DNA from: an uncultured Candidatus Rokubacteria bacterium
Lineage (GTDB): Bacteria > Methylomirabilota > Methylomirabilia > Rokubacteriales > DASRDR01
Assembly (NCBI GenBank): GCA_963708025.1
Contig: CAVPSB010000014.1
Span: forward strand, 256,001 to 320,000
Direction of reading: 5' to 3'
DNA length: 64,000 nucleotides
Under the pieces are notes generated by a model. That model saw nothing but the letters and a program-made list of their open reading frames with translations, was not told the DNA's origin and ran no database searches. This document shows positions 1 through 64,000 of the stretch, piece by piece. A program made the position numbers and the translations under genes. The number at the start of each line of letters is the position of its first letter. Position 1 is the stretch's first letter.

Positions 1-312
1 CTCGACCTCCTGCCGTCCCACGCGGGGGTCGTGAACCTGGGCCGCGGCCCGGTCATCGACAACGCGGCGCTGGCGGAAAAGCTGGAGCGGGGCGAGCTGG
101 CGGGCGCCGTCCTGGACGTCGTCGACGAGGAGCCGCTGCCGCCAGGCTCGCCGCTCTGGACGACGCCGAACCTGGTCATCACGCCGCACTGCGCGGTGGA
201 CGACGGCGTGCGCTACGTGGCGCGCTGCCTCGACCTCTTCTTCGACAACGCGCGACGCTACCTGGCCGGGCGGCCGCTCCGGAACCGCGTCGACCGCGCC
301 CGCGGCTACTGA
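1..312 (+). CDS. D-2-hydroxyacid dehydrogenase, 3' part (window edge)
   Basis: VNLGRG, GAVLDV-x2-EPL and ITPH motifs of the family. Confidence 0.85.
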   Translation, partial: LDLLPSHAGVVNLGRGPVIDNAALAEKLERGELAGAVLDVVDEEPLPPGSPLWTTPNLVITPHCAVDDGVRYVARCLDLFFDNARRYLAGRPLRNRVDRARGY

Positions 313-325
313 CGCGGACCTCCCG

Positions 326-1481
326 GTGACCACGCTTCCCGCCACCCTCGGCTGGCTCAACCCGACCCGGCTCGTCTACGGGGCCGGCGTGCTCGGCCGG
401 CTGCCCGAGCTGGCCGACGAGGTCGCCGGCGCGACGGCCCCGGTGTTCCTGGTCACGGGACGGAAGAGCCTCCGGGCGAGCGGCGCGCTCCAGCGCGTGC
501 TCGATGGCCTCGGCCCCGGGCGGGTCACGCTGTTCGACGACGTGCCCCCGTTCCCGTCGCCCGACGTCGCCGAGCGGGCGCTGGCCGCCCTGCGGGCGAG
601 CCGCGCCGGGCTGGTGGTCGGGATCGGCGGCGGCAGCGCCCTGGATGTGGCGAAGGCGGCGGCGATCCTGGCCACCCACGACGGTCGCGCGAGCGAGTTC
701 GCGATGGGGCAGGGGATCACCCCGACGCGGATGTTCGAGCGACCGGGGCTTCCCGTGATCGCCGTCGCCCACCACCTCGGGCAGCAGCAGCGAGGTGACG
801 CCGTTCGCCGCGCTGTGGGACATCGAGGCGAAGCGCTCGCTCCACCTGGCCAACCCGCGCCTCTTCCCGGCGGTCGCGCTGGTGGACCCGGAGCTGGCCC
901 TCGGGATGACGGCGGACCTGGCGGCGGTGACCGGGGCGGACGCCTTCACCAGCGCGTTCGAGTCGTACTGGTCACGCGAGGCCGGGCCGATCTCGGACGC
1001 GCTGAACCTGGAGGTGATCCGGCTCTACGCCGCCCACCTCGAGCACTCCTGCCGGGAGGCCGACCGGGAGGCGCGCGCCGCCTGCGCGCTGGCGGCCACG
1101 GTGTCGGGAATCGCCTACAGCAACAGCCGGCCCAACGTCTGCCACGCCGTGTCGAGCCCGCTGACCATCTTCTGGGGCGTCGCCCACGGCCAGGCGGTCG
1201 CCATCACCCTGCCGGCGTTCCTCCGCTGGAACGCACCGGCCATCGCCGACAAGCTCCCGGCACTCTGGCAAGCGCTGGGGGTGGCGGATCTCGACGCGGC
1301 AGCCGATCGTCTCACCCGCCTCCTCGACCGCTGCGGGCTCGCGACGCGCCTGGGCCAGCTCGGGCTCGGCGAGGGTGACGTCGAGACCCTGGTGACCCAC
1401 ATGCGCTGGGACCGCACCGCCGTCCTGCCCCGCCCGCTCGGCCGCGACGACGCCCGCACGCTCTTCCGCGCCCTGCTCTAG
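326..1481 (+). CDS. Iron-containing alcohol dehydrogenase family protein (frameshift near 770)
   Basis: GIGGGSALDVAKA in ORF 326; the continuation VDPEL...DAFTSAFESY...CHAVS...HGQA is in the ORF 795-1481 frame. Confidence 0.85.
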
Positions 1482-1530
1482 CGACACCCAGGGGTTTACC
1501 CCCCGGGTGTTTCCCCTCGCGAGTTTCCCC

Positions 1531-1559
1531 TTGACACGCCCCGAGCCTGCCGCTAGCTT
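1531..1559 (+). promoter_or_regulatory. sigma70-type promoter
   Basis: TTGACA-N17-TAGCTT upstream of the 1739 gene. Confidence 0.6.
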
Positions 1560-1738
1560 CATGCCACTCCCTCGACCGACACTGGCCCGGCGTCCCTGGC
1601 GGGAGGGCCCATGCCTACGGGACTGCCTCTCGGATCCAGTTCGTTCGACCGTGTGGCTCTTCTGGCTTACACGGCATCTCCATCGTCCGCTCCCAATTCT
1701 AGCCGTCCGGCAAAACCTCAAAGAGGGGGGATCCAGCG

Positions 1739-2239
1739 ATGAAACGGCCGACGCGCGACCAGCGTACGATGACGCTCTACGCCGCCCTCGTGGCGGGCCT
1801 CATGCTCATTGCGAGCTGCGGTGGTGGTGGTGGAGGCGGTGGCGGCGCCACGACGAGCACGTTGACGAACGCCCCGGTGGTGACGAACTTCCGGATCGTG
1901 GCCTTGACCGCCGAGAAGGCGAACACGGCGAACCGGTATCAGATCACGGCGACCGTGACCGATCCGAACAACGACCTGCTCGGCGGACAGGTCGAGGTGA
2001 ACGACGGCACGAAAACCCTGACGATTGCGATCAGTGCCGGCACCCTTCAGGGAAACACGGTCGGCGTCATCCTGTTCACGAACCCGGTTCCGGCAGGGAC
2101 GTACCAGCTGACCTTCACCGTTGTCGATGCCGCCGGGAATCGTTCGAACGTGATCACCTTCTCCCTCACGATCACCCCGGAGGCCGCTCATCCGAGCGGG
2201 AACGACGGGATCTTGCAACAGCTCCTACCGGCTCGCTGA
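1739..2239 (+). CDS. Lipoprotein with Gly linker and Ig-like beta-sandwich domain
   Basis: Lipobox-like LIAS-C, G9 linker, beta-rich domain ending FTVVDAAGNRSN; purine-rich SD. Confidence 0.75.
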   Translation: MKRPTRDQRTMTLYAALVAGLMLIASCGGGGGGGGGATTSTLTNAPVVTNFRIVALTAEKANTANRYQITATVTDPNNDLLGGQVEVNDGTKTLTIAISAGTLQGNTVGVILFTNPVPAGTYQLTFTVVDAAGNRSNVITFSLTITPEAAHPSGNDGILQQLLPAR

Positions 2240-2251
2240 CCCCGCCGTGAG

Positions 2252-2290
2252 CCCACCCCTCTCCCTCCCACCGGAAGGGAGAGGGGTGGG
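2252..2290. repeat. BoxC-like pyrimidine/purine palindrome between convergent genes
   Basis: 15-bp perfect inverted repeat cccacccctctccct / agggagaggggtggg. Confidence 0.75.
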
Positions 2291-2292
2291 GG

Positions 2293-3630
2293 CTATGCTT
2301 TCCCCGCCACGACGTCGCCGAGCGAGGCCTCGAAGAGGTCGAGCAGCTCGTCCGTCTCCGCCGCCGAGATCGTCAGCGGCGGCGCCAGGGCCACCATCCA
2401 GTGGCTGGCCCGGAGGAGGAGGCCCCGGCGCCGTGCGGCCTCGCGGACGCGGAGGCCGAACTGCTCCTCCACCGGGAAGCGCCGGCGGCTGGCCGCGTCC
2501 TCGACGAACTCGACCCCGATCAGGAGGCCCTCGCCCCGGACGTCGCCGATCACCGGGTAGCGCTGCTGGAGCTCGCGGAGGCGGGCCTGCGCCTGGGCCC
2601 CGCGGGCCTTGGCGTTCTCGACGACGCGCTCCTCGGCGATCTGGCGCATGGCGGCCAGGCCCACCGCGCAGGCCACCGGGTTCCCGCCGTAGGTGTGGCC
2701 GGCGTGGAACTGGACGCCCTCGGACGCCTTCCCGAAGAAGGTCTGCGCCACGCGGCCGGTCAGCACGTTGGCCGACAGCGGGGCGTAGCCGCCGCTCATC
2801 CCCTTGCCGAGGCAGAAGATGTCGGGCCAGGCGTTCCAGTGCTCGGCGGCGAACAGCGTGCCCGTCCGCCCGAAGCCGGTGATGATCTCGTCGTAGATCA
2901 GCAGGATGCCGTAGCGGTCGCAGAGCGCGCGGATCCGCGGCAGGTAGTCCGCCGGCGGGACCACGACGCCGGCCGACATCAGGATCGGCTCGGTGATGAA
3001 GGCGGCGATCGTCTCCGGCCCCTCCAGCTCGATGACTTCCTCGGCCAGCCGGGCGTAGGTCGCGCCGAGGCTCTCCGGCGACCCGGGGAACGGCGGCCGG
3101 TAGGGGTCGGGGGTGTGGAGGTGGATGAAGCCGGCCGGGAGCGGCTCGTAGGCGGCGCGCCAGCCCGGCCAGCCGCCGGCGGCCAGCGCGTGGCCGGTAC
3201 CGCCGTGGTAGGCGCGGTAGTGCGAGAGCACCTTGTAGCGCGTCGCGGCGCCGGTCTGCTTGTGGTACTGGCGGGCCATCTTGATGGCGGCCTCGGTCAC
3301 CTCGGAGCCGCCCGACAGGAGCTTCACCATGGTGTACTGCTTCGGCATCACGTCGAGCAGCGCCTTCACCAGCTCCAGCGCGCGGTCGCTGGTCCCGAGG
3401 GTCGGGATGGCGAGGGCCAGCCGCTCGTACTGGCGGGTGGCCGCCTCGGCCAGGGCCTTGTTGCCGTGGCCCAGGTTCACGCAGAAGGTGCCCGACAGCC
3501 CGTCGATGTAGCGCCGGCCGTCCACGTCGGTGATGTGGATCCCGCGCCCCTCGGTGATGATCAGCGGGTTCTCGGCGAAGTCCTTCATCGGCAGGAAGTC
3601 GACCATGATGTGCCGCGCCAGCTCTTTCAT
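2293..3630 (-). CDS. Class III PLP aminotransferase
   Basis: YIDGLSG, SGGSE, YHG, DEIITGFGRTG, LGKGMSGGYAP and HTYGGNP motifs; ATG 3630 preceded by GGAGG. Confidence 0.9.
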   Translation of the reverse strand: MKELARHIMVDFLPMKDFAENPLIITEGRGIHITDVDGRRYIDGLSGTFCVNLGHGNKALAEAATRQYERLALAIPTLGTSDRALELVKALLDVMPKQYTMVKLLSGGSEVTEAAIKMARQYHKQTGAATRYKVLSHYRAYHGGTGHALAAGGWPGWRAAYEPLPAGFIHLHTPDPYRPPFPGSPESLGATYARLAEEVIELEGPETIAAFITEPILMSAGVVVPPADYLPRIRALCDRYGILLIYDEIITGFGRTGTLFAAEHWNAWPDIFCLGKGMSGGYAPLSANVLTGRVAQTFFGKASEGVQFHAGHTYGGNPVACAVGLAAMRQIAEERVVENAKARGAQAQARLRELQQRYPVIGDVRGEGLLIGVEFVEDAASRRRFPVEEQFGLRVREAARRRGLLLRASHWMVALAPPLTISAAETDELLDLFEASLGDVVAGKA

Positions 3631-3769
3631 CGGGCCTCCCCCGGCTTGTTGAGGCGTCGCGCCACTGCTATAGTTGGGCGTCTGTTGCGCGGACGCACGA
3701 TGCCCCGGAAGTGTGGCCAGCGTAGCACACTTGGCGAAGTCTGAAATCCGGGTTCTCGCGAGGAGGATC

Positions 3770-5384
3770 ATGAGGATCATCATCAAGCGCGCGCTCGCAT
3801 GTGTCGGCCTCGTTCTGGTGGTGCTGGTGATCGGCGGGGTCTTCCAGCCGGTGACCGGACAGCCGGCCGGCGGTGGGAAGACCCTCATCATGGCGCTCGA
3901 ACAGTCGGACGTGAAGACGCTCGACCCGGGCCGGGAGTTCGAGTACGGGGCGGCGTTCGTTTGCCTCAACGCCTACGACACCCTCGTCGCCCACAAGAGC
4001 CCGAAAGACCTCAACACCTTCGTGCCGGTGCTGGCGACCGAGTGGAAGGTCTCGTCGGACGGCAAGGAGTACACGTTCAAGCTCCGGCCGAACGTCAAGC
4101 ACGCGAGCGGCAACCCGTTCACGGCCGAGGACGTGAAGTTCAGTCTGACCCGCCTCAAGACCCTCAAGGGCAACCCGGGCTGGATGATGGATCCGCTCAA
4201 GGAGGTCGTCGTCGTCGACCCGATGACGGTCAAGACCGTCCTCAACGAATCGTTCGCCGACTGGCTGCCGGTGCTCGCGGGCCCGAACTCGGCCATCATG
4301 GACTCGAAGCTCGCCAGGGAGCACGGCGCCAGCGACTCGCCGACCGCGGACAAGGACGACAAGGCCGAGGAATGGCTGAACCAGAACTCGGCGGGCGGTG
4401 GCCCGTTCATCCTCCGGGGCTGGCAGAAGAACAACGTCATCACCATGGAGCGGAACCCCAACTACTGGAAGGGCCCGGCCAAGATCGCGAAGATCGAGAT
4501 CCGTGACGTGCCGTCGCCGGCCACCCAGAAGCTCATGGTCGAGAACGGCGACGTCGACGTGGCCGTCAACATCACGCCGGACCTCACCGCCGCCATGCGC
4601 AGCAACAAGAACGTCAAGGTCCAGATCGGGCAATCGCTCGACAACATGTACATGGGGCTGACGGTGGATCCGGCGCTCCACCCGGAGCTGGCCAAGAAGG
4701 AGGTCCGCCAGGCCATCCGCCACGCGGTCGACCGCGACGGGATCATCAAGCTCACCAACGGCCGCGCGGTCATCGGCCCCGCCGTCTATCCCGATCGGCG
4801 TCCTCGGCCTCGAGACCCAGGCCGACGCCGACCGGCTGAACCCCAAGAACGACCTGAAGCTGGCCAAGGAGCTGCTGGCGAAGGCCGGGGTGCCGAACGG
4901 CTTCAAGTTCCCCCTCAAGTACGGCACCGGCGCCTCGCCGGCCGGCATCACCTACGAGTCGATCGCCCAGAAGATCCAGTCCGACCTGAAGAAGGTCGGG
5001 ATCGAGGTCCAGCTGGTCCCGGTGGAGTTCTCGGTGATGATGACGGCGTACCGGGCCAAGGGCGAGATCGCGGTCATCTCCTACAACCAGCCGGACTACA
5101 TCGGGGCCAGCGACTTCACGGGCCAGATGATCCTCCACACCTGGGCGCCGCGGCTCCGCTTTGACGATCCGAAGGCCAAGGAGATGGCGAAGAAGGCCGA
5201 TGCGGAGCTCGACCAGAAGCGACGGTCGGCGATGTACAAGGAGCTCCTCGCCTACATGGTCGAGAACGGCCCCTACGTCAACCTGGTCCAGGGCAAGGCC
5301 GAGGTCGTCGTGCGGCCGAACATCGAGGGGTACGAGTACTTGCCCCTGGGAGCCGCGCGCATCTACCCGGTCGTCAAGAACTAG
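3770..5384 (+). CDS. ABC peptide/nickel-type substrate-binding protein (frameshift near 4790)
   Basis: TLDP, LATEWKVS-DGKEYTFKLR, GGGPF and VRQAIRHAVDR; C-terminal part in ORF 4890-5384; AGGAGG SD. Confidence 0.88.
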
Positions 5385-5396
5385 CGTTCCAGTCCG

Positions 5397-5493
5397 CTCC
5401 CTCTTTCTACCAGGGCGAGGATCGAGGTGAGGGTTTGCAGCGCCGCGTGGTCTGTCCCTCACCCTGACCCTGTCCCCCGGCAGGGGAGAGGGA
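5397..5493. repeat. Two inverted BoxC-like elements
   Basis: ctccctct...gaggtgaggg (5397-5433) and ccctcaccctgaccctgtccc...gggagaggga (5456-5493). Confidence 0.7.
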
Positions 5494-5512
5494 AGTGCGA
5501 CGTCAAGGTTAG

Positions 5513-6526
5513 ATGGCTCAGTACGTTTCGCGGCGCCTCGGGCTCCTGCTGGTGTCGGTGCTCGGGGTGACCCTGATCTCGTTCCTCATCGCCCACGCCG
5601 TCCCCGCCGACCCGATCGTCTCGAACCTCGGCCAGCAGGCCTCCCAGCGGCCCGAGATCGTCAAGGCGTTCAAGGAGAAGTGGGGGCTGGACCGGCCGCT
5701 CCACATCCAGTACCTCGCGTTCCTCGGCAACCTCCTGCAAGGGGAAATGGGAACCTCCATCAACACGCGGCGGGCGATCACGAAGGACCTCGCTCACTTC
5801 CTGCCGGCGACGCTGGAGCTGGCGACCACGGCGGTGCTCTTCGCGCTTGCGGTCGGGGTGCCGCTCGGCGTGGTGGCGGCCATCCGGCGCGACGGCCCGG
5901 TGGATCACGTGGCGCGTCTGGTGTCGCTGATCGGCGTGTCGATTCCCATCTTCTGGCTGGCCACCGCCTCGCTCGTCCTGTTCTACGCCACGCTCCACTG
6001 GACGGTGGGGCCGGGGCGGCTCGGCCCCCAGATCGACTCGCCGCCGCAGCTGACCGGCTTCTTCACGATCGACGCGGCAGTGGCGGGCGAGTGGACCACG
6101 TTCCGGAGCGCGGTCTCGCACCTGGTCCTCCCCGGGCTGGTGCTGGCCAGCTCGGTCCTGGGGCTGGTGACGCGCGTCACGCGCTCGTCGATGCTGGACG
6201 CCCTGTCCCAGGATTACCTGCGCACGGCCCGCGCCAAGGGGATCCCGGAGGTGGGGGTCGTCGCCCGCCACGCCCTCCGCAACGCCCTGATCCCCACCGT
6301 GACCGTCCTCGGGCTGGCCTACGGCGGGCTCCTCTCGGGCGCCGTGATGACGGAGACGATCTTCGCCTGGCCCGGGCTCGGTCGCTACGCCTTCCAGTCG
6401 GCCGTCACCAACGACTTCCCGGCCATCATGGGCGTGACGTTCGTGATCGGTGTCATGTACACGCTCGTGAACCTCGCGGTCGACCTGCTCTACGGCTGGC
6501 TCGATCCCCAGATCCGGTACTCCTGA
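5513..6526 (+). CDS. ABC permease, DppB/OppB family
   Basis: EAA loop DYLRTARAKG, FAWPGLG, C-terminal LDPQIR. Confidence 0.92.
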   Translation: MAQYVSRRLGLLLVSVLGVTLISFLIAHAVPADPIVSNLGQQASQRPEIVKAFKEKWGLDRPLHIQYLAFLGNLLQGEMGTSINTRRAITKDLAHFLPATLELATTAVLFALAVGVPLGVVAAIRRDGPVDHVARLVSLIGVSIPIFWLATASLVLFYATLHWTVGPGRLGPQIDSPPQLTGFFTIDAAVAGEWTTFRSAVSHLVLPGLVLASSVLGLVTRVTRSSMLDALSQDYLRTARAKGIPEVGVVARHALRNALIPTVTVLGLAYGGLLSGAVMTETIFAWPGLGRYAFQSAVTNDFPAIMGVTFVIGVMYTLVNLAVDLLYGWLDPQIRYS

Positions 6527-6530
6527 CCCC

Positions 6531-7445
6531 ATGGCCACCATCTCGGCGACGTCCGCCACACGTGTGACCCGGAGCGCCTCCCGCGTCGTCGGCGAGGTGG
6601 CATCCCCGCGCAAGGCGGGCCAGGTCTGGCGCCAGCTCGTGCGGAAGCCGACGGCGGTCCTGGGTGCCCTCGTGGTCGTCGCGTGGGTGGCGGCGTCGGC
6701 GCTCGCGCCCACGATCGCCCCCTACGATCCCGTCGACCAGGACCTGGACATCCGGCTGGACGCGCCGTCGGTCGCGCACTGGCTCGGGGCCGACGGCCTC
6801 GGCCGTGACGTGCTGAGCCGGGTCCTGTACGGCGGGCGGGTGTCGCTGCCGGTGGCGGCCGTCGTCGTCGTGGTGGCGTCCATCTTCGGGACCCTGTACG
6901 GGGGACTCGCCGCTTACGTCGGGGGCTGGCCCGACGAGGCGGCGATGCGCGTGGTGGACATGGTGCTGGCCTTCCCGTCGCTGATCCTGGCGATGGCGAT
7001 CGCGGCCGCCCTCGGCCCCAGCATCCAGAACTCCATGTTCGCCCTGCTGGTCGTGTGGTGGCCGCCCTACGCGCGGCTGGCCCGGGGCCAGGTGCTGGCG
7101 CTCAAGGAGCGGGACTTCGTCGCGGCCGCCCAGGCGCTCGGTCTCGGCCAGCGCCGCGTCCTCCTGCGCCACATCCTGCCGAACGCGGTCGCGCCCTCGC
7201 TGGTCCTCATGGCCATGGACGTCGGCAACGCCATCATCATCACGGCGGCGCTGTCGTTCCTGGGCCTCGGGGCCGTCCCGCCGACCCCCGAGTGGGGCGC
7301 CATGGTCTCCGAGGGGCGCGAGCTGGTGGACCAGTGGTGGATCTCGACCGCCCCGGGGGTCGCCATCCTGATGGTCGCCATCGGCTGCAACTTCGTCGGC
7401 GACGCCCTGCGGGACGCCATCGACCCTCGCCTGCGGGTGCGCTGA
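6531..7445 (+). CDS. ABC permease, DppC/OppC family
   Basis: HWLGADGLGRDVLSR, LSFLGLG, PEWGAMV, GDALRDAIDP. Confidence 0.92.
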   Translation: MATISATSATRVTRSASRVVGEVASPRKAGQVWRQLVRKPTAVLGALVVVAWVAASALAPTIAPYDPVDQDLDIRLDAPSVAHWLGADGLGRDVLSRVLYGGRVSLPVAAVVVVVASIFGTLYGGLAAYVGGWPDEAAMRVVDMVLAFPSLILAMAIAAALGPSIQNSMFALLVVWWPPYARLARGQVLALKERDFVAAAQALGLGQRRVLLRHILPNAVAPSLVLMAMDVGNAIIITAALSFLGLGAVPPTPEWGAMVSEGRELVDQWWISTAPGVAILMVAIGCNFVGDALRDAIDPRLRVR

Positions 7446-7449
7446 GCTC

Positions 7450-8256
7450 ATGGCGCAGCGTCTCGCGCTCCACACCTGGACCCTCGACACCACGCCGCTG
7501 GCCGAGGTGCTGCGCCTCGTGCGGGAGACCGGCTGGGACGCCGTCGAGCTGCGCCGGCTCGACTTCGCGCGGGCGGCCGCGGCCGGCCAGCCGGCGCCCG
7601 CCGTGCTCGACCTGGTGCGGGCCAGCGGGCTGCCCGTCGCCTGCGTCGGCGTCGAGCTCGGCTGGATGTACGCCGATGGCGCGGAGCGCCGGCGCCTGCT
7701 CGACGCCTTCGCCGAGTCCTGCCGCTGGGCGGCGGCCCTCGGGTGCCGGACGGTGATGAGCCCGGTGGACCGCGGGGCCGGCGATTTCCGGCGGGCGGTC
7801 GCCAGCGTCCGCGAGGTCGGCGATCTCGCCGCCGGGCAGGGGGTGACGCTCGCCCTCGAGTTCAACTCCCAGGTCGAGCAGTGGAACCGGCTGGAGGCGC
7901 TGCGCGAGCTGCTGGCCGCCGCCGATCACCCGCACGTCCGGCTGCTCCTCGACAGCTACCATCTCGAGCGGAGCGGGACGCCGCCGGCCGCGCTCGCGGG
8001 CGTGGCGCTGGAGGAGATCGGCTACGTGCAGTACAGCGACGTGCCGCGCCAGGGGCTCGAGCCGGGCAAGGCCACCGATCGCCTGCCCCCCGGCCAGGGG
8101 AGCGTGCCCTTCCCGGAGTTCTTCGCCGTGCTCGCCCGGAAGGGTTACACGGGCTACGCGAGCTACGAGGCGCCGAACCCGGCGGCCTGGGCCCGGCCGC
8201 CGGCCGAGGTCGCTCGCGAGGCGCTCCTGGCGACGCGGGCCTGCCTCCCGGTCTGA
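7450..8256 (+). CDS. Sugar phosphate isomerase/epimerase (TIM barrel)
   Basis: LALEF, LLLDSYH, RLPPGQG and GYASYE motifs. Confidence 0.82.
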   Translation: MAQRLALHTWTLDTTPLAEVLRLVRETGWDAVELRRLDFARAAAAGQPAPAVLDLVRASGLPVACVGVELGWMYADGAERRRLLDAFAESCRWAAALGCRTVMSPVDRGAGDFRRAVASVREVGDLAAGQGVTLALEFNSQVEQWNRLEALRELLAAADHPHVRLLLDSYHLERSGTPPAALAGVALEEIGYVQYSDVPRQGLEPGKATDRLPPGQGSVPFPEFFAVLARKGYTGYASYEAPNPAAWARPPAEVAREALLATRACLPV

Positions 8257-8275
8257 TTCTCGTCACCTCCCTCCT

Positions 8276-8319
8276 CCCCCCCCAGCCCCCCTCCCCCACC
8301 CACCGGGGGGAGGGGGGAG
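8276..8319. repeat. BoxC-like palindrome variant between convergent genes
   Basis: cccccagcccccctccccc...ggggggagggggg; near-copy at 35574. Confidence 0.65.
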
Positions 8320-8348
8320 CCGGAAGGATCGGGCTCCGTCGCTGGCGA

Positions 8349-10488
8349 TCAGTCGCGACGTAGCTCTTCGGAGCGGAGGGGGAGGCGGCGGACGCGCTTC
8401 CCGGTCGCCGCGAAGATGGCGTTGCACACCGCCGGGGCGATCGGCGGTACCCCCGGCTCGCCGACCCCGCCCGGGGCCTCCTGGCTCGGCACGATGTGCA
8501 CCTCGATGACCGGGCACCGCGTCGATCCGCAGCATCGGATAGTCGTGGAAGTTCGACTGCTGCACCCGGCCGTCCTTGATCGTGATCTCGCCCAGGAGCG
8601 CGGTCAGCCCCCACACGATGCCGCCCTCCATCTGGGCCCGGATCTGATCCGGGTTCACCGGGAGACCGCAGTCGATCGCGCACACCACCCGGTGGATCCG
8701 CAGGGTGCCGTTGCCGAAGACCGTGACCTCGGCCACCTCGGCCGCGTAGCTCCCGTAGGAGAAGGCCACCGCGATGCCGCGGTGGCGGCCGCGTGGGAGC
8801 GGCGTGCCCCAGCCGGCCCGGGCCGCCGCCAGCTCGAGGACGTTCTTGTGGCGGGGGGACGGCCCGAGGAGCCCCCGCCGGTACTCGAAGGGGTCCTTGC
8901 CGGCGGCGTGGGCCAGCTCGTCGACGAAGCTCTCGGTGACGAAGGCGTTCTGGGACGCCCCGACCGACCGCCAGAAGCCGACGGGGACGCCGAGGTCCTT
9001 GTGGCTCCACTCGACCAGCACGTTCGGGACCTCGTACGGGTGGTTCGCCGCGCCCTCGACCGCGGTGGGGTCGACCTGGCTCGCCGGCCGGCCGCGCACC
9101 ACGAAGAGCCCGGGGCCCACGAGGCGGTGCGACCAGGCCACCGGCCGGCCGTCGGGGCCGAGCGTCGCCCGGAGCACGTTGTAGGTGGACGGCCGGTAGA
9201 AATCGTGCTGGATGTCGTCCTCGCGTGACCAGATCACCTTGACCGGCACGCCCACCGCCTTGGCGGTCTCGACGGCGTCGGTGACGTAGTCGATCTCGCC
9301 ACGACGCCCGAAGCCGCCGCCGACGAAGGTGGTGTGGATCCGCACCTTCTCCCGGGGCAGCCCGGTGAGGCGCATCGCCTCCCGCTCGGCGCCCGTCTGG
9401 TTCTGGGTCGGCGCCCACACGTCGCAGCCGTCAGGGCGCACGTGGGCCGTGCAGTTCTGGGGCTCCATGGTCGCGTGGGCCAGGAACGGCACCTCGTACA
9501 CGGCCTCCAGCACCTTCGCCCGGGCGAGCGCCGCGGCGGCGTCGCCGTCCCGGCGGGCGACCAGTCCCGGCTGGCGGGCGGCATCCTGGTAGGCCTGGCG
9601 GATCCCCGCGCTGTCGAGCTTCGCGTTCGGCCCCTCGTTCCACCGGACGGCCAGGGCGTCGCGGCCCCGCTTGGCCGACCAGTAGCTGTCGGCCACCACC
9701 GCCACCCCCGAGCTGATCTGGACGACCCGCTGGACGCCCGGCACCGCGCGGGCGCGGGTCGCGTCGAAGCCGGCCACGGTGCCGCCGAACACCGGACAGC
9801 GCGCCACGGTGGCCACCCGTAGGCCCGGCACGGTCACGTCGATCCCGTAGACCGCGCGCCCGCTGACCTTGTCCGGCGTGTCGAGCCGCGGCACGCCCTT
9901 GCCGATCAGCGTCCACTGGTCCGGCGTCTTGAGCTTCGGGCTCTGCGGCACCGGCAGGCCGGCGGCCTTGTCGGCCAGCTCGCCGTAGGTCAGCCGCCGG
10001 CCGGTCGGGTCGTGGTGGACGGTGCCCTTGTCCGTGCGCAGCGCGCCGGCCGGAACGCCCCACTCCTTCGCCGCCGCCGCCACCAGCATCTCGCGCGCGG
10101 CGGCGCCCGCCCGGCGCCAGGTCGGCAGCATCCCGCGGATCGACTGGCTGCCGGCGGTGAGCTGCTGGCCACCGAAGTTGGGGTTCCCGAAGGCGGGATC
10201 GGCCCCCGACTGCTCGACCCGCACGCGGGACCAGTCGGCGTCCAGCTCGTCGGCGATGACCATCGCCATGGAGGTCAGCGTGCCCTGACCCAGCTCCGAC
10301 TGGGAGTTGACGATCGTCACCAGGCCGTCGGCGTCGATCCGGAGCCACACGCTGGGGCTGAAGACGGCGCCGGCGGCCCCGGCCGCCCGCGTCGTCGCCG
10401 GCAGCTCCCAGCCGATGGCGAGGCCGGCCGAGACCGCCGCCACGCCGCCCTTGAGAAGCGTCCGCCTGCTGAGACCCGGTTTCGCCAT
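8349..10488 (-). CDS. Xanthine dehydrogenase family molybdopterin-binding subunit, IorB-like (frameshift near 8515)
   Basis: Tat motif [32 protein letters not shown] and AQMEGG; the C-terminus GGVGEPGVP lies in a shifted frame. Confidence 0.88.
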
Positions 10489-10504
10489 CACACCCCTCCT
10501 CGCC

Positions 10505-11725
10505 TCACGATACACGCCCGGCCCGGCGCCGTCGCCAGAAGGCCGTGAGCCCGAGCACCACGGCCAGTCCGAGGCCACCGGCCGTCAGGCAGGCCGCGGG
10601 CACCCCGAAGGCCTCCGAGATGGAGCCGATCAGGAAGGCGCCGGCCGGGGTCACGCCGGCGAAGACCATGACGTAGATGCTCATCACCCGGCCGCGCAGC
10701 TCGCCGGGGACCCCGAGCTGGATCGTGGTGTTGCAGCTGGCCAGGAAGACGATCTGGGCGGCGCCGACGACGAAGAGCACGGCGGCGGCCGGCCCGAACT
10801 GGCGGATGGCGGCCAGCGAGAGGACGCCCGCCGTCACCACCACCGCCGAGGCGACGATGACGCCGAGCGGCACCCGATCGCGTCCCAGCAGGGCCAGCGC
10901 CAGCGCGCCGGTCATGGCGCCGGCGCCGAGCGCGGACATGAGGAGGCCGAAGCCGTGCACGCCCTCGCCGAGGACCTCGCGGGCCAGGAGCGGCACCAGC
11001 ACGTTGTGGTTCAGCGTGAAGAGGCTCACCGCCAGGACGAGGCTCAGGATCAGCGAGATCACCGGCGAGGCGATCACGTAGCGGAGGCCGTCGGCGATCT
11101 CCCCGCGGATGGTCGTGCCACGATCGACCCGGGCCGGCGCCTCCGCCCGCATGGCGAGCAGCGAGGCGATCACGGCCAGGAAGCTGGCGCCGTTGAGGAA
11201 GAAGGCGATCGCCACCCCGTAGCGGGCGATGAGGAGTCCCCCGATGGCGGGGCCCACGATCCGGGCGCCGTTGAACATGGCCGAGTTCAGGGCGACGGCG
11301 TTCACGAGGTCGGCGGGACCCACCAGCTCGGCGACCAGCGACTGGCGGGCCGGCATGTCGAGGGCGTTGACCACGCCGACGCAGGTGGCCAGCACGGCCA
11401 CGTGCCAGTACTGGATGACACGGGTCCAGACCAGGAACCCGAGCGTGAAGGCGACGCACATCAGCGCGAGCTGGGTCCCGACCACCAGGACCCGCTTGGG
11501 GAAGCGGTCGGTGACGGCGCCGGCCAGGAAGGAGAGGAACAGGACCGGCGTGAACTGCAGCGAACCGATGATGCCCAGCCGGAGCGGCGAATCGGTCAGC
11601 TCGAGGACCAGCCACGACTGCCCGACCGACTGCATCCAGGTCCCGACCAGCGAGACGAGCTGGCCGGTCCAGAACAGCCGGAAGTCGCGGTGCTCGAGCG
11701 CCCGCAGCGCCCGTGGGAACTGCAT
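10505..11725 (-). CDS. MFS transporter
   Basis: HRDFRLFWTGQLVSLVGTWMQ; about 12 hydrophobic segments; LRGRVMS. Confidence 0.9.
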   Translation of the reverse strand: MQFPRALRALEHRDFRLFWTGQLVSLVGTWMQSVGQSWLVLELTDSPLRLGIIGSLQFTPVLFLSFLAGAVTDRFPKRVLVVGTQLALMCVAFTLGFLVWTRVIQYWHVAVLATCVGVVNALDMPARQSLVAELVGPADLVNAVALNSAMFNGARIVGPAIGGLLIARYGVAIAFFLNGASFLAVIASLLAMRAEAPARVDRGTTIRGEIADGLRYVIASPVISLILSLVLAVSLFTLNHNVLVPLLAREVLGEGVHGFGLLMSALGAGAMTGALALALLGRDRVPLGVIVASAVVVTAGVLSLAAIRQFGPAAAVLFVVGAAQIVFLASCNTTIQLGVPGELRGRVMSIYVMVFAGVTPAGAFLIGSISEAFGVPAACLTAGGLGLAVVLGLTAFWRRRRAGRVS

Positions 11726-11775
11726 CTTCGTCAGCCCGCGACAACCCAGACAATCCTGTCACCTTCTAGCTCTCG

Positions 11776-12050
11776 GGGGCGGGGCCGAGGAGCGAGCAGC
11801 GCCCCCAGGCCGAAGGCCGTCCGAAGGACGCAGGGAGTCGCCGACCGCAGGCGTACTCCGAGTACGCCGAGGATCGGCGACGACCCCAGAGGCCGAAGGC
11901 CGTCCGAACGACGACCATAGGTCGGGACGGACGCCCGGAGCCCGGGACGTCCGCGAGGCGCGAGCCGAGCGCGTCCCGGGCGGGATGAACGACCGCAGGC
12001 CGAGCGCGTCCCGACCGAGATGACCGTTGCGACGCTCATCGGCCCCACCC
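11776..12050. mobile_element. MITE-like structured repeat, long copy with nested insert
   Basis: Terminal IRs ggggcggggccgaggagcg / cgctcatcggccccaccc; homologous to the reverse complement of 46381-46527. Confidence 0.7.
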
Positions 12051-12051
12051 G

Positions 12052-12843
12052 CTACACGAGGCCGGCGTAGGAGCCGCCATCTACTAGGACGTTTTCGCCG
12101 GTGATGAAGCGCGCTTGCTGCGAGCAGAGGAACGCCACCACCGCGCCGAAGTCCCGCGGGTCGCCAAGCGCCCGCATGGGGTTGCCGGCCTTGTGGGCGT
12201 CGATCGCCGCCTCGACGGTGATCCCTTCGGTCTTCGCCCGGTTCTCGGCGGTCTGACGGACCCGGTCGGTCGCGTGGCTGCCGGGCAGGACGGCGTTGAT
12301 CGTGACGCCCGTCGCGGCGATCTCGCGCGCCACCGTCTTCATGAAGCCGGTCAGGCCGGCCCGGGCGGTGTTCGAGAGGAGGATGTAGGGGATCGGCTGC
12401 TTGACGGAGACCGAGGTGATGTAGACGACACGGCCCCAGCCCCGGGCCTTCATCGCCGGCACCGCGCCGTAGGTGAGCCGGATCGAGCTGAGCATCGACA
12501 GCTCGAGGGCGGGGAGGAACTGCTCGAGCGTCGTGTTGGCGAAGGTGCCGGGCGGGGGACCGCCGGCGTTGCAAACCACGATGTCGGGGTCGCCGAGCCG
12601 CTGCCGGACGGCCTCCAGGAGACTGTCGATGTCGGCGGCCCGCGCCATGTCGGCGACGAGCGGCACCACCTCGTGACCGCTCCCCGCCGCGATCTCCTTC
12701 GCGGCGCGCTCGACGTCGGCCCGGGTCCGGGCGCAGATGGCCACCCGGCATCCCTCCGCCGAGAGCGCCTCCGCCGAGCCCCGGCCGAGCCCCTTGGAGG
12801 CGGCCGTCACGAGCGCGATCTTGCCGGCGATTCCGAAGTCCAT
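12052..12843 (-). CDS. SDR family oxidoreductase
   Basis: TAASKGLG, CNAGGPPPG, LSNTARAGL and FITGENVLVDGG; GGAGGAG SD. Confidence 0.9.
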   Translation of the reverse strand: MDFGIAGKIALVTAASKGLGRGSAEALSAEGCRVAICARTRADVERAAKEIAAGSGHEVVPLVADMARAADIDSLLEAVRQRLGDPDIVVCNAGGPPPGTFANTTLEQFLPALELSMLSSIRLTYGAVPAMKARGWGRVVYITSVSVKQPIPYILLSNTARAGLTGFMKTVAREIAATGVTINAVLPGSHATDRVRQTAENRAKTEGITVEAAIDAHKAGNPMRALGDPRDFGAVVAFLCSQQARFITGENVLVDGGSYAGLV

Positions 12844-12860
12844 GTCTCCTCCCGCGAGAG

Positions 12861-14705
12861 CTACGAGGGGATGCCGGGCGGCAGGCACAGCACCCGGGTG
12901 TCGGCCTGGCTGGCCGCGACCGCCCGGAACTTCTCCCAGAAGCCCCGGTCGATCGCCTGGATGGCGGGCGGCGTCTGGCTCTGCCGGAACCGGCGGGAGC
13001 GGGCGGGGCCGCCGTTGTAGGCGGCGTAGGTCGCCCGGGCCGCGTCCTCCATCCGCTCCCGGGCCTCGCGAATGCCGTAGCGGATGAGGTGGTGCATCAA
13101 GATCTCGGCTCCGGCGCCGGCGTTGTACGCCGCGTTCCAGCGGAGCTTTTCCGGGCTGAAGAAGCCGCGCCAGATCCGGGCGTTGATCTGCATGAGGCCC
13201 ACGTCTCCGGTAGTGGAGAAGAGGTAGGTGACGGTGTCCCCCTTGCGGACGAACTGGCGCCAGCAGCTCTCCTGCCAGGCGACGGTCTTGACGAGGTGGT
13301 AATAGAGGTCGTCGAACCGCTCGGGCAGACCATCGCCGTCGAGCGAGCGCTCGGCCGCCACGGCGAGCAGGCGCGCTACCGTCGCGCGGTAGGCCCGGAG
13401 CTGGTCGGTGGTCGGCACCCAGCGATCGAGGCGCCGCCCGAGCGCCGCCCACTCGTCGTCGGCGGCCTGCGCGTACGCCGCCCGGGGCCCGGGCCACCAC
13501 CAGCCGCTGCCCGCCGGCTTCCGGCGTGGCCGCCGGGGTGGCGCGTCGGGATCGCGGAACTGAAAGATCTGCCGCAGGGTGGCGTCGGGCAGCTCCGAGT
13601 ACTCGAGAGGATCCCCTGTGTAGGCCGGGGCGAGCAGGCGGGCCAGCCGCCGCAGGCCGTCGGCCGAGATCTCGATTCCCAGGGACGGGGCGGCCGCCTC
13701 GATGGCGGCCAGCGCGTCGCCCCCCGCCAGGAAGGTCGCGAACCGCAGCGCCTGGTTCTCGTCGCCGGTCTGGGCCATGCTGCGGCGGATGATCACGCGC
13801 AGCTGGCTCCAGACGTTCAGGAAGAGCTGGCGCACGGGATCCGTTCCCGTCTGGGGCCCGCGGCCGGCGACGGCCAGGAGCTCGTGACGGCTCGACAGCA
13901 GGAGGTCGAGGAGTTCGCTCCGCGCGGCCGGATCGGCGTTGAACACGCCGAGGTCCTTGATCACGAACACGACGAAGCCGTCCCACTGGTCCAGCGTGGT
14001 CTGCCATCGCTTGAGCTGGGCCGGGGTCAGCGCGGCCTCCGGCGCCCGGGTCACCGGCGGCGCAGCGGGCAGATCGAGCGCCATGGTGACCCTGACCGCG
14101 TCGGGCTCGACGGCGACGGCGACGGGGCGCAGGGTCTGGAGCGCGGCGCCCAGCGGGCCGCCGGGAGCCCCGCCCCCGACCGCGCCGAGGAAGGCCCGGA
14201 TCTCGTCCACCGGGTTGCCGAGGCTGAAGGTGAAGCTCGCCAGCTCCGCCTCCGCCCAGCCCTTCACGGATTCCCAGACGCGGGGGACGACCCCGCTCTG
14301 CTGGCGGTTGGCGTCGTAGAGCTGCGTGTCGAGATCCCGCAGGCGCACCTGCCAGTCGCGGCCGATCTCGGGCCGGGCCAGGATCTCCACCTGGCCGTCC
14401 CAGCCCACCTGGCCCCAGCAGTAGCCGAGCATGCCGAGGGCGGCCCGCACGGACCCCGGGCCGGCGATCAGGAGCCGACCGCCGGCCGGCGTCACGGTCG
14501 GCTGGCGCAGGCCGGCCGTGCGGCAGCCATCGGCCGAGCGCCACAGCACCAGCTCCCCGCCGGTCTCCCGCAGGTGCTTCCGCAGGGCGGCGCGGAGCAG
14601 GTCGTACTCGATCGTCAGCGGGAAGGTGACCTCGACGGCGGCCGCCGGCGCGGCCAGGAGGAGGCCGGCAAGGGCGGCGACGAGGCTCAGTCGGCTGCCG
14701 CGCAT
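12861..14705 (-). CDS. Secreted protein with C-terminal lytic transglycosylase (SLT) domain
   Basis: Signal peptide; AWQES, GLMQIN and AYNGG SLT motifs. Confidence 0.75.
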   Translation of the reverse strand: MRGSRLSLVAALAGLLLAAPAAAVEVTFPLTIEYDLLRAALRKHLRETGGELVLWRSADGCRTAGLRQPTVTPAGGRLLIAGPGSVRAALGMLGYCWGQVGWDGQVEILARPEIGRDWQVRLRDLDTQLYDANRQQSGVVPRVWESVKGWAEAELASFTFSLGNPVDEIRAFLGAVGGGAPGGPLGAALQTLRPVAVAVEPDAVRVTMALDLPAAPPVTRAPEAALTPAQLKRWQTTLDQWDGFVVFVIKDLGVFNADPAARSELLDLLLSSRHELLAVAGRGPQTGTDPVRQLFLNVWSQLRVIIRRSMAQTGDENQALRFATFLAGGDALAAIEAAAPSLGIEISADGLRRLARLLAPAYTGDPLEYSELPDATLRQIFQFRDPDAPPRRPRRKPAGSGWWWPGPRAAYAQAADDEWAALGRRLDRWVPTTDQLRAYRATVARLLAVAAERSLDGDGLPERFDDLYYHLVKTVAWQESCWRQFVRKGDTVTYLFSTTGDVGLMQINARIWRGFFSPEKLRWNAAYNAGAGAEILMHHLIRYGIREARERMEDAARATYAAYNGGPARSRRFRQSQTPPAIQAIDRGFWEKFRAVAASQADTRVLCLPPGIPS

Positions 14706-14706
14706 C

Positions 14707-15249
14707 CTAGCTCCCGGCCCGGACGACGGCCAGCAGCGACTCGACCGACGGCCGGTCGGCGGGGCCGCTCCCGACGTGGTGCACCCGCACGATGCCGTCC
14801 GGGTCGATCAGCACGTCCCCGCCGAGCTGGCTCACGTCGCCGGTGGCGCGCCGGAGCGCCCCGCCGCGCGCCAGGCTCCGCGCGTAGGCCAGCCAGGTCG
14901 CGGGGCCCCAGATGTCCCAGGCGCGCCCCCGGAGCATCCCGTAGGCGGCGTAGAGGACGCGGGACTCGTCCACGACGAGCGGCCAGGCGAGCCGGGTGTC
15001 CTCGACGTAGGCCCGGGCGAGGAACCCCGCCTCGAAGGTCACGACCAGCACCGCGACCGCGAGGCCCTCCAGCACCGCCTCGTGCTGCCGCAACTGCGAC
15101 AGGTGCTCGCGGCACGGCAGTCACCCGAGGTGGCGGTGGAACACGAGGAGCAGCCAGCGCCCCCGGTACCGGTCGAGCGTGTGAGTGTCCCCCCGCGTGT
15201 CGTCGAGCTGGAACTCGACCGCCCGGGTGCCGGTCCGGTCTTTCACCAC
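14707..15249 (-). CDS. AhpC/TSA-like (SelU/SelL-related) redox protein; candidate selenoprotein with in-frame TGA at 15123-15121
   Basis: Continuous frame (M)VKDRTGTRAVEFQLDDTRGDTHTLDRYRGRWLLLVFHRHLG-TGA-LPCREH joins ORF 14707-15093 (QLGGDVLIDPDG, PADRP); the TGA occupies the first Cys position of CxxC. Confidence 0.85.
15085..15120 (-). promoter_or_regulatory. Candidate bacterial SECIS hairpin
   Basis: Directly after the UGA: CUGCCG UGCCGC GAGCAC CUGUCGCAG UU GCGGCAG, with stem UGCCGC/GCGGCA and a GU-containing apex about 20 nt from the UGA. Confidence 0.55.
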
Positions 15250-15320
15250 GCTGCAATTGTACCCCGCGCGGGGACCGATTAGACTCGGGGGGAACGTCCA
15301 TCCGGTCGAAGGGGGTCAGG

Positions 15321-16753
15321 ATGCTCAACAGGAACTACATCGACGGCGAGTGGGTCGAGGGCCCGGACACGAACCGCGACGTCAACCCGTCGAACCTCGA
15401 CGACGTGGTCGGCGAGTACGCCCGCGCCGACGCCGCCCAGGCTCGGGCGGCGATCGCGGCCGCCCGGGCGGCGTTCCCGGGCTGGGCGCGCGGCAACATC
15501 CAGGAGCGGGCCGACCTCCTGGACCGCGTCGGCGACGAGATCCTCCGGCGCCGGGATGAGCTGGGTCGGTTGCTCGCCCGCGAGGAGGGGAAGATCCTCG
15601 CGGACGGGATCGGCGAGGCGGGCCGGGCGGGCTACATCTTCAAGTTCTTCGCGGGCGAGGTCGTGCGCCAGGCCGGCGAGCGGCTGCCGTCGGTGCGCCC
15701 CGGCGTCGACGTCGAGATCACCCGGGAGCCTTTGGGCGTCGTCGGTCTCATCACCCCGTGGAACTTTCCGCTCGCCATCCCGGCCTGGAAGATCGCGCCG
15801 GCCCTGGCCTACGGCAACACGGTGGTCTTCAAGCCGGCCGACCTGGTGCCCGGCAGCGCGTGGGCGCTGACGGACATCCTGGCCCGGGCCGGCGTGCCCA
15901 AGGGCGTCTTCAACCTGGTGATGGGCCGGGGGTCGGCGATCGGCGAGACGATCATCGCGTCGCCCGACGTCGAGGGCATCAGCTTCACCGGCTCGGTGGA
16001 GACCGGGCGGCAGATCGCGCGCAAGGCGGTCGAGCGGCTGGCCCGGGTCCAGCTCGAGATGGGGGGAAGAACCCGCTGGTGGTCCTCGACGACGCGGACC
16101 TCGGCGTGGCGGTGAGCTGCGCGATCAACGGCGCCTTCTTCCAGACCGGGCAGCGCTGCACGGCCTCCAGCCGGCTCATCGTCACCCGCGCGATCCACGA
16201 CCGGTTCGTCGCGGCCATGATCGAGCGCATGAAGGCGCTGAAGGTCGACGACGCCCTCAAGCCGGGGACCGAGATCGGCCCGGTGGTCGACCAGAGCCAG
16301 CTCGACCAGGACCTCCGCTACCTGGAGGTGGGCCAGCAGGAGGGGGCGCGGCTCGCCTGGGGCGGCGAGCGGCTCAAGCGCGAGCGCGAGGGCTACTACC
16401 TGTCCCCGGCCCTCTTCACCGAGACGACCAACGCGATGCGCATCAACCGGGAGGAGATCTTCGGGCCGGTGGCCACCGTGATCCCGGCCAAGGACTACGA
16501 CGAGGCGCTGGCGCTGGCCAACGACACGCCGTTCGGGCTGTCGGCCGGGATCGTGACCGCCTCCCTCAAGCACGCGAGCCACTTCAAGCGGAACGCCCAG
16601 GCAGGCATGGTCATGGTCAACCTGCCCACCGCGGGGGTCGACTACCACGTGCCGTTCGGCGGCCGGAAGGGCTCCAACTACGGCCCGCGCGAGCAGGGCC
16701 GGTACGCGCGGGAGTTCTACACGGTCGTCAAGACGAGCTACGTGGCGCCGTAG
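15321..16753 (+). CDS. Aldehyde dehydrogenase, alpha-ketoglutarate semialdehyde dehydrogenase-like (frameshift at G-run near 16062)
   Basis: ITPWNFP, FTGS, QLEMGG|KNP, GQRCTA, EEIFGP. Confidence 0.92.
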
Positions 16754-16762
16754 GAGAACCGC

Positions 16763-17845
16763 ATGCAGCCGGCCTCCGGGCGGGGAGGACGCGCGGCGCT
16801 GGCGGCGCTCGGCCTCCTGGCGATCCCCATGGCAGTGTCGGCCGGCGTCATCCTGCCGGCCGGCTTCGCCGAGCGGGTGTACGTCAGCGGCCAGGGGTTC
16901 GACCGGGGCTCGGAGCCGGGCTCGAGCGGCGTCCCCGTCGCGACGACGCTCGGCGTCGACGCCACCGGCCACCTCTACCTCGCCAAGAGCGGCAGCCGCT
17001 ACGGCGCCGGCCAGCCCGAGGAGTTCCTCTCGCGGGTCTACCGGATCCCGCCGGGCGGGGTCCGCCTGACGCCGGCGGCAGAGCTGCGCTACTTCCACGG
17101 CCCGCCGCTCCGGAACCCGGAGGTGGGGGCCGTGAGCGCCCGCGGGACACTCTTCCTCACCACCTACGACCCGGACCGCGAGATCGGCGTCGTCTATCGC
17201 GTGCGCGACGGTCAGCCGGCGCTCTTCGCCGGTGGCACCCCGCCGCCCGGGCAGCCCCCCCTCCTCAAGCAGCCGGAAGGGATCGCCGTCGATCCGGCCG
17301 GCCACGTCTACGTCGCCGACCGCGGGCGGGACCGCGTCGTGAAGCTGGACCCGTCGGGCAAGGTCCTGGACGGTCACTACCTGGGGCTCACGGTGCCGCG
17401 GGCCCGGATGCTGGCCCTGGACCCGGCGGGATCGCTGTGGATCGCCGGCGATGGCGCCGCCGCCGCGCCGTGGCAGGACGGCGTCGGCCACATCTGGCGC
17501 GTCGGTCCCGAGGGGGCGGCGCGGATGGTGCTGGAGGGGCCGCACGCGGCGGCGATCGCGGCCGGGCCCGGCGGCGCCCTCTTCGTCGCCGACCGCACCG
17601 CCGCCCGGCTCTACGCCGTCACCCCCGAGGGGCGGCGGATCGACTTCGCCGCCTTCACCGGGGGGGTCCAGCCACGGAGCCTGGCCTTCGCTCCGGTCAC
17701 CCCCGAGACGGTGCAGGCCGGCATCGCCGGCGACCTGTTCGTGGTGACCTTCGTCCTCCGGACGTGGTACCTCAACGAGGTGCTGCGCATCTCGGGCCCG
17801 TTCGCCGACTTCGTCCGCCGGGAGGACCGTCCCGCCTCCCCCTGA
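16763..17845 (+). CDS. Secreted NHL/beta-propeller repeat protein
   Basis: Signal peptide; LKQPEGIAVDPAGHVYVADRGRDRVVKLD repeat unit. Confidence 0.7.
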   Translation: MQPASGRGGRAALAALGLLAIPMAVSAGVILPAGFAERVYVSGQGFDRGSEPGSSGVPVATTLGVDATGHLYLAKSGSRYGAGQPEEFLSRVYRIPPGGVRLTPAAELRYFHGPPLRNPEVGAVSARGTLFLTTYDPDREIGVVYRVRDGQPALFAGGTPPPGQPPLLKQPEGIAVDPAGHVYVADRGRDRVVKLDPSGKVLDGHYLGLTVPRARMLALDPAGSLWIAGDGAAAAPWQDGVGHIWRVGPEGAARMVLEGPHAAAIAAGPGGALFVADRTAARLYAVTPEGRRIDFAAFTGGVQPRSLAFAPVTPETVQAGIAGDLFVVTFVLRTWYLNEVLRISGPFADFVRREDRPASP

Positions 17846-17932
17846 GCCTCGGTTCCCCCCGGCGCGCCGGCGGCGCCGTGAGGCTTCCCTCTTTGGCGGT
17901 CCCCGAGGACCTGCGTGCTAAGATCGGCGCCT

Positions 17933-19290
17933 ATGTCAACGATGGACGACGCCGCCCGCGTCCCACGACGCATCAAGATCGAGTTCGTCAATCACGCCTG
18001 CGTCGTCTTCCAGTGCGGATCGTCGCGGATCCTGTGCGACCCGTGGCTGGAGGGCAGTGTCTTCAACGACGGCTGGGATCTGATGGTCGAAACCGGGCGG
18101 TCGCTCGCCGACATGGAGTTCGACTACGTCTGGCTCTCGCACGAGCATCCCGATCACTTCTCGCCGCAGGCGCTCGGCGCCATTCCCCGGGATAGACGAT
18201 CACGCGTGACCGTCCTGATCCAGCAGACGCTGGACCGGAAGGTCGCGAGCTTCTGCCAGCGCCTCGGGTTCCCGGTCGAGGAGCTGCGCGACCACGAAGC
18301 CTACCGGCTGAGCGAGGACGTGCGGGTCACCTGCGCCAGGGTCCGCGGCTTCGATTCGTGGCTTCTGGTCGAGGCGTTCGGCCAGCAGGTCCTGAACCTC
18401 AACGACGGCAAGCCGGATCACCGGGAGCTGGCGTCCATCCGGGCCGCCTGCGGCGACCTCGACGTCCTGATGACGCAGTTCGCCTATGCGAGCTGGGTGG
18501 GCAACGAGCCCGAGCTCCAGCGGGTGGCGGCCGAGCGGCATCTCGGATACGTCGACGAGCAGATGGAGGCCCTCGAGCCCGACTACGTCATCCCGTTCGC
18601 GAGCTTTGCCTGGTTCTCGCATCGGGAGAGCTACCATCTGAACGAGTGCAACAGCCGGGTGGACGAAGCCGCCCGGCGGGTCGCCGCCCGGGGGGCGCGA
18701 GCCGGTCGTGATGTTCGTCGGTGACGAGTGGTACGTCGGTGACCCCCGGGACAATCAGCCGGCGCTGGACCGGTGGGAGCAGGTCTACCGGTCCCTGCCC
18801 GAGCGACCCCGGCGAACGAGCCCGACGGCCAGCCTGGAGGAGATCCTGGACGAGTTCGAGAGCTACGTGGCGCGGATCAGAGCGAAGAACGACTGGGCGG
18901 AGATTCTCCGCATCAAGGAGCAGGGATATCTGCCGCCCGCACTCGATCTATCTCTGGGACCACGCCCGGTCCCTGGTGTTCGACCTCGTCGAAGGCCTCC
19001 ACGAGTCGGACGTGCCCGAGGAGACGTGCGACGTCGCGATGCATTCGCAGTCGCTGTTGTACCTGCTGAGATTCGAATGGGGTCGCGGCTCGCTCATGAT
19101 CGGTGGACGCGTCCGGGTCAACTACGAGTCCGCGTGGCGGTTTCTCCGACAGACGCAGATCGCCTACGCGAACAACATCGGTCAGCACGTCCCGGCGGAG
19201 CTGACGCTGCAGAGGTTGATCAAGCCACCGTCGGTGATGGGAGAGCTGATCGAGTACCGGAACCGGGTTCGGCGGGGGCCCGGCCGCTAG
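17933..19290 (+). CDS. MBL-fold metallo-hydrolase, UlaG/CMP-NeuAc-hydroxylase-like (frameshifts near 18700 and 18940)
   Basis: NHAC, CDPWLEG, SHEHPDH, NLND and IPFASF; continues through ORFs 18708 and 18721. Confidence 0.7.
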
Positions 19291-19293
19291 GGG

Positions 19294-20406
19294 TCAGGGC
19301 AGGATCAGCTCGCCGGCCTCGATCACCGGACGGCCGTTGGCTCGCACGGTGGCGTCGGTCAGGAAGATCCAGTGGTGATAGCTCGAGCGGTTCCGCCCGC
19401 CGGACTCCGCGTTGTCCCCCAGGCTCAGCCGGATGATGCCGGCCCCGTAGCCGTAGTAGGGGATGTAGTTGACGCCGGGCAGCATCCGGAGCCTCGGGCT
19501 CACCCCCACGTTGAACTCGCCGATCCGGTCCTTGTCGCCGGTCTCGGCGCCCCATACCGCCCGCACCCACGCCGCGTGGTGCTCGCTCTCGATCCCCACG
19601 ATCCGGTCGCCGCGGAACTCGATGCGCAGGCGCCCGACCCGGCGGCCGGCGAACGTCTCGGGCGGCGTGACCAGGACGCCCTCGGCCACCGCGATGTCCA
19701 CGGTGCGGATGGCCCCACAGGGCAGCTCCACCTCGCGGTCGCGGGCGCTGCCGGGTCGCGCGTAGCCGTCGATGAAGGCCTTGGAGGCGTCGCCGTTGCC
19801 CACGTGGAAATGCGCCCGGGGGAGCTGGAAGGAGAGGCGGGTGCCGCGCGGGTCGGTGATCTCGACCGTGCTGTCCCGGAGCGCCGCGATGAGGCGCCGC
19901 TGGTGCGCGGTCAGCGCCACGGTGTCCACGTAGAGGGCCTCGTCGTAGTACTGCGAGAGCGTGCGGAACAGGCCGGCCTCCATGCCGGTCTCCATGATCC
20001 AGTGGAAGTGGATCGCCCGCCCCCGCCAGGTCTCCAGGATCTTCTCGGTCTGACCCAGGTTGTAGGCCCAGCTCGTCGGGAGCCAGACGTAGATGTCGGC
20101 CAGGTCGAAGACGGCCGCCATCGCCCGGTCCTCCAGCGCCCGGGTCTCCGGCTCCTCGCGCCGGCGCAGCTCCCGCCGGACGCGCTCGAGCCCCGGGGGG
20201 TGGAGCGCGTGGGTGGCCAGCTCGACGGCCCCCGCCCGGTTGACCTCGATCCGCACGGCCTCGGTCAGCGCCGGGAAGTAGGTCGGGTCGGCGTGGAGCA
20301 GGACCCGCTCGCCCGGCTGCGTCTGCAGCGCCTCGCGGACGATGAGCCGCGCCATCCGCGTCCAGTCGGTCTGCCAAACGGTCTGGAGATCATAGGGCCC
20401 GGGCAT
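19294..20406 (-). CDS. M29 (aminopeptidase T / NicX-like) fold protein, divergent
   Basis: QPGERVLL, ITDPRGTRLSF, IGEFNVG, SLGDN-x3-GG-x-NRS-x2-H. Confidence 0.7.
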   Translation of the reverse strand: MPGPYDLQTVWQTDWTRMARLIVREALQTQPGERVLLHADPTYFPALTEAVRIEVNRAGAVELATHALHPPGLERVRRELRRREEPETRALEDRAMAAVFDLADIYVWLPTSWAYNLGQTEKILETWRGRAIHFHWIMETGMEAGLFRTLSQYYDEALYVDTVALTAHQRRLIAALRDSTVEITDPRGTRLSFQLPRAHFHVGNGDASKAFIDGYARPGSARDREVELPCGAIRTVDIAVAEGVLVTPPETFAGRRVGRLRIEFRGDRIVGIESEHHAAWVRAVWGAETGDKDRIGEFNVGVSPRLRMLPGVNYIPYYGYGAGIIRLSLGDNAESGGRNRSSYHHWIFLTDATVRANGRPVIEAGELILP

Positions 20407-20409
20407 GCG

Positions 20410-21087
20410 TCAGCCTCCTGCCAGGAGCGCCGGCAGATCCGCCATGTCGGAGAAGATGCCGCCGGTGGCGTGGCCGAGCGCGGCGGCCGGGGCGAGGCGG
20501 GCGAACGCGAAGCTGGTCATGCCGGCCGCGTTCGCCGCGGTGACGCCGGCCGGGCTGTCCTCGACGACGGCGCACCGGCCGGGCTCGACGCCGAGGGTCG
20601 CGGCGGCGTGGAGGAAGAGGTCGGGGGCCGGCTTGCCGCGCGCCACGTCCTGGGCGCTGAAGACGCGGCCGCCGAAGCGATCCCAGAGGCCCGTGCAGCC
20701 GAGCGTCAGGCGGATGCGCTCGTGGGTGCCGCTGGAGGCGACGCAGACGGGCAGCGCGATCGCCCGGAGCGCGTCTACGACGCCGGGGATGGGCTGGAGC
20801 CAGTCCTGAAACGTCGGGTAGAGGTCGGCCCGGTAGCGGCTCTCCAGGTCGGCGGGCAGCGGCCGGCCCAGGCGTGCCTCCACGATCGCCCGCACCTGGG
20901 GGACCGAGCGGCCCATGAACGCGGCGATGGACTCCTCGGTGGTGCACGGGAAGCCGTACTCGGTCAGGAGGCGGGCCAGCACCGCGTTGGCCACCGGCTC
21001 GCTGTTGACGAGGACGCCGTCGTTGTCGAAGATCACCAGGTCGAACGACGGCCCGGAGGGAAACGGGTCGGAGGGGCTGGGCGTCAC
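20410..21087 (-). CDS. HAD-IA family hydrolase
   Basis: FDNDGVLVNSE, VASS, GKPAPDLF, VEDSPAG; GTGA overlap with the upstream gene. Confidence 0.9.
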   Translation of the reverse strand: MTPSPSDPFPSGPSFDLVIFDNDGVLVNSEPVANAVLARLLTEYGFPCTTEESIAAFMGRSVPQVRAIVEARLGRPLPADLESRYRADLYPTFQDWLQPIPGVVDALRAIALPVCVASSGTHERIRLTLGCTGLWDRFGGRVFSAQDVARGKPAPDLFLHAAATLGVEPGRCAVVEDSPAGVTAANAAGMTSFAFARLAPAAALGHATGGIFSDMADLPALLAGG

Positions 21088-22311
21088 TCCCACCACTTCT
21101 CGGGCGCCTCGGAAAGCCGCTCGCACCCGGTGGCGGTCACCACGTAGAGGTCCTCCACGCACGCCGTCCCGAAGCCCTTCCGGACGAGCATCGGCTCGTA
21201 GGCGAAGGTCATGTTCTGCTCGAGGACCGCGTTGCTGCCCGGCACGAAGCTCGGCGGGATGTGCGTGGTGGCGCCGATCCCGTGGCCACGGAAGTAGAAC
21301 CACTCCTCGTAACCGAACTCCTTGGCCATCTCGGCGGCCCGGGCCGCCAGGTCGCCGATCCGCACCCCCGGCTTCACCATGGCGATCGTCTCGTGGACGA
21401 TCGTCGATCTGGGCGTTGAGGAACCGGCGCTGCTCGGGGGTGGGGGCGTCGCCGACGACCCGGCCGCGGGCGGTGTCGCTGCAGTAGCCCTTGAAGCGGG
21501 CACCCATGTCGGTGAAGGCGATCTCCCCGGCCTGGAGCCGGCGGTCGGAGGGCGCCACGTGCTTGAAGCCGCTCCGGGGCCCGCCGCAGGACGCGATGGG
21601 GAACGCGGTGTCCTCGGCGCCGGCCTTGAAGAAGGCGTAGTTGGCCTCGGCGGCCAGATCGTGCTCGCTGACCCCGGGCCTCGCGGCCTTCATCAGCGCG
21701 ATCATCCCGGCGTCGCTCACCAGCGCCACCTGCTTCATGAGCGCCACCTCGGCGTCGCTCTTCCGCATCATGGTCTCGCCGACGAGGCCGGCCGCTTCCA
21801 CCTGGCGGAGCCCGGGGAACCGCCGCTTCAGGAACTCGCGGGCGTGGTAGGCGTACTCGCCCGAGACGCCGAGCGTTCCCTCGGTCAGGCCGCGCTCGGT
21901 CAGGAAGTCCTCCAGGTGGTCGTAGATCGTCGTGGTCTGGTAGTCCACCGTCCGGGGGTGGGGGGCGCAGCGGACGTCGCGGACCCAGGTGTCCTGGATC
22001 CCCGAGTGCATCGGCTCGCCGTGCATGACCGCGTTGGTCGTGAGCCCCAACGGGCCGGCCAGCGGGATCACCATCAGGGTGTCGCCGCCGTAGTAGTCCT
22101 CGAAGTTCGACAGGTAGCGGATCGGCGCCCGCTCGGCGCGATTGCCGTGGACGAGCAGGCCGTCGAGCCCGCGCTCGCGGATCCCCCGGCGGAGCCGCTC
22201 GACCCGCGACTCGTACTCCGCGATCGGGAAGGGGAGGTGGAGCCACGGCTCCCGGTCCTCCCACGCGTAGCCGACCCGACCCCAGCCGTAGGGCCACTTC
22301 ACCTCGCGCAT
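21084..22311 (-). CDS. M24 Xaa-Pro peptidase family protein with creatinase-like N-terminal domain (frameshift near 21405)
   Basis: KSDAEV, DMGARFKGYCSDTAR, GHGIG, YEP, VED. Confidence 0.85.
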
Positions 22312-22336
22312 CACGTATCGTCCTCCTGTGCCCTCC

Positions 22337-22386
22337 GCTCCCTCTCCCTCCCTCGGGAGGGAGAGGGTCGGGGTGAGGGTGGGGCC
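22337..22386. repeat. BoxC-like element
   Basis: gctccctctccctccctcgggagggagagggtcggggtgagggtggggcc; near-exact reverse complement of 25613-25662. Confidence 0.75.
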
Positions 22387-22391
22387 CGAGG

Positions 22392-23081
22392 CTACCGCGC
22401 GGCCAGCTCGGCGGGCGTCTTGACCTCGCCCTGCTCGACCCGGCTCAGGTACTCCAGCACCTCGGCCAGCGGGATCACGTCGCCGTACTTCATGTGGATG
22501 TCGAAGAGCGTCACCTTGTGGGAGGTCGCCCCGCGGTCGCACACCGCCTCCTGGGGCACGATGATCCGGTAGTTGTGGTTGAAGGCGTCGAGCACGGTGT
22601 CCCGCACGCAGCCGCTGGTCACGGTCCCGGTGACGATCACCGTGTCCACGCCGTGCCAGATGAGGTAGCTGAGCAGGTTGGTTCCGGCGAAGCCGCTCGG
22701 GAAGGCCTTGACGATGACCGGCTCCTCGGGCAATGGCGCCAGCTCGGGCACGATCTGGTACGCCTCCGGCCGCTCCATGATCGGCGTGTAGACGGCCGCC
22801 GTCTTCCAGCGGCCTCGCTCGACCGCGCGGGTCGTCCGCTCGCCGCGCGTGTGGAAGACCGGGACGCCCCGGGCCCGGGCGGCGCCCAGGAGGGTGCGGA
22901 TCTGGCTCGCGCACTCGCGCGCCCCCGGGCTGGCGAACGGGTACGCCGGGTCCACGAAGGCCGTGTACATGTCGATGACGAGGAGCGCCGGCCGGCGCCC
23001 GAACCCGCCGCGGCCGCCCCAGCCGCCGCGCTCGTAGAGCTCGCGCTCCTCGCGCGGGATGACGTCGTCCCAGATGGCCAT
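22392..23081 (-). CDS. Isochorismatase-family cysteine hydrolase (N-carbamoylsarcosine amidase / maleamate amidase-like)
   Basis: GFGRRPALLVID, KAFPSGF, TSGCVR, LFDIHMKYGDV. Confidence 0.85.
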   Translation of the reverse strand: MAIWDDVIPREERELYERGGWGGRGGFGRRPALLVIDMYTAFVDPAYPFASPGARECASQIRTLLGAARARGVPVFHTRGERTTRAVERGRWKTAAVYTPIMERPEAYQIVPELAPLPEEPVIVKAFPSGFAGTNLLSYLIWHGVDTVIVTGTVTSGCVRDTVLDAFNHNYRIIVPQEAVCDRGATSHKVTLFDIHMKYGDVIPLAEVLEYLSRVEQGEVKTPAELAAR

Positions 23082-23090
23082 GGTCTCCTC

Positions 23091-24692
23091 CTACCGGGTC
23101 AGCTCGACGGTGCGGAACGAGCCGAACCCCAGATTGAGCGGCATCACGTCCAGGCCCTTCACCTTGGGACTCAGCAGGTAGACGAAGCGGGTGTACATGA
23201 TCGGGATCAGCGGGACGTCCTTCACCACGAGCTGGTCGGCCTGCGCGAACAGCGCGGCCCGGCGCGCACGGTCGGGGCTCGCGTTGGCCTGCTCCAGGAG
23301 CGCGTCGAACGCCGGGTTCGCGTAGTTGACCCGGTTGAGCGCCGACTTGCTGTGGAGCCACAGCTCCAGGAAGTAGTTCGGGTCCAGCATGGCCCCGCTC
23401 CAGCCGGTCATGAAGGCCGGGAGCACGTCGCGCTTGTTCATCGCGGCGGTGAAGCTCGCGAACTCCTGGATCTGCACCTCGACGGGCACGCCCAGCGTGT
23501 CCTTCAGCATCGCCGCGATCGGCTCGGCCATCATCCGGTAGTCGGTGGTCACCGGGTTCACGGTGATCGTCAGCGGCGGCAGGCCTCGGCCGCCGGGGAA
23601 GCCGGCCTCGGCGATGAGGTCCCGGGCCCGTGCCGGGTTGTAGTCGAGCCCCTTCAGGTCCTTGTCGTACCCCGGGAACCCCGGCGGCAGCATCCCGCCG
23701 GCCGGGATGTAGAGCCCGTGGAAGACCTGGTTGATCACCTTGGTCCGGTCGATCGCGTGGGCGAAGGCCTGGCGGACCTTGACCTCCTTGAACGGGGCGT
23801 AGACCCGCGGGTTGAGCGCCAGGACCTGGGTCTGGGCTCGGTCCCACTCCCGCATCTCCTTGCTCCAGCGCGGGTCCTTCTTGAGCCGCGGGTAGTCGCC
23901 GAGCGGGACCAGGACGACGTCCAGCTCGCCGTTCTGGTACATGGCCAGCTGGGTGGCGGCCTCCGGCACGATCGGCATCTCGAGCCGGTCCGGCTTCGGC
24001 TTCCCCTCGAAGTACTGGGGGAACGCGTCGTAGACGACCTTCGAGCGGTGCACCCACTCCTTGAGCTTCCAGGGCCCGGTGCCGATCGGATTCGTCTCCG
24101 GCCAGTTCGCCCCGCCCTTCTCGACGGCCTCGCGGGCGATGATCGCCGTCGAGACGTGGGTGAGCCGGGGCAGGAGGTCGCCCTTGGGCGGCGACTGGAG
24201 CCGGATCTCGACCGTCAGCGGGTCCACGACCCGGACGCCGGTCAGCTCCGTCGCCTGGCCCTTGTTCACCTCCTCGAAGCCGGCCACGTCGGCCAGGAGG
24301 AGCCGGGAGCTGGGCGAGCGCGAGTCCGGCGACGCCAGGCGCGTCAACGAGTACTTCACGTCGCTGGCGTCGGCCTTGCGCCCGTTGTGGAAGACCAGGT
24401 TGTCGCGCAGCTTGAAGGTCCAGGTCAGGCCGTCCCGGGAGACCGACCAGCTCTGCGCCGCCAGCGGGACGATCTGGAGCTTGTCGTCGACGCGCACCAG
24501 GGTGGAGTAGACCTGGGCGGTGACGGTGGCCGAGCCGAAGTCGGCCATGCGCTGGGGGTCGATGTGCGGCGGCTCGCCGACGAGCGCCGACCGGAAGACG
24601 ACCGGCGACTGGGCGCCGGGCGGCGGAGCGGCGAGCGCGAGCACGATCGCGGCGGTGAGCGCGGACAGCCCGAGGGCGGTGCCTCGTCGCAT
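23091..24692 (-). CDS. ABC peptide-type substrate-binding protein
   Basis: Signal peptide, HIDP, DGLTWTFKLR, GTGPW, VRQAFAHAIDR. Confidence 0.9.
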   Translation of the reverse strand: MRRGTALGLSALTAAIVLALAAPPPGAQSPVVFRSALVGEPPHIDPQRMADFGSATVTAQVYSTLVRVDDKLQIVPLAAQSWSVSRDGLTWTFKLRDNLVFHNGRKADASDVKYSLTRLASPDSRSPSSRLLLADVAGFEEVNKGQATELTGVRVVDPLTVEIRLQSPPKGDLLPRLTHVSTAIIAREAVEKGGANWPETNPIGTGPWKLKEWVHRSKVVYDAFPQYFEGKPKPDRLEMPIVPEAATQLAMYQNGELDVVLVPLGDYPRLKKDPRWSKEMREWDRAQTQVLALNPRVYAPFKEVKVRQAFAHAIDRTKVINQVFHGLYIPAGGMLPPGFPGYDKDLKGLDYNPARARDLIAEAGFPGGRGLPPLTITVNPVTTDYRMMAEPIAAMLKDTLGVPVEVQIQEFASFTAAMNKRDVLPAFMTGWSGAMLDPNYFLELWLHSKSALNRVNYANPAFDALLEQANASPDRARRAALFAQADQLVVKDVPLIPIMYTRFVYLLSPKVKGLDVMPLNLGFGSFRTVELTR

Positions 24693-24768
24693 GCTGAGCC
24701 TCCGATCGGACGTGAGAGATCGGCGAGACCGGTGTCGGGCCGACGATAGCGTTCCGCCGTGGGGGGTG

Positions 24769-25611
24769 TCAATGGGCGCGGCGGAGGCCGGGGTCCACCG
24801 CCTCGGCCAGCCCCTCGCCGAAGAAGTTGAGGGCGAGGATGGTGACCGAGAGGACGGCGCACGGGATCACCGCCAGGGCCGGGAAGCTCTGGAGGTACTG
24901 GAACGAGTCGGCGATCAGCACGCCCCAGGACGGGATCGGCCGCTGGACCCCGATGCCGAGGAAGGAGAGCGTGGCCTCGGTCAGGATGATCGGGCCGATG
25001 TCGAGCGTCGCGCGGACGACCACCAGGTGCACGGTGTTGCGGAGGAGATGGCGCACCAGGATGCGGCCGGGGCCGGCGCCCTGGGCGACCGCCGCGCTGA
25101 CGAAGTCGCGCGCCTTGAGGCTCAGGACCTCGGCGCGCACCGTCCGCGCCATCGGCGGCCACGTCGCGAGCGTGAGCGCGATCACCACGTTGGCGATGCC
25201 GGGCCCGAGGATGGCCGCCAGCAGGATCGCCAGCAGCAGGGCCGGGAAGGCGAACAGGACGTCGGTCACGCGCATCACCAGCTCGTCCAGCGCGCCGCCC
25301 ACGTAGCCGGCCAGCCCGCCGAGGAGGCCGCCGACGAGCACGGCCGCCAGGACGGTGACCCCGCCCACCAGGAGCGAGAGGCGGCCGCCGTAGGCGAGGC
25401 GGGCCAGGAGGTCCCGGCCGTACTGGTCGGTGCCCAGGGGATGCCGGGGCGACGGGCCCTGGAACGTGCGGTCGAGATCCTGCTGGTCGTAGCGGTAGGG
25501 CAGCAGCCCGGGCAGCGCGACCGCCCCCGCCACCACCCCCACCAGCAGGACGGCGGCGACGACCGCCACCCGATCCCGCCCGAACGCCCGCAGCCCCCGA
25601 CTGCCCGCCAT
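24769..25611 (-). CDS. ABC permease, DppC/OppC family
   Basis: HPLGTDQYGRDLLAR, LSFLGIG, PSWG, GEGLAEAVDP. Confidence 0.9.
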   Translation of the reverse strand: MAGSRGLRAFGRDRVAVVAAVLLVGVVAGAVALPGLLPYRYDQQDLDRTFQGPSPRHPLGTDQYGRDLLARLAYGGRLSLLVGGVTVLAAVLVGGLLGGLAGYVGGALDELVMRVTDVLFAFPALLLAILLAAILGPGIANVVIALTLATWPPMARTVRAEVLSLKARDFVSAAVAQGAGPGRILVRHLLRNTVHLVVVRATLDIGPIILTEATLSFLGIGVQRPIPSWGVLIADSFQYLQSFPALAVIPCAVLSVTILALNFFGEGLAEAVDPGLRRAH

Positions 25612-25612
25612 T

Positions 25613-25712
25613 GGCCCCACCCTCACCCTGACCCTCTCCCTCCCTCGGGAGGGAGAGGGAGCAGACAGAGATACCCTCTCCCCCGCCTCGGGGGAGAGGG
25701 AAGGGTGAGGGG
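25613..25712. repeat. Two inverted BoxC-like elements between permease genes
   Basis: ccctcaccctgaccctctccc...gggagaggg and ccctctcccc...ggggagagggaagggtgagggg. Confidence 0.75.
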
Positions 25713-25730
25713 GTTCGGGGCCCGCATCCC

Positions 25731-26651
25731 TCAGTACCGGATCCTGGGGTCCATCAGCGCGTAGCCCACGTCGGCTAACAGGTTGGTCGTGACGAAGATG
25801 GTCGTGTAGAGAAGCCCGACCGCCTGCACCATCGGGTAGTCCCGCGCGAAGAGGGCGCCGATCGCCGCCTGCCCCATCCCGGGGATCCGGAAGATCGTCT
25901 CGACCACGAGCGCCCCGGTCAGGGCGTAGCTCAGCGCCAGGGCCACGACGGTGATGACGGAGAGCGCGGCGTTGGGCAGGACGTGGCGCGCCAGGACCGC
26001 CCAGCCGGGGAGGCCCTTGCCGTGGGCGGTGCGGACGTAGTCCTGGGTGAGGACCTGGAGGACGCCGGCCCGGGTGACCCGCGTGATGTAGGCGAGCGGC
26101 TGGATCAGGAGGGCCAGGACGGGCAGCACGTAGTGGCGCGGCTCGCCCCAGCCCGAGACGGGAACGGCGTGGAGCCCGAGCGCGAGCGTGAGGATCAGGC
26201 CGATCGCGACGACGAAGCTCGGGACCGACATGCCCACCAGCGCCACCAGGCGCGCCAGGACGTCGGTCGCCGAGCCCCGACCGACGGCCGAGACGATGCC
26301 GAGCGGGACCCCCAGCAGCACGGCCAGGGCGATCGTCACGCCGGCCAGCCGCAGGGTGACCGGGAAGGCGTCGGCCAGCATCCGGGCGATCGACCGGCCC
26401 GGGTTGGCATAGGACTGGCCCAGGTCGCCCCGCACCGCCCGGCCGGCGAAGCGCAGGTACTGCTCCCACAGCGGCCGGTCGAGGGCCAGCTCCCGGCGGA
26501 TCCGCGCCTCGAGGGCCGGGTCGTGGAGGTCGCCCATCAGGAGCTGGACCGGATCGCCGGGGGCCAGCCGCCCGACCGCGAAGACGATGACGGAGCTGGC
26601 GGCCAGCAGCACGACCATCAGCGCGAGCCGGCGCGCGACGAAGGGGATCAC
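25731..26651 (-). CDS. ABC permease, DppB/OppB family
   Basis: APGDP, GDLGQSY, DYVRTAHGKG, MDPRIRY. Confidence 0.9.
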   Translation of the reverse strand: MIPFVARRLALMVVLLAASSVIVFAVGRLAPGDPVQLLMGDLHDPALEARIRRELALDRPLWEQYLRFAGRAVRGDLGQSYANPGRSIARMLADAFPVTLRLAGVTIALAVLLGVPLGIVSAVGRGSATDVLARLVALVGMSVPSFVVAIGLILTLALGLHAVPVSGWGEPRHYVLPVLALLIQPLAYITRVTRAGVLQVLTQDYVRTAHGKGLPGWAVLARHVLPNAALSVITVVALALSYALTGALVVETIFRIPGMGQAAIGALFARDYPMVQAVGLLYTTIFVTTNLLADVGYALMDPRIRY

Positions 26652-26735
26652 TGGCGCCGCTGGCCGAATACTATGGGAGACCCGAGGCGCTTTGTCGGCA
26701 CACGAACATCGAGTTGCCGGACGACAGCCCCTGGA

Positions 26736-27134
26736 TCAGATCTGGACGTCCTTCCAGCCTTCAGCGTCCAGTTCGAGTGGCGGCCGCCTGACGCGAACCC
26801 GGGAGGGCTCGACGATCACGACACATCCCGCGAGATGTTGCAGGTCGGTGTCGCGCAAGAAGGTCGCCACCAGGCGGTTGACCGCGAGCGGACCGAACGT
26901 CTGAGGCCGGAAGAGGATGATGCCCGGGTGAGTTCCAGGAGGGTATTTCCTCAGATCGGCGAATTCCAGGTCGAGCGTGATGAGGATCCGGCGCTCAGCC
27001 CTGGCCGCCTCGGCGACGATCGGGTCAGGCTGTGAGAGAAGTCCCTCTTCCGCCGCGGTCGTCACATCCTTGCTGAATGCTCTGAGGCTCTCCTTCAGGT
27101 GGCGCGACAGGTTCTCATCGAGCTTGAGCCTCAC
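26736..27134 (-). CDS. DUF5615 PIN-like toxin
   Basis: MRLKLDENL, ILITLDLEFAD, HPGIILFR. Confidence 0.85.
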   Translation of the reverse strand: MRLKLDENLSRHLKESLRAFSKDVTTAAEEGLLSQPDPIVAEAARAERRILITLDLEFADLRKYPPGTHPGIILFRPQTFGPLAVNRLVATFLRDTDLQHLAGCVVIVEPSRVRVRRPPLELDAEGWKDVQI

Positions 27135-27373
27135 GGCCCTGCGGTGACCTTCCAGACGTTCTCTCGAGCCAGCTCCGCCGCGTAGGCCAATGCTGCGTGG
27201 ATGTCGTCCAGCGTCAGCTGCGGATAGTGATCGATGATCTGCTCGGGAGTCAGGCCTTCCGCGAGCGCATCGAGGATGATCGCGATGTAGATGCGGGTAC
27301 CGCGGATGCAGGGTTTTCCTGCGCAGACCCTCGGATCTACACTGATGCGGCTCAGCAACTCCTCGCTGGTCAC
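27131..27373 (-). CDS. DUF433 antitoxin
   Basis: RISVDPRVCAGKPCIRGTRI...YPQLTLDDIHAALAYA; GTGA overlap with the toxin gene. Confidence 0.88.
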   Translation of the reverse strand: MTSEELLSRISVDPRVCAGKPCIRGTRIYIAIILDALAEGLTPEQIIDHYPQLTLDDIHAALAYAAELARENVWKVTAGP

Positions 27374-27544
27374 TACGGCTCCTTCTCCTGCCCCCAGGTT
27401 CGCGTGCCGCCCATCAGCATAGATGATTAGGGAGCCCCCCGACAAGGCGGGCGACGGGGAGTGGCGGCGACGGGGAGTGAGGGCAACGGAGGCCGCCGTA
27501 TCGGGGGACCGGCATCCCGCCTTCGGAGTACAATGACGCGCGGC

Positions 27545-28721
27545 ATGCGCATCCTGGTGCTCGGTACCGGGCTCATGGGGCCGGCGGCGGCGTTCGACGC
27601 CATGGCCGACCCGGACGTCTCGCGGGTCGGCGTGTGCGACGCGAGCGAGCGCCAGCTCGATGCCGGGCTCCGCCGGCTCGCCGGCAAGCCCGGCGCCGAC
27701 AAGCTGGCCCCGGTTCGCCTCGACCTCGCCGACCGGCCGGCGGCGGTGGCCCTCGTTCTCGGGCTTCGACGCGGTCGTCTCCGCGGTCCCGAGCGGCGCC
27801 ACCGCGCTCGCCGTCCGGGCGGCCATCGGGGCGGGGGTGCCGATCGTCACGCTCACCTGGCCCGGCCCGGCCGAGGTCGAGGAGCTCCGGCGAGAGGCCG
27901 GCGCGGCCGGGCGGCTGGTCGTCCTCGGCTGCGGCGTCGAGCCGGGGCTGACGGAGATCCTGGCCCGCCACCTGGCCGAGCGGCTCGACCGCGTCGACGA
28001 GCTCCACATCAAGTGCGGCGGCATCCCCGAGCGGCCCACGGCGCCGCTCGGCTACAAGATCGTCTTCGGGGGCACCCAGCTCCCGCTCCGCGACAGCGAC
28101 GTGCAGACGGTCGAGGACGGTCGGCTCCGGCTCGTTCCCCGGTACTCCGGGGTCGAGCCCGTGTCGTTCCCGGAGGCCGGGGAGTGCGAGGCCTGGCACG
28201 ACGGGTTCCGGCCGTGGCTGCTGGACCTGCCGGCGCTCCGGGGGCTCCGGCTCGGGACCCAGAAGACCGTGCGCTGGCCGGGCTACGCGGCGAAGGCGAC
28301 CGTGCTCAAGGACCTCGGGCTCCTCGCCCAGGAGCCGGTCCTGGTCGACGGCATCGCGGTGGTGCCGAAGCGGGTGGTGGACGCGGTCCTCTACCCCCAC
28401 GTCCGGCTCGGGGACGGCGAGCGGGACCTCACGCTCCTGCGCGTGGAGGCCGTCGGGGAGCGCGCCGGCCGCCGGGACCGCGCCAGCGCGCAGCTGGTGG
28501 ATCGCTACGACGAGCGGACGGGCTTCACCTCGATGGCCCGCACGACCAGCTTCACCGCGGCGATCGTGGCCCGGATGGCGGCCCGCGGTGACATCACGGC
28601 GACGGGCGTGCGGACCCCGGAGCAGCTCGTCACCGGCCCGCTCCTCGATCGGCTGCTGCGGGAGCTGGCCGGTCACGGCGTGCGGATCGAGCTCGGCGCG
28701 GATCGACCCTCCGGAGCCTGA
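27545..28721 (+). CDS. Saccharopine/lysine dehydrogenase family protein (frameshift near 27755)
   Basis: MRILVLGTGLMG Rossmann motif; GCGVEPGL, CGGIP, KTVRWPG, SMARTT. Confidence 0.85.
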
Positions 28722-29632
28722 GCAGCGCCAGCGCTCCCGCGGCGCCGGCGGCGGCCAGCGGGAGCCCCAGCGGGAAGCGCTGGCGCTCCCGCGCCTTCCC
28801 CCGCAACGTGCGGAGCACCATGCGGTCGCCGGCCGCGATCTCGCCCCGGCTCGCCAGGAACTGGCGGAGCCGCTCCTGCTGCTCGGCCGGCATCTCCCGG
28901 GTGCCCCACTGGACCTCCTGCTGCACCGCGCGGAGGCGCCCCAGCTCGGCGATTCCACGCTCCATCGCCTCGCGGCTCTCGCCATACGTCGCCCGCTCGC
29001 CGGGAGTGAGGAAGGCGAGCTGGACCGGCGGCGCCAGCGCCTCGAGCCCGTCGAGCCACGGGTGATCCATGCGGGGGAACGCGGCCAGCAGGAGGCCGGC
29101 CAGCCCGACCAGCGCGCAGGTCGCCAGGCCGAGGCCGCCCAGTGCCGCCAGGCCGCGCGCCCGCACGCGGCGGGCAAGGGCGGCGACGCCGAGGCCGCCG
29201 GCCACGGCGGCGAGCACGGCGCCGAACGCCGCGACCACCGTGGCCCCCGTCGGCAGGTCCCAGGCGTACGAGGCGCCGAGGCCGACCAGGCTCACGGCGG
29301 TGCCGAGCGTCCAGCCGATGCCAAGCCGCGCCGCGACCGAGCGGGTGAGGAGCGCGCCGGCCGTGGCGGGGACCACGAGGTAGGAGAAGACGAGAAGGAC
29401 CCCGGCCATCCGGACCGAGCTGGTGACGACCACCCCGAAGGAGACGTAGAAGACGACGTCCCACCAGCCGGCCGCCCGCCGGCTCCCGGCCCCGTCGGGG
29501 TCGAAGGAGATCTCGAGGAGCGGGCGGCGGGCCAGCCAGTGTCCGAGGCCGATCGCCGCGTAGAGCGCCGCCAGCGTCCCGACCTCGGCCGGCGTGACGG
29601 TGAGGATCGAGCCCACCAGGAGCTGCTTGATG
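28630..29632 (-). pseudogene. Zn/Mn-type ABC permease, 5'-truncated
   Basis: IKQLLVGSIL, FYVSFGVVVTSSVRMAGVLLVFSYLVVPA and DLPTGA; upstream sequence switches abruptly to traL-like DNA. Confidence 0.75.
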
Positions 29633-29855
29633 GGCGACGATCCCCGGTGGCTGGCCTCGCTTGAGCAGGAGCAGACCGCTCGCGGCCCCCAGGCCGATCA
29701 CGATGCCCCAGAACGAGGCCCCCAGGAGGTGCAGCGTCGTGGAAGAGGGTGAGGCCCACCGCGCCGTCCTCGGCGTCGAAGCCAAGGAGGCGGAGAGGCT
29801 CGTCGAGAATCCGGGGGCACGCGTGAGTGCCCGGACGGACGGCGTGCCCATTCAT
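29630..29855 (-). pseudogene. TraL-like conjugative transfer protein fragment (frameshifted, 3'-truncated)
   Basis: CPRILDEPLRLLGFD...(TM)...LKRGQPPGIVAH resembles the F-type TraL pattern; recognised by eye only. Confidence 0.5.
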
Positions 29856-29857
29856 CG

Positions 29858-30025
29858 TCACGGCTTCGTCTCCCCGTTTGGCTCCGAGGTCCGGCCGCGC
29901 AGCCCTTCGCGGAGGAACTGCCCCGTGATCTCGACCGGGGTGAGAGGCCCGCGTGGGGGGCCCTCGGGGCGCAGGTACCGCTCGAGCCCGTCGATGACCG
30001 TGTCCAGCTCGGCCCGGACTCCAGC
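29858..30025 (-). pseudogene. 3' fragment of an unknown gene preceding the traL-like ORF
   Basis: High-GC3 frame VRAELDTVIDGLERYLRPEG...GETKP* with no credible start; its stop is 2 nt before the traL-like ATG. Confidence 0.35.
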
Positions 30026-30118
30026 CGGCATCCACGAAATAGGGCATCGTTCTGGCGATCCGCAGGGCGATGTGCAACACTACCATCTGCTCGCCTGTGC
30101 GAGCGCAGAGAACACGTC

Positions 30119-32032
30119 ATGGACGAAGACGAAGAGCCCTCCATACAGCGCCGCCTCGCCGCCATTCTTGCCGCCGATATCGCGGGCTACAGCCGGCTCA
30201 TGCACGAGGACGAGCCCGCCACCGTGCGCGACCTCAAGGCCCATCAGAGCGTGATCCTGCCGCTGGTCGGCCGGCACGGTGGGCGGATCATCGACACCGC
30301 CGGCGATGGCATCATGGCTGAGTTTCCCAGCGTCATAGGCGCCACCGAGTGTGCGGTCGAGATCCAGACCGTGATGGCCGAGCGCAACCTCCGGGTGCCC
30401 GAGAGTCGCCGCATGCGGTTTCGCATCGGGATCAATCTGGGAGATGTGATCCACGACGAGACCCGGATCTACGGTGACGGCATCAACATCGCGGCGCGGC
30501 TGGAAGCACTGGCTCAGCCGGGTGGCGTGCTCGTTTCCAATACCGTCTACGATCAGGTCCGCGGCAAACTGCCGTTCACCTTCGAGGATGTGGGCGAGCG
30601 GCAGGTCAAGAACATCGAGCAGCCCGTGCGAATGTATCAACTCCACATCCCGGGCGCATCCGCCAAGGCCGTGGCCACGCTCGCCAGACGCCCCACCCTA
30701 ACGGACCGCAGGCGTTGGATCGTGTGGGGCCTGGCGGCGTTCCTGGTTCTCCTCGGGGCGGGAGGAGCTTGGTGGATGGGCCCGCCCTTCCTTCCAAGTC
30801 AGCTAGCAGGCAGAACAGAGGCGCCGCGTCTCTCAATCGTCGTGCTGCCCTTTAGCAACCTGAGTGGCGATCCGAGCCAGGAGTACTTCGCCGATGGCAT
30901 AACTGAAGACCTGACAAGTGATCTGTCGCAAATTGCTGGAAGCTTTGTTATCTCCAGGAACACTGCGTTTACACTCAAGGGCAAGGCCGTCGATGTCCGG
31001 CAGATTGGCCGCGAGTTGGGTGTCCGGTATGTGCTCGAGGGGAGCGTACGCCGCATGGGAGGCACTGTCCGCGTCAACGCGCAGCTCATCGACGCGGGCA
31101 CCGGCGCGCATCTGTGGGCCGAACAGATGGACGTCGACCAAAGCACGCTGGCCCTCCAGGGCAACTTCGGCATCGCGAACCGACTTGCAAGGATGCTCAG
31201 TGTTGAACTCGTCAATGTTGAAGGCCGCCGGGCGCAGCGCGCCGACCCGGATGCGGTGGACCTCACCATGCGTGGCTGGTCGGTCTTGAATGGAGGGCCG
31301 AATAAGGAGGATGTGCAGAGGTCCGTCGGGCTGTTCGAGGATGCTCTTCGAATCGATCCCGAGAATAGTCAAGCCAGGGTCGGGCTCGCTCAAGCCCTCA
31401 CTTCCGTCTACCGCAACCGTTGGGATCCCGAACCTGCCAAGGTGCTGGCCCGTGCCGACGAAGCAGCCACGCGGGCCATCGCCGCCGCGCCCAACTATGC
31501 CCAAGCGCATTACGTGAAGGCCGAGGTTCTCGGATTATCCAATCGGTTTGATGCGGCGCTTGCGGCATACGATAGGGTCATCGCCCTCGATCGTAACCAT
31601 GCAGCGGCATACGTTGGACGGGCGCGGAACTTGAATCTGATTGGTCGGGCAGCGGATGCATTGGCGCCCGTCGAGAAGGCGATACGTCTAAGTCCGCGCG
31701 ATCCTGAGCTGTATGTCTGGTATTTCGTCCTCTGCCACGCGAACACGCACTTGGCGCGCGACGCTCAGGCCATCGAATGGTGCCTCAAGTCGCTTGCGAC
31801 CGGTAAGACGTTCTACTTCGCCTACGTCGATCTCGCCTCTGCGTACGCCTGGCGGGGGCAGAACGCAGAGGCGGCGGCCGCGGTCGCGGAGCTCCTGAAG
31901 CTGAGGCCAGGGTTCACGGTGCAGACACTGGTGCAGGAAGGAGCAGGAACTTCCGACAATCCAGCCTTCCGCAAGGAATTCCAACGGATTGTTGAGGGAG
32001 CACGCAAGGCTGGGTTGCCAGAAAACAACTGA
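30119..32032 (+). CDS. Class III adenylate/guanylate cyclase with TM, TolB-like and TPR domains
   Basis: RRLAAILAADIAGYSRLM, AGDG, RIGINLGD, GDGINIAARL; SIVVLPFSNLSGD; TPR helices. Confidence 0.9.
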   Translation: MDEDEEPSIQRRLAAILAADIAGYSRLMHEDEPATVRDLKAHQSVILPLVGRHGGRIIDTAGDGIMAEFPSVIGATECAVEIQTVMAERNLRVPESRRMRFRIGINLGDVIHDETRIYGDGINIAARLEALAQPGGVLVSNTVYDQVRGKLPFTFEDVGERQVKNIEQPVRMYQLHIPGASAKAVATLARRPTLTDRRRWIVWGLAAFLVLLGAGGAWWMGPPFLPSQLAGRTEAPRLSIVVLPFSNLSGDPSQEYFADGITEDLTSDLSQIAGSFVISRNTAFTLKGKAVDVRQIGRELGVRYVLEGSVRRMGGTVRVNAQLIDAGTGAHLWAEQMDVDQSTLALQGNFGIANRLARMLSVELVNVEGRRAQRADPDAVDLTMRGWSVLNGGPNKEDVQRSVGLFEDALRIDPENSQARVGLAQALTSVYRNRWDPEPAKVLARADEAATRAIAAAPNYAQAHYVKAEVLGLSNRFDAALAAYDRVIALDRNHAAAYVGRARNLNLIGRAADALAPVEKAIRLSPRDPELYVWYFVLCHANTHLARDAQAIEWCLKSLATGKTFYFAYVDLASAYAWRGQNAEAAAAVAELLKLRPGFTVQTLVQEGAGTSDNPAFRKEFQRIVEGARKAGLPENN

Positions 32033-32041
32033 CCGCCGGCC

Positions 32042-32540
32042 ATGGCCGAGATCATCGAATTCAGCACAGAACGCCTCCGGCTGCGTCAATGGGCGCCTCA
32101 GGACCGCGAGCCTTTCGCTGCGATGAACGCTGACCCGGAGGTCATGAAGTACTTCGCCAGTGTCGGTACCCGCGAGGGAAGCTTTCGAACCATTGATGTC
32201 TGGCAATCCGAGCTCGAAGAACGCGGTTGGAGCAACTGGGCAGTCGAGCACGTGGAATCGCGCGCGTTCATTGGCTTCGTGGGCTTGTCAGTACCTCGCC
32301 GGGCCTTGCCGTTCATGCCGTGCGTCGAGGTTGGCTGGCGTCTGGCGAGAAGCTATTGGGGCAAGGGTGAGCGGCTCAACCTCGACGAAGTCGTGTCGTT
32401 CACCAGCGTCATCAACTGGCCTTCCCGCGCCGTGATGAAACGAATCGGAATGGTGAATACCAGCGAAGACTTTGATCACCCTGCCCTACCTGAAGGCAGT
32501 GAGCTTCGCCGACACTGCCTCTACAAAATCACGCTCACTG
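32042..32540 (+). pseudogene. RimJ/RimL GNAT acetyltransferase with internal deletion and lost stop
   Basis: TERLRLRQW and VEVGWRL; YWGKG is joined directly to ERLNLDEVVSFT; the frame runs on into unrelated DNA. Confidence 0.65.
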
Positions 32541-32544
32541 CTCG

Positions 32545-32735
32545 TCGCAACTCCGCTCGGTCCGCGAGGCTGGCGGCGTACCAGCCCAGCGCGTCGAACT
32601 CCCCCTCGACGACGATCGCTCGGCGGTACTGTGCGATCGCGTCGCCGGCGACGCTCACGCCGAAGAGGCTGCGGCCCTCGACCTCCCCGCCGAAGCCGAG
32701 GGCGTTGAGCACTGACTTCTCGCCCAGGACGGGCT
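32545..32735 (-). pseudogene. DnaG-like primase (TOPRIM) fragment
   Basis: KSVLN...SLFGVSVAGDAIAQYRRAIVVEGEFDAL follows the DnaG K-x-LN...LFG...IVVEG-x2-D pattern. Confidence 0.55.
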
Positions 32736-32739
32736 TTCA

Positions 32740-33103
32740 GCTCACGGCGGACGCGCCCGAGGAGCGCCGCGCGCACGATCCGCAGCCGATCGAGGGCCGA
32801 GAGCGGCTCGTCGGGCGGTCGTCCCAGCGAGAGCGGGACCACCTGCACGGGGACCCGCTCCAGCCCCAGCTCCTGGGCGATCAGGAACCGGTGCGTTCCG
32901 TCGATCACCCAGCCGTTCCGGAGGATCCGGAGCGGTGTCCGGATCCCGTGCTCGGCGATGTCCTCACGGAGCACGCGCCACTCGTGCGTTTCGTGGAAGT
33001 CGGGAGGCCAGACGAAGCGCGGCTGGTAGAGCGCCAGCGCGGCCAGAGCGCGGGTGTCAGGCGGCAGGGGAGCGGGGAGGCCGAGCAAATCGTGCGACAC
33101 CAC
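32740..33103 (-). pseudogene. ParB/Srx N-terminal domain protein, truncated
   Basis: LREDIAEHGIRTPLRILRNGWVIDGTHRFLIAQELGLERVPVQV; GAGGTGG SD. Confidence 0.65.
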
Positions 33104-33185
33104 GGCAAATGGTCCACCTCGCCTGTCGGGGTGAGGGGACCGAGATCGGTGGACCGCTGGAACCAAGGTCCGTAGACTACATGCC

Positions 33186-35057
33186 GTGGGGGTTGTGAAG
33201 GGAGTCGCGAGGCGGGCGACCTCCGATGCCTGGGGCATCGTCGGAGGCTTCGAGGACGCCCGCCGCGAGTGGCGGGTGACCTCCGACGCGACGCGCGCCG
33301 CGCTCCGCGTCGCGATGGGCGTCGAGCGGGACGCGGCGCCCCCGGGACCGCCCCCGGTCCGCGTGGTCCGCCCCGGCCAGCGGCTCCCGCTCGACGGCCC
33401 CGCCGAGCTCAGGCTCGAGGACGGCGCCTTGCTGCGGGTGGACCGGCGCCTTCCCCGCGACCTGCCGCTCGGCTACCACGAGCTGTGGCCGCACGACGGG
33501 GGGGCGCCCGTCCGGCTGATCGCGACCCCGGGTCGCTGCCACCTGCCGCCCGACCTCCGCGCCTGGGGCTGGGCCGTCCAGCTCTACGCCGCGCGGTCAC
33601 GCGAGAGCTGGGGCATCGGGGACCTCGGCGACCTGAGGCGGCTCGCGCGCTGGTCCCGGCGCGAGCTGGGCGCCGGGCTCCTGATGGTCAACCCGCTCCA
33701 CGCCGTCGCGCCCATCGTCCCGCTCGAGCCGAGCCCCTACTCGCCGACGACCCGGCGCTTCCGGAACCCCCTGTACCTCCGGGTCGAGGAGGTGCCGGGC
33801 GCGGCCGAGGCGGGGGCGGAGATCGAGCGGCTCGCGGCGGCCGGCCGGGCCCTCGACGAACGCCGCCGCATCGACCGCGACGCGGTGCTCCGCCTCAAGC
33901 TGGAGGCGCTCGGGCTCCTGTGGCCCCGCTTCCGCGGCGAGGCCGCCTTCGACCGGTACTGCGCCGAGCAGGGGGAGGGGCTGGTCGGGTTCGCGACGTT
34001 CTGCGCCCTCGCCGAGCACCACGGCCCCGACTGGCGCCGCTGGCCCGCCGAGTACCGCCGCCCGGCGGCGCCGGCCGTCACGCGGTTCCGCGCGGAGCAG
34101 GCCGACCGGCTGCGGTTCCACCAGTGGCTCCAGTGGCTGCTCGACGCCCAGCTGGCGCGGGCCTCGGCGGAGATCCCGATGATGCAGGACCTGCCCATCG
34201 GCATCTACGCCGGCGGCGCCGATGCCTGGGCCTGGCAGGACGTCCTCGCCGCCGACGTCACCGTGGGGGCGCCACCCGACGTGTTCAACACCCGGGGTCA
34301 GGACTGGGGGCTCCCGCCCTTCGTTCCCCACCGCCTGGCGGCGGCACGCTACGACCCATTCGTCCAGACGATCCGCTCGACGCTCCGCCACGCCGGCGGC
34401 CTCCGGGTCGATCACGTCATGGGGCTCTTCCGGCTTTACTGGATCCCGAGCGGGATGAGCCCCGCCGAGGGCGCCTACGTGCGGTACCCGGTGGACGACC
34501 TGCTCGCCATCCTCGCCCTCGAGAGCCACCGGGCGGGCGCCGTCGTCGTGGGGGAGGATCTCGGGACCGTGGAGCCCGGCATGCGGGAGCGTCTCCGGGC
34601 GTGCCGGGTGCTGTCCTGTCGCCTGGTGTGGTTCGAGAGCGGGAGGCCGTCGGGGTTCCCGAAGCTGGCGATGTCCGCCGTGACCACCCACGACCTCCCC
34701 ACCGTCGCGGGGCTCTGGACCGGCGCCGACCTGCGGGACCAGCAGGCGATCGGTCTTCAGCCCAACGAGGCGGGGACCCGGGCCATCAGGGACCGCCTCC
34801 GCCGGATGACCGACCTGCCCGACGGGGCGCCGGTCGAGCAGGTCGTCGAGCGAACCTACCGGCTCCTCGGCGAGGCCCGTTCGATGCTCGTCACCGCGAC
34901 CCTCGAGGATGCCTGCGCCGTCCCCGAGCGCCCCAACATGCCCGGCACCGTCACCGAGTGGCCCAACTGGAGCCTGGCCCTGCCGCTGCCGCTGGAGGAG
35001 CTGGAGGCGCGGCCGCTGCCGGCCGCCGTGGGGGCGGCCCTGAAGGGGACCCGCTGA
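33186..35057 (+). CDS. malQ: 4-alpha-glucanotransferase (GH77)
   Basis: WGIGDLGDL, SPYSP, DLPIG, GAPPD, GQDWG, RVDHVMG, GEDLG, TTHD, NMPGT. Confidence 0.95.
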   Translation: MGVVKGVARRATSDAWGIVGGFEDARREWRVTSDATRAALRVAMGVERDAAPPGPPPVRVVRPGQRLPLDGPAELRLEDGALLRVDRRLPRDLPLGYHELWPHDGGAPVRLIATPGRCHLPPDLRAWGWAVQLYAARSRESWGIGDLGDLRRLARWSRRELGAGLLMVNPLHAVAPIVPLEPSPYSPTTRRFRNPLYLRVEEVPGAAEAGAEIERLAAAGRALDERRRIDRDAVLRLKLEALGLLWPRFRGEAAFDRYCAEQGEGLVGFATFCALAEHHGPDWRRWPAEYRRPAAPAVTRFRAEQADRLRFHQWLQWLLDAQLARASAEIPMMQDLPIGIYAGGADAWAWQDVLAADVTVGAPPDVFNTRGQDWGLPPFVPHRLAAARYDPFVQTIRSTLRHAGGLRVDHVMGLFRLYWIPSGMSPAEGAYVRYPVDDLLAILALESHRAGAVVVGEDLGTVEPGMRERLRACRVLSCRLVWFESGRPSGFPKLAMSAVTTHDLPTVAGLWTGADLRDQQAIGLQPNEAGTRAIRDRLRRMTDLPDGAPVEQVVERTYRLLGEARSMLVTATLEDACAVPERPNMPGTVTEWPNWSLALPLPLEELEARPLPAAVGAALKGTR

Positions 35058-35063
35058 CAGGCG

Positions 35064-35543
35064 TCAGCCGGCCACGCGCCCGCGGATCGCGTCGAGGACC
35101 TGGGCGGGGTGCTTGGCGGCGTCGGCGACCCGCTTCCAGTGCTTGCGCACGGTGCCGTCGGGGCCGATCCAGACCGACGACCGGATCACGCCCTTCGTCT
35201 TCTTCCCGTAGAGCACCTTCTCGCCGTAGGCGCCCCAGGCTTCCATGACCTTCCGCTCGGGGTCGGAGAGGAGCGGGAAGGGGAGCGCGAACTTGCTCGC
35301 GAACTTCGCGTGGGAGGCCGGGCTGTCGGCGGAGACTCCCAGGACGACGACCCCGGCCCGCTGGAGATCCTTCCAGAGGTCACGGAAGCCGCACGCTTCC
35401 TTGGTGCAGCCGGGCGTGTCGTCCCGGGGATAGAAGTAGACGACGACGTCCTTGCCCTTGAAGGCCGCGAGCGAGACCGCCTTGCCCGCGGCGTCGGGGA
35501 GCGTGAAGTCGGGCGCCTTCCGGCCTTCCTGGATCGCGGCCAT
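35064..35543 (-). CDS. bcp: Thioredoxin-dependent peroxiredoxin Bcp
   Basis: YFYPRDDTPGCTKEACGFRD. Confidence 0.92.
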   Translation of the reverse strand: MAAIQEGRKAPDFTLPDAAGKAVSLAAFKGKDVVVYFYPRDDTPGCTKEACGFRDLWKDLQRAGVVVLGVSADSPASHAKFASKFALPFPLLSDPERKVMEAWGAYGEKVLYGKKTKGVIRSSVWIGPDGTVRKHWKRVADAAKHPAQVLDAIRGRVAG

Positions 35544-35573
35544 CGGAGCGCTCAATTCGGGACCTCCCGCCCA

Positions 35574-35615
35574 CCCCCCAGCCCCCCTCCCCCTCCCACT
35601 GGGGGGAGGGGGGTG
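35574..35615. repeat. BoxC-like palindrome variant
   Basis: ccccccagcccccctccccc...ggggggagggggg; near-copy at 8276. Confidence 0.65.
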
Positions 35616-35647
35616 TGGGAGAGACCGATCATTTCATTCGCAAGCTC

Positions 35648-35983
35648 TCAGCCCCGGAGCGCGTCGAGGCGCTTCACGAGCTCGGCCTTGGGGACCGCGC
35701 CGACGACGGTGTTGACCACGGCGCCGTCCTTGAAGAAGAGCAGGGTCGGGATCGCCTGGATGCCGAAGCGCGCCGCCAGGGCCGACTGCTCGTCCACGTT
35801 GACCTTGGCGACCAGCACGCCGGCCGGCGCCTCGCGCGCGACCTCCTCGAGGATGGGGGCCATGGCCCGGCACGGTCCACACCAGGGCGCCCAGAAATCC
35901 ACGACCAGGCCGGGCTGGGCGGCCACGGCGTCGAAGAAGGTGGTCTCCGTCAGGGATTCGATGGTCGCGTCGGGGGCGCTCAT
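35648..35983 (-). CDS. trxA: Thioredoxin
   Basis: VDFWAPWCGPC, IPTLLFFKDG; GAGGAG SD. Confidence 0.92.
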   Translation of the reverse strand: MSAPDATIESLTETTFFDAVAAQPGLVVDFWAPWCGPCRAMAPILEEVAREAPAGVLVAKVNVDEQSALAARFGIQAIPTLLFFKDGAVVNTVVGAVPKAELVKRLDALRG

Positions 35984-36183
35984 GTCTGGGCTCTCCTCGT
36001 CTCCGAGTGTCCGGCCCGTCAGGCCGATCGGGTGTCGTCCGGTGCTGCCCTTGGGATGCGGCCGGGGTCGCCGCCGATTCAACGGGTGCCCCCCGGGGGG
36101 CGGCGCGCGGCCTGTGGTACTCTGGGCTCCGGCGGCCTGGCCGCCCCGAACCGCTCATCCACCATCCGCAAGAGGAGGGATCT

Positions 36184-36690
36184 GTGTCGATCAAGGTCGG
36201 TGACCGTCTCCCGGAGGGCACGCTGACGGAGTTTCTGGAGAAGGAAGCGCCGGGGTGCAACGCGGGCCCCAACGCCTTCCAGGTCGGGGAGCTCGCGAAG
36301 GACAAGCGCATCGTGATCTTCGGCCTTCCGGGCGCCTTCACCCCGACGTGCTCGGCCAAGCACGTGCCCGGCTACCTGGCCGGTCACGAGCGGCTCAGGG
36401 CCAAGGGCGTGGACGAGGTCTGGTGCATCTCGGTCAACGACGCCTTCGTCATGGGGGCGTGGGGGAGAGACCAGAAGAGCGAGGGCAAGGTCCGCATGAT
36501 GGCCGACGGCAGCGCCGCCTACACGAAGGCGCTCGGCCTCGACATGGACCTGACCCCCCGGGGCATGGGCGTGCGCTCGCAGCGCTACTCGATGCTGGTC
36601 GAGAACGGCGTCGTGAAGGCGCTCCACGTCGAGCAGCCGGGAAAGTTCGAGGTCAGCGACGCGGAGACGATGCTGCGCGCGCTCCCCTGA
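36184..36690 (+). CDS. Peroxiredoxin, Prx5/type II
   Basis: PGAFTPTCSAKHVPG, SVNDAFVM, RSQRY; GAGGAGG SD before GTG. Confidence 0.92.
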   Translation: MSIKVGDRLPEGTLTEFLEKEAPGCNAGPNAFQVGELAKDKRIVIFGLPGAFTPTCSAKHVPGYLAGHERLRAKGVDEVWCISVNDAFVMGAWGRDQKSEGKVRMMADGSAAYTKALGLDMDLTPRGMGVRSQRYSMLVENGVVKALHVEQPGKFEVSDAETMLRALP

Positions 36691-36800
36691 GCGGCGTGGC
36701 CGGTCGTCGTCACCGGATCGGGTACAGGCGGAATGTCCGGACATCGCGCCGTAGTCAGTGCCCTCGGACTCCTGGTCGGAACAGGAGTGGTCGGGATTTG

Positions 36801-37190
36801 ATGACGCGCCGTGGGGAGGGGCGGGGACGCGTGGCGACGCCGCTCGCCCGGATGGAGGGGCGGCGGGCCCTGCGGCTGCTCGCCCTCGGGGCGGTGGCGG
36901 GATTCCTCGCCTACCTCCTCCCGCTCTGCGACGCGCTCCTGGCCGCGCCGGCGCATCCGCTGGTGCGAGCCCGCGGGACCCCCCTCGCGCGCCAGCTTCA
37001 GGCCGATCACGATCCGAGCGCTGCCGGCAGCGCCTCGTTCCTCGCGGTCCTCGGCCTGGCCCCCGACCCCGCCCGCCTCCCGCCGCCGGCCCTGGGGGAG
37101 CCCCGTCGCTGCGAAGACCGGGATCCTTCCGGGTGGCCCCCGGACCCCGAGCACCGCCCGGACCTCTCGCGCAGCCCGCCCGGCCGCTGA
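36801..37190 (+). CDS. Small leader ORF with N-terminal hydrophobic segment and C-terminal RSPP motif
   Basis: LRLLALGAVAGFLAYLLPLC...DLSRSPPGR*; alternative ATG at 36852. Confidence 0.55.
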   Translation: MTRRGEGRGRVATPLARMEGRRALRLLALGAVAGFLAYLLPLCDALLAAPAHPLVRARGTPLARQLQADHDPSAAGSASFLAVLGLAPDPARLPPPALGEPRRCEDRDPSGWPPDPEHRPDLSRSPPGR

Positions 37191-37332
37191 GCGGCCCGTC
37201 ACGCGTCCCCGGCCGACGGGCGGACTCGCCCCGGCTCGCGGGACTCGCCAACCCGCCCCCGACGGCGACAGCCCGACGGGGCCACGGAGACTCCGAGCGG
37301 ACGCGCGGGGCTCTGGATCCCAGGAGGGCCGG

Positions 37333-40042
37333 ATGCGGCGGATCTCATTCTTCTTGCTCGTCGCGGCGGCGTTCATCCTTCTCCCCCTCGCCGGGGAGGC
37401 GGTCAAGCTCTACACCGACTGGCTCTGGTTCCACGAGGTCGGGTACCCGGGCGTCTTCGGCAAGGTCCTGGTGACCAAGGTGCTCCTCGCCCTGGTGGCC
37501 GGCGCCGGGGTCTTCGCGCTCCTCTACGGGAACCTGCGCCTGACCGGTCGCGGACACGGGCGCGACCTGACGCTCCTGGACGCCGAGGAGGTATCTCAGC
37601 TCCCGCAACTGCCCGCCGTGGACGGTGATCGAGCCGCTCTACCGGCGGTTCCTGCTGCCGGGCTCGATGGTCGCCGCCTTCATGCTCGCGGCCCCCACCG
37701 CCGGACGGTGGCCGGAGGCGATCCGGTTCCTCCACGCGGTCCCCTTCGGGGCCACGGATCCGCTCTTCGGCCGGGACGTCGGGTTCTACGTCTTCGTGTA
37801 TCCGTTCCTGGCCGCCGCTCAGCAGTTCCTCCTCTTCGCGCTCGTCCTCGCCACGCTCGCCGTGGCCGCCGTCTACGTCCTGGCGCGGGGGATCCAGCTC
37901 GTGCCCCAGCGCCTGATCGTGCACCCCTGGGCCAAGGGCCACCTCCTGGCCCTGGTCGCCGCGCTGCTGCTGGTGAAGGTCTGGGGCTACGTGCTGGATC
38001 GCTACGCGCTGCTCCTCTCGTCGGGCGGGGCCGCGTTCGGGGCCAGCTACGCCGACGTGCACGCGACGCTGCCGGTGCTGAGCCTGGTGATGGGCCTGGC
38101 CGGCCTGGCGTCCGTCCTCTGCCTGGTCCAGATCGCGCGGCCCGGGTTCCGGCTGGCGGTGGCCGGGGTCGGGCTGTGGCTGGCCGGCAGCCTCCTCGGC
38201 CTCGGCGCCTATCCCGCGCTGGTCCAGCGGCTCCACGTGTCGCCGAACGAGATCGTGGCCGAGCGTCCGTTCATCGAGCGCACGATCGCCGCCACCAACC
38301 GGGCGTACGGGCTCGACCGCATCGAGGTCCGTCCGTTCCCCGCCCAGGAGGAGCTGACGCCCGCCCTGCTGCAGCGAAACGACACGACGATCAAGAACAT
38401 CCGGCTGTGGGAGCATCGGCCGGCGCTCGACTCCTACGCCCAGCTCCAGGAGATCCGCCCCTACTACAAGTTCGTGGACGTGGACAACGACCGCTACCGG
38501 CTCGACGGGGAATACCGCCAGTTGATGCTCTCCGTCCGCGAGCTGTCGCACGCCCACCTGCAGAACCGGGAGTGGCTCAACGAGCACCTCGTCTACACCC
38601 ACGGCTACGGCGCGGTGGTCGGCCCCGTGAACCGGGTCACGCGGGAGGGCCTGCCGGAGTTCTTCGTCAAGGACATCCCGCCCGCCGGCACCGCCGCCCT
38701 GCGCATGACGCAGCCCGAGATCTACTTCGGCGAGGTGGCGAACCCCTACGTCCTCGTCCGCACCTTGCGGCCGGAGCTCAACTACCCGGTGGGCGACCAG
38801 AACGTCTACACGCGGTACGCGGGCAAGGGGGGGGTGGCCATCGGCTCGTGGTGGCGGCGGCTCCTGTTCGCCGCCCGGTTCGCCGAGATCAAGATGCTCC
38901 TTTCCCAGGAGGTGGGACCCGAGAGCCAGATCCTCCTCCACCGTGCGATCACCGAGCGGGTCGAGGTCATCGCGCCCTTCCTCCGGCTGGACCGTGACCC
39001 GTATCCGGTGATCACGGCGGACGGGCGCATCGTCTGGATGCTCGACGCCTACACCACGTCCGCGCACTTCCCCTACTCCCAGCCGACCCCGGCCCTCGGG
39101 AACTACATCCGGAACCCGGTGAAGGTCACGGTGGACGCCTACGACGGCACCGTGCGCTTCTACCTGGTGCAGCCCGACGAGCCGATCGCCCGCGCCTACG
39201 CGGGGGCCTTTCCCGAGCTGTTCCAGCCCATCGGCGCGATGCCGGAGGACCTCCGCGCTCACATCCGCTACCCCCAGGATCTCTTCGGGATCCAGGCGCG
39301 CATGTACGCGTTGTTCCACATGCTCGACCCCCAGGTCTTCTACAACAAGGAGGACCTGTGGACGATCCCGATCCGGAAGTCCGAGGGGCGCGACGTCGAG
39401 ATGGAGCCGTACTACACGATCATGCGGCTGCCGGCGGAGAGCCGGGAGGAGTTCATCCTCCTGCTGCCGTTCACGCCGGTCCGGCGCGACAACATGATCG
39501 CCTGGCTGGCCGCCCGGTCGGATCTCCCGAACTACGGGAAGCTGGTCCTCTTCGACTTCCCCAAGGGCAAGCTGGTCTTCGGCCCCCGCCAGGTCGAGGC
39601 GCGGATCGACCAGGACGCCTTCATCTCGCAGCAGATCTCGCTATGGAGCCAGGCCGGCTCCCAGGTGATCCGGGGGAGCCTGCTGGCGATCCCGATCGAG
39701 GAGTCGCTCCTCTACGTGCAGCCGCTCTACCTGGCCGCCGAGCGGGGGCGGCTGCCCGAGCTGAAGCGCGTCATCACGGCCTTCGGCAACCGGATCGCCA
39801 TGGACGAGACCCTGGAGACCTCGCTCCAGCAGATCTTCGGCCGGGGGCGCGAGGTGGCCGCCGCCCCCGCGCCGGGCCCGGCTCTGGCCGCGGGGCAGCC
39901 GGGCCAGCGCCTGGCCGGGCAGGCGCTCGAGCACTTCCAGCGGGCGCAGGAGCACCTGCGGCGCTGGAACTGGACGGGGTTCGGCGAGGAGCTCCGGCGG
40001 GTCGAGGAGATCCTGAAGAGCCTGAAGGAGAGCGACCGCTGA
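37333..40042 (+). CDS. UPF0182 family membrane protein (frameshift near 37615)
   Basis: YTDWLWFHEVGY, DPLFGRDVGFYVF, NIRLW, LVYTHGYG, NYIRNPVK, HIRYPQDLF, LYVQPLYL. Confidence 0.92.
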
Positions 40043-40111
40043 GAAGGAGTGGGGGTGGGTGGGGAGGCCCTGGAGTGAAACAGGAGAGCCGGCCGGGTTA
40101 GAATGCGGGGC

Positions 40112-42148
40112 ATGGAGCCACGACGGACCGTCCGCACGATGTGCCCGATGAACTGCCATCCCACCCTCTGCGGGATGCTGGTCGAGGTCGAGGACGGGCG
40201 GCTGCTGGCGGTAAAGGGCGACCCCGACAACCCGGACAGCCAGGGGTTCCTCTGCGTTCGCGGCCAGGCCTCGCGGGAGATCATCGGGAACCCGAAGCGC
40301 CTGCTCCACCCCCTGGTGCGGGACCGGCGGAGCGACGACGCCTGGCGGCGGGCGAGCTGGGACGAGGCGCTCGACCGGATCGTCGACCGGATGCAGCGGG
40401 CCGGGCGGGAGGCGGTGGGGCTCTGGTCGGGACACGGCCTGTTCGCGAACAACTACGGCACCCGGGTTGGCTCCCACCTGCTGAGACGCTTTGCGCACCT
40501 CCACGGCTGCCAGTGGTGGCACCCGGCGATGATCTGCTGGGGGCTCGGCGGCTTCGGGATCGGGCTGACGGGGCCGCTCGAGACGAACACGAAGGAGGAC
40601 ATGGGGGCGCACGCGCGCCTGATCGTCCTCTGGGGCGCGAACCTGGCGAGCCAGCCGAACACGGGCCGCTACCTGGCGGCGGCCCGCCGGCGGGGGGCCC
40701 ACGTCGTCACCGTCGACGTCCGGGAGACGGAGGCGGCGGCCCAGTCGGACGAGGTCATCCTCCTGAGGCCGGGGACCGACGCCGCCCTGGCGCTCGGGCT
40801 GATGCACGTCCTCATTGGCGAAGGGCTATGTGACCGTCAATTCACGGAGAACCACACAGTCGGGCTCGCCGAGCTGGCCGAGCACGTGAGGGCGCACGAC
40901 CCCGAGTGGGCGGCCGGCGTCACGGGCGTTCCGGCCGAGCGGATCCGAGGTCTGGCCCGCCGGTATGCCGGAACGAAGCCCGCGATGATCCTCCTGGGCG
41001 GAAGCTCCATGCACAAGGGGGCGAACGGCTGGCAGGGGGCCCGGGCGGTCGCCTGCCTGCCGGCCCTCACCGGGAACCTCGGCATGCCGGGCGGCGGCCT
41101 GGGCCCCCGCCACGGCGCCGCGTCCCACGGCCAGGCGATGCGGGACATCACCCTGCCGGAGCGCCGGCCGCCCGGCGACTACGTCCCGAACCAGATGCCG
41201 CGCATCACGGAGTCCCTGGTCTCGGGCCGGGTCCGCGTCCTCCTCCTCTTCGGGACCGACATGCTCTCCTCGTTCGCGGCGGCGGGCGACCTGGCCGACG
41301 GGCTGGCCCGCACCGAGCTGGTCGTGAGCCACGACCTCTTCCTCAACGACACCGCGCGGCGTTACGCCGACGTCGTCCTGCCCTCGACCTCGTGGCTCGA
41401 GGAGCTGGGCGGCAAGGCGACCAACACCCACCTCTACCTGATGCCCCCGGTTCTCGAGCCGCCCGGCGAGACCCGCCCGGCCGCGTGGATCATGCGGGAG
41501 CTGGCGCGCCGGCTGGGCTTCGGCGCCGAGTTCTACCCGTGGACGACCGACGAGGGGCCGCTCGACGCGATCCTGGACCACCCGGCGACGGGCCATGCGA
41601 CGGTGGCGGGGCTCCGGGCGGAGGGCGGCATCCGGGCGCTCGCCATCTCCCACGTGGCGCACCCCGACCTCGCGTTCCCGACGCCGTCGGGCAAAGTCGA
41701 GTTCTACTCGGAGCGGGCGGCGAAGCTCGGGCTCCCGCCGCTCCCCGTCTACGAGCCCTTGCCCACGTCCGATCGCTACCCGCTCAGCTTCCGCCAGGGG
41801 CGGACCCTGACCGCGTTCCACGGCTTCTACGACCACGGCCAGGCGCTCCCGACGCTGGCGCGCCTCGACCCCGGGCCGTCCCTGTGGATCGCGCCAGCCG
41901 ACGCCCGGGTCCGCGGCCTGGAGGACGGCGCGGCGATCCGGATCTGGAACGATCGGGGCGAGTTCGAGGCGCGCGCCCGGGTCACCGAGCGCGTGCCGGC
42001 GGGGACGGTGTGGATGCGCGACGGCTGGACGGGGCTGAACCGGCTGACCTCGGGGGCGCCGAGCCTGCCTGACGAGGCGGTGGATCTCTTCTCCTTCGCG
42101 GCCGGCCAGTCGGCCTTCGACGCGATGGTGGAGGTGGCGCGGGTCTGA
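40112..42148 (+). CDS. Molybdopterin-dependent oxidoreductase (DMSO reductase superfamily)
   Basis: CPMNCHPTLC...GFLCVRG Fe-S motif, RPGTDAAL, ADVVLP, TPSGKVEF, C-terminal molybdopterin-binding domain. Confidence 0.9.
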   Translation: MEPRRTVRTMCPMNCHPTLCGMLVEVEDGRLLAVKGDPDNPDSQGFLCVRGQASREIIGNPKRLLHPLVRDRRSDDAWRRASWDEALDRIVDRMQRAGREAVGLWSGHGLFANNYGTRVGSHLLRRFAHLHGCQWWHPAMICWGLGGFGIGLTGPLETNTKEDMGAHARLIVLWGANLASQPNTGRYLAAARRRGAHVVTVDVRETEAAAQSDEVILLRPGTDAALALGLMHVLIGEGLCDRQFTENHTVGLAELAEHVRAHDPEWAAGVTGVPAERIRGLARRYAGTKPAMILLGGSSMHKGANGWQGARAVACLPALTGNLGMPGGGLGPRHGAASHGQAMRDITLPERRPPGDYVPNQMPRITESLVSGRVRVLLLFGTDMLSSFAAAGDLADGLARTELVVSHDLFLNDTARRYADVVLPSTSWLEELGGKATNTHLYLMPPVLEPPGETRPAAWIMRELARRLGFGAEFYPWTTDEGPLDAILDHPATGHATVAGLRAEGGIRALAISHVAHPDLAFPTPSGKVEFYSERAAKLGLPPLPVYEPLPTSDRYPLSFRQGRTLTAFHGFYDHGQALPTLARLDPGPSLWIAPADARVRGLEDGAAIRIWNDRGEFEARARVTERVPAGTVWMRDGWTGLNRLTSGAPSLPDEAVDLFSFAAGQSAFDAMVEVARV

Positions 42149-42165
42149 CTCGACCCGCGCGGACG

Positions 42166-43014
42166 GTGGCCGTGAGGCGCTGGCTGCTGTTCGTGCTCCT
42201 GGTCTTCCCGGCGCTGGCCGGCGCGGAAGAGAGCGAGCTGACCGTCCGCTACGAGGCGGGCCGGCTCTCCGTGAGCGCGCGAGCGGCGCCGCTCGAGGAC
42301 GTCCTCGCCGAGGTGGCCACCGCGAGCGGTGTCCGGATCGAGATCGAATCGGCGCCGCTCGCGTCCGGGGAGACCATCACCCTGACGGTCGAGGACGTCA
42401 GCCTCGAGGACGGGCTCCGGCGGATCCTCGGGAAGCAGGGCTTTGTCCTGTTCTATTCGCCGGCTGGCCTGGCCGAGGTCCGCGTGTACCCCGGGCCGTC
42501 CGTCGGCGTGGCCCGCGACGCCGACCCCGACGTCGAGGTGGGGGAGTCGGTGCCGAGGGCGCTGCCGCCGGGGACGGTGGGTCGGCGGACGCGCCGGCCC
42601 GTCGCCGCGGCACCGGAGGACCCCGCCGAGCTGGCTCGCCTCCGAACGGAGGCGCTGTCGGGTCCCGATCCGGCGATGCGGGCGACGGCCCTCGTCACGC
42701 TGAGCGCCAGCCGCGACCGGGCGCTCGCTCGGGAGACGGCGCTGGCAGCGCTTCGGGGCGAGCGCGAGGAGACCGTGCTCCAGAGCGCGCTGACCCTGCT
42801 AATGCGACAGGGCGCGGTCCCCGTGGACGCCGTGCTCCCGCTCGCCGGGACCGACCGCGCGGCGGGGGTCCGGCTGCTCGCCCTCCGGCTGCTCGTCCGG
42901 GACGGGGCCCGCGACCCCCGCGTCACCGGTCTCCTGACCGAGCTCGCCGGCGCGGAGCCGGACCCCGCGGTCCGGGAGACCGCCCGGGAGCTGCTCCAGG
43001 ACCTGGAGCGGTAG
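42166..43014 (+). CDS. Secreted hypothetical protein (secretin/STN-like N-terminal domain plus HEAT-like repeats)
   Basis: Signal peptide; LSVSARAAPLEDVLAEVA; DPAMRATAL and DPAVRETA helical repeats. Confidence 0.55.
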   Translation: MAVRRWLLFVLLVFPALAGAEESELTVRYEAGRLSVSARAAPLEDVLAEVATASGVRIEIESAPLASGETITLTVEDVSLEDGLRRILGKQGFVLFYSPAGLAEVRVYPGPSVGVARDADPDVEVGESVPRALPPGTVGRRTRRPVAAAPEDPAELARLRTEALSGPDPAMRATALVTLSASRDRALARETALAALRGEREETVLQSALTLLMRQGAVPVDAVLPLAGTDRAAGVRLLALRLLVRDGARDPRVTGLLTELAGAEPDPAVRETARELLQDLER

Positions 43015-43040
43015 GGCCGGCCGGGCGCGCGAGAAGGGCG

Positions 43041-43091
43041 CCCCTCACCCTGACCCTCTCCCCCCACTGACGGACAGTCGGGGGGGAGGGA
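43041..43091. repeat. BoxC-like element between convergent genes
   Basis: cccctcaccctgaccctctcccccc...gggggggaggga. Confidence 0.7.
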
Positions 43092-43127
43092 TGCAGAGGC
43101 TGGCCCTGCCCGGTGTGGGGAGGGACG

Positions 43128-43892
43128 TCAGGCGTCGGCGAAGGCGGTGAGCGTTTCCGGCGACAGCTCGCCGGCCGAGTCGCGGTCGAGGAAGAGGAAG
43201 CAGCGCGCGTGCCGCCTCAGGATGGATGCGGGCGCCCGCGGCGCGATCTCGTCCTCGAGGGTCATCGTCACCGCGCGCGCTTTCCGTCCCTCCGGGGCGG
43301 TGCAGACGACGCTCCCCGCCTTCATGATCTGGCGGATCGACATCGAGACGGCCCGCCGGGGCACGTCGTCCAGCGACGCGAACGAGCCGCCGCGGAACAG
43401 CTGGCGGCGGTACGTCTCGTCGAGGTCGACCAGGATGAAGGGCGTTTCGGTCTCGAAGTCGGCCGGCGGGTCGTTGAAGGCCAGATGCCCGTTCTCGCCG
43501 ATCCCCAGGAAGGCCACGTCGACCGGGGTGGCGGCGAGGATGCGGTTGAGCCGGGCCAGCTCCCCGGCGAGATCGGGGGCGTCCCCCTGGATGAAGTGGA
43601 CGGTGCCCACGGGCACTCGGCTCGTGAGGCGCTCGCGCAGGTACCGGCGGAGCGACGCCGGGTGGTCGGGCGGGAAGCCGATGTACTCGTCGAGGTGGAA
43701 CAGCGTGGTCCGCGTCCAGTCGATGCCGGGTGCCGCCACCAGGTGGGCGAGGAACGCCATCTGAGACACGCCCGTGGCCGCGACGAAGGCCGCCCGGTCC
43801 CGCGCGGCGATCGCCTCGCGCAGGAGGCGCGCCGCCGTCTCCGCGGCGGCGCGGGCCGCCGCGGCGGGGTCGGGATGGACGGTCACCTTCAT
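43128..43892 (-). CDS. Glucosamine-6-phosphate deaminase family protein
   Basis: ATGVSQ, FHLDEYIG, LGIGENGHLAFNDP, PASILRRH; ATGA overlap. Confidence 0.88.
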   Translation of the reverse strand: MKVTVHPDPAAAARAAAETAARLLREAIAARDRAAFVAATGVSQMAFLAHLVAAPGIDWTRTTLFHLDEYIGFPPDHPASLRRYLRERLTSRVPVGTVHFIQGDAPDLAGELARLNRILAATPVDVAFLGIGENGHLAFNDPPADFETETPFILVDLDETYRRQLFRGGSFASLDDVPRRAVSMSIRQIMKAGSVVCTAPEGRKARAVTMTLEDEIAPRAPASILRRHARCFLFLDRDSAGELSPETLTAFADA

Positions 43893-44809
43893 GGGGCCAG
43901 GAGGCCGAGGTCCTGGAGGTGGCGGCGGATCTGGTCGCGCTCGGGCTCGCGGAAGCGGTGGAAGGGCTCGGCCATGAAGTCGTCGCAGATCCCGAGGAGG
44001 GACAGGGCGCACTTGAGGCCCTTGATGATGGCCGAGCCGTGGTGGCCGACGGCGTAGAGCGTGCCGACGACCTGGACGACCCGCGCGTGGAGCGCGGCGA
44101 CGCGCGCGAGGTCTCGCCGGGCCGCGGCCTCGTACAGCTCGACGTAGAGCCGCGGCATCAGGTTCGCCCCGCCGTTGACGCCGCCGTGGGCGCCGGCGAG
44201 GAGGACCGCCTCGGCCAGGAGATCCTCCGGCCCCACCAGCACGGACCACCCCGGCTGCTCCGCGACCAGCCGGCCCACCTGGTGGAGGTAGCCCATGTCT
44301 CCCGAGCTGTCCTTGATCCCGACGATCTGCGGCAGGTCCATGGCGCGCCGCAGGGTGTCGAGGGCGAACGGCACCTTGGTCAGGCTCGGCATGTTGTAGA
44401 GGAACACCGGCAGCGGCAGCTCGCGAACGATGTGCTGGAGGTACTCCCACAGCTCGGGCTGGGCGACCGTGTGGTAGTAGGGCGAGGAGAGGACCACCGC
44501 CTGGGCCCCGGCGTCGGCGGCGTGGGCCGCCAGCCGCACCGACTCGACGAACGCGGTGTCGGTGATCCCGACCAGGACGGGGACCCGGCCCGCCACCTGC
44601 TTGCAGACCCGCTGGACCAGCTCGTAGCGGAGCCGGTAGCCGAGGCTTGCCGCCTCGCCGCTGGTGCCCAGGATGAAGAGGCCGGCGATGCCACCGCCCA
44701 GCACGTGCTCGAGGAGCCGCTCGAGCCCGGCCACGTCCAGCTCGTCGCGGGCGGAGAGCGGCGTGATCATGGGTGGCACGATGCCGCGCAGGGGACGGGC
44801 CAGGCTCAT
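43889..44809 (-). CDS. DHDPS/NAL-family aldolase
   Basis: GIVPPMITP, GTSGE, LYNMP, GIKDSSGD. Confidence 0.9.
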   Translation of the reverse strand: MSLARPLRGIVPPMITPLSARDELDVAGLERLLEHVLGGGIAGLFILGTSGEAASLGYRLRYELVQRVCKQVAGRVPVLVGITDTAFVESVRLAAHAADAGAQAVVLSSPYYHTVAQPELWEYLQHIVRELPLPVFLYNMPSLTKVPFALDTLRRAMDLPQIVGIKDSSGDMGYLHQVGRLVAEQPGWSVLVGPEDLLAEAVLLAGAHGGVNGGANLMPRLYVELYEAAARRDLARVAALHARVVQVVGTLYAVGHHGSAIIKGLKCALSLLGICDDFMAEPFHRFREPERDQIRRHLQDLGLLAP

Positions 44810-44930
44810 CGACGCGGGGATCCGGGCCGGCCGACCATGGGGAGAGCATAGCACGCGGTTGCGCGGGCGAGCGCCGTCGTGCGATGGTGAAGGCCGCGCG
44901 CTCACCGGGCTCCAGAGGAGAAGCCAACCC

Positions 44931-45365
44931 ATGCTGAAGGGCATCGACCCGCTGCTCGCCCCGGAGCTACTCCACGCGCTGGCCGCGATGGGCCACGGCG
45001 ACGAGCTGGCGGTCGTCGACGCGAACTTCCCGGCGGTCTCGGTGGCCCGCCGCCTCGTCCGGCTCGACGGCGTCCCGGCGCCGCGGGCGCTCCAGGCGGT
45101 CCTCTCGCTCCTGCCCCTCGACACCTTCACCGACACGCCGGCCGCCGTCATGGCCGTGGTGGGGGACCCCGCGGCGGTCCCGCCGCCGGTGCGCGAGTTC
45201 CAGCCGATCGTGGACGCCGCCGCCGGGCGCCCGGTGCGCCTGGTGGCGCTCGAGCGCTTCGCCTTCTACGAGCGGGCGCGGGCGGCCTTCGCGGTCGTTG
45301 CCACCGGGGATACGCGGGCCTACGGCAACATCCTGGTCACGAAGGGCGTGGTCGCCTCGGGATGA
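44931..45365 (+). CDS. fucU: RbsD/FucU family mutarotase
   Basis: MLKGI...MGHGDELAVVDANFP, ERFAFYERA, YGNILVTKGV. Confidence 0.88.
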   Translation: MLKGIDPLLAPELLHALAAMGHGDELAVVDANFPAVSVARRLVRLDGVPAPRALQAVLSLLPLDTFTDTPAAVMAVVGDPAAVPPPVREFQPIVDAAAGRPVRLVALERFAFYERARAAFAVVATGDTRAYGNILVTKGVVASG

Positions 45366-46381
45366 CGATGGAGCCCGGCGCGCGGCGGAGGCTCGGGAAG
45401 TCGGCGGTCGAGGTGACCCGGATGGGGTTCGGCGGCGCCCCGCTCGGCAACCTCTTCAACCCGGTCGCCGCCGACGCGGCCCGGCAGGCGATCGACGGCG
45501 CCTACGACCGCGGCCTCCGCTACTTCGACACCGCGCCGCTCTACGGCCACGGGCTGAGCGAGCGGCGGCTGGGCGAGGCGCTCCGGAGCCGGCCGCGCGA
45601 GAGCTTCGTCCTCTCGACGAAGGTCGGACGCGTGCTCGAGCCGGGGACGCCGCCGGCCGGGGCCTACGTCGAGCTGCCGTCCCTCGTGCCGCGGTTCGAC
45701 TACAGCGAGGCGGGTGCGCTCCGCTCGGTGGAGGAGAGCCTCGGCCGCCTCGGGCTCGACCGGGTGGACGTCCTCTACATCCACGACATCGACGCCTTCA
45801 CTCACGGCGCCGAGGGCGCTCCCGCCCGCTTCCGCGAGGCGATGTCGGGCGCCTACCGGGCGATCGAGCGGCTGCGGCGCGAAGGGCGGGTGCGGGCGAT
45901 CGGCGTCGGCGTCAACGAGTGGGAGGCCTGCCAGCGCGCGGCCGAGGCCGCCGACTTCGACTGCTTCCTGCTGGCCGGGCGCTACACGCTGCTGGAGCAG
46001 GAGGCGCTGGAATCCTTCCTGCCGCTCTGCGAGCGTCGCGGGATCGGCGTCGTGATCGGCGGCCCGCTCAACTCCGGTATCCTGGCCACCGGCCCCGTTC
46101 CCGGCGCGACCTACAACTACCGGCCGGCGCCGCCGGCCATCCTCGATCGCGCCCGGCGCCTCGAGCGCGTGTGCGCGAGCCACGGCGTGCCACTGGCGGC
46201 CGCCGCGCTCCAGTTCCCGCTCGCCCACCCGGCGGTCGCGTGCGTGATCCCCGGGGCCCGGTCGGTGGGCGAGGTCGAGCAGAACGTGGCGCTGCTGGCG
46301 CGGCCGCTGCCGGCGGCCCTGTGGCGGGACCTGAAGGCCGAGGGCCTGGTGCGCGCGGACGCGCCGACCCCGGCCGGGTAG
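45362..46381 (+). CDS. Aldo/keto reductase, D-threo-aldose (L-fucose) dehydrogenase-like
   Basis: GFGGAPLGNLF, FDTAPLYGHGLSE, LSTKVGR, LLAGRYTLL. Confidence 0.88.
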   Translation: MTMEPGARRRLGKSAVEVTRMGFGGAPLGNLFNPVAADAARQAIDGAYDRGLRYFDTAPLYGHGLSERRLGEALRSRPRESFVLSTKVGRVLEPGTPPAGAYVELPSLVPRFDYSEAGALRSVEESLGRLGLDRVDVLYIHDIDAFTHGAEGAPARFREAMSGAYRAIERLRREGRVRAIGVGVNEWEACQRAAEAADFDCFLLAGRYTLLEQEALESFLPLCERRGIGVVIGGPLNSGILATGPVPGATYNYRPAPPAILDRARRLERVCASHGVPLAAAALQFPLAHPAVACVIPGARSVGEVEQNVALLARPLPAALWRDLKAEGLVRADAPTPAG

Positions 46382-46527
46382 GGGCGGGGCCGATGAGCGT
46401 CGCATCGCGTCGTCGTTCGGACGGCCTTCGGCCTTTGGGGTCGTCGCCCATCCTCGGCGTATGCTGCATACGCCTGCGGTGGGCGACTCCCTGCGTCCTA
46501 GCGCTGCTCGCTCCTCGGCCCCGCCCC
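46381..46527. mobile_element. MITE-like structured repeat, short copy
   Basis: Terminal IRs ggggcggggccgatgagcg / cgctcctcggccccgcccc; homologous to 11776-12050. Confidence 0.7.
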
Positions 46528-46581
46528 AAGAACTTGACTCATCCGTCATGACCCTGACCCCCGAAGGACTCTAGGATCTGC

Positions 46582-47451
46582 ATGGCGGGTCCCGGCGATA
46601 CGCGGCGCATCGACGCCCACCAGCACTTCTGGCGCCTGAGCCGGGGCGACTACGGCTGGATCACCCCCGACCTCCGCCCCATCCACCACGACTTCGGCCC
46701 GGCCGACCTGGCCCCGCTCCTGGCGCGGGCCGGGATCGGCGCGACGATCCTCGTCCAGGCCGCACCGACGGTCACCGAGACCCGGTTCCTGCTCCACACG
46801 GCGGGAGCGACGAGCTTCGTCGCGGGCGTGGTCGGCTGGGTGGACATGGCGGCGCCCGAGGCGCCGGAGACGATGGCCGGGCTGGCCCGGGACCCCTACC
46901 TCCGCGGGATCCGGCCGATGATCCACGACATCGCGGACCCCGACTGGATGCTGGGCCGGGGGCTCGATCCGGCGTTTCGCGCGCTGATCGAGCTGGGGCT
47001 CGTGTTCGACGCCCTGGTCCGGCCGGTCCACCTGGCGAACCTCCGGGTGCTGCTCGGCCGCTACCCCGACCTCCGGGTCGTGATCGACCACGCGGCCAAG
47101 CCCGACATCGCGCGCTGGGGCCACTCCCCCGCGGCGCGGGCGACCTGGGCGGCGGCCATGGCGGATCTCGCGTGCTCGACCGGCGCCGCGTGCAAGCTCT
47201 CGGGGCTGGTCACCGAGGCGGTGCCGGGCTGGAGCGCGGACGACCTCCGGCCGTACGTGGACCACCTGCTGGAGTGCTTCGGTCCCGACCGGCTGCTGTG
47301 GGGGAGCGACTGGCCGGTGGTCGACCTCGCCGGCGGCCACGCCGCGTGGTGGGACGCGTCGCAGGCCTGCCTCGCCGGGCTGGGCGCGAACGACCGGACG
47401 AAGATCCTCGGCGGCACCGCCGCGCGGGTGTACGGGCTCCCGGAGCGGTGA
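46582..47451 (+). CDS. Amidohydrolase, L-fuconolactonase-like
   Basis: IDAHQHFW, ILVQA, IDHAAKP, CKLSGL, WGSDWPV. Confidence 0.88.
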   Translation: MAGPGDTRRIDAHQHFWRLSRGDYGWITPDLRPIHHDFGPADLAPLLARAGIGATILVQAAPTVTETRFLLHTAGATSFVAGVVGWVDMAAPEAPETMAGLARDPYLRGIRPMIHDIADPDWMLGRGLDPAFRALIELGLVFDALVRPVHLANLRVLLGRYPDLRVVIDHAAKPDIARWGHSPAARATWAAAMADLACSTGAACKLSGLVTEAVPGWSADDLRPYVDHLLECFGPDRLLWGSDWPVVDLAGGHAAWWDASQACLAGLGANDRTKILGGTAARVYGLPER

Positions 47452-47619
47452 GCAGTGATGAAGTCTCGCTTGGGATCCCAGACCGCGATGGATCGGTTGT
47501 CCGGCTCTTCGAGGTCGCGTACGCTGGAGCTGGTGATCGCTCGTCGGATCTCTCGCGCCGCGCTCCGGTCGCGGGTCGTCCGGGCGAGCGCCGAGCAGTT
47601 CATCAGCCAAGGAGGATGT

Positions 47620-48024
47620 ATGTCGAACGTAGCGCGACTCGCAGTGCTTGCCGTGACGGTGCTCGTGATGGTCCCCGGCCTGGTGAGCGCGGCCGAAGTG
47701 ATGGTGAATCTCCAGCCCCAGAATAATTCCGGGGAGTCGGGGACCGCCACGTTGACGGACACTGCCGACGGCAAGGCCAAGGTGACGGTCAACGTGACCG
47801 GGCAGCCGGCGGGCAGCCAGCCGATGCACATCCACAAGGGAACCTGCGCGAGCCTCGATCCGAAGCCGGCGTTCCCGCTCCCGGCCCTGACCGGAGGCAA
47901 GTCCGAAGCCACCGTCAACGTCACGGTGGACGCGCTCCAGAAGGAGAAGTACGCGATCAACGGCCACAAGTCGGCGCAGGAGGCTTCGGTGTACGTGTTC
48001 TGCGGCGACATCCCGGCGAAGTAG
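47620..48024 (+). CDS. Small secreted protein, CHRD/Cu-Zn SOD-like
   Basis: Signal peptide; QNNSGESGTATL, QPMHIHKGTC, INGHKS, CGDI; AAGGAGG SD. Confidence 0.7.
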   Translation: MSNVARLAVLAVTVLVMVPGLVSAAEVMVNLQPQNNSGESGTATLTDTADGKAKVTVNVTGQPAGSQPMHIHKGTCASLDPKPAFPLPALTGGKSEATVNVTVDALQKEKYAINGHKSAQEASVYVFCGDIPAK

Positions 48025-48110
48025 TCGCCGACCATTCCGCTAAGAGCGGCGCGAGGCGGCACGGAGGGGTGTCGCCTCCGCCGATCGGTACCTCGAGGGT
48101 GGAGGGCATC

Positions 48111-48716
48111 GTGAGGGGGATCGAGCGCCGGATCGTCGTGCGGGGGCTGATGCTGCTCGCGGGCGGGTGGGTCTACGGGGTCGTCGGTCGCGAGTCGGCG
48201 GCACAGCAGCTGCCGCGGGGGGTGCCGCCGCCGGCGCCCGGGAGCGGCACCGGCCCGGCCGGGCTCACCTGGACCGCGCCGAAGGGCTGGGTCGCCGAGC
48301 CGCCGACCTCGTCGATGCGCCGCGCCCAGTACCGGATCCCGGGGCCGGCCGGCGCCGGCGAGTGCGTCGTCTTCTACTTCGGCGCCGGCCAGGGTGGCGA
48401 CGCCGAGACGAACGCCGCCCGCTGGGCCGAGCAGTTCGAGCAGCCCGACGGCTCGCCCTCGCGCAAGGCGCTCAAGATGAAGTCGCTCGACGTCAACGGG
48501 GTCCGGGTGACGCTCGCGGAGATCACGGGCATCTACCGCGGCGGGATGCCCGGGGGCCCGGCGGCGCCGACGCGCCCCGACTACATGCTCCTCGGCGCGA
48601 TCGCGCGGGGTCCCGACGCCAACTGGTTCTTCAAGGCCACCGGCCCCCGCCAGACGATGGAAGCCAATCGGGCGGCATTCGACGCCATGGTCCGCTCGCT
48701 CAAGCCAGGCTCGTAG
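48111..48716 (+). CDS. Exported hypothetical protein
   Basis: GGAGG SD, hydrophobic N-terminus, globular WTAPKGW...GGDAETNAARWAEQF...WFFKATGP, typical codon bias. Confidence 0.65.
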   Translation: MRGIERRIVVRGLMLLAGGWVYGVVGRESAAQQLPRGVPPPAPGSGTGPAGLTWTAPKGWVAEPPTSSMRRAQYRIPGPAGAGECVVFYFGAGQGGDAETNAARWAEQFEQPDGSPSRKALKMKSLDVNGVRVTLAEITGIYRGGMPGGPAAPTRPDYMLLGAIARGPDANWFFKATGPRQTMEANRAAFDAMVRSLKPGS

Positions 48717-48957
48717 AAAACCGCTCCCGCAAATCCTCGTCCTCGGCGCGGGGTCTCTGGCCGGTGTTGGGCTGCTGGGTGTCAAGCGTTGTGCAACATT
48801 CAACGACTCGCGCGCAATGGGCGTGGCGGCTGCCAGGAAGGAATCCAGGCGCCTCTCATGGCCGGCGATCGGCGGGGCTCCGTCGAGCGTGGCGCGCGGG
48901 TCGGATGGAATGGATGCCGCATTCCCCGCCGGCGCAGGGCGGGAGGCGGGCGCGCGC

Positions 48958-49251
48958 CTAGTTCAGCGTGACCACGTGGGGGCGGCCCATCTCCTCGATG
49001 AGCGCGACGAGGAGGAGGCGCACCAGCACGGTGGTGGCCGGGCTCGGCGGGCGGGCGTCCGACATCGCGAGGGAGCGGACGATCCGGGTCACGGCCTGGC
49101 GGACCGCCAGCTCGACGGGCGCGGACTCCGCGGTGCCGAACCAGTGGGCCAGGGCCTCGCGGCAGCTCCTGACGCCGTCCTTGACGGCCGCGTTCAGCAC
49201 CGCCACGTCGCCTTCCTGCAGTCCCCTGAGCGCCTCGTCGTCCGGGATCAC
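48958..49251 (-). CDS. Small hypothetical protein
   Basis: GAGGAGGG SD before GTG, high GC3, sigma54 promoter upstream. Confidence 0.55.
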   Translation of the reverse strand: MIPDDEALRGLQEGDVAVLNAAVKDGVRSCREALAHWFGTAESAPVELAVRQAVTRIVRSLAMSDARPPSPATTVLVRLLLVALIEEMGRPHVVTLN

Positions 49252-49300
49252 GTCATTTCCCTCCTCTGTGCTTCGAACCCGCCGTACGCCGACCCAGACG

Positions 49301-49316
49301 AGCAAGGGGTGTGCCA
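49301..49316 (-). promoter_or_regulatory. sigma54 (-24/-12) promoter
   Basis: TGGCAC-ACCCC-TTGCT on the minus strand, matching the consensus spacing. Confidence 0.7.
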
Positions 49317-49447
49317 CGGCGACCACCCGGGCTCTAACTTCACGTCACGACGACGCGATCCGGCCGTCCACCCGCCGGTGAACGGTGAGGCCGGCCCACG
49401 GCCGTCCAGAGTCTGACCAGTCGCCTGGACCGTCTTTGCACAGGTCC

Positions 49448-49843
49448 TCAGCGTCCGGCGCTGGAGCCGGCACGATAGGCCCGCCAGCCGCCGTGGGCGG
49501 AGATGTCCCGGTGGAGGCCCTCGGCCAGCTCGCGCGGGTAGAGGATGCCCGGGACCTCCCGGCCGTCGGCGAGGCGGATCGGCCCCCGATACAGCCCGGG
49601 CGGCTCGCCGGCCTCGACGCGCCGCCACACCTCGTCGGGCACCCGGTAGAGCTCGCCGGCCACCGACACGCCGCCCGAGGCCACCTCGAACATGCCGGGG
49701 TGGCGGTCGTCGATGGAGTAGAGGCGGTAGACCGGCGCCGTCCACGCCTCGCCCAGGAACTCGGCCCCCTCGAGGTTGGCGTGGAGCGCGAGCCCGCGCA
49801 TGAGGGTGCCGTTGACGAAGAGCTCGGACGCCCCGCCGGTCAG
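49448..49843 (-). CDS. Gamma-glutamylcyclotransferase-like / allophanate hydrolase C-terminal-like domain protein
   Basis: LFVNGTLMRGLALH, TAPVYRLY, GELY, EPPGL, DISAHGGWRAY; start uncertain (CTG overlapping the upstream TGA). Confidence 0.75.
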   Translation of the reverse strand: MTGGASELFVNGTLMRGLALHANLEGAEFLGEAWTAPVYRLYSIDDRHPGMFEVASGGVSVAGELYRVPDEVWRRVEAGEPPGLYRGPIRLADGREVPGILYPRELAEGLHRDISAHGGWRAYRAGSSAGR

Positions 49844-51417
49844 CGGCGGCCCAGCGGCGGCGCGGCCGCCGGAACCGGTTTCCCGGCCGGCTCCAGCCGG
49901 GCGAAGCCCCAGCAGATGGCCGCCAGCAGCAGGTAGCCGAGGGCGACCCCCGCCGACTCTCCGATCCCCAGCTTGGCGCCGTGGATGAAGCCGAAGTAAG
50001 ACAGCACGGCGCCAGCCAGCCCGTAGATGGCGGCGCGATTGAAGTCCCGGTCGATGATGAAGGCGGCCACCGCGCCCAGGATCATGCCGGCCAGGATCGC
50101 CCCGCCGCCGAGGAGCTCCATGCCGTGGTAGACGACCCCGGCTCCGCCGAGGGCGGCCAGGCCCACCTTGGCGGCCGAGGTGCCGGCGGCGTTCAGCGCG
50201 CCGTCCACCTGGGTCTGGGCCCAGGACGCGAGGTTGGGGATCAGGGCCAGGATGACCGCCGGCGCGTGCTCGCGCGGCGTGGCCTGGAAGGCCTGGGCGC
50301 CGATCACCACGCCGATGTAGAGGAGGATGGGCAGGATCGCCACCAGGGGGATCACGGCCAGGAGCAGGGCGACCAGGCCCAGGAAGCACACCAGCCCGAC
50401 GCAGACCCCGGTCGCCAGCGAGTAGCCGATCCGCCCGCCGACCGACTTCCAGCCGGGGTGGCCGATGTAGACGGCGGGCGGGAAGGGGCTGCCGAGGAGG
50501 GAGCCGACCACCGCGCCGATGCCGTCGGCGAGGAGGATCTTCCGCAGGCTGTAGCTGTCCCCGGCCGCCTCCGCGCTCTCGACGTTGTTCATGCCCTCGG
50601 TGAAGTTGTAGATGCCGAGCGGGATCGCGGTGACCAGGAGGGGGCCGATGTCGGCAAGCCCCGCGAAGACGTCGGCGGACGGGTAGGGCAGCCGCAGGCC
50701 GGCCTGGGCGATGGCCTTGCCGACCGCGGTCGCCTGCATGACGCCGCTCCAGCCGAGCAGCGTGGTGATCCAACCGACGGCGGTGCCGATGATGACCGCG
50801 GCGAGGCCGCCGGGCACGTTGCCGGGGAGCCGCACGCCGGCCATCCAGCTCACCATGATGATGGCGAGCGAGATGAAGGCGATCCACGGCACCTCCCAGC
50901 TCTGGAAGGCCGGCCGCATCGAGATGAAGGTGATCGAGATGCCGGCCAGCGTCCCCAGCATGGCCGCCCGCGGGGTGTGCTTGCGGATGGCCGGCCCCAC
51001 GAAGGCGCCGAGGAGGATGATGACGCCGATCACGAAGCACCAGGCGAGCCCGGCCTGCCAGGCGGCCACGGGGTTGCCGGTCCTGATGACGATGGGCAGC
51101 ATGATGAGGAACACCACGATGAACATGTGGGGCACGCTCGGCCCGTACGGCATCGCGGTGACGGTGTCGCGACGCTCGCGCTTGGCGAGCTGCCAGGCCA
51201 GGTACGCGTAGTAGAGGTTGCCGAGCGGCAGCGCGATGCCCAGCGCCGGGATGATGCGGCCGAACACGATGTTGTCGGGCAGCTTGACGACCCCGAGCAC
51301 GAGCCCCGTGAGCACGATGACGTTGAGGACGACGTTGGTGAAGAGCCCGAAGAAGGCGTTCCAGTCGCCGGGCACCCACCACCGGACCGGATACTCCGAG
51401 TCAGTCGCGCGCCCCAT
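49840..51417 (-). CDS. NCS2/AzgA-like nucleobase-type permease
   Basis: GDWNAFFGL, TAMPYG, NNVESAEAAGD, VYIGHPGWK; many TM segments; GGAGGAG SD. Confidence 0.85.
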   Translation of the reverse strand: MGRATDSEYPVRWWVPGDWNAFFGLFTNVVLNVIVLTGLVLGVVKLPDNIVFGRIIPALGIALPLGNLYYAYLAWQLAKRERRDTVTAMPYGPSVPHMFIVVFLIMLPIVIRTGNPVAAWQAGLAWCFVIGVIILLGAFVGPAIRKHTPRAAMLGTLAGISITFISMRPAFQSWEVPWIAFISLAIIMVSWMAGVRLPGNVPGGLAAVIIGTAVGWITTLLGWSGVMQATAVGKAIAQAGLRLPYPSADVFAGLADIGPLLVTAIPLGIYNFTEGMNNVESAEAAGDSYSLRKILLADGIGAVVGSLLGSPFPPAVYIGHPGWKSVGGRIGYSLATGVCVGLVCFLGLVALLLAVIPLVAILPILLYIGVVIGAQAFQATPREHAPAVILALIPNLASWAQTQVDGALNAAGTSAAKVGLAALGGAGVVYHGMELLGGGAILAGMILGAVAAFIIDRDFNRAAIYGLAGAVLSYFGFIHGAKLGIGESAGVALGYLLLAAICWGFARLEPAGKPVPAAAPPLGRR

Positions 51418-51443
51418 GGTCTCCTCCCGTGTTGAGGCTCCGG

Positions 51444-52142
51444 TCACCGCTTGGCTGCCTTCTTCTTCTTCTCTTTCGCTCCGCCCAGCGCCTCGAGGAA
51501 CCGCCGGGAGTCCGAGACCCAGCCGAAGATGCCGCCCTGGGCCTTGATCATCTCGAGGGCGGCCTCCTGGAACTTCGGGAAGTAGGACCCGACGCAGTCC
51601 GAGAGCACCAGACAGTCGTAGCCGCGGTCGTTGGCCTCCCGGACGGTCGTCTGGACGCAGACCTCGGTCGTCACGCCGCACACGACGAGCTGGCGGACGC
51701 CGCGATTCTTCAAGATGGCGTCGAGGTCGGTGGCGTAGAAGGCGCCCTTCCCCGGCTTGTCCACCACGGGCTCCCCGGGGATCGGGGCCAGCTCCTTGAC
51801 GATGTCGTGTCCGTACTCGCCGCGCACCAGGATGCGGCCCATCGGCCCCTTGTCGCCGATGCCGGTTTTGAGTCGGCCGCGCGCCTTCTTGGCCGGCGGG
51901 CAGTCGGCCAGGTCCGGCCGGTGGCCCTCGCGGGTGTGGAGGACGAGGAGCCCGGCCTGCCGCGCCGCCTCGAGCACACGCCGGGCCGGGGGCACCGCCT
52001 TGCGAAGGAGCGACACGTCGTTGCCCAGCGCTTCGCCGAACCCGCCGGGGTCCACGAAGTCGCGCTGGAAGTCGATCATGACCAGCGCGGCCGTCTTCGG
52101 CGTGAACTCGAACTCGTAGGGCTCCGCCTCGACCGTTGCCAT
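51444..52142 (-). CDS. trtA: Isochorismatase-family hydrolase, triuret hydrolase (TrtA)-type
   Basis: [21 protein letters not shown] and [26 protein letters not shown] and QGGIFG match TrtA-type rather than BiuH-type residues as recalled. Confidence 0.75.
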
Positions 52143-52154
52143 GCGACCCTCCCG

Positions 52155-53090
52155 TCAGGGCACGACGTGCGTGCCGGTCTTGCCCGCCACGGCGGCTTCC
52201 AGGTGCTCGGGCGAGCTGATGACGACTTCGCGGCCGCCGCGCTCGAGGAAGTCGATCGCGGCCTGCATCTTGGGACCCATGCTCCCCGGCGGGAACTCGC
52301 CCGCCTCCAGGTAGCGCCGCGCCTCGGCGGCGGTCAGCCGGTCGAGGAAGGTCTGGCCTGGCTGGCGGAAGCGGATCGCGACCTTCTCGACCCCGGTCGC
52401 CAGGACCAGCACCGGCACGCCGAGCTGGGCGGCCAGGAGCGCGGAGGCGTGGTCCTTGTCCACCACGGCCTCGACCCCCCGGTAGACGCCCGGCTCGTCC
52501 TCGACCACCGGGATGCCGCCGCCCCCGCACGCGATCACGACGAAGCCGGCGTCCAGGAGCGTCCGGATGGCGTCGGCCTCGACGATGCGGAGGGGCCGCG
52601 GGGACGGAACGACGCGGCGGTAGCCCCGGCCGGCGTCCTCGACCATGACCCAGCCGTCGCGCGCCTGGTGGCTCCGCGCCTCCTCCCCGGTGAAGAACGG
52701 GCCGATCGGCTTCCGCGGGCTCGCGAACGCGGGATCGTCCCGGTCGACGACGGTCTGGGTCAGGAGGCAGCTCACGCGGTTGGCGTGGCCCCGACGTCCG
52801 AGCTCGGCGAGGAGGGAGTTCCCGATGATGTAGCCGAGCCCGCCCTGGGAGTCGGCCACGCACATGTCGAGGGACAGCCGCGGCGCGTGCCGGTCGTCCG
52901 AGGCCAGCTCGGAGCGGAGGAGGATGAAGCCGACCTGGGGGCCGTTCCCGTGGGTGACGACGACCCGCCAGCCGGCCTCGACCAGCCCGCCGATCCGCCG
53001 GGCGGTCCCCCGCGCGTTCTCGAACTGCTCGGCGATCGTCCCCCGCTGGCCGTCCTGGATCAGGGCGTTGCCGCCGATCGCGATCATCAC
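52155..53090 (-). CDS. arcC: Carbamate kinase
   Basis: AIGGNAL, THGNGPQVG, KPIGPF, GYRRVVPSP, GGGGIP, VDKD, GSMGPK. Confidence 0.93.
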   Translation of the reverse strand: MMIAIGGNALIQDGQRGTIAEQFENARGTARRIGGLVEAGWRVVVTHGNGPQVGFILLRSELASDDRHAPRLSLDMCVADSQGGLGYIIGNSLLAELGRRGHANRVSCLLTQTVVDRDDPAFASPRKPIGPFFTGEEARSHQARDGWVMVEDAGRGYRRVVPSPRPLRIVEADAIRTLLDAGFVVIACGGGGIPVVEDEPGVYRGVEAVVDKDHASALLAAQLGVPVLVLATGVEKVAIRFRQPGQTFLDRLTAAEARRYLEAGEFPPGSMGPKMQAAIDFLERGGREVVISSPEHLEAAVAGKTGTHVVP

Positions 53091-54540
53091 CGCGCGGGAT
53101 CATCGGCCGTGGATCGCCACCCGACGCCGAGCCGCCGCCCGAGGTCGCGGAGCGCCGCCGTCGAAACAGGGGAGGGGCGCCCGCGCGATGCCGGCGCCGA
53201 CCTGGCCGATGCCGGGCTCGCGGTGGGCGATGCCCGTGTTGATCACCGGGGCCACCCCGCTCTCGACGACCCGGCGGACGTCGATGCCGGTCGGCGACCC
53301 GGCGAAGCCGAGGGTCGGGATCCCGTACTCCGCGTTCCGCCCGAGCGTGATCCCGTACATCGCCCGGGTATAGGCGAGGGCGTCGGCCGGCGTGCCGCCG
53401 ACGAAGTGGACGATCGCCGGCGCTCCCGCCATCGCGAAGCCGCCGATCCCCGCCGTCTCGGTGATGGCGCTGTCGCCGAGGTCGGGGTTGGCGTCGGCCG
53501 GACCGTAGCCCGGGAAGTAGAGGCCATCGATGACCGGCGCCGGCGCGGTGAACCAGGCGTCCCCGGCGCCGGACACGCGGATCCCGAAGTCGACGCCGTT
53601 CCGGGCCATCGCGGTCACCAGCGGTCGAGCCCGCGACCCCGTGGGCGGCGTCGAGCGACGCCTTGCAGGCGGCCATCGAGAGGTTGAGGAAGAAGTGGTT
53701 GTTGCCGAGGATGAAGTCGAAGACCGCGGCCGCCGTGGGGCCGTCCACCGCGCGGGCGAGCGCCGGCGCGAGGGTCCGGGCGAAGAGGGAGGTGGCCGCG
53801 ACGTTCCGGTTGTGGCACTCGTCGCCCATCTGCAGGGCCTGGGCCACGTGGAGCTTCAGGTCGATCGGCCCCGTGCGGAGGGCGTCCCGGAGCGCGGGGC
53901 CGAGAGTGCCGGCGATCCACCGCAGGCGCTCGAGCACCTCGGCGTCGTAGGCGCCGAAGCGGAGGGCGCGGCCGAGCCCCTCGTTCAGGGTCGCGAAGGC
54001 GCGGTTCCCGTGGCTCGCGTTCTCGACGACGACGACGGGCATCGACGGCGACAGGATGCCGGCCATCGGGCCCACCGCGCCGTGGTGGTGGCAGGGCGCG
54101 AAGCGGATCCGGCCGGAGGCCACCAGCGCGGTGGCGGCCTCGGGGTCGGGAGCCCAGCCCTCGTAGAGGATCGCGCCGATGATGGCGCCGCGCACGGGGC
54201 CGCACATGCGGGCCCACTCGATGGGCGGGCCGGCGTGGAGGATCATGCGGTCCTCGAGGCCGGGGACGACCTCGGCGGCGGGGCGGACGTCGAGCAGTAT
54301 CGGGCGGGCCCCGAGGAGCCGGGCCATCGCGGTCCGGTTGGCCTCGGCCACCCGGGCGCCCACGGAATCGTCGGGATCGTCCTCGAGGCGCGCCAGGAGC
54401 AGCCCGAGGTCCCGGTCGCCACCGGCAGGCGGCCGCCAGTCGAGCTGGACGACGGTGGCGCCGTGGGCGCGGGGCGGCTCGGCGAACTGGGCGAGCCCGA
54501 CGTTCAGCGCGTGGACGCCGTCGGGGAAGACGTCAGCCAC
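53087..54540 (-). CDS. DUF1116 protein (YlbE/AllG-like), frameshifts near 53620 and 53155
   Basis: LHAGPP, PCHHHGAVGPMAG, MGDECHNRN, FFLNL, MARNG, DLGDSAITET, INTGIAH. Confidence 0.88.
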
Positions 54541-56041
54541 GGCGGGCGCCGGCCTCGCGGGCGACGAGCGCGGCCAGGCGCGCGGCCTCGGCGTTCGACG
54601 GCAGGAGGACGACGCCGGCGGCGGCGAGCCTCGTCTCCTGACGCGCCAGGCCCTGGGGATCGCCCGCCGCCCCGCAGACGGAGCCGATCAGCACGGCGCG
54701 CCCCTCCACCCGCTCGAGGGCCGGGGCGAGGGCGCCGGCCGGGTCCGGGTGGCTGCCGTAGCCGAGGACGACGTCGAGCAGGATGACCGCGGTGGCGGGA
54801 TCCTCGGCGGCGGCCGCGATGTGCTCGTTGCGGAGTCGGAAGTCGATCATCGGGTGCGGCCGGCCGACGGTGAACTCGTCGTCCCCCAGGTCGAGGAGCG
54901 TGTGGCCGGCGCCGTGACCGGGGAGCAGGTCGCCGACGATCAGCGCGGCCTCCTTGGCGAGCGTGCCGCCGCTGTAGAGTCCGCGGATCGCCCAGCGGCC
55001 GGGAGCGAGCCGGCTCACCAGGTCGCGCGCCCGGGCGGCGAGCGCGGCCGCGTCGTCGCTCCCGGCGGCGCCGGCCGGCCGGCCGCCGGCCAGGCCGACG
55101 GCGAAGTCGGCGGCCTCAGCGAGCGTCGCCGCCGGAGTGGCGCCGCGCCGCCGGATCGCCGCCGGGTCACCGCCGAGGAAGCAGACAACCGTCGGCTTGC
55201 CCCCCGCCACCGCGCGGTCGAGGACCTCCGCCGCCACGTCGGGAGCCGGCGGCTTGGAGACGAGCGCCAGGACGAGCGTGTCCGGGTCCGCGATCAGCCA
55301 CTCGATGCCGGCCAGCATCATGAGACCGCCGACCCGCTCGTCCAGGTCGCGGCCGCCGACGCCGATCACCTGGGAGACGCCCTCGCCCCAGCGGTCGATC
55401 AGACAGCTGACCTGCTGGAGGCCGGTGCCCGAGGCGCCGACGAGGCCGATGCGTCCCCGCCGCACGGCGTTCGCGAAGCCGAGCGGCACGCCGTCCAGGA
55501 TCGCGGTGCCGCAGTCGGGGCCCATCACGAGCCGGCGCTTCCGCACCGCCAGCCGCTTCAGCTCGATCTCGTCCTCGACGGGGACGTTGTCGCTGAAGAG
55601 GAAGACGTGGAGGCCGCGCTTGAGGGCCTTGAGCGCCTCGGCGGTGGCGTAGGCTCCCGGGGTGGAGACGATCGCCAGGTTGGCGCCGGGCGCCTCGGCC
55701 AGCGCCGCGGCGATCGTGGCGGGCGGCGTCCGCTCGGCGGCGACGCCCGCGCTCGGGGCGGCCGCGGTCAGCCGAGCGGCGGCGTCGGCCAGGGCCGCCT
55801 CCGCCGCCTCGGCGCTCGCGGCGGCGACCGCGATGACGAGGTCGGCCGGGCCCGCCGCGGCCGCCTCGTCGGCGAGGAGCCCGGCCTTGGCCAGGAGGTC
55901 GCGGTTGGCCGGGGTCGCCATGAGCAGCGCTGCCCGCCGCACGTCCGGGCGCTGCTCCACCTCGGCCGCGACGCGCATGAGGTCGACCGAGTCGCGGTAG
56001 GTGTCCCGGAGCACGTGGGCGCGCAGGACCTCGTCCGCCAT
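54533..56041 (-). CDS. fdrA: FdrA (acyl-CoA synthetase-like; AllF-like)
   Basis: YRDSVDLM, MATPAN, FSDNV, MGPDCGT, GASGTG, GLYSGGTL, DLGDDEFTVGRPHPMID, DVVLGYG. Confidence 0.9.
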   Translation of the reverse strand: MADEVLRAHVLRDTYRDSVDLMRVAAEVEQRPDVRRAALLMATPANRDLLAKAGLLADEAAAAGPADLVIAVAAASAEAAEAALADAAARLTAAAPSAGVAAERTPPATIAAALAEAPGANLAIVSTPGAYATAEALKALKRGLHVFLFSDNVPVEDEIELKRLAVRKRRLVMGPDCGTAILDGVPLGFANAVRRGRIGLVGASGTGLQQVSCLIDRWGEGVSQVIGVGGRDLDERVGGLMMLAGIEWLIADPDTLVLALVSKPPAPDVAAEVLDRAVAGGKPTVVCFLGGDPAAIRRRGATPAATLAEAADFAVGLAGGRPAGAAGSDDAAALAARARDLVSRLAPGRWAIRGLYSGGTLAKEAALIVGDLLPGHGAGHTLLDLGDDEFTVGRPHPMIDFRLRNEHIAAAAEDPATAVILLDVVLGYGSHPDPAGALAPALERVEGRAVLIGSVCGAAGDPQGLARQETRLAAAGVVLLPSNAEAARLAALVAREAGARRG

Positions 56042-56106
56042 CGCACCTCCCCGGGAGAGACGACCCGACCACCGGCGGGCATGGCCACAGCCGTCGAACC
56101 GGCCCG

Positions 56107-56191
56107 ACTCTACGCCCGCCCATCCGGGACCGTCAAGCCACTCCTCGGACAGCTGGCATTCCTTGACCGGGCTGGCTTCGCGCGATAGCCT
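56107..56191. promoter_or_regulatory. Divergent sigma70-type promoters
   Basis: Minus strand TTGACG-N18-TAGAGT (56136-56107); plus strand TTGACC-N17-TAGCCT (56163-56191). Confidence 0.5.
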
Positions 56192-56199
56192 CGGCCGGG

Positions 56200-57150
56200 A
56201 TGGCACGCCTGGCGCTGCCCGAGGTGGACCGGGTCGAGATCCTCACCCTGCTCGACCTCTCGCTGGATCTTCTCATGGCCGGGAGCGAGACGGTGCGGCG
56301 GGTGGTGGTGGAGGGGACGCTGGGGGAGGGCCGCTCGGTGCTCCGCGCGGAGCACGGCTTCTCGAGCCTGGTGACCGTGGTGGCCGGAGAGCGGAAGGCG
56401 TCCTTCCTCTTCGACGCGGGCCTGACACGGGACAGCCTGCTGCACAACATGGACGTCCTGGAGGTGCGGCCGAACGAGCTCCAGGCGATCGTGCTGAGCC
56501 ACGGGCACGCCGACCACGTGGCCGGGCTCATGGGGCTGCTCTCCCGGACCGGACGCCGCCGGCTCCCGCTGGTGCTGCATCCCGACGCGTTCCTCCGCCG
56601 GAAGATCGCGCTGCCCGACGGCCGCGAGGTCCTCCTGCCGCCGCCGGATCGCCGCGGCATCGAGCAGGAAGGCGTCGAGATCCTAGAGGAGCGGGCCGCC
56701 TCGCTCCTGCTCGGCGGCCTCGCGCTGGTCACGGGCGAGGTCGCCCGGACGACCGCGTTCGAGACCGGCTTCCCGGCGCACTACGCGGAGGTGGAGGGCG
56801 CCTGGCGGCCCGACCCGCTGATCCACGACGATCAGGCCGTGGTGCTGAACGTCCGCGGCAAGGGCCTGGTGGTGCTCTCCGGCTGCGGTCATGCCGGGAT
56901 CGTCAACGTCGTCCACCACGCGATGGCCGTGACGGGGGTCGAGCGGGTCCACGGGGTCCTGGGCGGCTTCCACCTGACCGGCCGGCTCTTCGAGCCGCGG
57001 ATCGCGGCGACGGTCGAGGCGTTGCAGGCGCTCGCGCCGAAGCTGATCGTCCCGTCGCACTGCACGGGCTGGAAGGCCACCCACGAGATCGCCCGCGCCC
57101 TCCCCGACGCCTTCGTCCCCAACAGCGTCGGCACCACCTTCCTGATCTGA
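56200..57150 (+). CDS. MBL-fold metallo-hydrolase
   Basis: AEHGFS, LFDAG, LSHGHADH, SGCGHAG, GGFHL, PSHCTG. Confidence 0.88.
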   Translation: MARLALPEVDRVEILTLLDLSLDLLMAGSETVRRVVVEGTLGEGRSVLRAEHGFSSLVTVVAGERKASFLFDAGLTRDSLLHNMDVLEVRPNELQAIVLSHGHADHVAGLMGLLSRTGRRRLPLVLHPDAFLRRKIALPDGREVLLPPPDRRGIEQEGVEILEERAASLLLGGLALVTGEVARTTAFETGFPAHYAEVEGAWRPDPLIHDDQAVVLNVRGKGLVVLSGCGHAGIVNVVHHAMAVTGVERVHGVLGGFHLTGRLFEPRIAATVEALQALAPKLIVPSHCTGWKATHEIARALPDAFVPNSVGTTFLI

Positions 57151-57161
57151 TCCCACACTCC

Positions 57162-57199
57162 GCTCCCTCTCCCTTCCAGGGAGAGGGTCGGGGTGAGGG
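57162..57199. repeat. BoxC-like element between convergent genes
   Basis: gctccctctcccttccagggagagggtcggggtgaggg. Confidence 0.7.
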
Positions 57200-57202
57200 C
57201 CC

Positions 57203-59036
57203 CTATCGCCGCTTCGCCAGGATCTGGATCTCCAGCGGCGCCAGCGAGACCCGCACCGAGCGCGGGTCGCCGCGCGACGACGCGGTGCCGGGCGCGGTCG
57301 GCCCCGGCCGGTTGGCGTACAGCACCTCGAAGGCGGCGCCAGCGGGGGTGAGATCGCGATCGACGACGACGTGGAGCGCCCGCTCCTCCGTGGTGTGCGT
57401 GTTGGCCGCGACGAGCAGCTCGCGGTCGTGGAGGATCCGCGAGAAGGCGAGGACCCCGCCGGGCGTCGCCGAGATGCCGAAGTCGGCGCCGTTCCCGGAG
57501 ACGGGGCGGAAGTACTGCCGCCCGTAGCGCAGGGCGGGCTCGGCCTGCCGGAGCCGTACGAGCGTCTGGACCGCCTGGTAGAAGGGGTGCGCCGGGTCGA
57601 AGGCCCCCGGCTTGCCCCACAGCGCCTCCCGCGCCGCCTCGCGACGGTTCCCCGCACCGTGGAGACCCTGCTCGGTGCCGTAGTAGAGGCAGGGGATTCC
57701 CTGCAGCGCGAAGAGGCAGCCCGAGCGCCAGCGTGAGCTGGTCGTCCCAGCGGTGCGGGTCGCCGGGCGGGCTCCAGTAGAAGCGGTTGTCGAGGTCGTG
57801 GTTGTCGAGGAAGGTGACGAAGTACCGGCCGGCCTCGCCGTGGGAGGCGAGCAGGTGCCGCGCTGCGCCGCCCGGCGGGCGGCGAACATCGCGTCGAGGG
57901 CGGCTGGGCGCGCCGCTCCCCTTGATCACCTCGGTGAGGCGGGTGAACAGCGGAAAGTCCAGCGCGGCGTCGATCCCGATCAGGCTCGCTCGTCCTTCTC
58001 GGTGTTGCGGCCGATGAACCGCGCGATCTTCGCCTCGTCGTCGACTCCAGACCTCGCCGAAGGTGAAGAAGTTGGTCTTGCCGAGGCTCAGGGCGAACTC
58101 CCGGATGGCGTCGCCGAACGTGCGGGCGAAGTCCTGCTCCACGTACTTCAGCGTATCGATGCGGAAGCCGTCCACGTCGAACTTCGCGATCAGGTACTGG
58201 TGGGCGCGGATCAAGAGCTCGCGCACCGGGAACCGGCCGTCCGCCCGGTACTCGGTGACGATCTCCTTGAGCGACCCGAAGTCGCCGCACGGTCTCCGGC
58301 GCGCCCTTCCCCTCGCGCCCGCGCCGGCGCCAGTAGTCGTTGCGCTGGAGCTCCTCCGGCCACACGACGCCTTCGGGTGGACGGGGCGCCGGGATCGTCG
58401 CGGCCTCCGGCCACGCCGGCACGCCTCTGGCCGGTCGCGTCCCGCCAGCGCACGTCATACTCCCGGCCGCCGCCCTTCCAGGGGGCCTCGGCCCCGTGGC
58501 TCACGTAGTCGAAGACGTCACCGGCGTGGTTGATCACGACGTCGAGGATCACGTGGAGGCCGTGGGCGTGGGCGGCGTCCACCAGCCGGCGCAGCTCGTC
58601 GTCGCCGATCCGCGGGTCGATCCGGGCGGCAGCCGGGTCGGAGGTGAAGCGGGGCTCGACCCGGAGGAAGTCCTGGATCCCGTAGCCGTGATAGCTGTCG
58701 GCCTTCCACTGGCAGTTCTTCAGGACCGGCGACAGCCAGAGCGCGCCGACGCCGAGGTCCGCCAGGTACGGCAGGCGCCGGCGCACGCCGTTCGAGTGTG
58801 CCGCCCTGGAAGACCCGTGATCGCCCGTCCCACGGCGCGAAGCGGGGCGCCGCCGCCGGGTTGTCGAAGCGGTCCACCAGCACGAAGTAGATCCAGCGGT
58901 CGCGCCAGTCGCCGGGCGAGGGGAACGGGGTGGCGATGCGCACGCCCGTCCCGCCGATGGGCACCAGACGCTCGCGGGGGATGGCGGCCTCGCGCAGGAC
59001 CGCGTTGACATCCGGGCCAAAGACGGCGTTCGGCAT
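57203..59036 (-). CDS. Alpha-amylase family (GH13) glycosidase, several frameshifts
   Basis: IYFVLVDRF, SYHGY, LDVVINH, DGFRIDT, GEVW, FLDNHD and GIPCLYYGTEQ spread over shifting frames. Confidence 0.85.
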
Positions 59037-59135
59037 GGCCTGTTCTCCTTCGCGCTGGGCCGGCCAGCCCGAGTCTACACCACCCGGGGACGCCTCGGCG
59101 GCGATGCGGTAAGATCGCCGGGCGGAGGAGGGAGC

Positions 59136-60129
59136 GTGATCCAGCTCGACAGCGCGTGGGGGACGCCCGAGGAGGGACAGCCGCGCCCGGCCGATCTGCG
59201 GCGCGAGCGGCTCCGGAGCCTGGTCCGGCGCTCGGCCCTGTTCGTGCCGGTCAACGTGCCGAGGTTCGTCGAGAAGGCCCACGCGCGCGGGGCCGACGCG
59301 ATCATCCTCGACCTGGAGGACAGCATCCCGGCCGCCGAGAAGCCGGCGGCCCGCCGCCTGGTCCGGGAGGCGACGCGGGAGTGCGCCCGGGGCGGCGCCG
59401 ATATCGAGGTCCGCATCAACAAGCCCTTCGCCCTGGCGGTGGAGGACCTCGACGCCGCCGTCTGGCCGGGGCTCGACACCATCCTGTTCCCCAAGGCCGA
59501 GTCGGCGCGCGAGATCGCGACGCTGGACGCGCTCATCGCCGAGCGGGAGCGCCCCCGCGGGATGCCGGTCGGCGGCGTCCAGCTCTCGATCGCCGTCGAG
59601 ACGGCGCTCGGCCTCTACAACGCCGTGGCCATCGCGCTGGCCAGCCCGCGCACCGTGGCCATCGCGCTCGGCTCCGAGGACTTCACCCTGGACATCGAGG
59701 TGGAGCCGACCAAGACGGGGGAGGAGTACTTCCACGGGAAGGCCCAGATGATCATCGTGGCGCGGCTGGCCGGGGTGCAGCCGCACGGGATCATCGGCAG
59801 CATCGCCGACTACGGCGACCTCGACGCGATGGCCACCGCCATCCGCCGCGCCCGGGCGATGGGCTACATGGGGGCGAGCTGCATCCACCCCGCCCAGGTC
59901 GCGCCGCTCAACACCTACTTCTCGCCCGCGGCCGAGGAGGTCGAGCGGGCCCGGAGGGTCGTGGCGGCCTTCGACGCCGCGGTGGCCGAGGGGCGGGCGT
60001 CGGTCGGCATCGACGGGAAGATGGTTGAACATCCCGGTGGCCGAGCGGGCCCGGCGGTTGCTCGCCCGGGTCGTCGCCATCGAGACGAAGGAAGCCCGTA
60101 AGCGCTCCGCCTTGGAGCGCGGACGGTGA
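59136..60129 (+). CDS. HpcH/HpaI aldolase / citrate lyase beta (CitE) family protein (frameshift near 60028)
   Basis: RRSALFVP, ILDLEDS, VRIN, FPKAES, GSEDF, CIHPAQV, DGKMV|IPV. Confidence 0.88.
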
Positions 60130-60151
60130 GGGGCAGCTCCGGCAGGGCGCC

Positions 60152-60691
60152 TCAGCCGTGGAGCATGCGGCGGCCGGAGCGGTCCCGCGCATCGGGCTCG
60201 AGGCCGAGGTAGCGCTGGCGGACGTCGTCCCACAGCGCGAGCCGCTCCCAGCGCGGCTCGGGGGCCAGCCTCTGCTCGTCGGTGAGGAAGGGATTCGGGA
60301 AGAGGAGGGTCACCTGCTCCTCCCCCCGGCCGTTGAGGAGGCGCAGGCCCCAGCTGTCCGGGGTGCCGTCGGCGTTGAGGCGCCGGTAGAAGTAGGCTTG
60401 GCTGGTCCGGCGGTGGCGGGCCAGCTCCGGGCTGGCGCCCCGGTGCTCGCCGACGCACAGGTGGAAGTGGAGGTGGCCGAAGTCCACGGTCAGGTAGCCG
60501 TCGAGGTAGCCGACCCGCTTCGGCGGCCCCTGGGCGGTAATCTCCCAGGCCGAGCCCTGGATCAGCGGCCCGAAGATCAGCTCCCGCCAGTGGTGCTCGA
60601 AGAGATCGGTCAGCAGCCGGCGGAGGAGCTCCTCGGCGGGATCGAGGTCCCAGACCTCCAGCCGGCCGAGACCCGGCTCGTTCGACCTCAC
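60152..60691 (-). CDS. Conserved-looking hypothetical protein
   Basis: Globular, aromatic-rich ORF with typical codon usage (FGPLIQG, HFHLC, SWGLRL, FPNPFL). Confidence 0.7.
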   Translation of the reverse strand: MRSNEPGLGRLEVWDLDPAEELLRRLLTDLFEHHWRELIFGPLIQGSAWEITAQGPPKRVGYLDGYLTVDFGHLHFHLCVGEHRGASPELARHRRTSQAYFYRRLNADGTPDSWGLRLLNGRGEEQVTLLFPNPFLTDEQRLAPEPRWERLALWDDVRQRYLGLEPDARDRSGRRMLHG

Positions 60692-60784
60692 GGGGTCCGG
60701 CGGCTCTCACCTGACCATCCCGGGCGTTACCCGAGCATCCACGGCGCGCTGCGCGCCGGATCGCGGCGCCGGACTCCGGCGGCG

Positions 60785-63073
60785 TCACTCATTGCTGGTG
60801 AGGGTGACGGTGGCCGAGCTGGGGCTGCCGATCAGGTAGGTGGGGTCGGGGGTGAGGGTCGCGACGATGGTCTCCGGACCCTCCACGTCGGGGTCGTCGA
60901 TGGGCGTCACGGTGAACTCGGTGAAGGTCGCCCCGACGGGGATCGTGACGCTCGGCGGGAGTGCGACGTAGTCGGCGCCGGGGGTGGCGGAGCCGGCGAC
61001 GGTGAAGAAGACGGTCAGGGAGGCGGCGGTGCTACCGGTGCGGGTGATGCGGAAGCGGCCGGTGCTAGCGGGCTCGGCGGCGGTGGCGTCAGGCGCCGTG
61101 ATGCGCACGACACCGTCGTCGCTGGTGAGGGTGATGGTGGCGGAGCTGGGGCTGCCGATCCGGTAGGTGGGGTCGGGGGTGAGGGTCGCGACGATGGTCT
61201 CCGGACCCTCCACGTCGGGGTCGTCGATGGGCGTCACGGTGAACTCGATGAAGGTCGCCCCGACGGGGATGGTGACGCTCGGCGGGAGCGCAACGTAGTC
61301 GGCGCCGGGGGTGGCGGTGCCGGCGACGGTGAAGAAGACGGTCAGGGAGACGGCGGTGCCGCCGGTGCGGGTGATGCGGAAGCGGCCGGTGCTGGCGGGC
61401 TCGGCGGCGGTGGCGTCGGGCGCCGTCATGGTGACCGTGCCGTCATTGCTGGTGAGGGTCACGGTGGCGGAGCTGGGGCTGCCGATCGCGTAGGTGGGGT
61501 CGGGGGTGAGGGTGGCGATGATCGTCTCGGGCGGCTCGAAGAGGGAGTCGTCGATCGGTGTCACGGTGAACTCGGTGAAGGTCGCCCCGACGGGGATGGT
61601 GACGCTCGGCGGGAGCGCGATGTAGTCGGCGCCGGGGGTGGCGGTGCCGGCGACGGTGAAGAAGACGGTCAGGGGGACGGCGGTGCCGCCGGTGCGGGTG
61701 ATGCGGAAGCGGCCGGTGCTGGCGGGCTCGGCGGCGGTGGCGTCGGGCGCCGTGATGGTGACCGTGCCGTCATTGCTGGTGAGGGTCACGGTGGCGGAGC
61801 TGGGGCTGCCGACCGCGTAGGTGGGGTCGGGGGTGAGGGTGGCGATGATCGTCTCGGGCGGCTCGAAGAGGGAGTCGTCGATCGGTGTCACGGTGAACTC
61901 GGTGAAGGTCGCCCCGACGGGGATGGTGACGCTCGGCGGGAGCGCGACGTAGTCGACGCCGGGGGTGGCGGTGCCGGCGACGGTGAAGAAGACGGTCAGG
62001 GGGACGGCGGTGCCGCCGGTGCGGGTGATGCGGAAGCGGCCGGTGCTGGCGGGCTCGGCGGCGGTGGCGTCGGGCGCCGTGATGGTGACCGTGCCGTCAT
62101 TGCTGGTGAGGGTCACGGTGGCGGAGCTGGGGCTGCCGACCGCGTAGGTGGGGTTGGGGGTGAGGGTCGCGATGATCGTCTCGGGCGGTTCGAAGAGGGA
62201 GTCGTCGATCGGCGTCACGGCGACGGGCGCGGAGGCGGCGCCGGCGGGGATGGTGACGCTCGGCGGGAGCGCGACGTAGTTGACGCCGGGGGTGGCGGTG
62301 CCGGAGGCGGTGAGGAAGACGGTCAGGGGGACGGCGGTGCCGCCGGTGCGCGCGACCAGGAACTGGCCGGGATTGGCGGGCTCGGCGGCGGTGGCGTCGG
62401 GCGCCGTGATGGTGACGGTGCTGTCGTCGCTGGTGAGGGTCACCGTGGCCGAGGCGGGGCTGCCGACCACGTAGGCCGGGTTGGGGGTGAGGGTCGCGAT
62501 GATCGTCTCGGGCGGTTCGAAGAGGGAGTCGTCGATCGGCGTCACGGCGACGGGCGCGGAGGCGGCGCCGGCGGGGATGGTGACGCTCGGCGGGAGCGCG
62601 ACGTAGTCGACGCCGGGGGTGGCGGTGCCAGCGACGGTGAGGAAGACGGTCAGGGGGACGGCGGTGCCGCCGGTGCGCGCGACCAGGAACTGGCCGGGAT
62701 TGGCGGGCTCGGCGGCGGTGGCGTCGGGCGCCGTGATGGTGACGGTGCTGTCGTTGCTGGTGAGGGTCACCGTGGCCGAGGCGGGGCTGCCGACCACGTA
62801 GGCCGGGTTGGGGGCGAGCGTCGCGATGATCGTCTCGGGTGGCTCGAAGAGGGAATCGTCGATCGGTGTCACGGTGACGGGCGCGAAGGCGGCGCCGGCG
62901 GGGATGGTGACGCTCGGCGGGAGCGCGACATAGTCGACGCCGGAGGTGGCGGTCCCCGCGACGGTGAGGAAGACGATCAGGGGGTTGGTGGTGCTGCCGG
63001 TGCGCGAGATCTGGAACGCTCCCGGATCGGCCGGCTCACCCGCGGCCGCATCGGTTGCCGTGATCGTGACGGC
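60785..63073. repeat. Intragenic tandem repeat, 7 x 327 bp
   Basis: Equivalent antisense ORFs recur at 60984, 61311, 61638, 61965, 62619 and 62946 (multiples of 327). Confidence 0.9.
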
Positions 63074-63670
63074 GGGGCGCGGCGGTGGGGCCGGCGGTGG
63101 GGCCGGCCCCGGTGAGGGACCCGGAGATGGGCCGCCGGTCGTGAGGGTGAACTCCAGCTCGTTCGACGTGGCTTCGCCACCCGGCGGCGCCGCGGTCCCA
63201 CGCGGCGTGGACACCGAGAAGCAGAGTCGTGTCTGCCCTGCTGGCACCTGGAGGCCCATGACGACGAGCAGCACGTTGCCGGCGAGGTTGGCGTCGGCGA
63301 TGGTCACGGCTGCGAGGAGGGGGCCCTGCTCGGGGGCCTGGCAAGTGACGTCGCTCGGAGTGGTGTTCCGCACCAGGGCCTGTCCGCCCACCACCGCGTC
63401 GGGATTCGAGACCGTCACCGTGAGCTCCACTGACACGGGACGATCGGGCAGGACACGACCCAGGGGCCGGACTCTGAGGTCGGAGATCACCAGAAGCTGC
63501 TGCGGGTTCGCCCCGCCGCCTCCCCAGCAGCCCTGGATCTGCAACAGGAGCCCGATCAGGCCAGCGGATCGACGACCCCAGCCGCGGCCGGCTGTCCGGC
63601 GCCAACCGCCGTGGGGCGCCCGGAGCGGGGTGCTCGTCACAGCGGCTTTCGACCGCCTGACCGATCCCAC
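60785..63670 (-). CDS. Surface (lipo)protein with N-terminal beta-sandwich domain and 7 Calx-beta repeats
   Basis: QGC-WGGGG, Pro linker, then 7 x 109 aa with GTAT-x-G-x-DY, TPIDD and E-x2-ET motifs. Confidence 0.85.
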   Translation of the reverse strand: MGSVRRSKAAVTSTPLRAPHGGWRRTAGRGWGRRSAGLIGLLLQIQGCWGGGGANPQQLLVISDLRVRPLGRVLPDRPVSVELTVTVSNPDAVVGGQALVRNTTPSDVTCQAPEQGPLLAAVTIADANLAGNVLLVVMGLQVPAGQTRLCFSVSTPRGTAAPPGGEATSNELEFTLTTGGPSPGPSPGPAPPPAPPPRPAVTITATDAAAGEPADPGAFQISRTGSTTNPLIVFLTVAGTATSGVDYVALPPSVTIPAGAAFAPVTVTPIDDSLFEPPETIIATLAPNPAYVVGSPASATVTLTSNDSTVTITAPDATAAEPANPGQFLVARTGGTAVPLTVFLTVAGTATPGVDYVALPPSVTIPAGAASAPVAVTPIDDSLFEPPETIIATLTPNPAYVVGSPASATVTLTSDDSTVTITAPDATAAEPANPGQFLVARTGGTAVPLTVFLTASGTATPGVNYVALPPSVTIPAGAASAPVAVTPIDDSLFEPPETIIATLTPNPTYAVGSPSSATVTLTSNDGTVTITAPDATAAEPASTGRFRITRTGGTAVPLTVFFTVAGTATPGVDYVALPPSVTIPVGATFTEFTVTPIDDSLFEPPETIIATLTPDPTYAVGSPSSATVTLTSNDGTVTITAPDATAAEPASTGRFRITRTGGTAVPLTVFFTVAGTATPGADYIALPPSVTIPVGATFTEFTVTPIDDSLFEPPETIIATLTPDPTYAIGSPSSATVTLTSNDGTVTMTAPDATAAEPASTGRFRITRTGGTAVSLTVFFTVAGTATPGADYVALPPSVTIPVGATFIEFTVTPIDDPDVEGPETIVATLTPDPTYRIGSPSSATITLTSDDGVVRITAPDATAAEPASTGRFRITRTGSTAASLTVFFTVAGSATPGADYVALPPSVTIPVGATFTEFTVTPIDDPDVEGPETIVATLTPDPTYLIGSPSSATVTLTSNE

Positions 63671-63677
63671 GCACGGG

Positions 63678-63705
63678 ACTCTACCAGAATGAGCCGCCGT
63701 GGCAA
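63678..63705 (-). promoter_or_regulatory. sigma70-type promoter, probably giving a leaderless transcript
   Basis: TTGCCA-N16-TAGAGT with TG extension, 7 nt before GTG 63670. Confidence 0.45.
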
Positions 63706-63804
63706 AACTTCAACACGGGGAGCGGGACACCCGAGCGGGCCGTCACTCACGGGACAGTGACGAGTGCTCGGAGCTGGGGAGCCGTCGAGGCCCCCTCCGA
63801 TGAT

Positions 63805-64000
63805 TCACGCCAACGCGGAGCGCCGGCGGGCGGCGGCCTCCCACAGCGCCCGGGCCACCGGGATCGCCACCGCCAGCAGGGCGGCCGAGGTCAGCGCCGC
63901 CGCGATCGGCCGCTGGAAGAAGATCGCGAGCCCGGAGTCCGAGATGATCAGCGACTGGCGGAGGGCCCGCTCGGCCAGCGGCCCCAGCACGAGGGCGAGG
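63805..64000 (-). CDS. tctA: Tripartite tricarboxylate transporter large permease, 3' end (window edge)
   Basis: LALVLGPLAERALRQSLIIS...FFQRPI is a typical TctA C-terminus. Confidence 0.8.
   Translation of the reverse strand, partial: LALVLGPLAERALRQSLIISDSGLAIFFQRPIAAALTSAALLAVAIPVARALWEAAARRRSALA

Follow-up and report, generated by a model that had tools for sequence, protein, structure and literature searches.

Eukaryotic selenoprotein L (SelL), ascribed to Shchedrina et al. (PNAS, 2007), is reportedly a UxxU protein with a diselenide. In bacteria, a family of Prx-like thiol:disulfide oxidoreductases (PF00578, UxxC/UxxU) is listed as "predicted" in two reviews, with an accession in the Geobacter range as its example (PMC9312934, PMC13188914). 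A 2006 survey places the Prx-like family in the selenoproteomes of Geobacter, Syntrophus and Desulfotalea (PMC1794560), and an ocean metagenome survey distinguishes the UxxC families Prx-like 1, 2 and 3 and names SelL among Prx-like proteins (PMC2398784). The family, with a curated HMM, its Sec/Cys dichotomy and its recoding mechanism are already catalogued. The curated family, NCBIfam NF040769, most probably corresponds to the Prx-like thiol:disulfide oxidoreductases of the literature, to judge from the agreement between the two; its name, "SelL-related redox protein", was not found in the literature searched. According to a 2026 review, 63 selenoprotein genes have been predicted in a Methylomirabilota metagenome-assembled genome (PMC13188914), which makes the use of selenocysteine (Sec) plausible in the lineage to which the DNA described here probably belongs.

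The window, by which we mean the whole stretch of 64,000 nucleotides that was analysed, has a GC content of about 72%. On its minus strand, one frame runs from a GTG at 15249 to the TAG at 14709–14707 and is interrupted only once, by a TGA, when it is translated with TGA as U (Table 1). Translation of positions 14710–15249 in this way gives 180 residues with a single U at residue 43. The residues around it read ...RWLLLVFHRHLG-U-LPCREHLSQLRQ..., and from the U onwards U43-L-P-C46-REHLSQLRQ. GTG 15249 and GTG 15246 are both candidate starts, for products of 180 or 179 aa, and no further start codon was found upstream, up to the next in-frame stop. An earlier note on this DNA had described a frame that continues through a single TGA, of which the ORF listing reported only the last 128 aa, with a normal redoxin N-terminus upstream of the TGA. 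Read-through translation verified the frame, its coordinates and the peptide strings; the listing contains the 128-aa ORF and also a 42-aa ORF that ends in the TGA; and a Pfam AhpC-TSA domain extends across the TGA, from residue 7 to residue 155 (63.3 bits, 2.7e-17).

Table 1. Features of the selenoprotein locus, in window coordinates.
Feature	Position	Strand	Basis
Full selenoprotein CDS, 180 codons plus TAG	14707..15249	-	Open frame with TGA read as U; Pfam AhpC-TSA; NF040769
In-frame TGA, proposed Sec codon (U43), next base C	15121..15123	-	TGA column common to relatives
TGC codon, Cys46, second UxxC residue, proposed resolving Cys	15112..15114	-	Conservation in relatives
Conserved SECIS hairpin	15085..15102	-	Folding, RNAalifold, covariation, frozen codons
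Truncated 128-aa ORF, TTG start at 15093, without redox motif	14707..15093	-	ORF listing; database entry P0002
N-terminal 42 codons, separate short ORF ending in TGA	15121..15249	-	ORF listing

The frame looks coding both before and after the TGA: in the 40 codons that precede it, GC3 is 0.95 and GC2 is 0.45, and in the 40 that follow, the values are 1.0 and 0.375. In a scan of stops, a filter on GC3 alone listed many antisense artefacts, and the addition of GC2 left this TGA, which had the lowest GC2 on both sides, and a few apparent gene boundaries; the remaining stops whose GC2 is low before and after them (16751, 20412, 23093 and 52157) look like the ends of adjacent genes. A plus-strand ORF at 14431–15282 had no family match and weaker codon statistics, and was therefore treated as an antisense shadow. 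A promoter and terminator scan around the selenoprotein gene found nothing.

The product belongs to NF040769, with 192 bits against a cutoff of 120 and residues 9–175 aligned to profile positions 2–172 of 173; the truncated 137-aa piece alone scores 142.9 bits. Pfam AhpC-TSA_2 (PF13911; 41.4 bits against a gathering score of 27; 2.1e-10) and Pfam Redoxin match as well. The motif FHRHLG-U-LPC places a C/U-x-x-C after the RHLG stretch, as membership of NF040769 demands. The equivalog models for PrxQ, PrxU, AhpC and Tpx gave only 20–24 bits against cutoffs of 140–272. In a HMMER alignment to the archaeal peroxiredoxin 2ywn, the Thr of the peroxiredoxin falls on U43 and its peroxidatic Cys on C46; the motif is therefore of the CxxC dithiol type with Sec in first place, and not the TxxC/TxxU of peroxiredoxins. 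Consistent with this, the PxxxT/SxxC signature is absent, U43 taking the place of the Thr with no Pro four residues before it (F-H-R-H-L-G-U-L-P-C). The UxxU motif of SelL is absent too, the second position being a TGC codon, so that the motif is UxxC. The label "AhpC/TSA-like" in the earlier note thus stands as far as the Pfam match goes, but the protein is not a canonical AhpC-type peroxiredoxin and falls in the CxxC-type, SelL-related or Prx-like group.

Relatives of the gene were collected by a locus scan with one genome per GTDB species, which yielded 268 confirmed relatives, the best 80 of which were kept. At the column of U43, 78 of these 80 loci have TGA and the other two (L017 and L027, both from Phycisphaerae) have TGT, a Cys codon; for locus L071, a second, spurious pattern match (TAA at 1661) was left out of the count. 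The record titles of the best 80 loci name at least eight phylum-level groups, and include Geobacter, Desulfuromonadaceae, Desulfobulbaceae, Syntrophobacteraceae, Deferrimicrobium, Myxococcota, Planctomycetota, Verrucomicrobiae, Acidobacteria, Limnocylindria, Hydrogenedentota and Gamma-/Proteobacteria. Many loci of Geobacter, Syntrophus and Desulfobulbaceae carry the same TGA, and none of the best 80 of the 268 relatives is from Methylomirabilota or Rokubacteria. The window and the 78 TGA loci together form the Sec-form set (n = 79). In this set, the residues W-11, F-6, R-4, H-3 and L-2, counted from the TGA, are each found in 79/79 sequences and are encoded by 1 to 6 synonymous codons; that they are invariant despite the varied codons indicates purifying selection at the protein level across the TGA. 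The Cys corresponding to C46 is likewise found in all 79 sequences and is at least 90% conserved in a 56-sequence protein alignment (A3). The base 3' of the TGA, as derived from the Leu codon counts, is C in 73 of the 79.

At the protein level, an exhaustive HMMER search gave 2096 matches at E<=1e-3 and 332 at E<=1e-10, from which the best 150 cluster representatives were taken. At the U column, 53 of these have Cys and 88 begin after it; the remainder have Ser (5), Ala (1), Gly (1) or Trp (1), or are without a BLAST alignment (1). The lone Trp protein, P0185, has Trp also at the second Cys column. The Cys homologues read RHLGCxxC, in agreement with the family motif RHxGCxxC of the earlier note and with its proposal that Sec replaces the first Cys, and homologues with Cys or TGA at this column, which it had suggested looking for, were found. 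The alternation of TGA and Cys is the classical signature of a Sec/Cys pair. Among the 120 database proteins closest to the query, the U column is occupied by Cys in 5 and by Trp in 5, and the other 110 are truncated gene calls that start downstream of it; we infer that the Trp residues are artefacts of gene callers that used a TGA=Trp table. The database entry for the gene itself, P0002, has 128 aa and is 99% identical over 71% of the query. Database proteins of 84–96% identity are truncated at the same place, and the starts of the truncated proteins are scattered over query residues 44–68.

A bacterial SECIS element, as modelled in the Fig. 2 legend of the 2026 review, has an apical loop of 3–9 nt with a G in its first two positions, an upper stem of 4–16 bp, a distance of 16–37 nt from UGA to loop and a minimum free energy of at most -7.5 kcal/mol (PMC13188914). 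The hairpin downstream of the UGA in the window agrees with that legend in every value: it consists of a 5' arm CUGUCGC (15102–15096), a loop AGUU (15095–15092) with G in second position and a 3' arm GCGGCAG (15091–15085), which form a 7-bp stem with a 4-nt loop; the stem begins 18 nt past the UGA, the distance from UGA to loop is 25 nt and the folding energy is -9.9 kcal/mol. The corresponding z-score is -4.44, and none of 200 shuffled sequences equalled this energy. No Rfam family was matched at gathering score. The earlier note had proposed a GC-rich, SECIS-like hairpin directly after the UGA. Such a structure can be drawn (CUGCCG with CGGCAG) but does not exceed shuffled sequences (71 nt, z -0.79, with 37/200 folding as well; 44 nt, z -1.03), and RNAalifold did not include it in the consensus for the relatives. 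The proposal of a SECIS was right in that a conserved one exists and wrong as to its place, the supported hairpin being the one at 15102–15085.

The hairpin is conserved together with the TGA. When 81 sequences were folded individually, a hairpin recurred 21–38 nt from the U of the UGA, and RNAalifold on an ungapped alignment of the 79 Sec-form sequences (A2) returned as its consensus exactly this hairpin and nothing else (columns 28–34 and 39–45). In the stem, 95.1% of the cells are paired, against 76.4 ± 1.3% in shuffled alignments, with 0/500 shuffles reaching 95.1%, and pairing drops to 20–65% when the 3' partner is slid by 1 to 3 columns. Changes on both sides of a pair were found in 96 cells, against 38.3 in shuffles. 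Compensatory changes occur in four of the seven pairs, among them CG/AU (28–45), CG/GC (30–43) and AU/UG/CG/UA/GC (31–42); two pairs never vary, and 21 of the 78 distinct sequences leave the outermost pair open. As the hairpin sits in coding sequence, synonymous codon use was also compared. Of the 76 codon columns compared (-30 to +45), only +8, +9 and +10 have zero synonymous variation for an amino acid with several codons: Thr is ACG in 35/35 cases at +8, Gln is CAG in 78/78 at +9 and Leu is TTG in 79/79 at +10, whereas Leu is written with 4 to 6 codons in its other columns. These three codons encode the loop and its closing pairs, so that the AGUU loop and closing pairs are essentially invariant among the relatives and tied to the codons for Gln and Leu. 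At this place, the two Cys-form loci read AUUACGC/GCGCGAG, with two mismatches, -3.0 kcal/mol and a z-score of -0.53; for these two closely related loci, the degraded stem is consistent with a loss of constraint.

The AlphaFold2 model, made with the 56-sequence alignment, has a pLDDT of 96.1 and a pTM of 0.92. In this model, a strand (32–37) is followed by U43 and then by helix 44–55, the first helix of a thioredoxin fold, which would put U43 at the canonical nucleophile position of thioredoxin-fold CxxC enzymes. F37, R39, C/U43, C46, D94, Y100 and Q141 are at least 90% conserved in the diverse family. In close relatives, W89-P90, just before strand 91–93, is also at least 90% conserved, and its position suggests the cis-Pro loop. 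The best PDB match to the fold is the human prostamide/prostaglandin F synthase PRXL2B (E 1.8e-11, TM 0.77/0.84), with an rmsd of 1.8 Å over 167 columns, followed by peroxiredoxins of the BCP/PrxQ type and ResA. A sequence comparison with the PDB likewise ranks PRXL2B first (E 1.9e-4), its CxxC being aligned to the UxxC.

The selenoprotein gene is followed after 1 nt by a gene for a 614-aa, secreted-looking SLT-domain protein (14705–12861; Pfam SLT 8.1e-8), and its divergent neighbour on the other side is an aldehyde dehydrogenase (ALDH) gene that starts at 15321. Around the best 80 relatives, the SLT protein was found in 0/80, ALDH in 1/80 and an SDR, weakly, in 1/80, and the largest real cluster of neighbours comprised only 8/80 loci. 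A 54-locus neighbour cluster proved to be an antisense ORF overlapping the selenoprotein gene. Since the neighbours are not conserved, neither a partner nor a substrate can be read from the context. Four relatives of the SLT protein bear organism names, in every case Candidatus Rokuibacteriota or Methylomirabilota (58–65% identity), and the window is probably from that lineage. No Sec machinery was found within the 64-kb window, a negative that is uninformative for a piece of this size: it holds 0 tRNA genes, hence no tRNA-Sec, and no selA, selB or selD was detected (E<=1e-12) among 139 ORFs, selected by GC3 from 333 stop-to-stop ORFs. The stops of 39 coding-like ORFs in the window are TGA (26), TAG (13) and TAA (0). 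A variant code in which TGA is a sense codon was rejected on these counts; with TGA as the commonest ordinary stop of the window, recoding must be specific to the site. The ALDH gene contains an apparent frameshift near 16062–16068, at a G-run, and there are two more candidate frame breaks in the window, so that assembly errors or gene decay are possible in this sequence.

Such errors have to be considered for the TGA itself, which might have arisen from an ancestral TGC or TGT Cys codon by mutation or a wrong base call, leaving a broken gene. The apparent ALDH frameshift and the two other candidate frame breaks would agree with this. These suspected errors are indels, however, and not substitutions, and the same TGA recurs in 78 of the 80 independent loci, from many phyla, with the closest database proteins truncated at the same place. 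The window's own hairpin is undamaged and folds significantly better than shuffled sequence, and the coding statistics are undiminished on either side of the TGA. We consider a pseudogene or sequencing error very improbable. An even smaller chance must be given to the reading that translation terminates at the UGA, yielding a 42-aa peptide and an independent 128-aa protein without redox motif that starts at the TTG, even though it matches the output of ORF and gene finders and this organism uses UGA as an ordinary stop. A single Pfam and NCBIfam domain spans the UGA, the 42 codons before it show protein-level conservation, in frame with the rest, throughout the 79 Sec-form sequences, and the 128-aa piece would be without strand 32–37 and both catalytic residues of what is modelled as one compact fold. 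The varied starts of the truncated database entries are moreover what arbitrary choices of gene callers would give.

The UGA might also be read through with a standard amino acid, be it Trp or Cys inserted by a near-cognate or suppressor tRNA, or Cys carried by tRNASec under selenium limitation. In E. coli, UGA is leaky when a C comes next, and the C that follows the UGA here speaks for such read-through, as do the five Trp entries among the closest proteins, which show that some pipelines read this column as Trp. Against it, the Trp entries appear to be products of a TGA=Trp table, and homologues with a sense codon have Cys and not Trp at this catalytic position (53 Cys, 5 Ser, 1 Ala and 1 Gly among the representatives), Trp being confined to P0185, which is aberrant at the second Cys as well. 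A conserved, covarying hairpin at SECIS distance would be superfluous for simple read-through. This, too, we regard as having only a very slim chance of being correct.

From the family assignment, the shared TGA and the SECIS hairpin, we conclude that the in-frame TGA very probably encodes Sec, and with the same high confidence that the earlier note was correct in predicting a 180-aa selenoprotein which gene callers cut. The best explanation of the locus is a gene for a cytoplasmic thioredoxin-fold oxidoreductase of about 180 aa, a member of the SelL-related or Prx-like (PRXL2-like) family. In this protein, Sec would replace the first Cys of a CxxC motif to give U43-L-P-C46. Following established bacterial Sec biology, the UGA at 15123–15121 would be recoded by SelB·GTP·Sec-tRNASec: the 7-bp hairpin with its AGUU loop, inside the coding sequence, would recruit SelB through its apical part, and Sec would be delivered on arrival in the A site of the UGA, which lies 25 nt upstream. 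As for the chemistry, the fold, the motif, the nearest characterised relatives and the thioredoxin-fold literature point to an exposed U43 selenolate at the N-terminus of helix 44–55, which may attack an oxidised substrate such as a disulfide, a sulfenate or a peroxide-type compound. A selenenylsulfide between U43 and C46 would then form, and a reductant of the thioredoxin type would return the enzyme to its reduced state.

Among characterised relatives, the closest one has an endoperoxide as the substrate that it reduces, and those next in line reduce hydroperoxides or disulfides. A more far-reaching proposal combines two parts: that the protein depends on selenium to reduce substrates of the peroxide or endoperoxide type or derived from lipids and is not a general disulfide reductase, and that its SECIS is specific to the family, with a 7-bp stem and an invariant AGUU on the Gln-Leu codons, and was carried horizontally across at least eight phyla, including a Methylomirabilota lineage with very large selenoproteomes. 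We offer this combination as speculative and rather unlikely to hold as a whole. If its SECIS part were true, an RNA element would dictate two residues of a protein.

The locus is of importance for the annotation of selenoproteins. In the database, P0002 and 110 of the 120 proteins closest to it appear as fragments of about 114–152 aa without the catalytic UxxC motif, and the use of Sec is therefore under-counted in the NF040769 family and in genomes of the Rokubacteria/Methylomirabilota type. In addition, the 79 Sec-form genes provide a clean, coding-controlled example of a bacterial SECIS in which paired bases change in a compensatory way and synonymous sites are frozen, and their alignment could serve as a family-specific SECIS model.

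Compared with known systems, the gene agrees with the Prx-like family of the literature in its UxxC motif, AhpC-TSA domain and taxa, and is likewise a predicted selenoprotein; it differs in that the copy in the window lies in a high-GC (about 72%) genome, probably of Methylomirabilota or Rokubacteria. The Geobacter, Syntrophus and Desulfotalea named in the 2006 survey (PMC1794560) correspond to the taxa that dominate the 80 loci. With eukaryotic SelL, the protein shares a Prx-like thioredoxin fold, a redox motif at the same place and the predicted presence of Sec, but SelL combines UxxU with a SECIS in the 3'-UTR, whereas the window gene combines UxxC with an in-frame bacterial SECIS. PRXL2B (PDB 9us9 and 9usa; PF13911) is the closest PDB match by both sequence and fold, although the identity is only 23%; it is a Cys-based, eukaryotic enzyme that acts on a prostaglandin endoperoxide, which one would not expect as a substrate in this bacterium. 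Canonical peroxiredoxins (AhpC and PrxQ/BCP, with TxxU in the Sec form) have the fold and the Pfam AhpC-TSA domain in common with the window protein, in which Sec would occupy the first CxxC position and not the peroxidatic one. Like the SECIS of the E. coli fdhF type, as the bSECIS consensus model describes it, the hairpin lies inside the coding sequence, has a GU-containing 4-nt loop and shows values within the published ranges; what sets it apart is an AGUU loop, the predicted SelB site, which is essentially invariant together with its closing pairs and locked to two codons, those for Gln and Leu.

The selenoprotein gene proposed here, which encodes a SelL-related redoxin, lacks a Shine-Dalgarno-like run at the usual distance from its GTG start, and scanning for consensus promoters yielded no complete one at the gene. 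At 15256-15261 (minus strand), 6 nt ahead of this GTG, is a -10-like hexamer, TACAAT, and the mRNA could be leaderless. Directly downstream is the gene of a 614-aa protein with a signal-like segment at its N-terminus and an SLT lytic transglycosylase domain at its C-terminus, of which all relatives with organism names belong to Rokuibacteriota or Methylomirabilota. The database places an 85%-identical relative (P0274) and a truncated SelL-related relative (P0012) each on a 48,616-nt contig; the adjacency of the SLT and selenoprotein genes may therefore persist in close relatives.

Several reading frames in the window appear to be interrupted. In the profile search of ORFs, the coding sequence of the divergent aldehyde dehydrogenase was split over two frames, with profile positions 5-254 in one and 251-480 in the other, and the switch occurs at a run of six G inside the conserved LEMGGKNP region. 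This break is either an assembly indel error or a real frameshift. Two further candidate breaks were detected: an iron-containing alcohol dehydrogenase is distributed over ORF 35-1375 (profile 8-139) and ORF 759-1478 (profile 133-343), and ORF 3674-5161 matches only positions 25-283 of the 501 in the profile of a nickel/peptide ABC substrate-binding protein and is continued by a second high-GC3 ORF (4662-5381).

Further features of the window
Feature	Position	Strand	Basis or remark
Iron-containing alcohol dehydrogenase, candidate frame break near 760-775	about 365-1478	+	profile matches in two ORFs
Nickel/peptide ABC substrate-binding protein, candidate frame break	about 3940-5381	+	partial profile match
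614-aa SLT protein	12861-14705	-	begins 1 nt past selenoprotein stop
Aldehyde dehydrogenase, divergent from selenoprotein gene	15321-16750	+	break near 16062-16068
Cys-type PrxQ peroxiredoxin and thioredoxin, side by side	35067-36154	-	NCBIfam matches
Second catabolic cluster, L-fucose-type	43131-48021		profile matches
First catabolic cluster	49451-56242	-	profile matches
974-aa ORF of tandem repeats, period about 327 nt	60788-63709	-	repeat period, weak profile match

At a distance of roughly 20 kb from the selenoprotein gene, the PrxQ peroxiredoxin (NF006960, 141.3 bits, cutoff 140) and the adjacent thioredoxin (TIGR01068, 113.4 bits, cutoff 96.8) are encoded, and it is possible that all three act in one redox network. 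In the first catabolic cluster the profile search identified FdrA (458 bits versus 433), a carbamate kinase (386 bits versus 266), a protein resembling biuret amidohydrolase and a C-terminus resembling allophanate hydrolase. The second encodes an L-fucose mutarotase, an L-fucono-1,5-lactonase, a DapA-like aldolase and a NagB-like deaminase. The tandem-repeat ORF showed a weak Calx-beta/Na-Ca exchanger-like match (TIGR00845, 2.1e-23), and peptide strings also reappear every 327 nt on its opposite strand. This ORF probably explains the abrupt rise of the GC skew to 0.209 in 60001-64000.

Among the cluster representatives of the selenoprotein family, the 211-aa entry P0185 has W in the U43 column and again in the C46 column (LRHLG-W-LP-W-REHV), the positions of the proposed Sec and the second redox-motif residue. 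Eukaryotic SelL carries a UxxU motif, and P0185 would be a bacterial form of this type if both W are TGA codons that the gene caller of its source translated as Trp.

Follow-up and report, generated by a model that had tools for sequence, protein, structure and literature searches.

Organization of the Operon

The window analyzed here is a stretch of 64,000 nt from an uncultured Candidatus Rokubacteria bacterium (GCA_963708025.1 CAVPSB010000014.1:256001-320000). There are six co-directional genes on its minus strand between 49448 and 56041 (Table 1). In the order of transcription, these encode FdrA, a DUF1116 protein (AllG), carbamate kinase, an isochorismatase-like hydrolase, a permease, and a stand-alone AH_C domain. 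The intergenic spacing ranges from an 8-nt overlap to 24 nt. An earlier note on this DNA had described six tightly packed minus-strand genes, and GC3 periodicity together with Pfam/NCBIfam matches bears this out. Only one promoter-like site was found between 48800 and 56400, where 0.1 was expected from shuffles, and it lies ahead of fdrA. A divergent MBL-fold gene is located upstream of FdrA, where syntenic loci have PucR and AllH. The neighboring amylase-like region (57196-59037) switches frame about six times.

Table 1. Features of the operon and its upstream region, in the order of transcription.
Feature	Length	Position	Strand	Basis
Sigma-70-like promoter match		56107..56136	-	Consensus match only; about 65 nt upstream of the fdrA start codon
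fdrA (AllF/YahF-like subunit, succinyl-CoA-synthetase-alpha fold)	502 aa	54533..56041	-	NF004760, PF00549, PF02629
allG-like DUF1116 gene, frame broken		53100..54540	-	PF06545
Carbamate kinase	311 aa	52155..53090	-	NF009007, 383.9 bits (cut-off 266)
TrtA-type isochorismatase-like cysteine hydrolase	232 aa	51444..52142	-	PF00857, 164 bits
Permease, 7+7 inverted-repeat (UraA/SLC26) fold	525 aa	49840..51417	-	AF2 model, Foldseek; fold only
Stand-alone AH_C (allophanate-hydrolase C-terminal, GGCT-like) domain	~131 aa	49448..49843	-	PF21986, 114 bits

No BiuH-type hydrolase, amidase-type AtzF, or DUF2877 gene was found in the 64-kb window. Genes for allantoin, ureidoglycolate dehydrogenase, or oxalurate formation were not found among the window ORFs scanned. 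The earlier note had listed BiuH, amidase-type AtzF, DUF2877, and allantoin genes as absent, and at these scopes they are.

The TrtA-Type Hydrolase

The hydrolase matches TrtA (PDB 6XIX) at 286 bits, Rhodococcus BiuH (6XJM) at 262 bits, and Rhizobium BiuH (6AZO) at 240 bits. Matches to RutB are far weaker (127-130 bits). The alignment to TrtA is gap-free over 209 residues, and the residue numbering is that of the TrtA paper. Identity to the assayed TrtA is about 60% (125/209 by hand count from the alignment). The catalytic triad, D24, K129, and C162, is present at the aligned positions. Where it differs from BiuH, the TrtA consensus has F35, N41, A134, E160, Y187, and I205 (PMC7948467). All six are found in the window hydrolase, as is Q202, and the corresponding residues of Rhizobium BiuH are Y, Y, S, D, T, and V. 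The TrtA-type motifs that had been quoted earlier were all located in the translation.

Against the BiuH equivalog NF050097, the hydrolase scores 290.5 bits, under the curated cut-off of 370. In a tree, a split with SH-aLRT 100 sets 81 TrtA-type sequences, the window hydrolase included, apart from 18 of the BiuH type. The BiuH-type side includes the crystallized Rhizobium BiuH; the TrtA side is anchored by the Rhizobium pRL10 homologue and by the PDB bit scores, as the Herbaspirillum sequence itself is not in the tree. The first- and second-shell triuret residues of TrtA are kept in 81/81 clade members, with A or S allowed at 134 and I or L at 205. The window hydrolase also keeps 96 of 96 conserved columns. 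Its residues, its place in the tree, and its BiuH score thus support the earlier assignment to TrtA instead of BiuH.

The TrtA of Herbaspirillum sp. BH-1 has been shown to convert triuret to 1-carboxybiuret, with very low activity on biuret (PMC7948467). The window hydrolase shares the fold, catalytic triad, six discriminating residues, and Q202 with this enzyme (PDB 6XIX; PMC7948467). At about 60% identity to it, the window hydrolase is a putative triuret hydrolase. The described trtA genes adjoin biuH and atzF, whereas the window hydrolase adjoins fdrA, allG, and carbamate kinase, with no biuH.

The Permease and the AH_C Domain

The permease has no match in Pfam or NCBIfam even at E<=1 and no sequence match in the PDB. 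Its AF2 model (pLDDT 88.8) has a predicted fold of the UraA/SVCT/AzgA/SLC26 kind. SLC26Dg, SVCT1, UraA, AZG1, and UapA were among the Foldseek matches (E about 1e-7, TM 0.45-0.60). Among named Atlas clusters, PF00860 comes closest, at no more than 0.90. Membership in NCS2 (PF00860) was considered, but there is a UraA-type fold alone and no sequence match to the family model. Because SulP/SLC26 and SLC4 proteins share the 7+7 fold, it is no proof of belonging to NCS2. Of the "NCS2 permease" named earlier, the predicted UraA-like 7+7 fold is retained; the family name is not matched by sequence in Pfam, NCBIfam, or the PDB.

The AH_C protein consists of PF21986 alone, and the PF01425 amidase-signature N-terminal domain of AtzF is absent from it. 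Its best PDB match is likewise stand-alone (5C5Z, 88 bits), and it keeps 33/33 conserved columns. There is no ATG, GTG, or TTG before the conserved first strand. The sole candidate, a CTG, overlaps the permease stop. The domain was correctly named in the earlier note, which overlooked the missing canonical start codon.

FdrA, AllG, AllH, and Carbamate Kinase

The fdrA gene is intact, and its product scores 459 bits against NF004760 (cut-off 433). In the PDB it comes closest to E. coli FdrA (3DMY, 263 bits). It keeps 75 of the 77 columns that are at least 95% conserved in 23 homologues. FdrA proteins that are linked to the hydrolase cluster together (SH-aLRT 88), separate from AllF and YahF of K-12. 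The carbamate kinase scores 345.5 bits against the arcC equivalog TIGR00746, just below the cut-off of 358.25, and keeps 71/73 conserved columns.

The DUF1116 gene was assigned to the right family (PF06545) earlier, but a frameshift near 53622 was missed and the gene is not one open frame. Alignment to intact homologues places an extra base (+1) between ...GVAGST and LVTAMARNG.... The PF06545 profile is split accordingly, and its positions 1-158 and 166-215 match in different frames. The last 25 or so residues match homologue tails solely in the third frame, which suggests a possible second shift near 53165. The frameshift may make this copy inactive. When the break is read through, 102 of 103 conserved columns are kept. 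Retention of conserved columns in AllG, FdrA, and carbamate kinase is no lower than in their homologues. The first 50 or so amino acids of AllG correspond to the C-terminal end of AllF in E. coli, an arrangement also seen in YahG.

AllF-AllG-AllH of E. coli, the oxamic transcarbamylase, cleaves oxalurate by phosphorolysis in partnership with AllK, a catabolic carbamate kinase (PMC11326118). All three subunits are needed there, and allFG alone restored only 7% of wild-type oxamate production (PMC11326118). In the window, AllH (PF11392/DUF2877) gave no match anywhere in the 64 kb by family HMM or tblastn. AllH adjoins FdrA in 16/21 related loci with FdrA and AllG, as well as in an E. coli island that is described below. 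The remaining 5/21 have no nearby AllH, and AllG is intact in them. The two-subunit transcarbamylase that had been suggested earlier was not borne out, since most of these loci encode the third subunit as well and, in E. coli, two subunits sufficed for little activity (PMC11326118).

The operon resembles the AllFGH/AllK system in having homologous FdrA and DUF1116 subunits beside carbamate kinase, and by analogy the two presumably share their chemistry, N-carbamoyl phosphorolysis to carbamoyl phosphate and then ATP (PMC11326118). It differs in that FdrA is only 40% identical to AllF and the kinase 37% identical to AllK (YbcF), in having no allantoin genes, and in the absence of AllH from the window. 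In contrast to AllFGH, a TrtA-type hydrolase takes the place of the oxalurate-forming step. Relatives of the window operon have the gene order H-F-G-K, and the C-terminal segment of AllF sits on AllG, as in YahG. This is also the architecture and gene order of yahE-yahF-yahG-yahI in K-12 (DUF2877, FdrA-like, long DUF1116, and carbamate kinase). The yah cluster gives the best K-12 identities to the window FdrA (43%, YahF) and kinase (50%, YahI). However, it lacks a TrtA-type hydrolase, AH_C, and such a permease, and it offers no functional anchor.

Proposed Pathway

There is about an even chance, judging from gene content and residues, that the operon serves to import and degrade a small poly-ureide, of which triuret is the likeliest, with phosphorolysis of 1-carboxybiuret to carbamoyl phosphate and on to ATP. 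The UraA-fold permease would import the substrate. The TrtA-type cysteine hydrolase would strip one terminal amide nitrogen to give 1-carboxybiuret. This compound can be viewed as an aza-homologue of oxalurate. A complex of FdrA and AllG, possibly with AllH, could then cleave its terminal carbamoyl group with phosphate, giving carbamoyl phosphate and allophanate. Such a step would parallel the conversion of oxalurate and phosphate to oxamate and carbamoyl phosphate. Carbamate kinase would use carbamoyl phosphate and ADP to make ATP and carbamate. The N-carboxylated product that remains may be handled by the stand-alone AH_C, or by full AtzF in other loci. The scheme leaves the role of AH_C unexplained.

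Two routes from carboxybiuret are known. TrtB decarboxylase, BiuH, and AtzF are used in Rhizobium and Herbaspirillum, and AtzEG, AtzH, and AtzF in Pseudomonas sp. ADP. The phosphorolytic route would be a third alternative beside decarboxylase with BiuH and AtzEG with AtzH. It would share their intermediate, and they adjoin the same hydrolase and permease in other loci. No energy is conserved in the known routes, which work by hydrolysis or decarboxylation alone, whereas the operon has a transcarbamoylase and a kinase instead. The co-location of the genes has been published before; no publication describing the mechanism was found.

The copy in this genome may have lost some of its function, given the frameshift in AllG, the lack of a nearby AllH, and an AH_C without a normal start. 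It is conceivable, if rather unlikely, that the phosphorolytic branch here is a recently disabled remnant, in which the AllG frameshift or frameshifts are real, AllH has been lost, and only the hydrolase and permease work. Such a remnant would account for the one clear and one possible shift in AllG, the lack of AllH in 64 kb when the E. coli enzyme needs all three subunits (PMC11326118), the AH_C without a canonical start, the MBL-fold gene where syntenic loci carry PucR and AllH, and the repeated frame switches in the adjoining amylase-like region. However, the conserved columns of AllG, FdrA, and carbamate kinase are kept as well as in homologues, so either the indels come from faulty assembly or any inactivation happened only very recently. 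The five related loci that have intact AllG and no nearby AllH also argue against a remnant.

Conservation of the Gene Linkage

The triuret pathway proposed here was explored through 80 loci whose hydrolase is 67-85% identical to that of the window. FdrA and AllG occur together in 21/80 and carbamate kinase in 22/80, and a tblastn match to the permease is found in 69/80. The FdrA and AllG loci span five phyla, Chloroflexota, Actinomycetota, Verrucomicrobiota, Methylomirabilota, and Pseudomonadota, with at least six different gene orders. Flanks of 6 kb or more are available on each side in 46 loci. FdrA and AllG are present in 15 of these, accompanied by carbamate kinase in 15/15 and AllH in 13/15. 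A BiuH-type paralogue occurs in 0/15 of them vs 10/31 of the others. Fisher p-values for the linkage comparisons are 0.019 and 0.0008, inflated by shared ancestry. Linkage state changes only 3 times on the hydrolase tree, there are only 2-3 independent contrasts, and BiuH exclusivity is therefore not independently established. Only 1 alignment column separates 28 hydrolases linked to FdrA/AllG from 28 unlinked ones.

The E. coli island is found on plasmids such as NZ_CP127318.1 and corresponds to "GR 29" of PMC12928451. It has the same six catalytic genes (hydrolase, AllH, FdrA, AllG, carbamate kinase, and a stand-alone AH_C), and the hydrolase is TrtA-type and 67% identical to that of the window. 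It differs in its permease, which is NCS1-type (CodB-like), in its LysR regulator, and in having AllH and AllG intact. The module is present in 1560/5426 complete E. coli genomes. With the island and the five phyla, the conserved co-occurrence of hydrolase, FdrA, DUF1116, and carbamate kinase, without biuH in the 15 well-flanked loci, agrees with what the earlier note had proposed.

Unlinked hydrolases adjoin BiuH-type paralogues and a cupin (Rhizobium pRL10), or AtzF, AtzE, AtzG, and AtzH. BiuH with cupin, AtzE/G/H, and AtzF are known carboxybiuret and allophanate enzymes. The same hydrolase beside these different partners fits a third, phosphorolytic fate of its product. The module does not always replace BiuH, since a BiuH-type and an FdrA-like gene occur together in locus L075, and published comammox contigs have trtA, biuH, atzF, and allFGHK all together (PMC12625717).

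That paper, the only one found to link the genes, reads their co-location in comammox and archaeal MAGs as two separate pathways that happen to adjoin, hydrolytic triuret breakdown and a canonical transcarbamylase of the allantoin branch that uses oxalurate taken up from outside. In its favor, FdrA scores above the threshold of its subfamily model, and AllG hits the Pfam model of the same name. This explanation is nevertheless improbable. Oxalurate-forming and allantoin families were absent from the 51 most widespread ORF clusters of related loci as well as from the window ORFs scanned. There is no BiuH to carry on hydrolytic triuret breakdown in 15/15 well-flanked FdrA and AllG loci, and the linkage persists through many gene-order rearrangements. 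The low identities to AllF and AllK and the YahF/YahG-like subunit architecture also argue against it.

It is just as doubtful that the hydrolase acts on another amide or ureide, either a RutB-like pyrimidine ureide or an amide giving oxalurate, with the transcarbamoylase taking that product and no triuret involved; a poultry E. coli genome paper reads the homologous island as pyrimidine degradation from RutB/CodB similarity (PMC12928451), the hydrolase shares no more than about 60% identity with the assayed TrtA, and PucR-type regulators adjoin five syntenic loci, but RutB scores far under TrtA and BiuH, the first- and second-shell triuret residues are kept throughout the clade, and the same hydrolase is partnered elsewhere with carboxybiuret and allophanate enzymes.

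Significance of the Proposed Pathway

To our knowledge, only hydrolytic routes of triuret and biuret breakdown have been described. Few catabolic pathways make ATP with a transcarbamoylase and carbamate kinase, namely those of arginine, agmatine, and oxalurate. Urea fertilizer contains triuret and biuret as impurities and brings very large amounts of both into soils; uric acid oxidation is another source (PMC7948467).

Tentatively, and as something short of probable, the evidence can be read jointly. The FdrA/AllG/AllH enzymes linked to TrtA-type hydrolases would have a new specificity, as a 1-carboxybiuret (perhaps allophanate):phosphate carbamoyltransferase, and with carbamate kinase would yield one, possibly two, ATP per triuret. 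The AH_C protein would be a dedicated enzyme for the N-carboxylated product, and triuret would gain its first known transporter in the UraA-fold permease of unnamed family. Soil and freshwater phyla would carry the pathway widely, as would about 29% of complete E. coli genomes.

Because E. coli carries the module, the hypothesis is directly testable. If it is true, the ATP-making transcarbamoylase/carbamate-kinase pathways would gain a new class of substrate, and urea oligomers and products of uric acid oxidation would gain a route of substrate-level phosphorylation. The hypothesis would also supply a candidate substrate for a permease family without annotation, and functions both for the accessory island of 1560 E. 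coli genomes and for another lineage of FdrA/DUF1116/DUF2877, an enzyme discovered only recently.

Gene content and layout of the operon

The G+C content of the window is about 72%, and a coding run was defined by third-position GC periodicity and frame-state segmentation on the minus strand from 56041 to 49448. Six tightly packed genes had been claimed here in an earlier note, and they are supported by GC periodicity together with Pfam and NCBIfam. Successive genes overlap by as much as 8 nt or lie up to 24 nt apart. A sigma-70-like site, the sole one within 7.6 kb, is found some 65 nt upstream of fdrA. A divergent MBL-fold gene is found upstream of that site. Rfam gave no match at gathering thresholds over the whole window.

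Features of the operon and of its surroundings in the window
Feature	Position	Strand	Length	Match or content
fdrA	56041..54533	-	502 aa	NF004760, 459 bits (cut-off 433)
DUF1116/AllG gene	54540..53100	-	frameshift-split	PF06545
carbamate kinase	53090..52155	-	311 aa	NF009007, 384 bits (cut-off 266)
isochorismatase-like hydrolase	52142..51444	-	232 aa	PF00857, 164 bits
membrane protein (permease)	51417..49840	-	525 aa	no family match
AH_C domain	49843..49448	-	~131 aa	PF21986, 114 bits
wrong-frame open frame	49840..54540	-	1566 codons	spans four operon genes
amylase-like stretch	57196..59037	-	1.8 kb	overlapping ORFs, weak alpha-amylase-family matches
second isochorismatase-family hydrolase	22392..23090	-		NF050097 (BiuH), 54 bits (cut-off 370); RutB, 50 bits
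SBP_bac_5 ABC-transporter binding protein	23091..24866	-
low-G+C patch	30119..33175	+		G+C ~63%; adenylate/guanylate-cyclase-TPR protein, GNAT acetyltransferase

The G+C content of the low-G+C patch compares with 72% for the window, and it is possibly acquired DNA.

A TrtA-type hydrolase

The hydrolase was held to be a triuret hydrolase (TrtA) type rather than a biuret hydrolase (BiuH) type, and this assignment is upheld by the residues, the tree, and the profile score. Against solved structures it scores 286 bits with Herbaspirillum TrtA, 262 with Rhodococcus BiuH, 240 with Rhizobium BiuH, and 127 with RutB. A RutB-like pyrimidine enzyme was rejected on the last of these scores against that of TrtA. 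The BiuH equivalog model gave 290.5 bits, which is under its cut-off of 370. The alignment with TrtA is gap-free, and residues can be numbered as in the TrtA paper. As described in the accessible text of that paper, F35, N41, A134, E160, Y187, and I205 are consensus differences between TrtA and BiuH, and Q202 is a key residue (PMC7948467). At all these positions the window hydrolase agrees with TrtA, and it thus has a TrtA-type active site.

The comparison was anchored on Rhizobium pRL10, where the crystallised BiuH adjoins atzD and a second hydrolase adjoins a cupin. Among 100 hydrolases (window, related loci, and reference records), 81 show the pattern of TrtA and 18 that of BiuH, and a branch with SH-aLRT 100 splits the two groups. 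Identity to the assayed TrtA is only about 60% (125/209 by hand count), so the activity on triuret is a putative one. A single alignment column (V/L56) tells 28 hydrolases linked to FdrA and AllG from 28 unlinked ones.

The second isochorismatase-family gene of the window was considered as a BiuH and rejected on its score. It is distant to both BiuH and RutB, and it adjoins the gene for the ABC-transporter binding protein.

A candidate transporter

The membrane protein had been called an NCS2 permease. It has no sequence match in Pfam (E<=1), NCBIfam, or PDB, and only a fold search was informative. An AlphaFold model was built from 50 sequences (pLDDT 88.8) and matches SLC26Dg, SVCT1, UraA, AZG1, and UapA (E ~1e-7, TM 0.45-0.60). 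From these matches, the permease is predicted to have the 7+7 inverted-repeat fold of the UraA/SLC26 type. NCS2 membership is not established. Its nearest Atlas clusters are unnamed, and the nearest named one is PF00860, at 0.90. One homologue is labelled 'regulator' by NCBI's pipeline. Where the permease occurs beside TrtA-type hydrolases in other genomes, its gene mostly adjoins that of the hydrolase directly. This unnamed family is a candidate triuret/ureide transporter.

Conservation of the module in other genomes

Close relatives of the hydrolase run into thousands, and the best 120 of 8000 scored were all at least 80% identical. A genome scan gave 80 loci from many phyla with hydrolases 67-85% identical to that of the window. 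These were surveyed by tblastn, ORF clustering with Pfam, and an HMM for AllH (DUF2877).

Genes found at the 80 loci with a related hydrolase
Gene	Loci
permease	69/80
FdrA	24/80
AllG	26/80
FdrA and AllG together	21/80
carbamate kinase	22/80
AllH	19/80
BiuH-type second hydrolase	16/80
AtzF/AtzE-type amidase	24/80
Cupin_7	9/80
AtzH/AtzG	6/80

The association of hydrolase, FdrA, DUF1116, and carbamate kinase is therefore kept in other genomes, with at least five gene orders other than that of the window. The window order is common to L010, L014, L022, L025, and L030, where a PucR regulator and AllH are also present upstream of FdrA. In 46 well-flanked loci (at least 6 kb on each side), FdrA and AllG occur together in 15; all 15 have carbamate kinase and 13 have AllH. 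The hydrolase has alternative partners elsewhere: a BiuH-type gene is found in 0/15 of the FdrA and AllG loci as against 10/31 of the other well-flanked loci. A close stand-alone AH_C, the C-terminal domain of allophanate hydrolase, is present in 8/15 as against 2/31. Full-length AtzF (allophanate hydrolase) takes the place of AH_C in several of the remaining FdrA and AllG loci of the full set.

The counts share ancestry, and raw Fisher values are for that reason not to be relied on. Linkage to FdrA and AllG changes only three times on the hydrolase tree, which gives two to three independent contrasts. With so few pairs, significance is unreachable in an ancestry-corrected contrast test of whether FdrA and AllG exclude BiuH. 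The evidence for linkage is its persistence through divergence and rearrangement, rather than many independent gains.

Two other gene types were observed at these loci. DUF1116/AllG-like genes, 42-52% identical to that of the window, adjoin TrtA-type hydrolases in L029 (2193-3488), L053 (154-1350), and L070 (8563-9954). No FdrA match was found in the retrieved loci; of these, only L070 has its full 10 kb of flank on each side, as L029 and L053 end at contig ends. These genes may encode a paralogue of AllG that does not need FdrA. A Cupin_7 gene is located downstream of the hydrolases in Rhizobium pRL10 (L085, 11401-12415) and likewise in L032, L038, L044, L048, L052, L058, L059, L076, and L078. 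It occurs in 0/15 of the well-flanked FdrA and AllG loci. Its product is probably the carboxybiuret decarboxylase named TrtB in the literature.

Comparison with FdrA systems of Escherichia coli

Binding between FdrA and AllG has been demonstrated in E. coli. According to the accessible text of PMC11326118, AllF-AllG-AllH of that bacterium is an oxamic transcarbamylase that phosphorolyses oxalurate, with AllK as partner carbamate kinase. All three all genes are needed there, and allFG alone gave 7% of wild-type oxamate production (PMC11326118). A two-subunit transcarbamylase had been suggested for the window operon. This finds no support in the counts for AllH, which is present in 16 of the 21 FdrA and AllG loci and absent in L002, L006, L008, L028, and L062.

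Identity of the window FdrA is 40% with AllF and 43% with YahF; for the window kinase, it is 37% with AllK and 50% with YahI. About 50 residues at the start of the window AllG are the counterpart of the AllF C-terminus, as is also the case in YahG. In a tree of 27 rows, the 24 hydrolase-linked FdrAs form one group (SH-aLRT 88), and AllF and YahF fall outside it; with just two outgroups, no family-wide clade can be claimed.

The module is also present in E. coli itself. A tblastn search of plasmids returned 286 records, including 78 E. coli ones, and poultry origin is frequent among the matches listed. On plasmid NZ_CP127318.1 (8995-16205), the annotation reads cysteine hydrolase, DUF2877, fdrA, DUF1116, arcC, hypothetical, cytosine permease, and LysR. 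The 'hypothetical' protein is AH_C, and in this seven-gene block the hydrolase is TrtA-type and the permease CodB-like. Of 5426 complete E. coli genomes, 1560 carry the 7.2-kb block, which occupies 1502 places on chromosomes and 127 on plasmids. E. coli already has the FdrA-type modules allFGHK and yahEFG-yahI, and this block is a third. The chromosomal block is 'GR 29' of a 2026 genome paper, the accessible text of which takes it as pyrimidine degradation (PMC12928451).

Defects of the window copy

The observation in the earlier note is real, save for the permease label and three defects, of which the note had only the lack of AllH. The first is in allG, where the PF06545 profile is divided over two frames. 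Alignment with intact homologues places one surplus base near 53622, between ...GVAGST and LVTAMARNG.... Programmed frameshifting was set aside, as allG homologues are single open frames. The last 25 or so residues resemble the homologues' tail only in the third frame (score up to 30, as against 16-17 in the other frames), so a second shift is possible, with weak support. High G+C gives rise to the wrong-frame open frame, an artefact that conceals the allG frameshift in simple ORF lists.

The second concerns AH_C. Its homologues begin three to five residues ahead of the conserved LFVNGTLMRGL strand. In the window this region has no ATG, GTG, or TTG; its one candidate start is a CTG, which overlaps the stop codon of the permease. 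Third, AllH was not found within the 64-kb window by family HMM or tblastn.

Conservation was measured on columns at least 95% conserved among homologues, as the share kept by the window protein. The values are 75/77 for FdrA, 102/103 for AllG when read through the break, 71/73 for carbamate kinase, 96/96 for the hydrolase, 76/76 for the permease, and 33/33 for AH_C. Since nearly all are kept in all six proteins, the lesions are either very recent or assembly errors. Two genes from the operon, the coding signal of the amylase-like stretch changes frame about six times. This stretch is either a decayed glycoside-hydrolase-like pseudogene or sequence of poor quality, and thus both local decay and local sequence error are possible. 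The operon copy in this genome may be defective.

Proposed route

Two established routes consume carboxybiuret, one through a decarboxylase and BiuH and the other through a deaminase. Fan et al. are said to have found in 2013 that the AH C-domain processes N-carboxycarbamate. The literature search returned no accessible paper on the AH_C mechanism. TrtA yields 1-carboxybiuret, a compound with a half-life of some 20 min that breaks down to biuret (PMC7948467, accessible text). It could take the place of oxalurate in the module, where phosphate would split it into carbamoyl phosphate and allophanate. Carbamate kinase would then form ATP. In loci with full AtzF, allophanate would be finished hydrolytically. 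Loci that have AH_C but no AtzF, among them the window and the E. coli island, would need another outlet for it, possibly a second phosphorolysis with carbamoyl phosphate and carbamate as products.

Among the papers found, only PMC12625717 places trtA/biuH beside allFGHK, in comammox and archaeal MAGs, and its accessible text treats them as two pathways. Phosphorolysis of carboxybiuret is proposed in the accessible text of neither PMC12625717 nor PMC12928451; the supplement of the former (figures S12/S15, allFGHK beside trtA) lay outside the search and may bear on novelty. The co-location is thus known; what appears to be new is the mechanism, together with the breadth of the module. With function resting on inference, a phosphorolytic, ATP-yielding role for the module is plausible, and it is strengthened by the comparative evidence.
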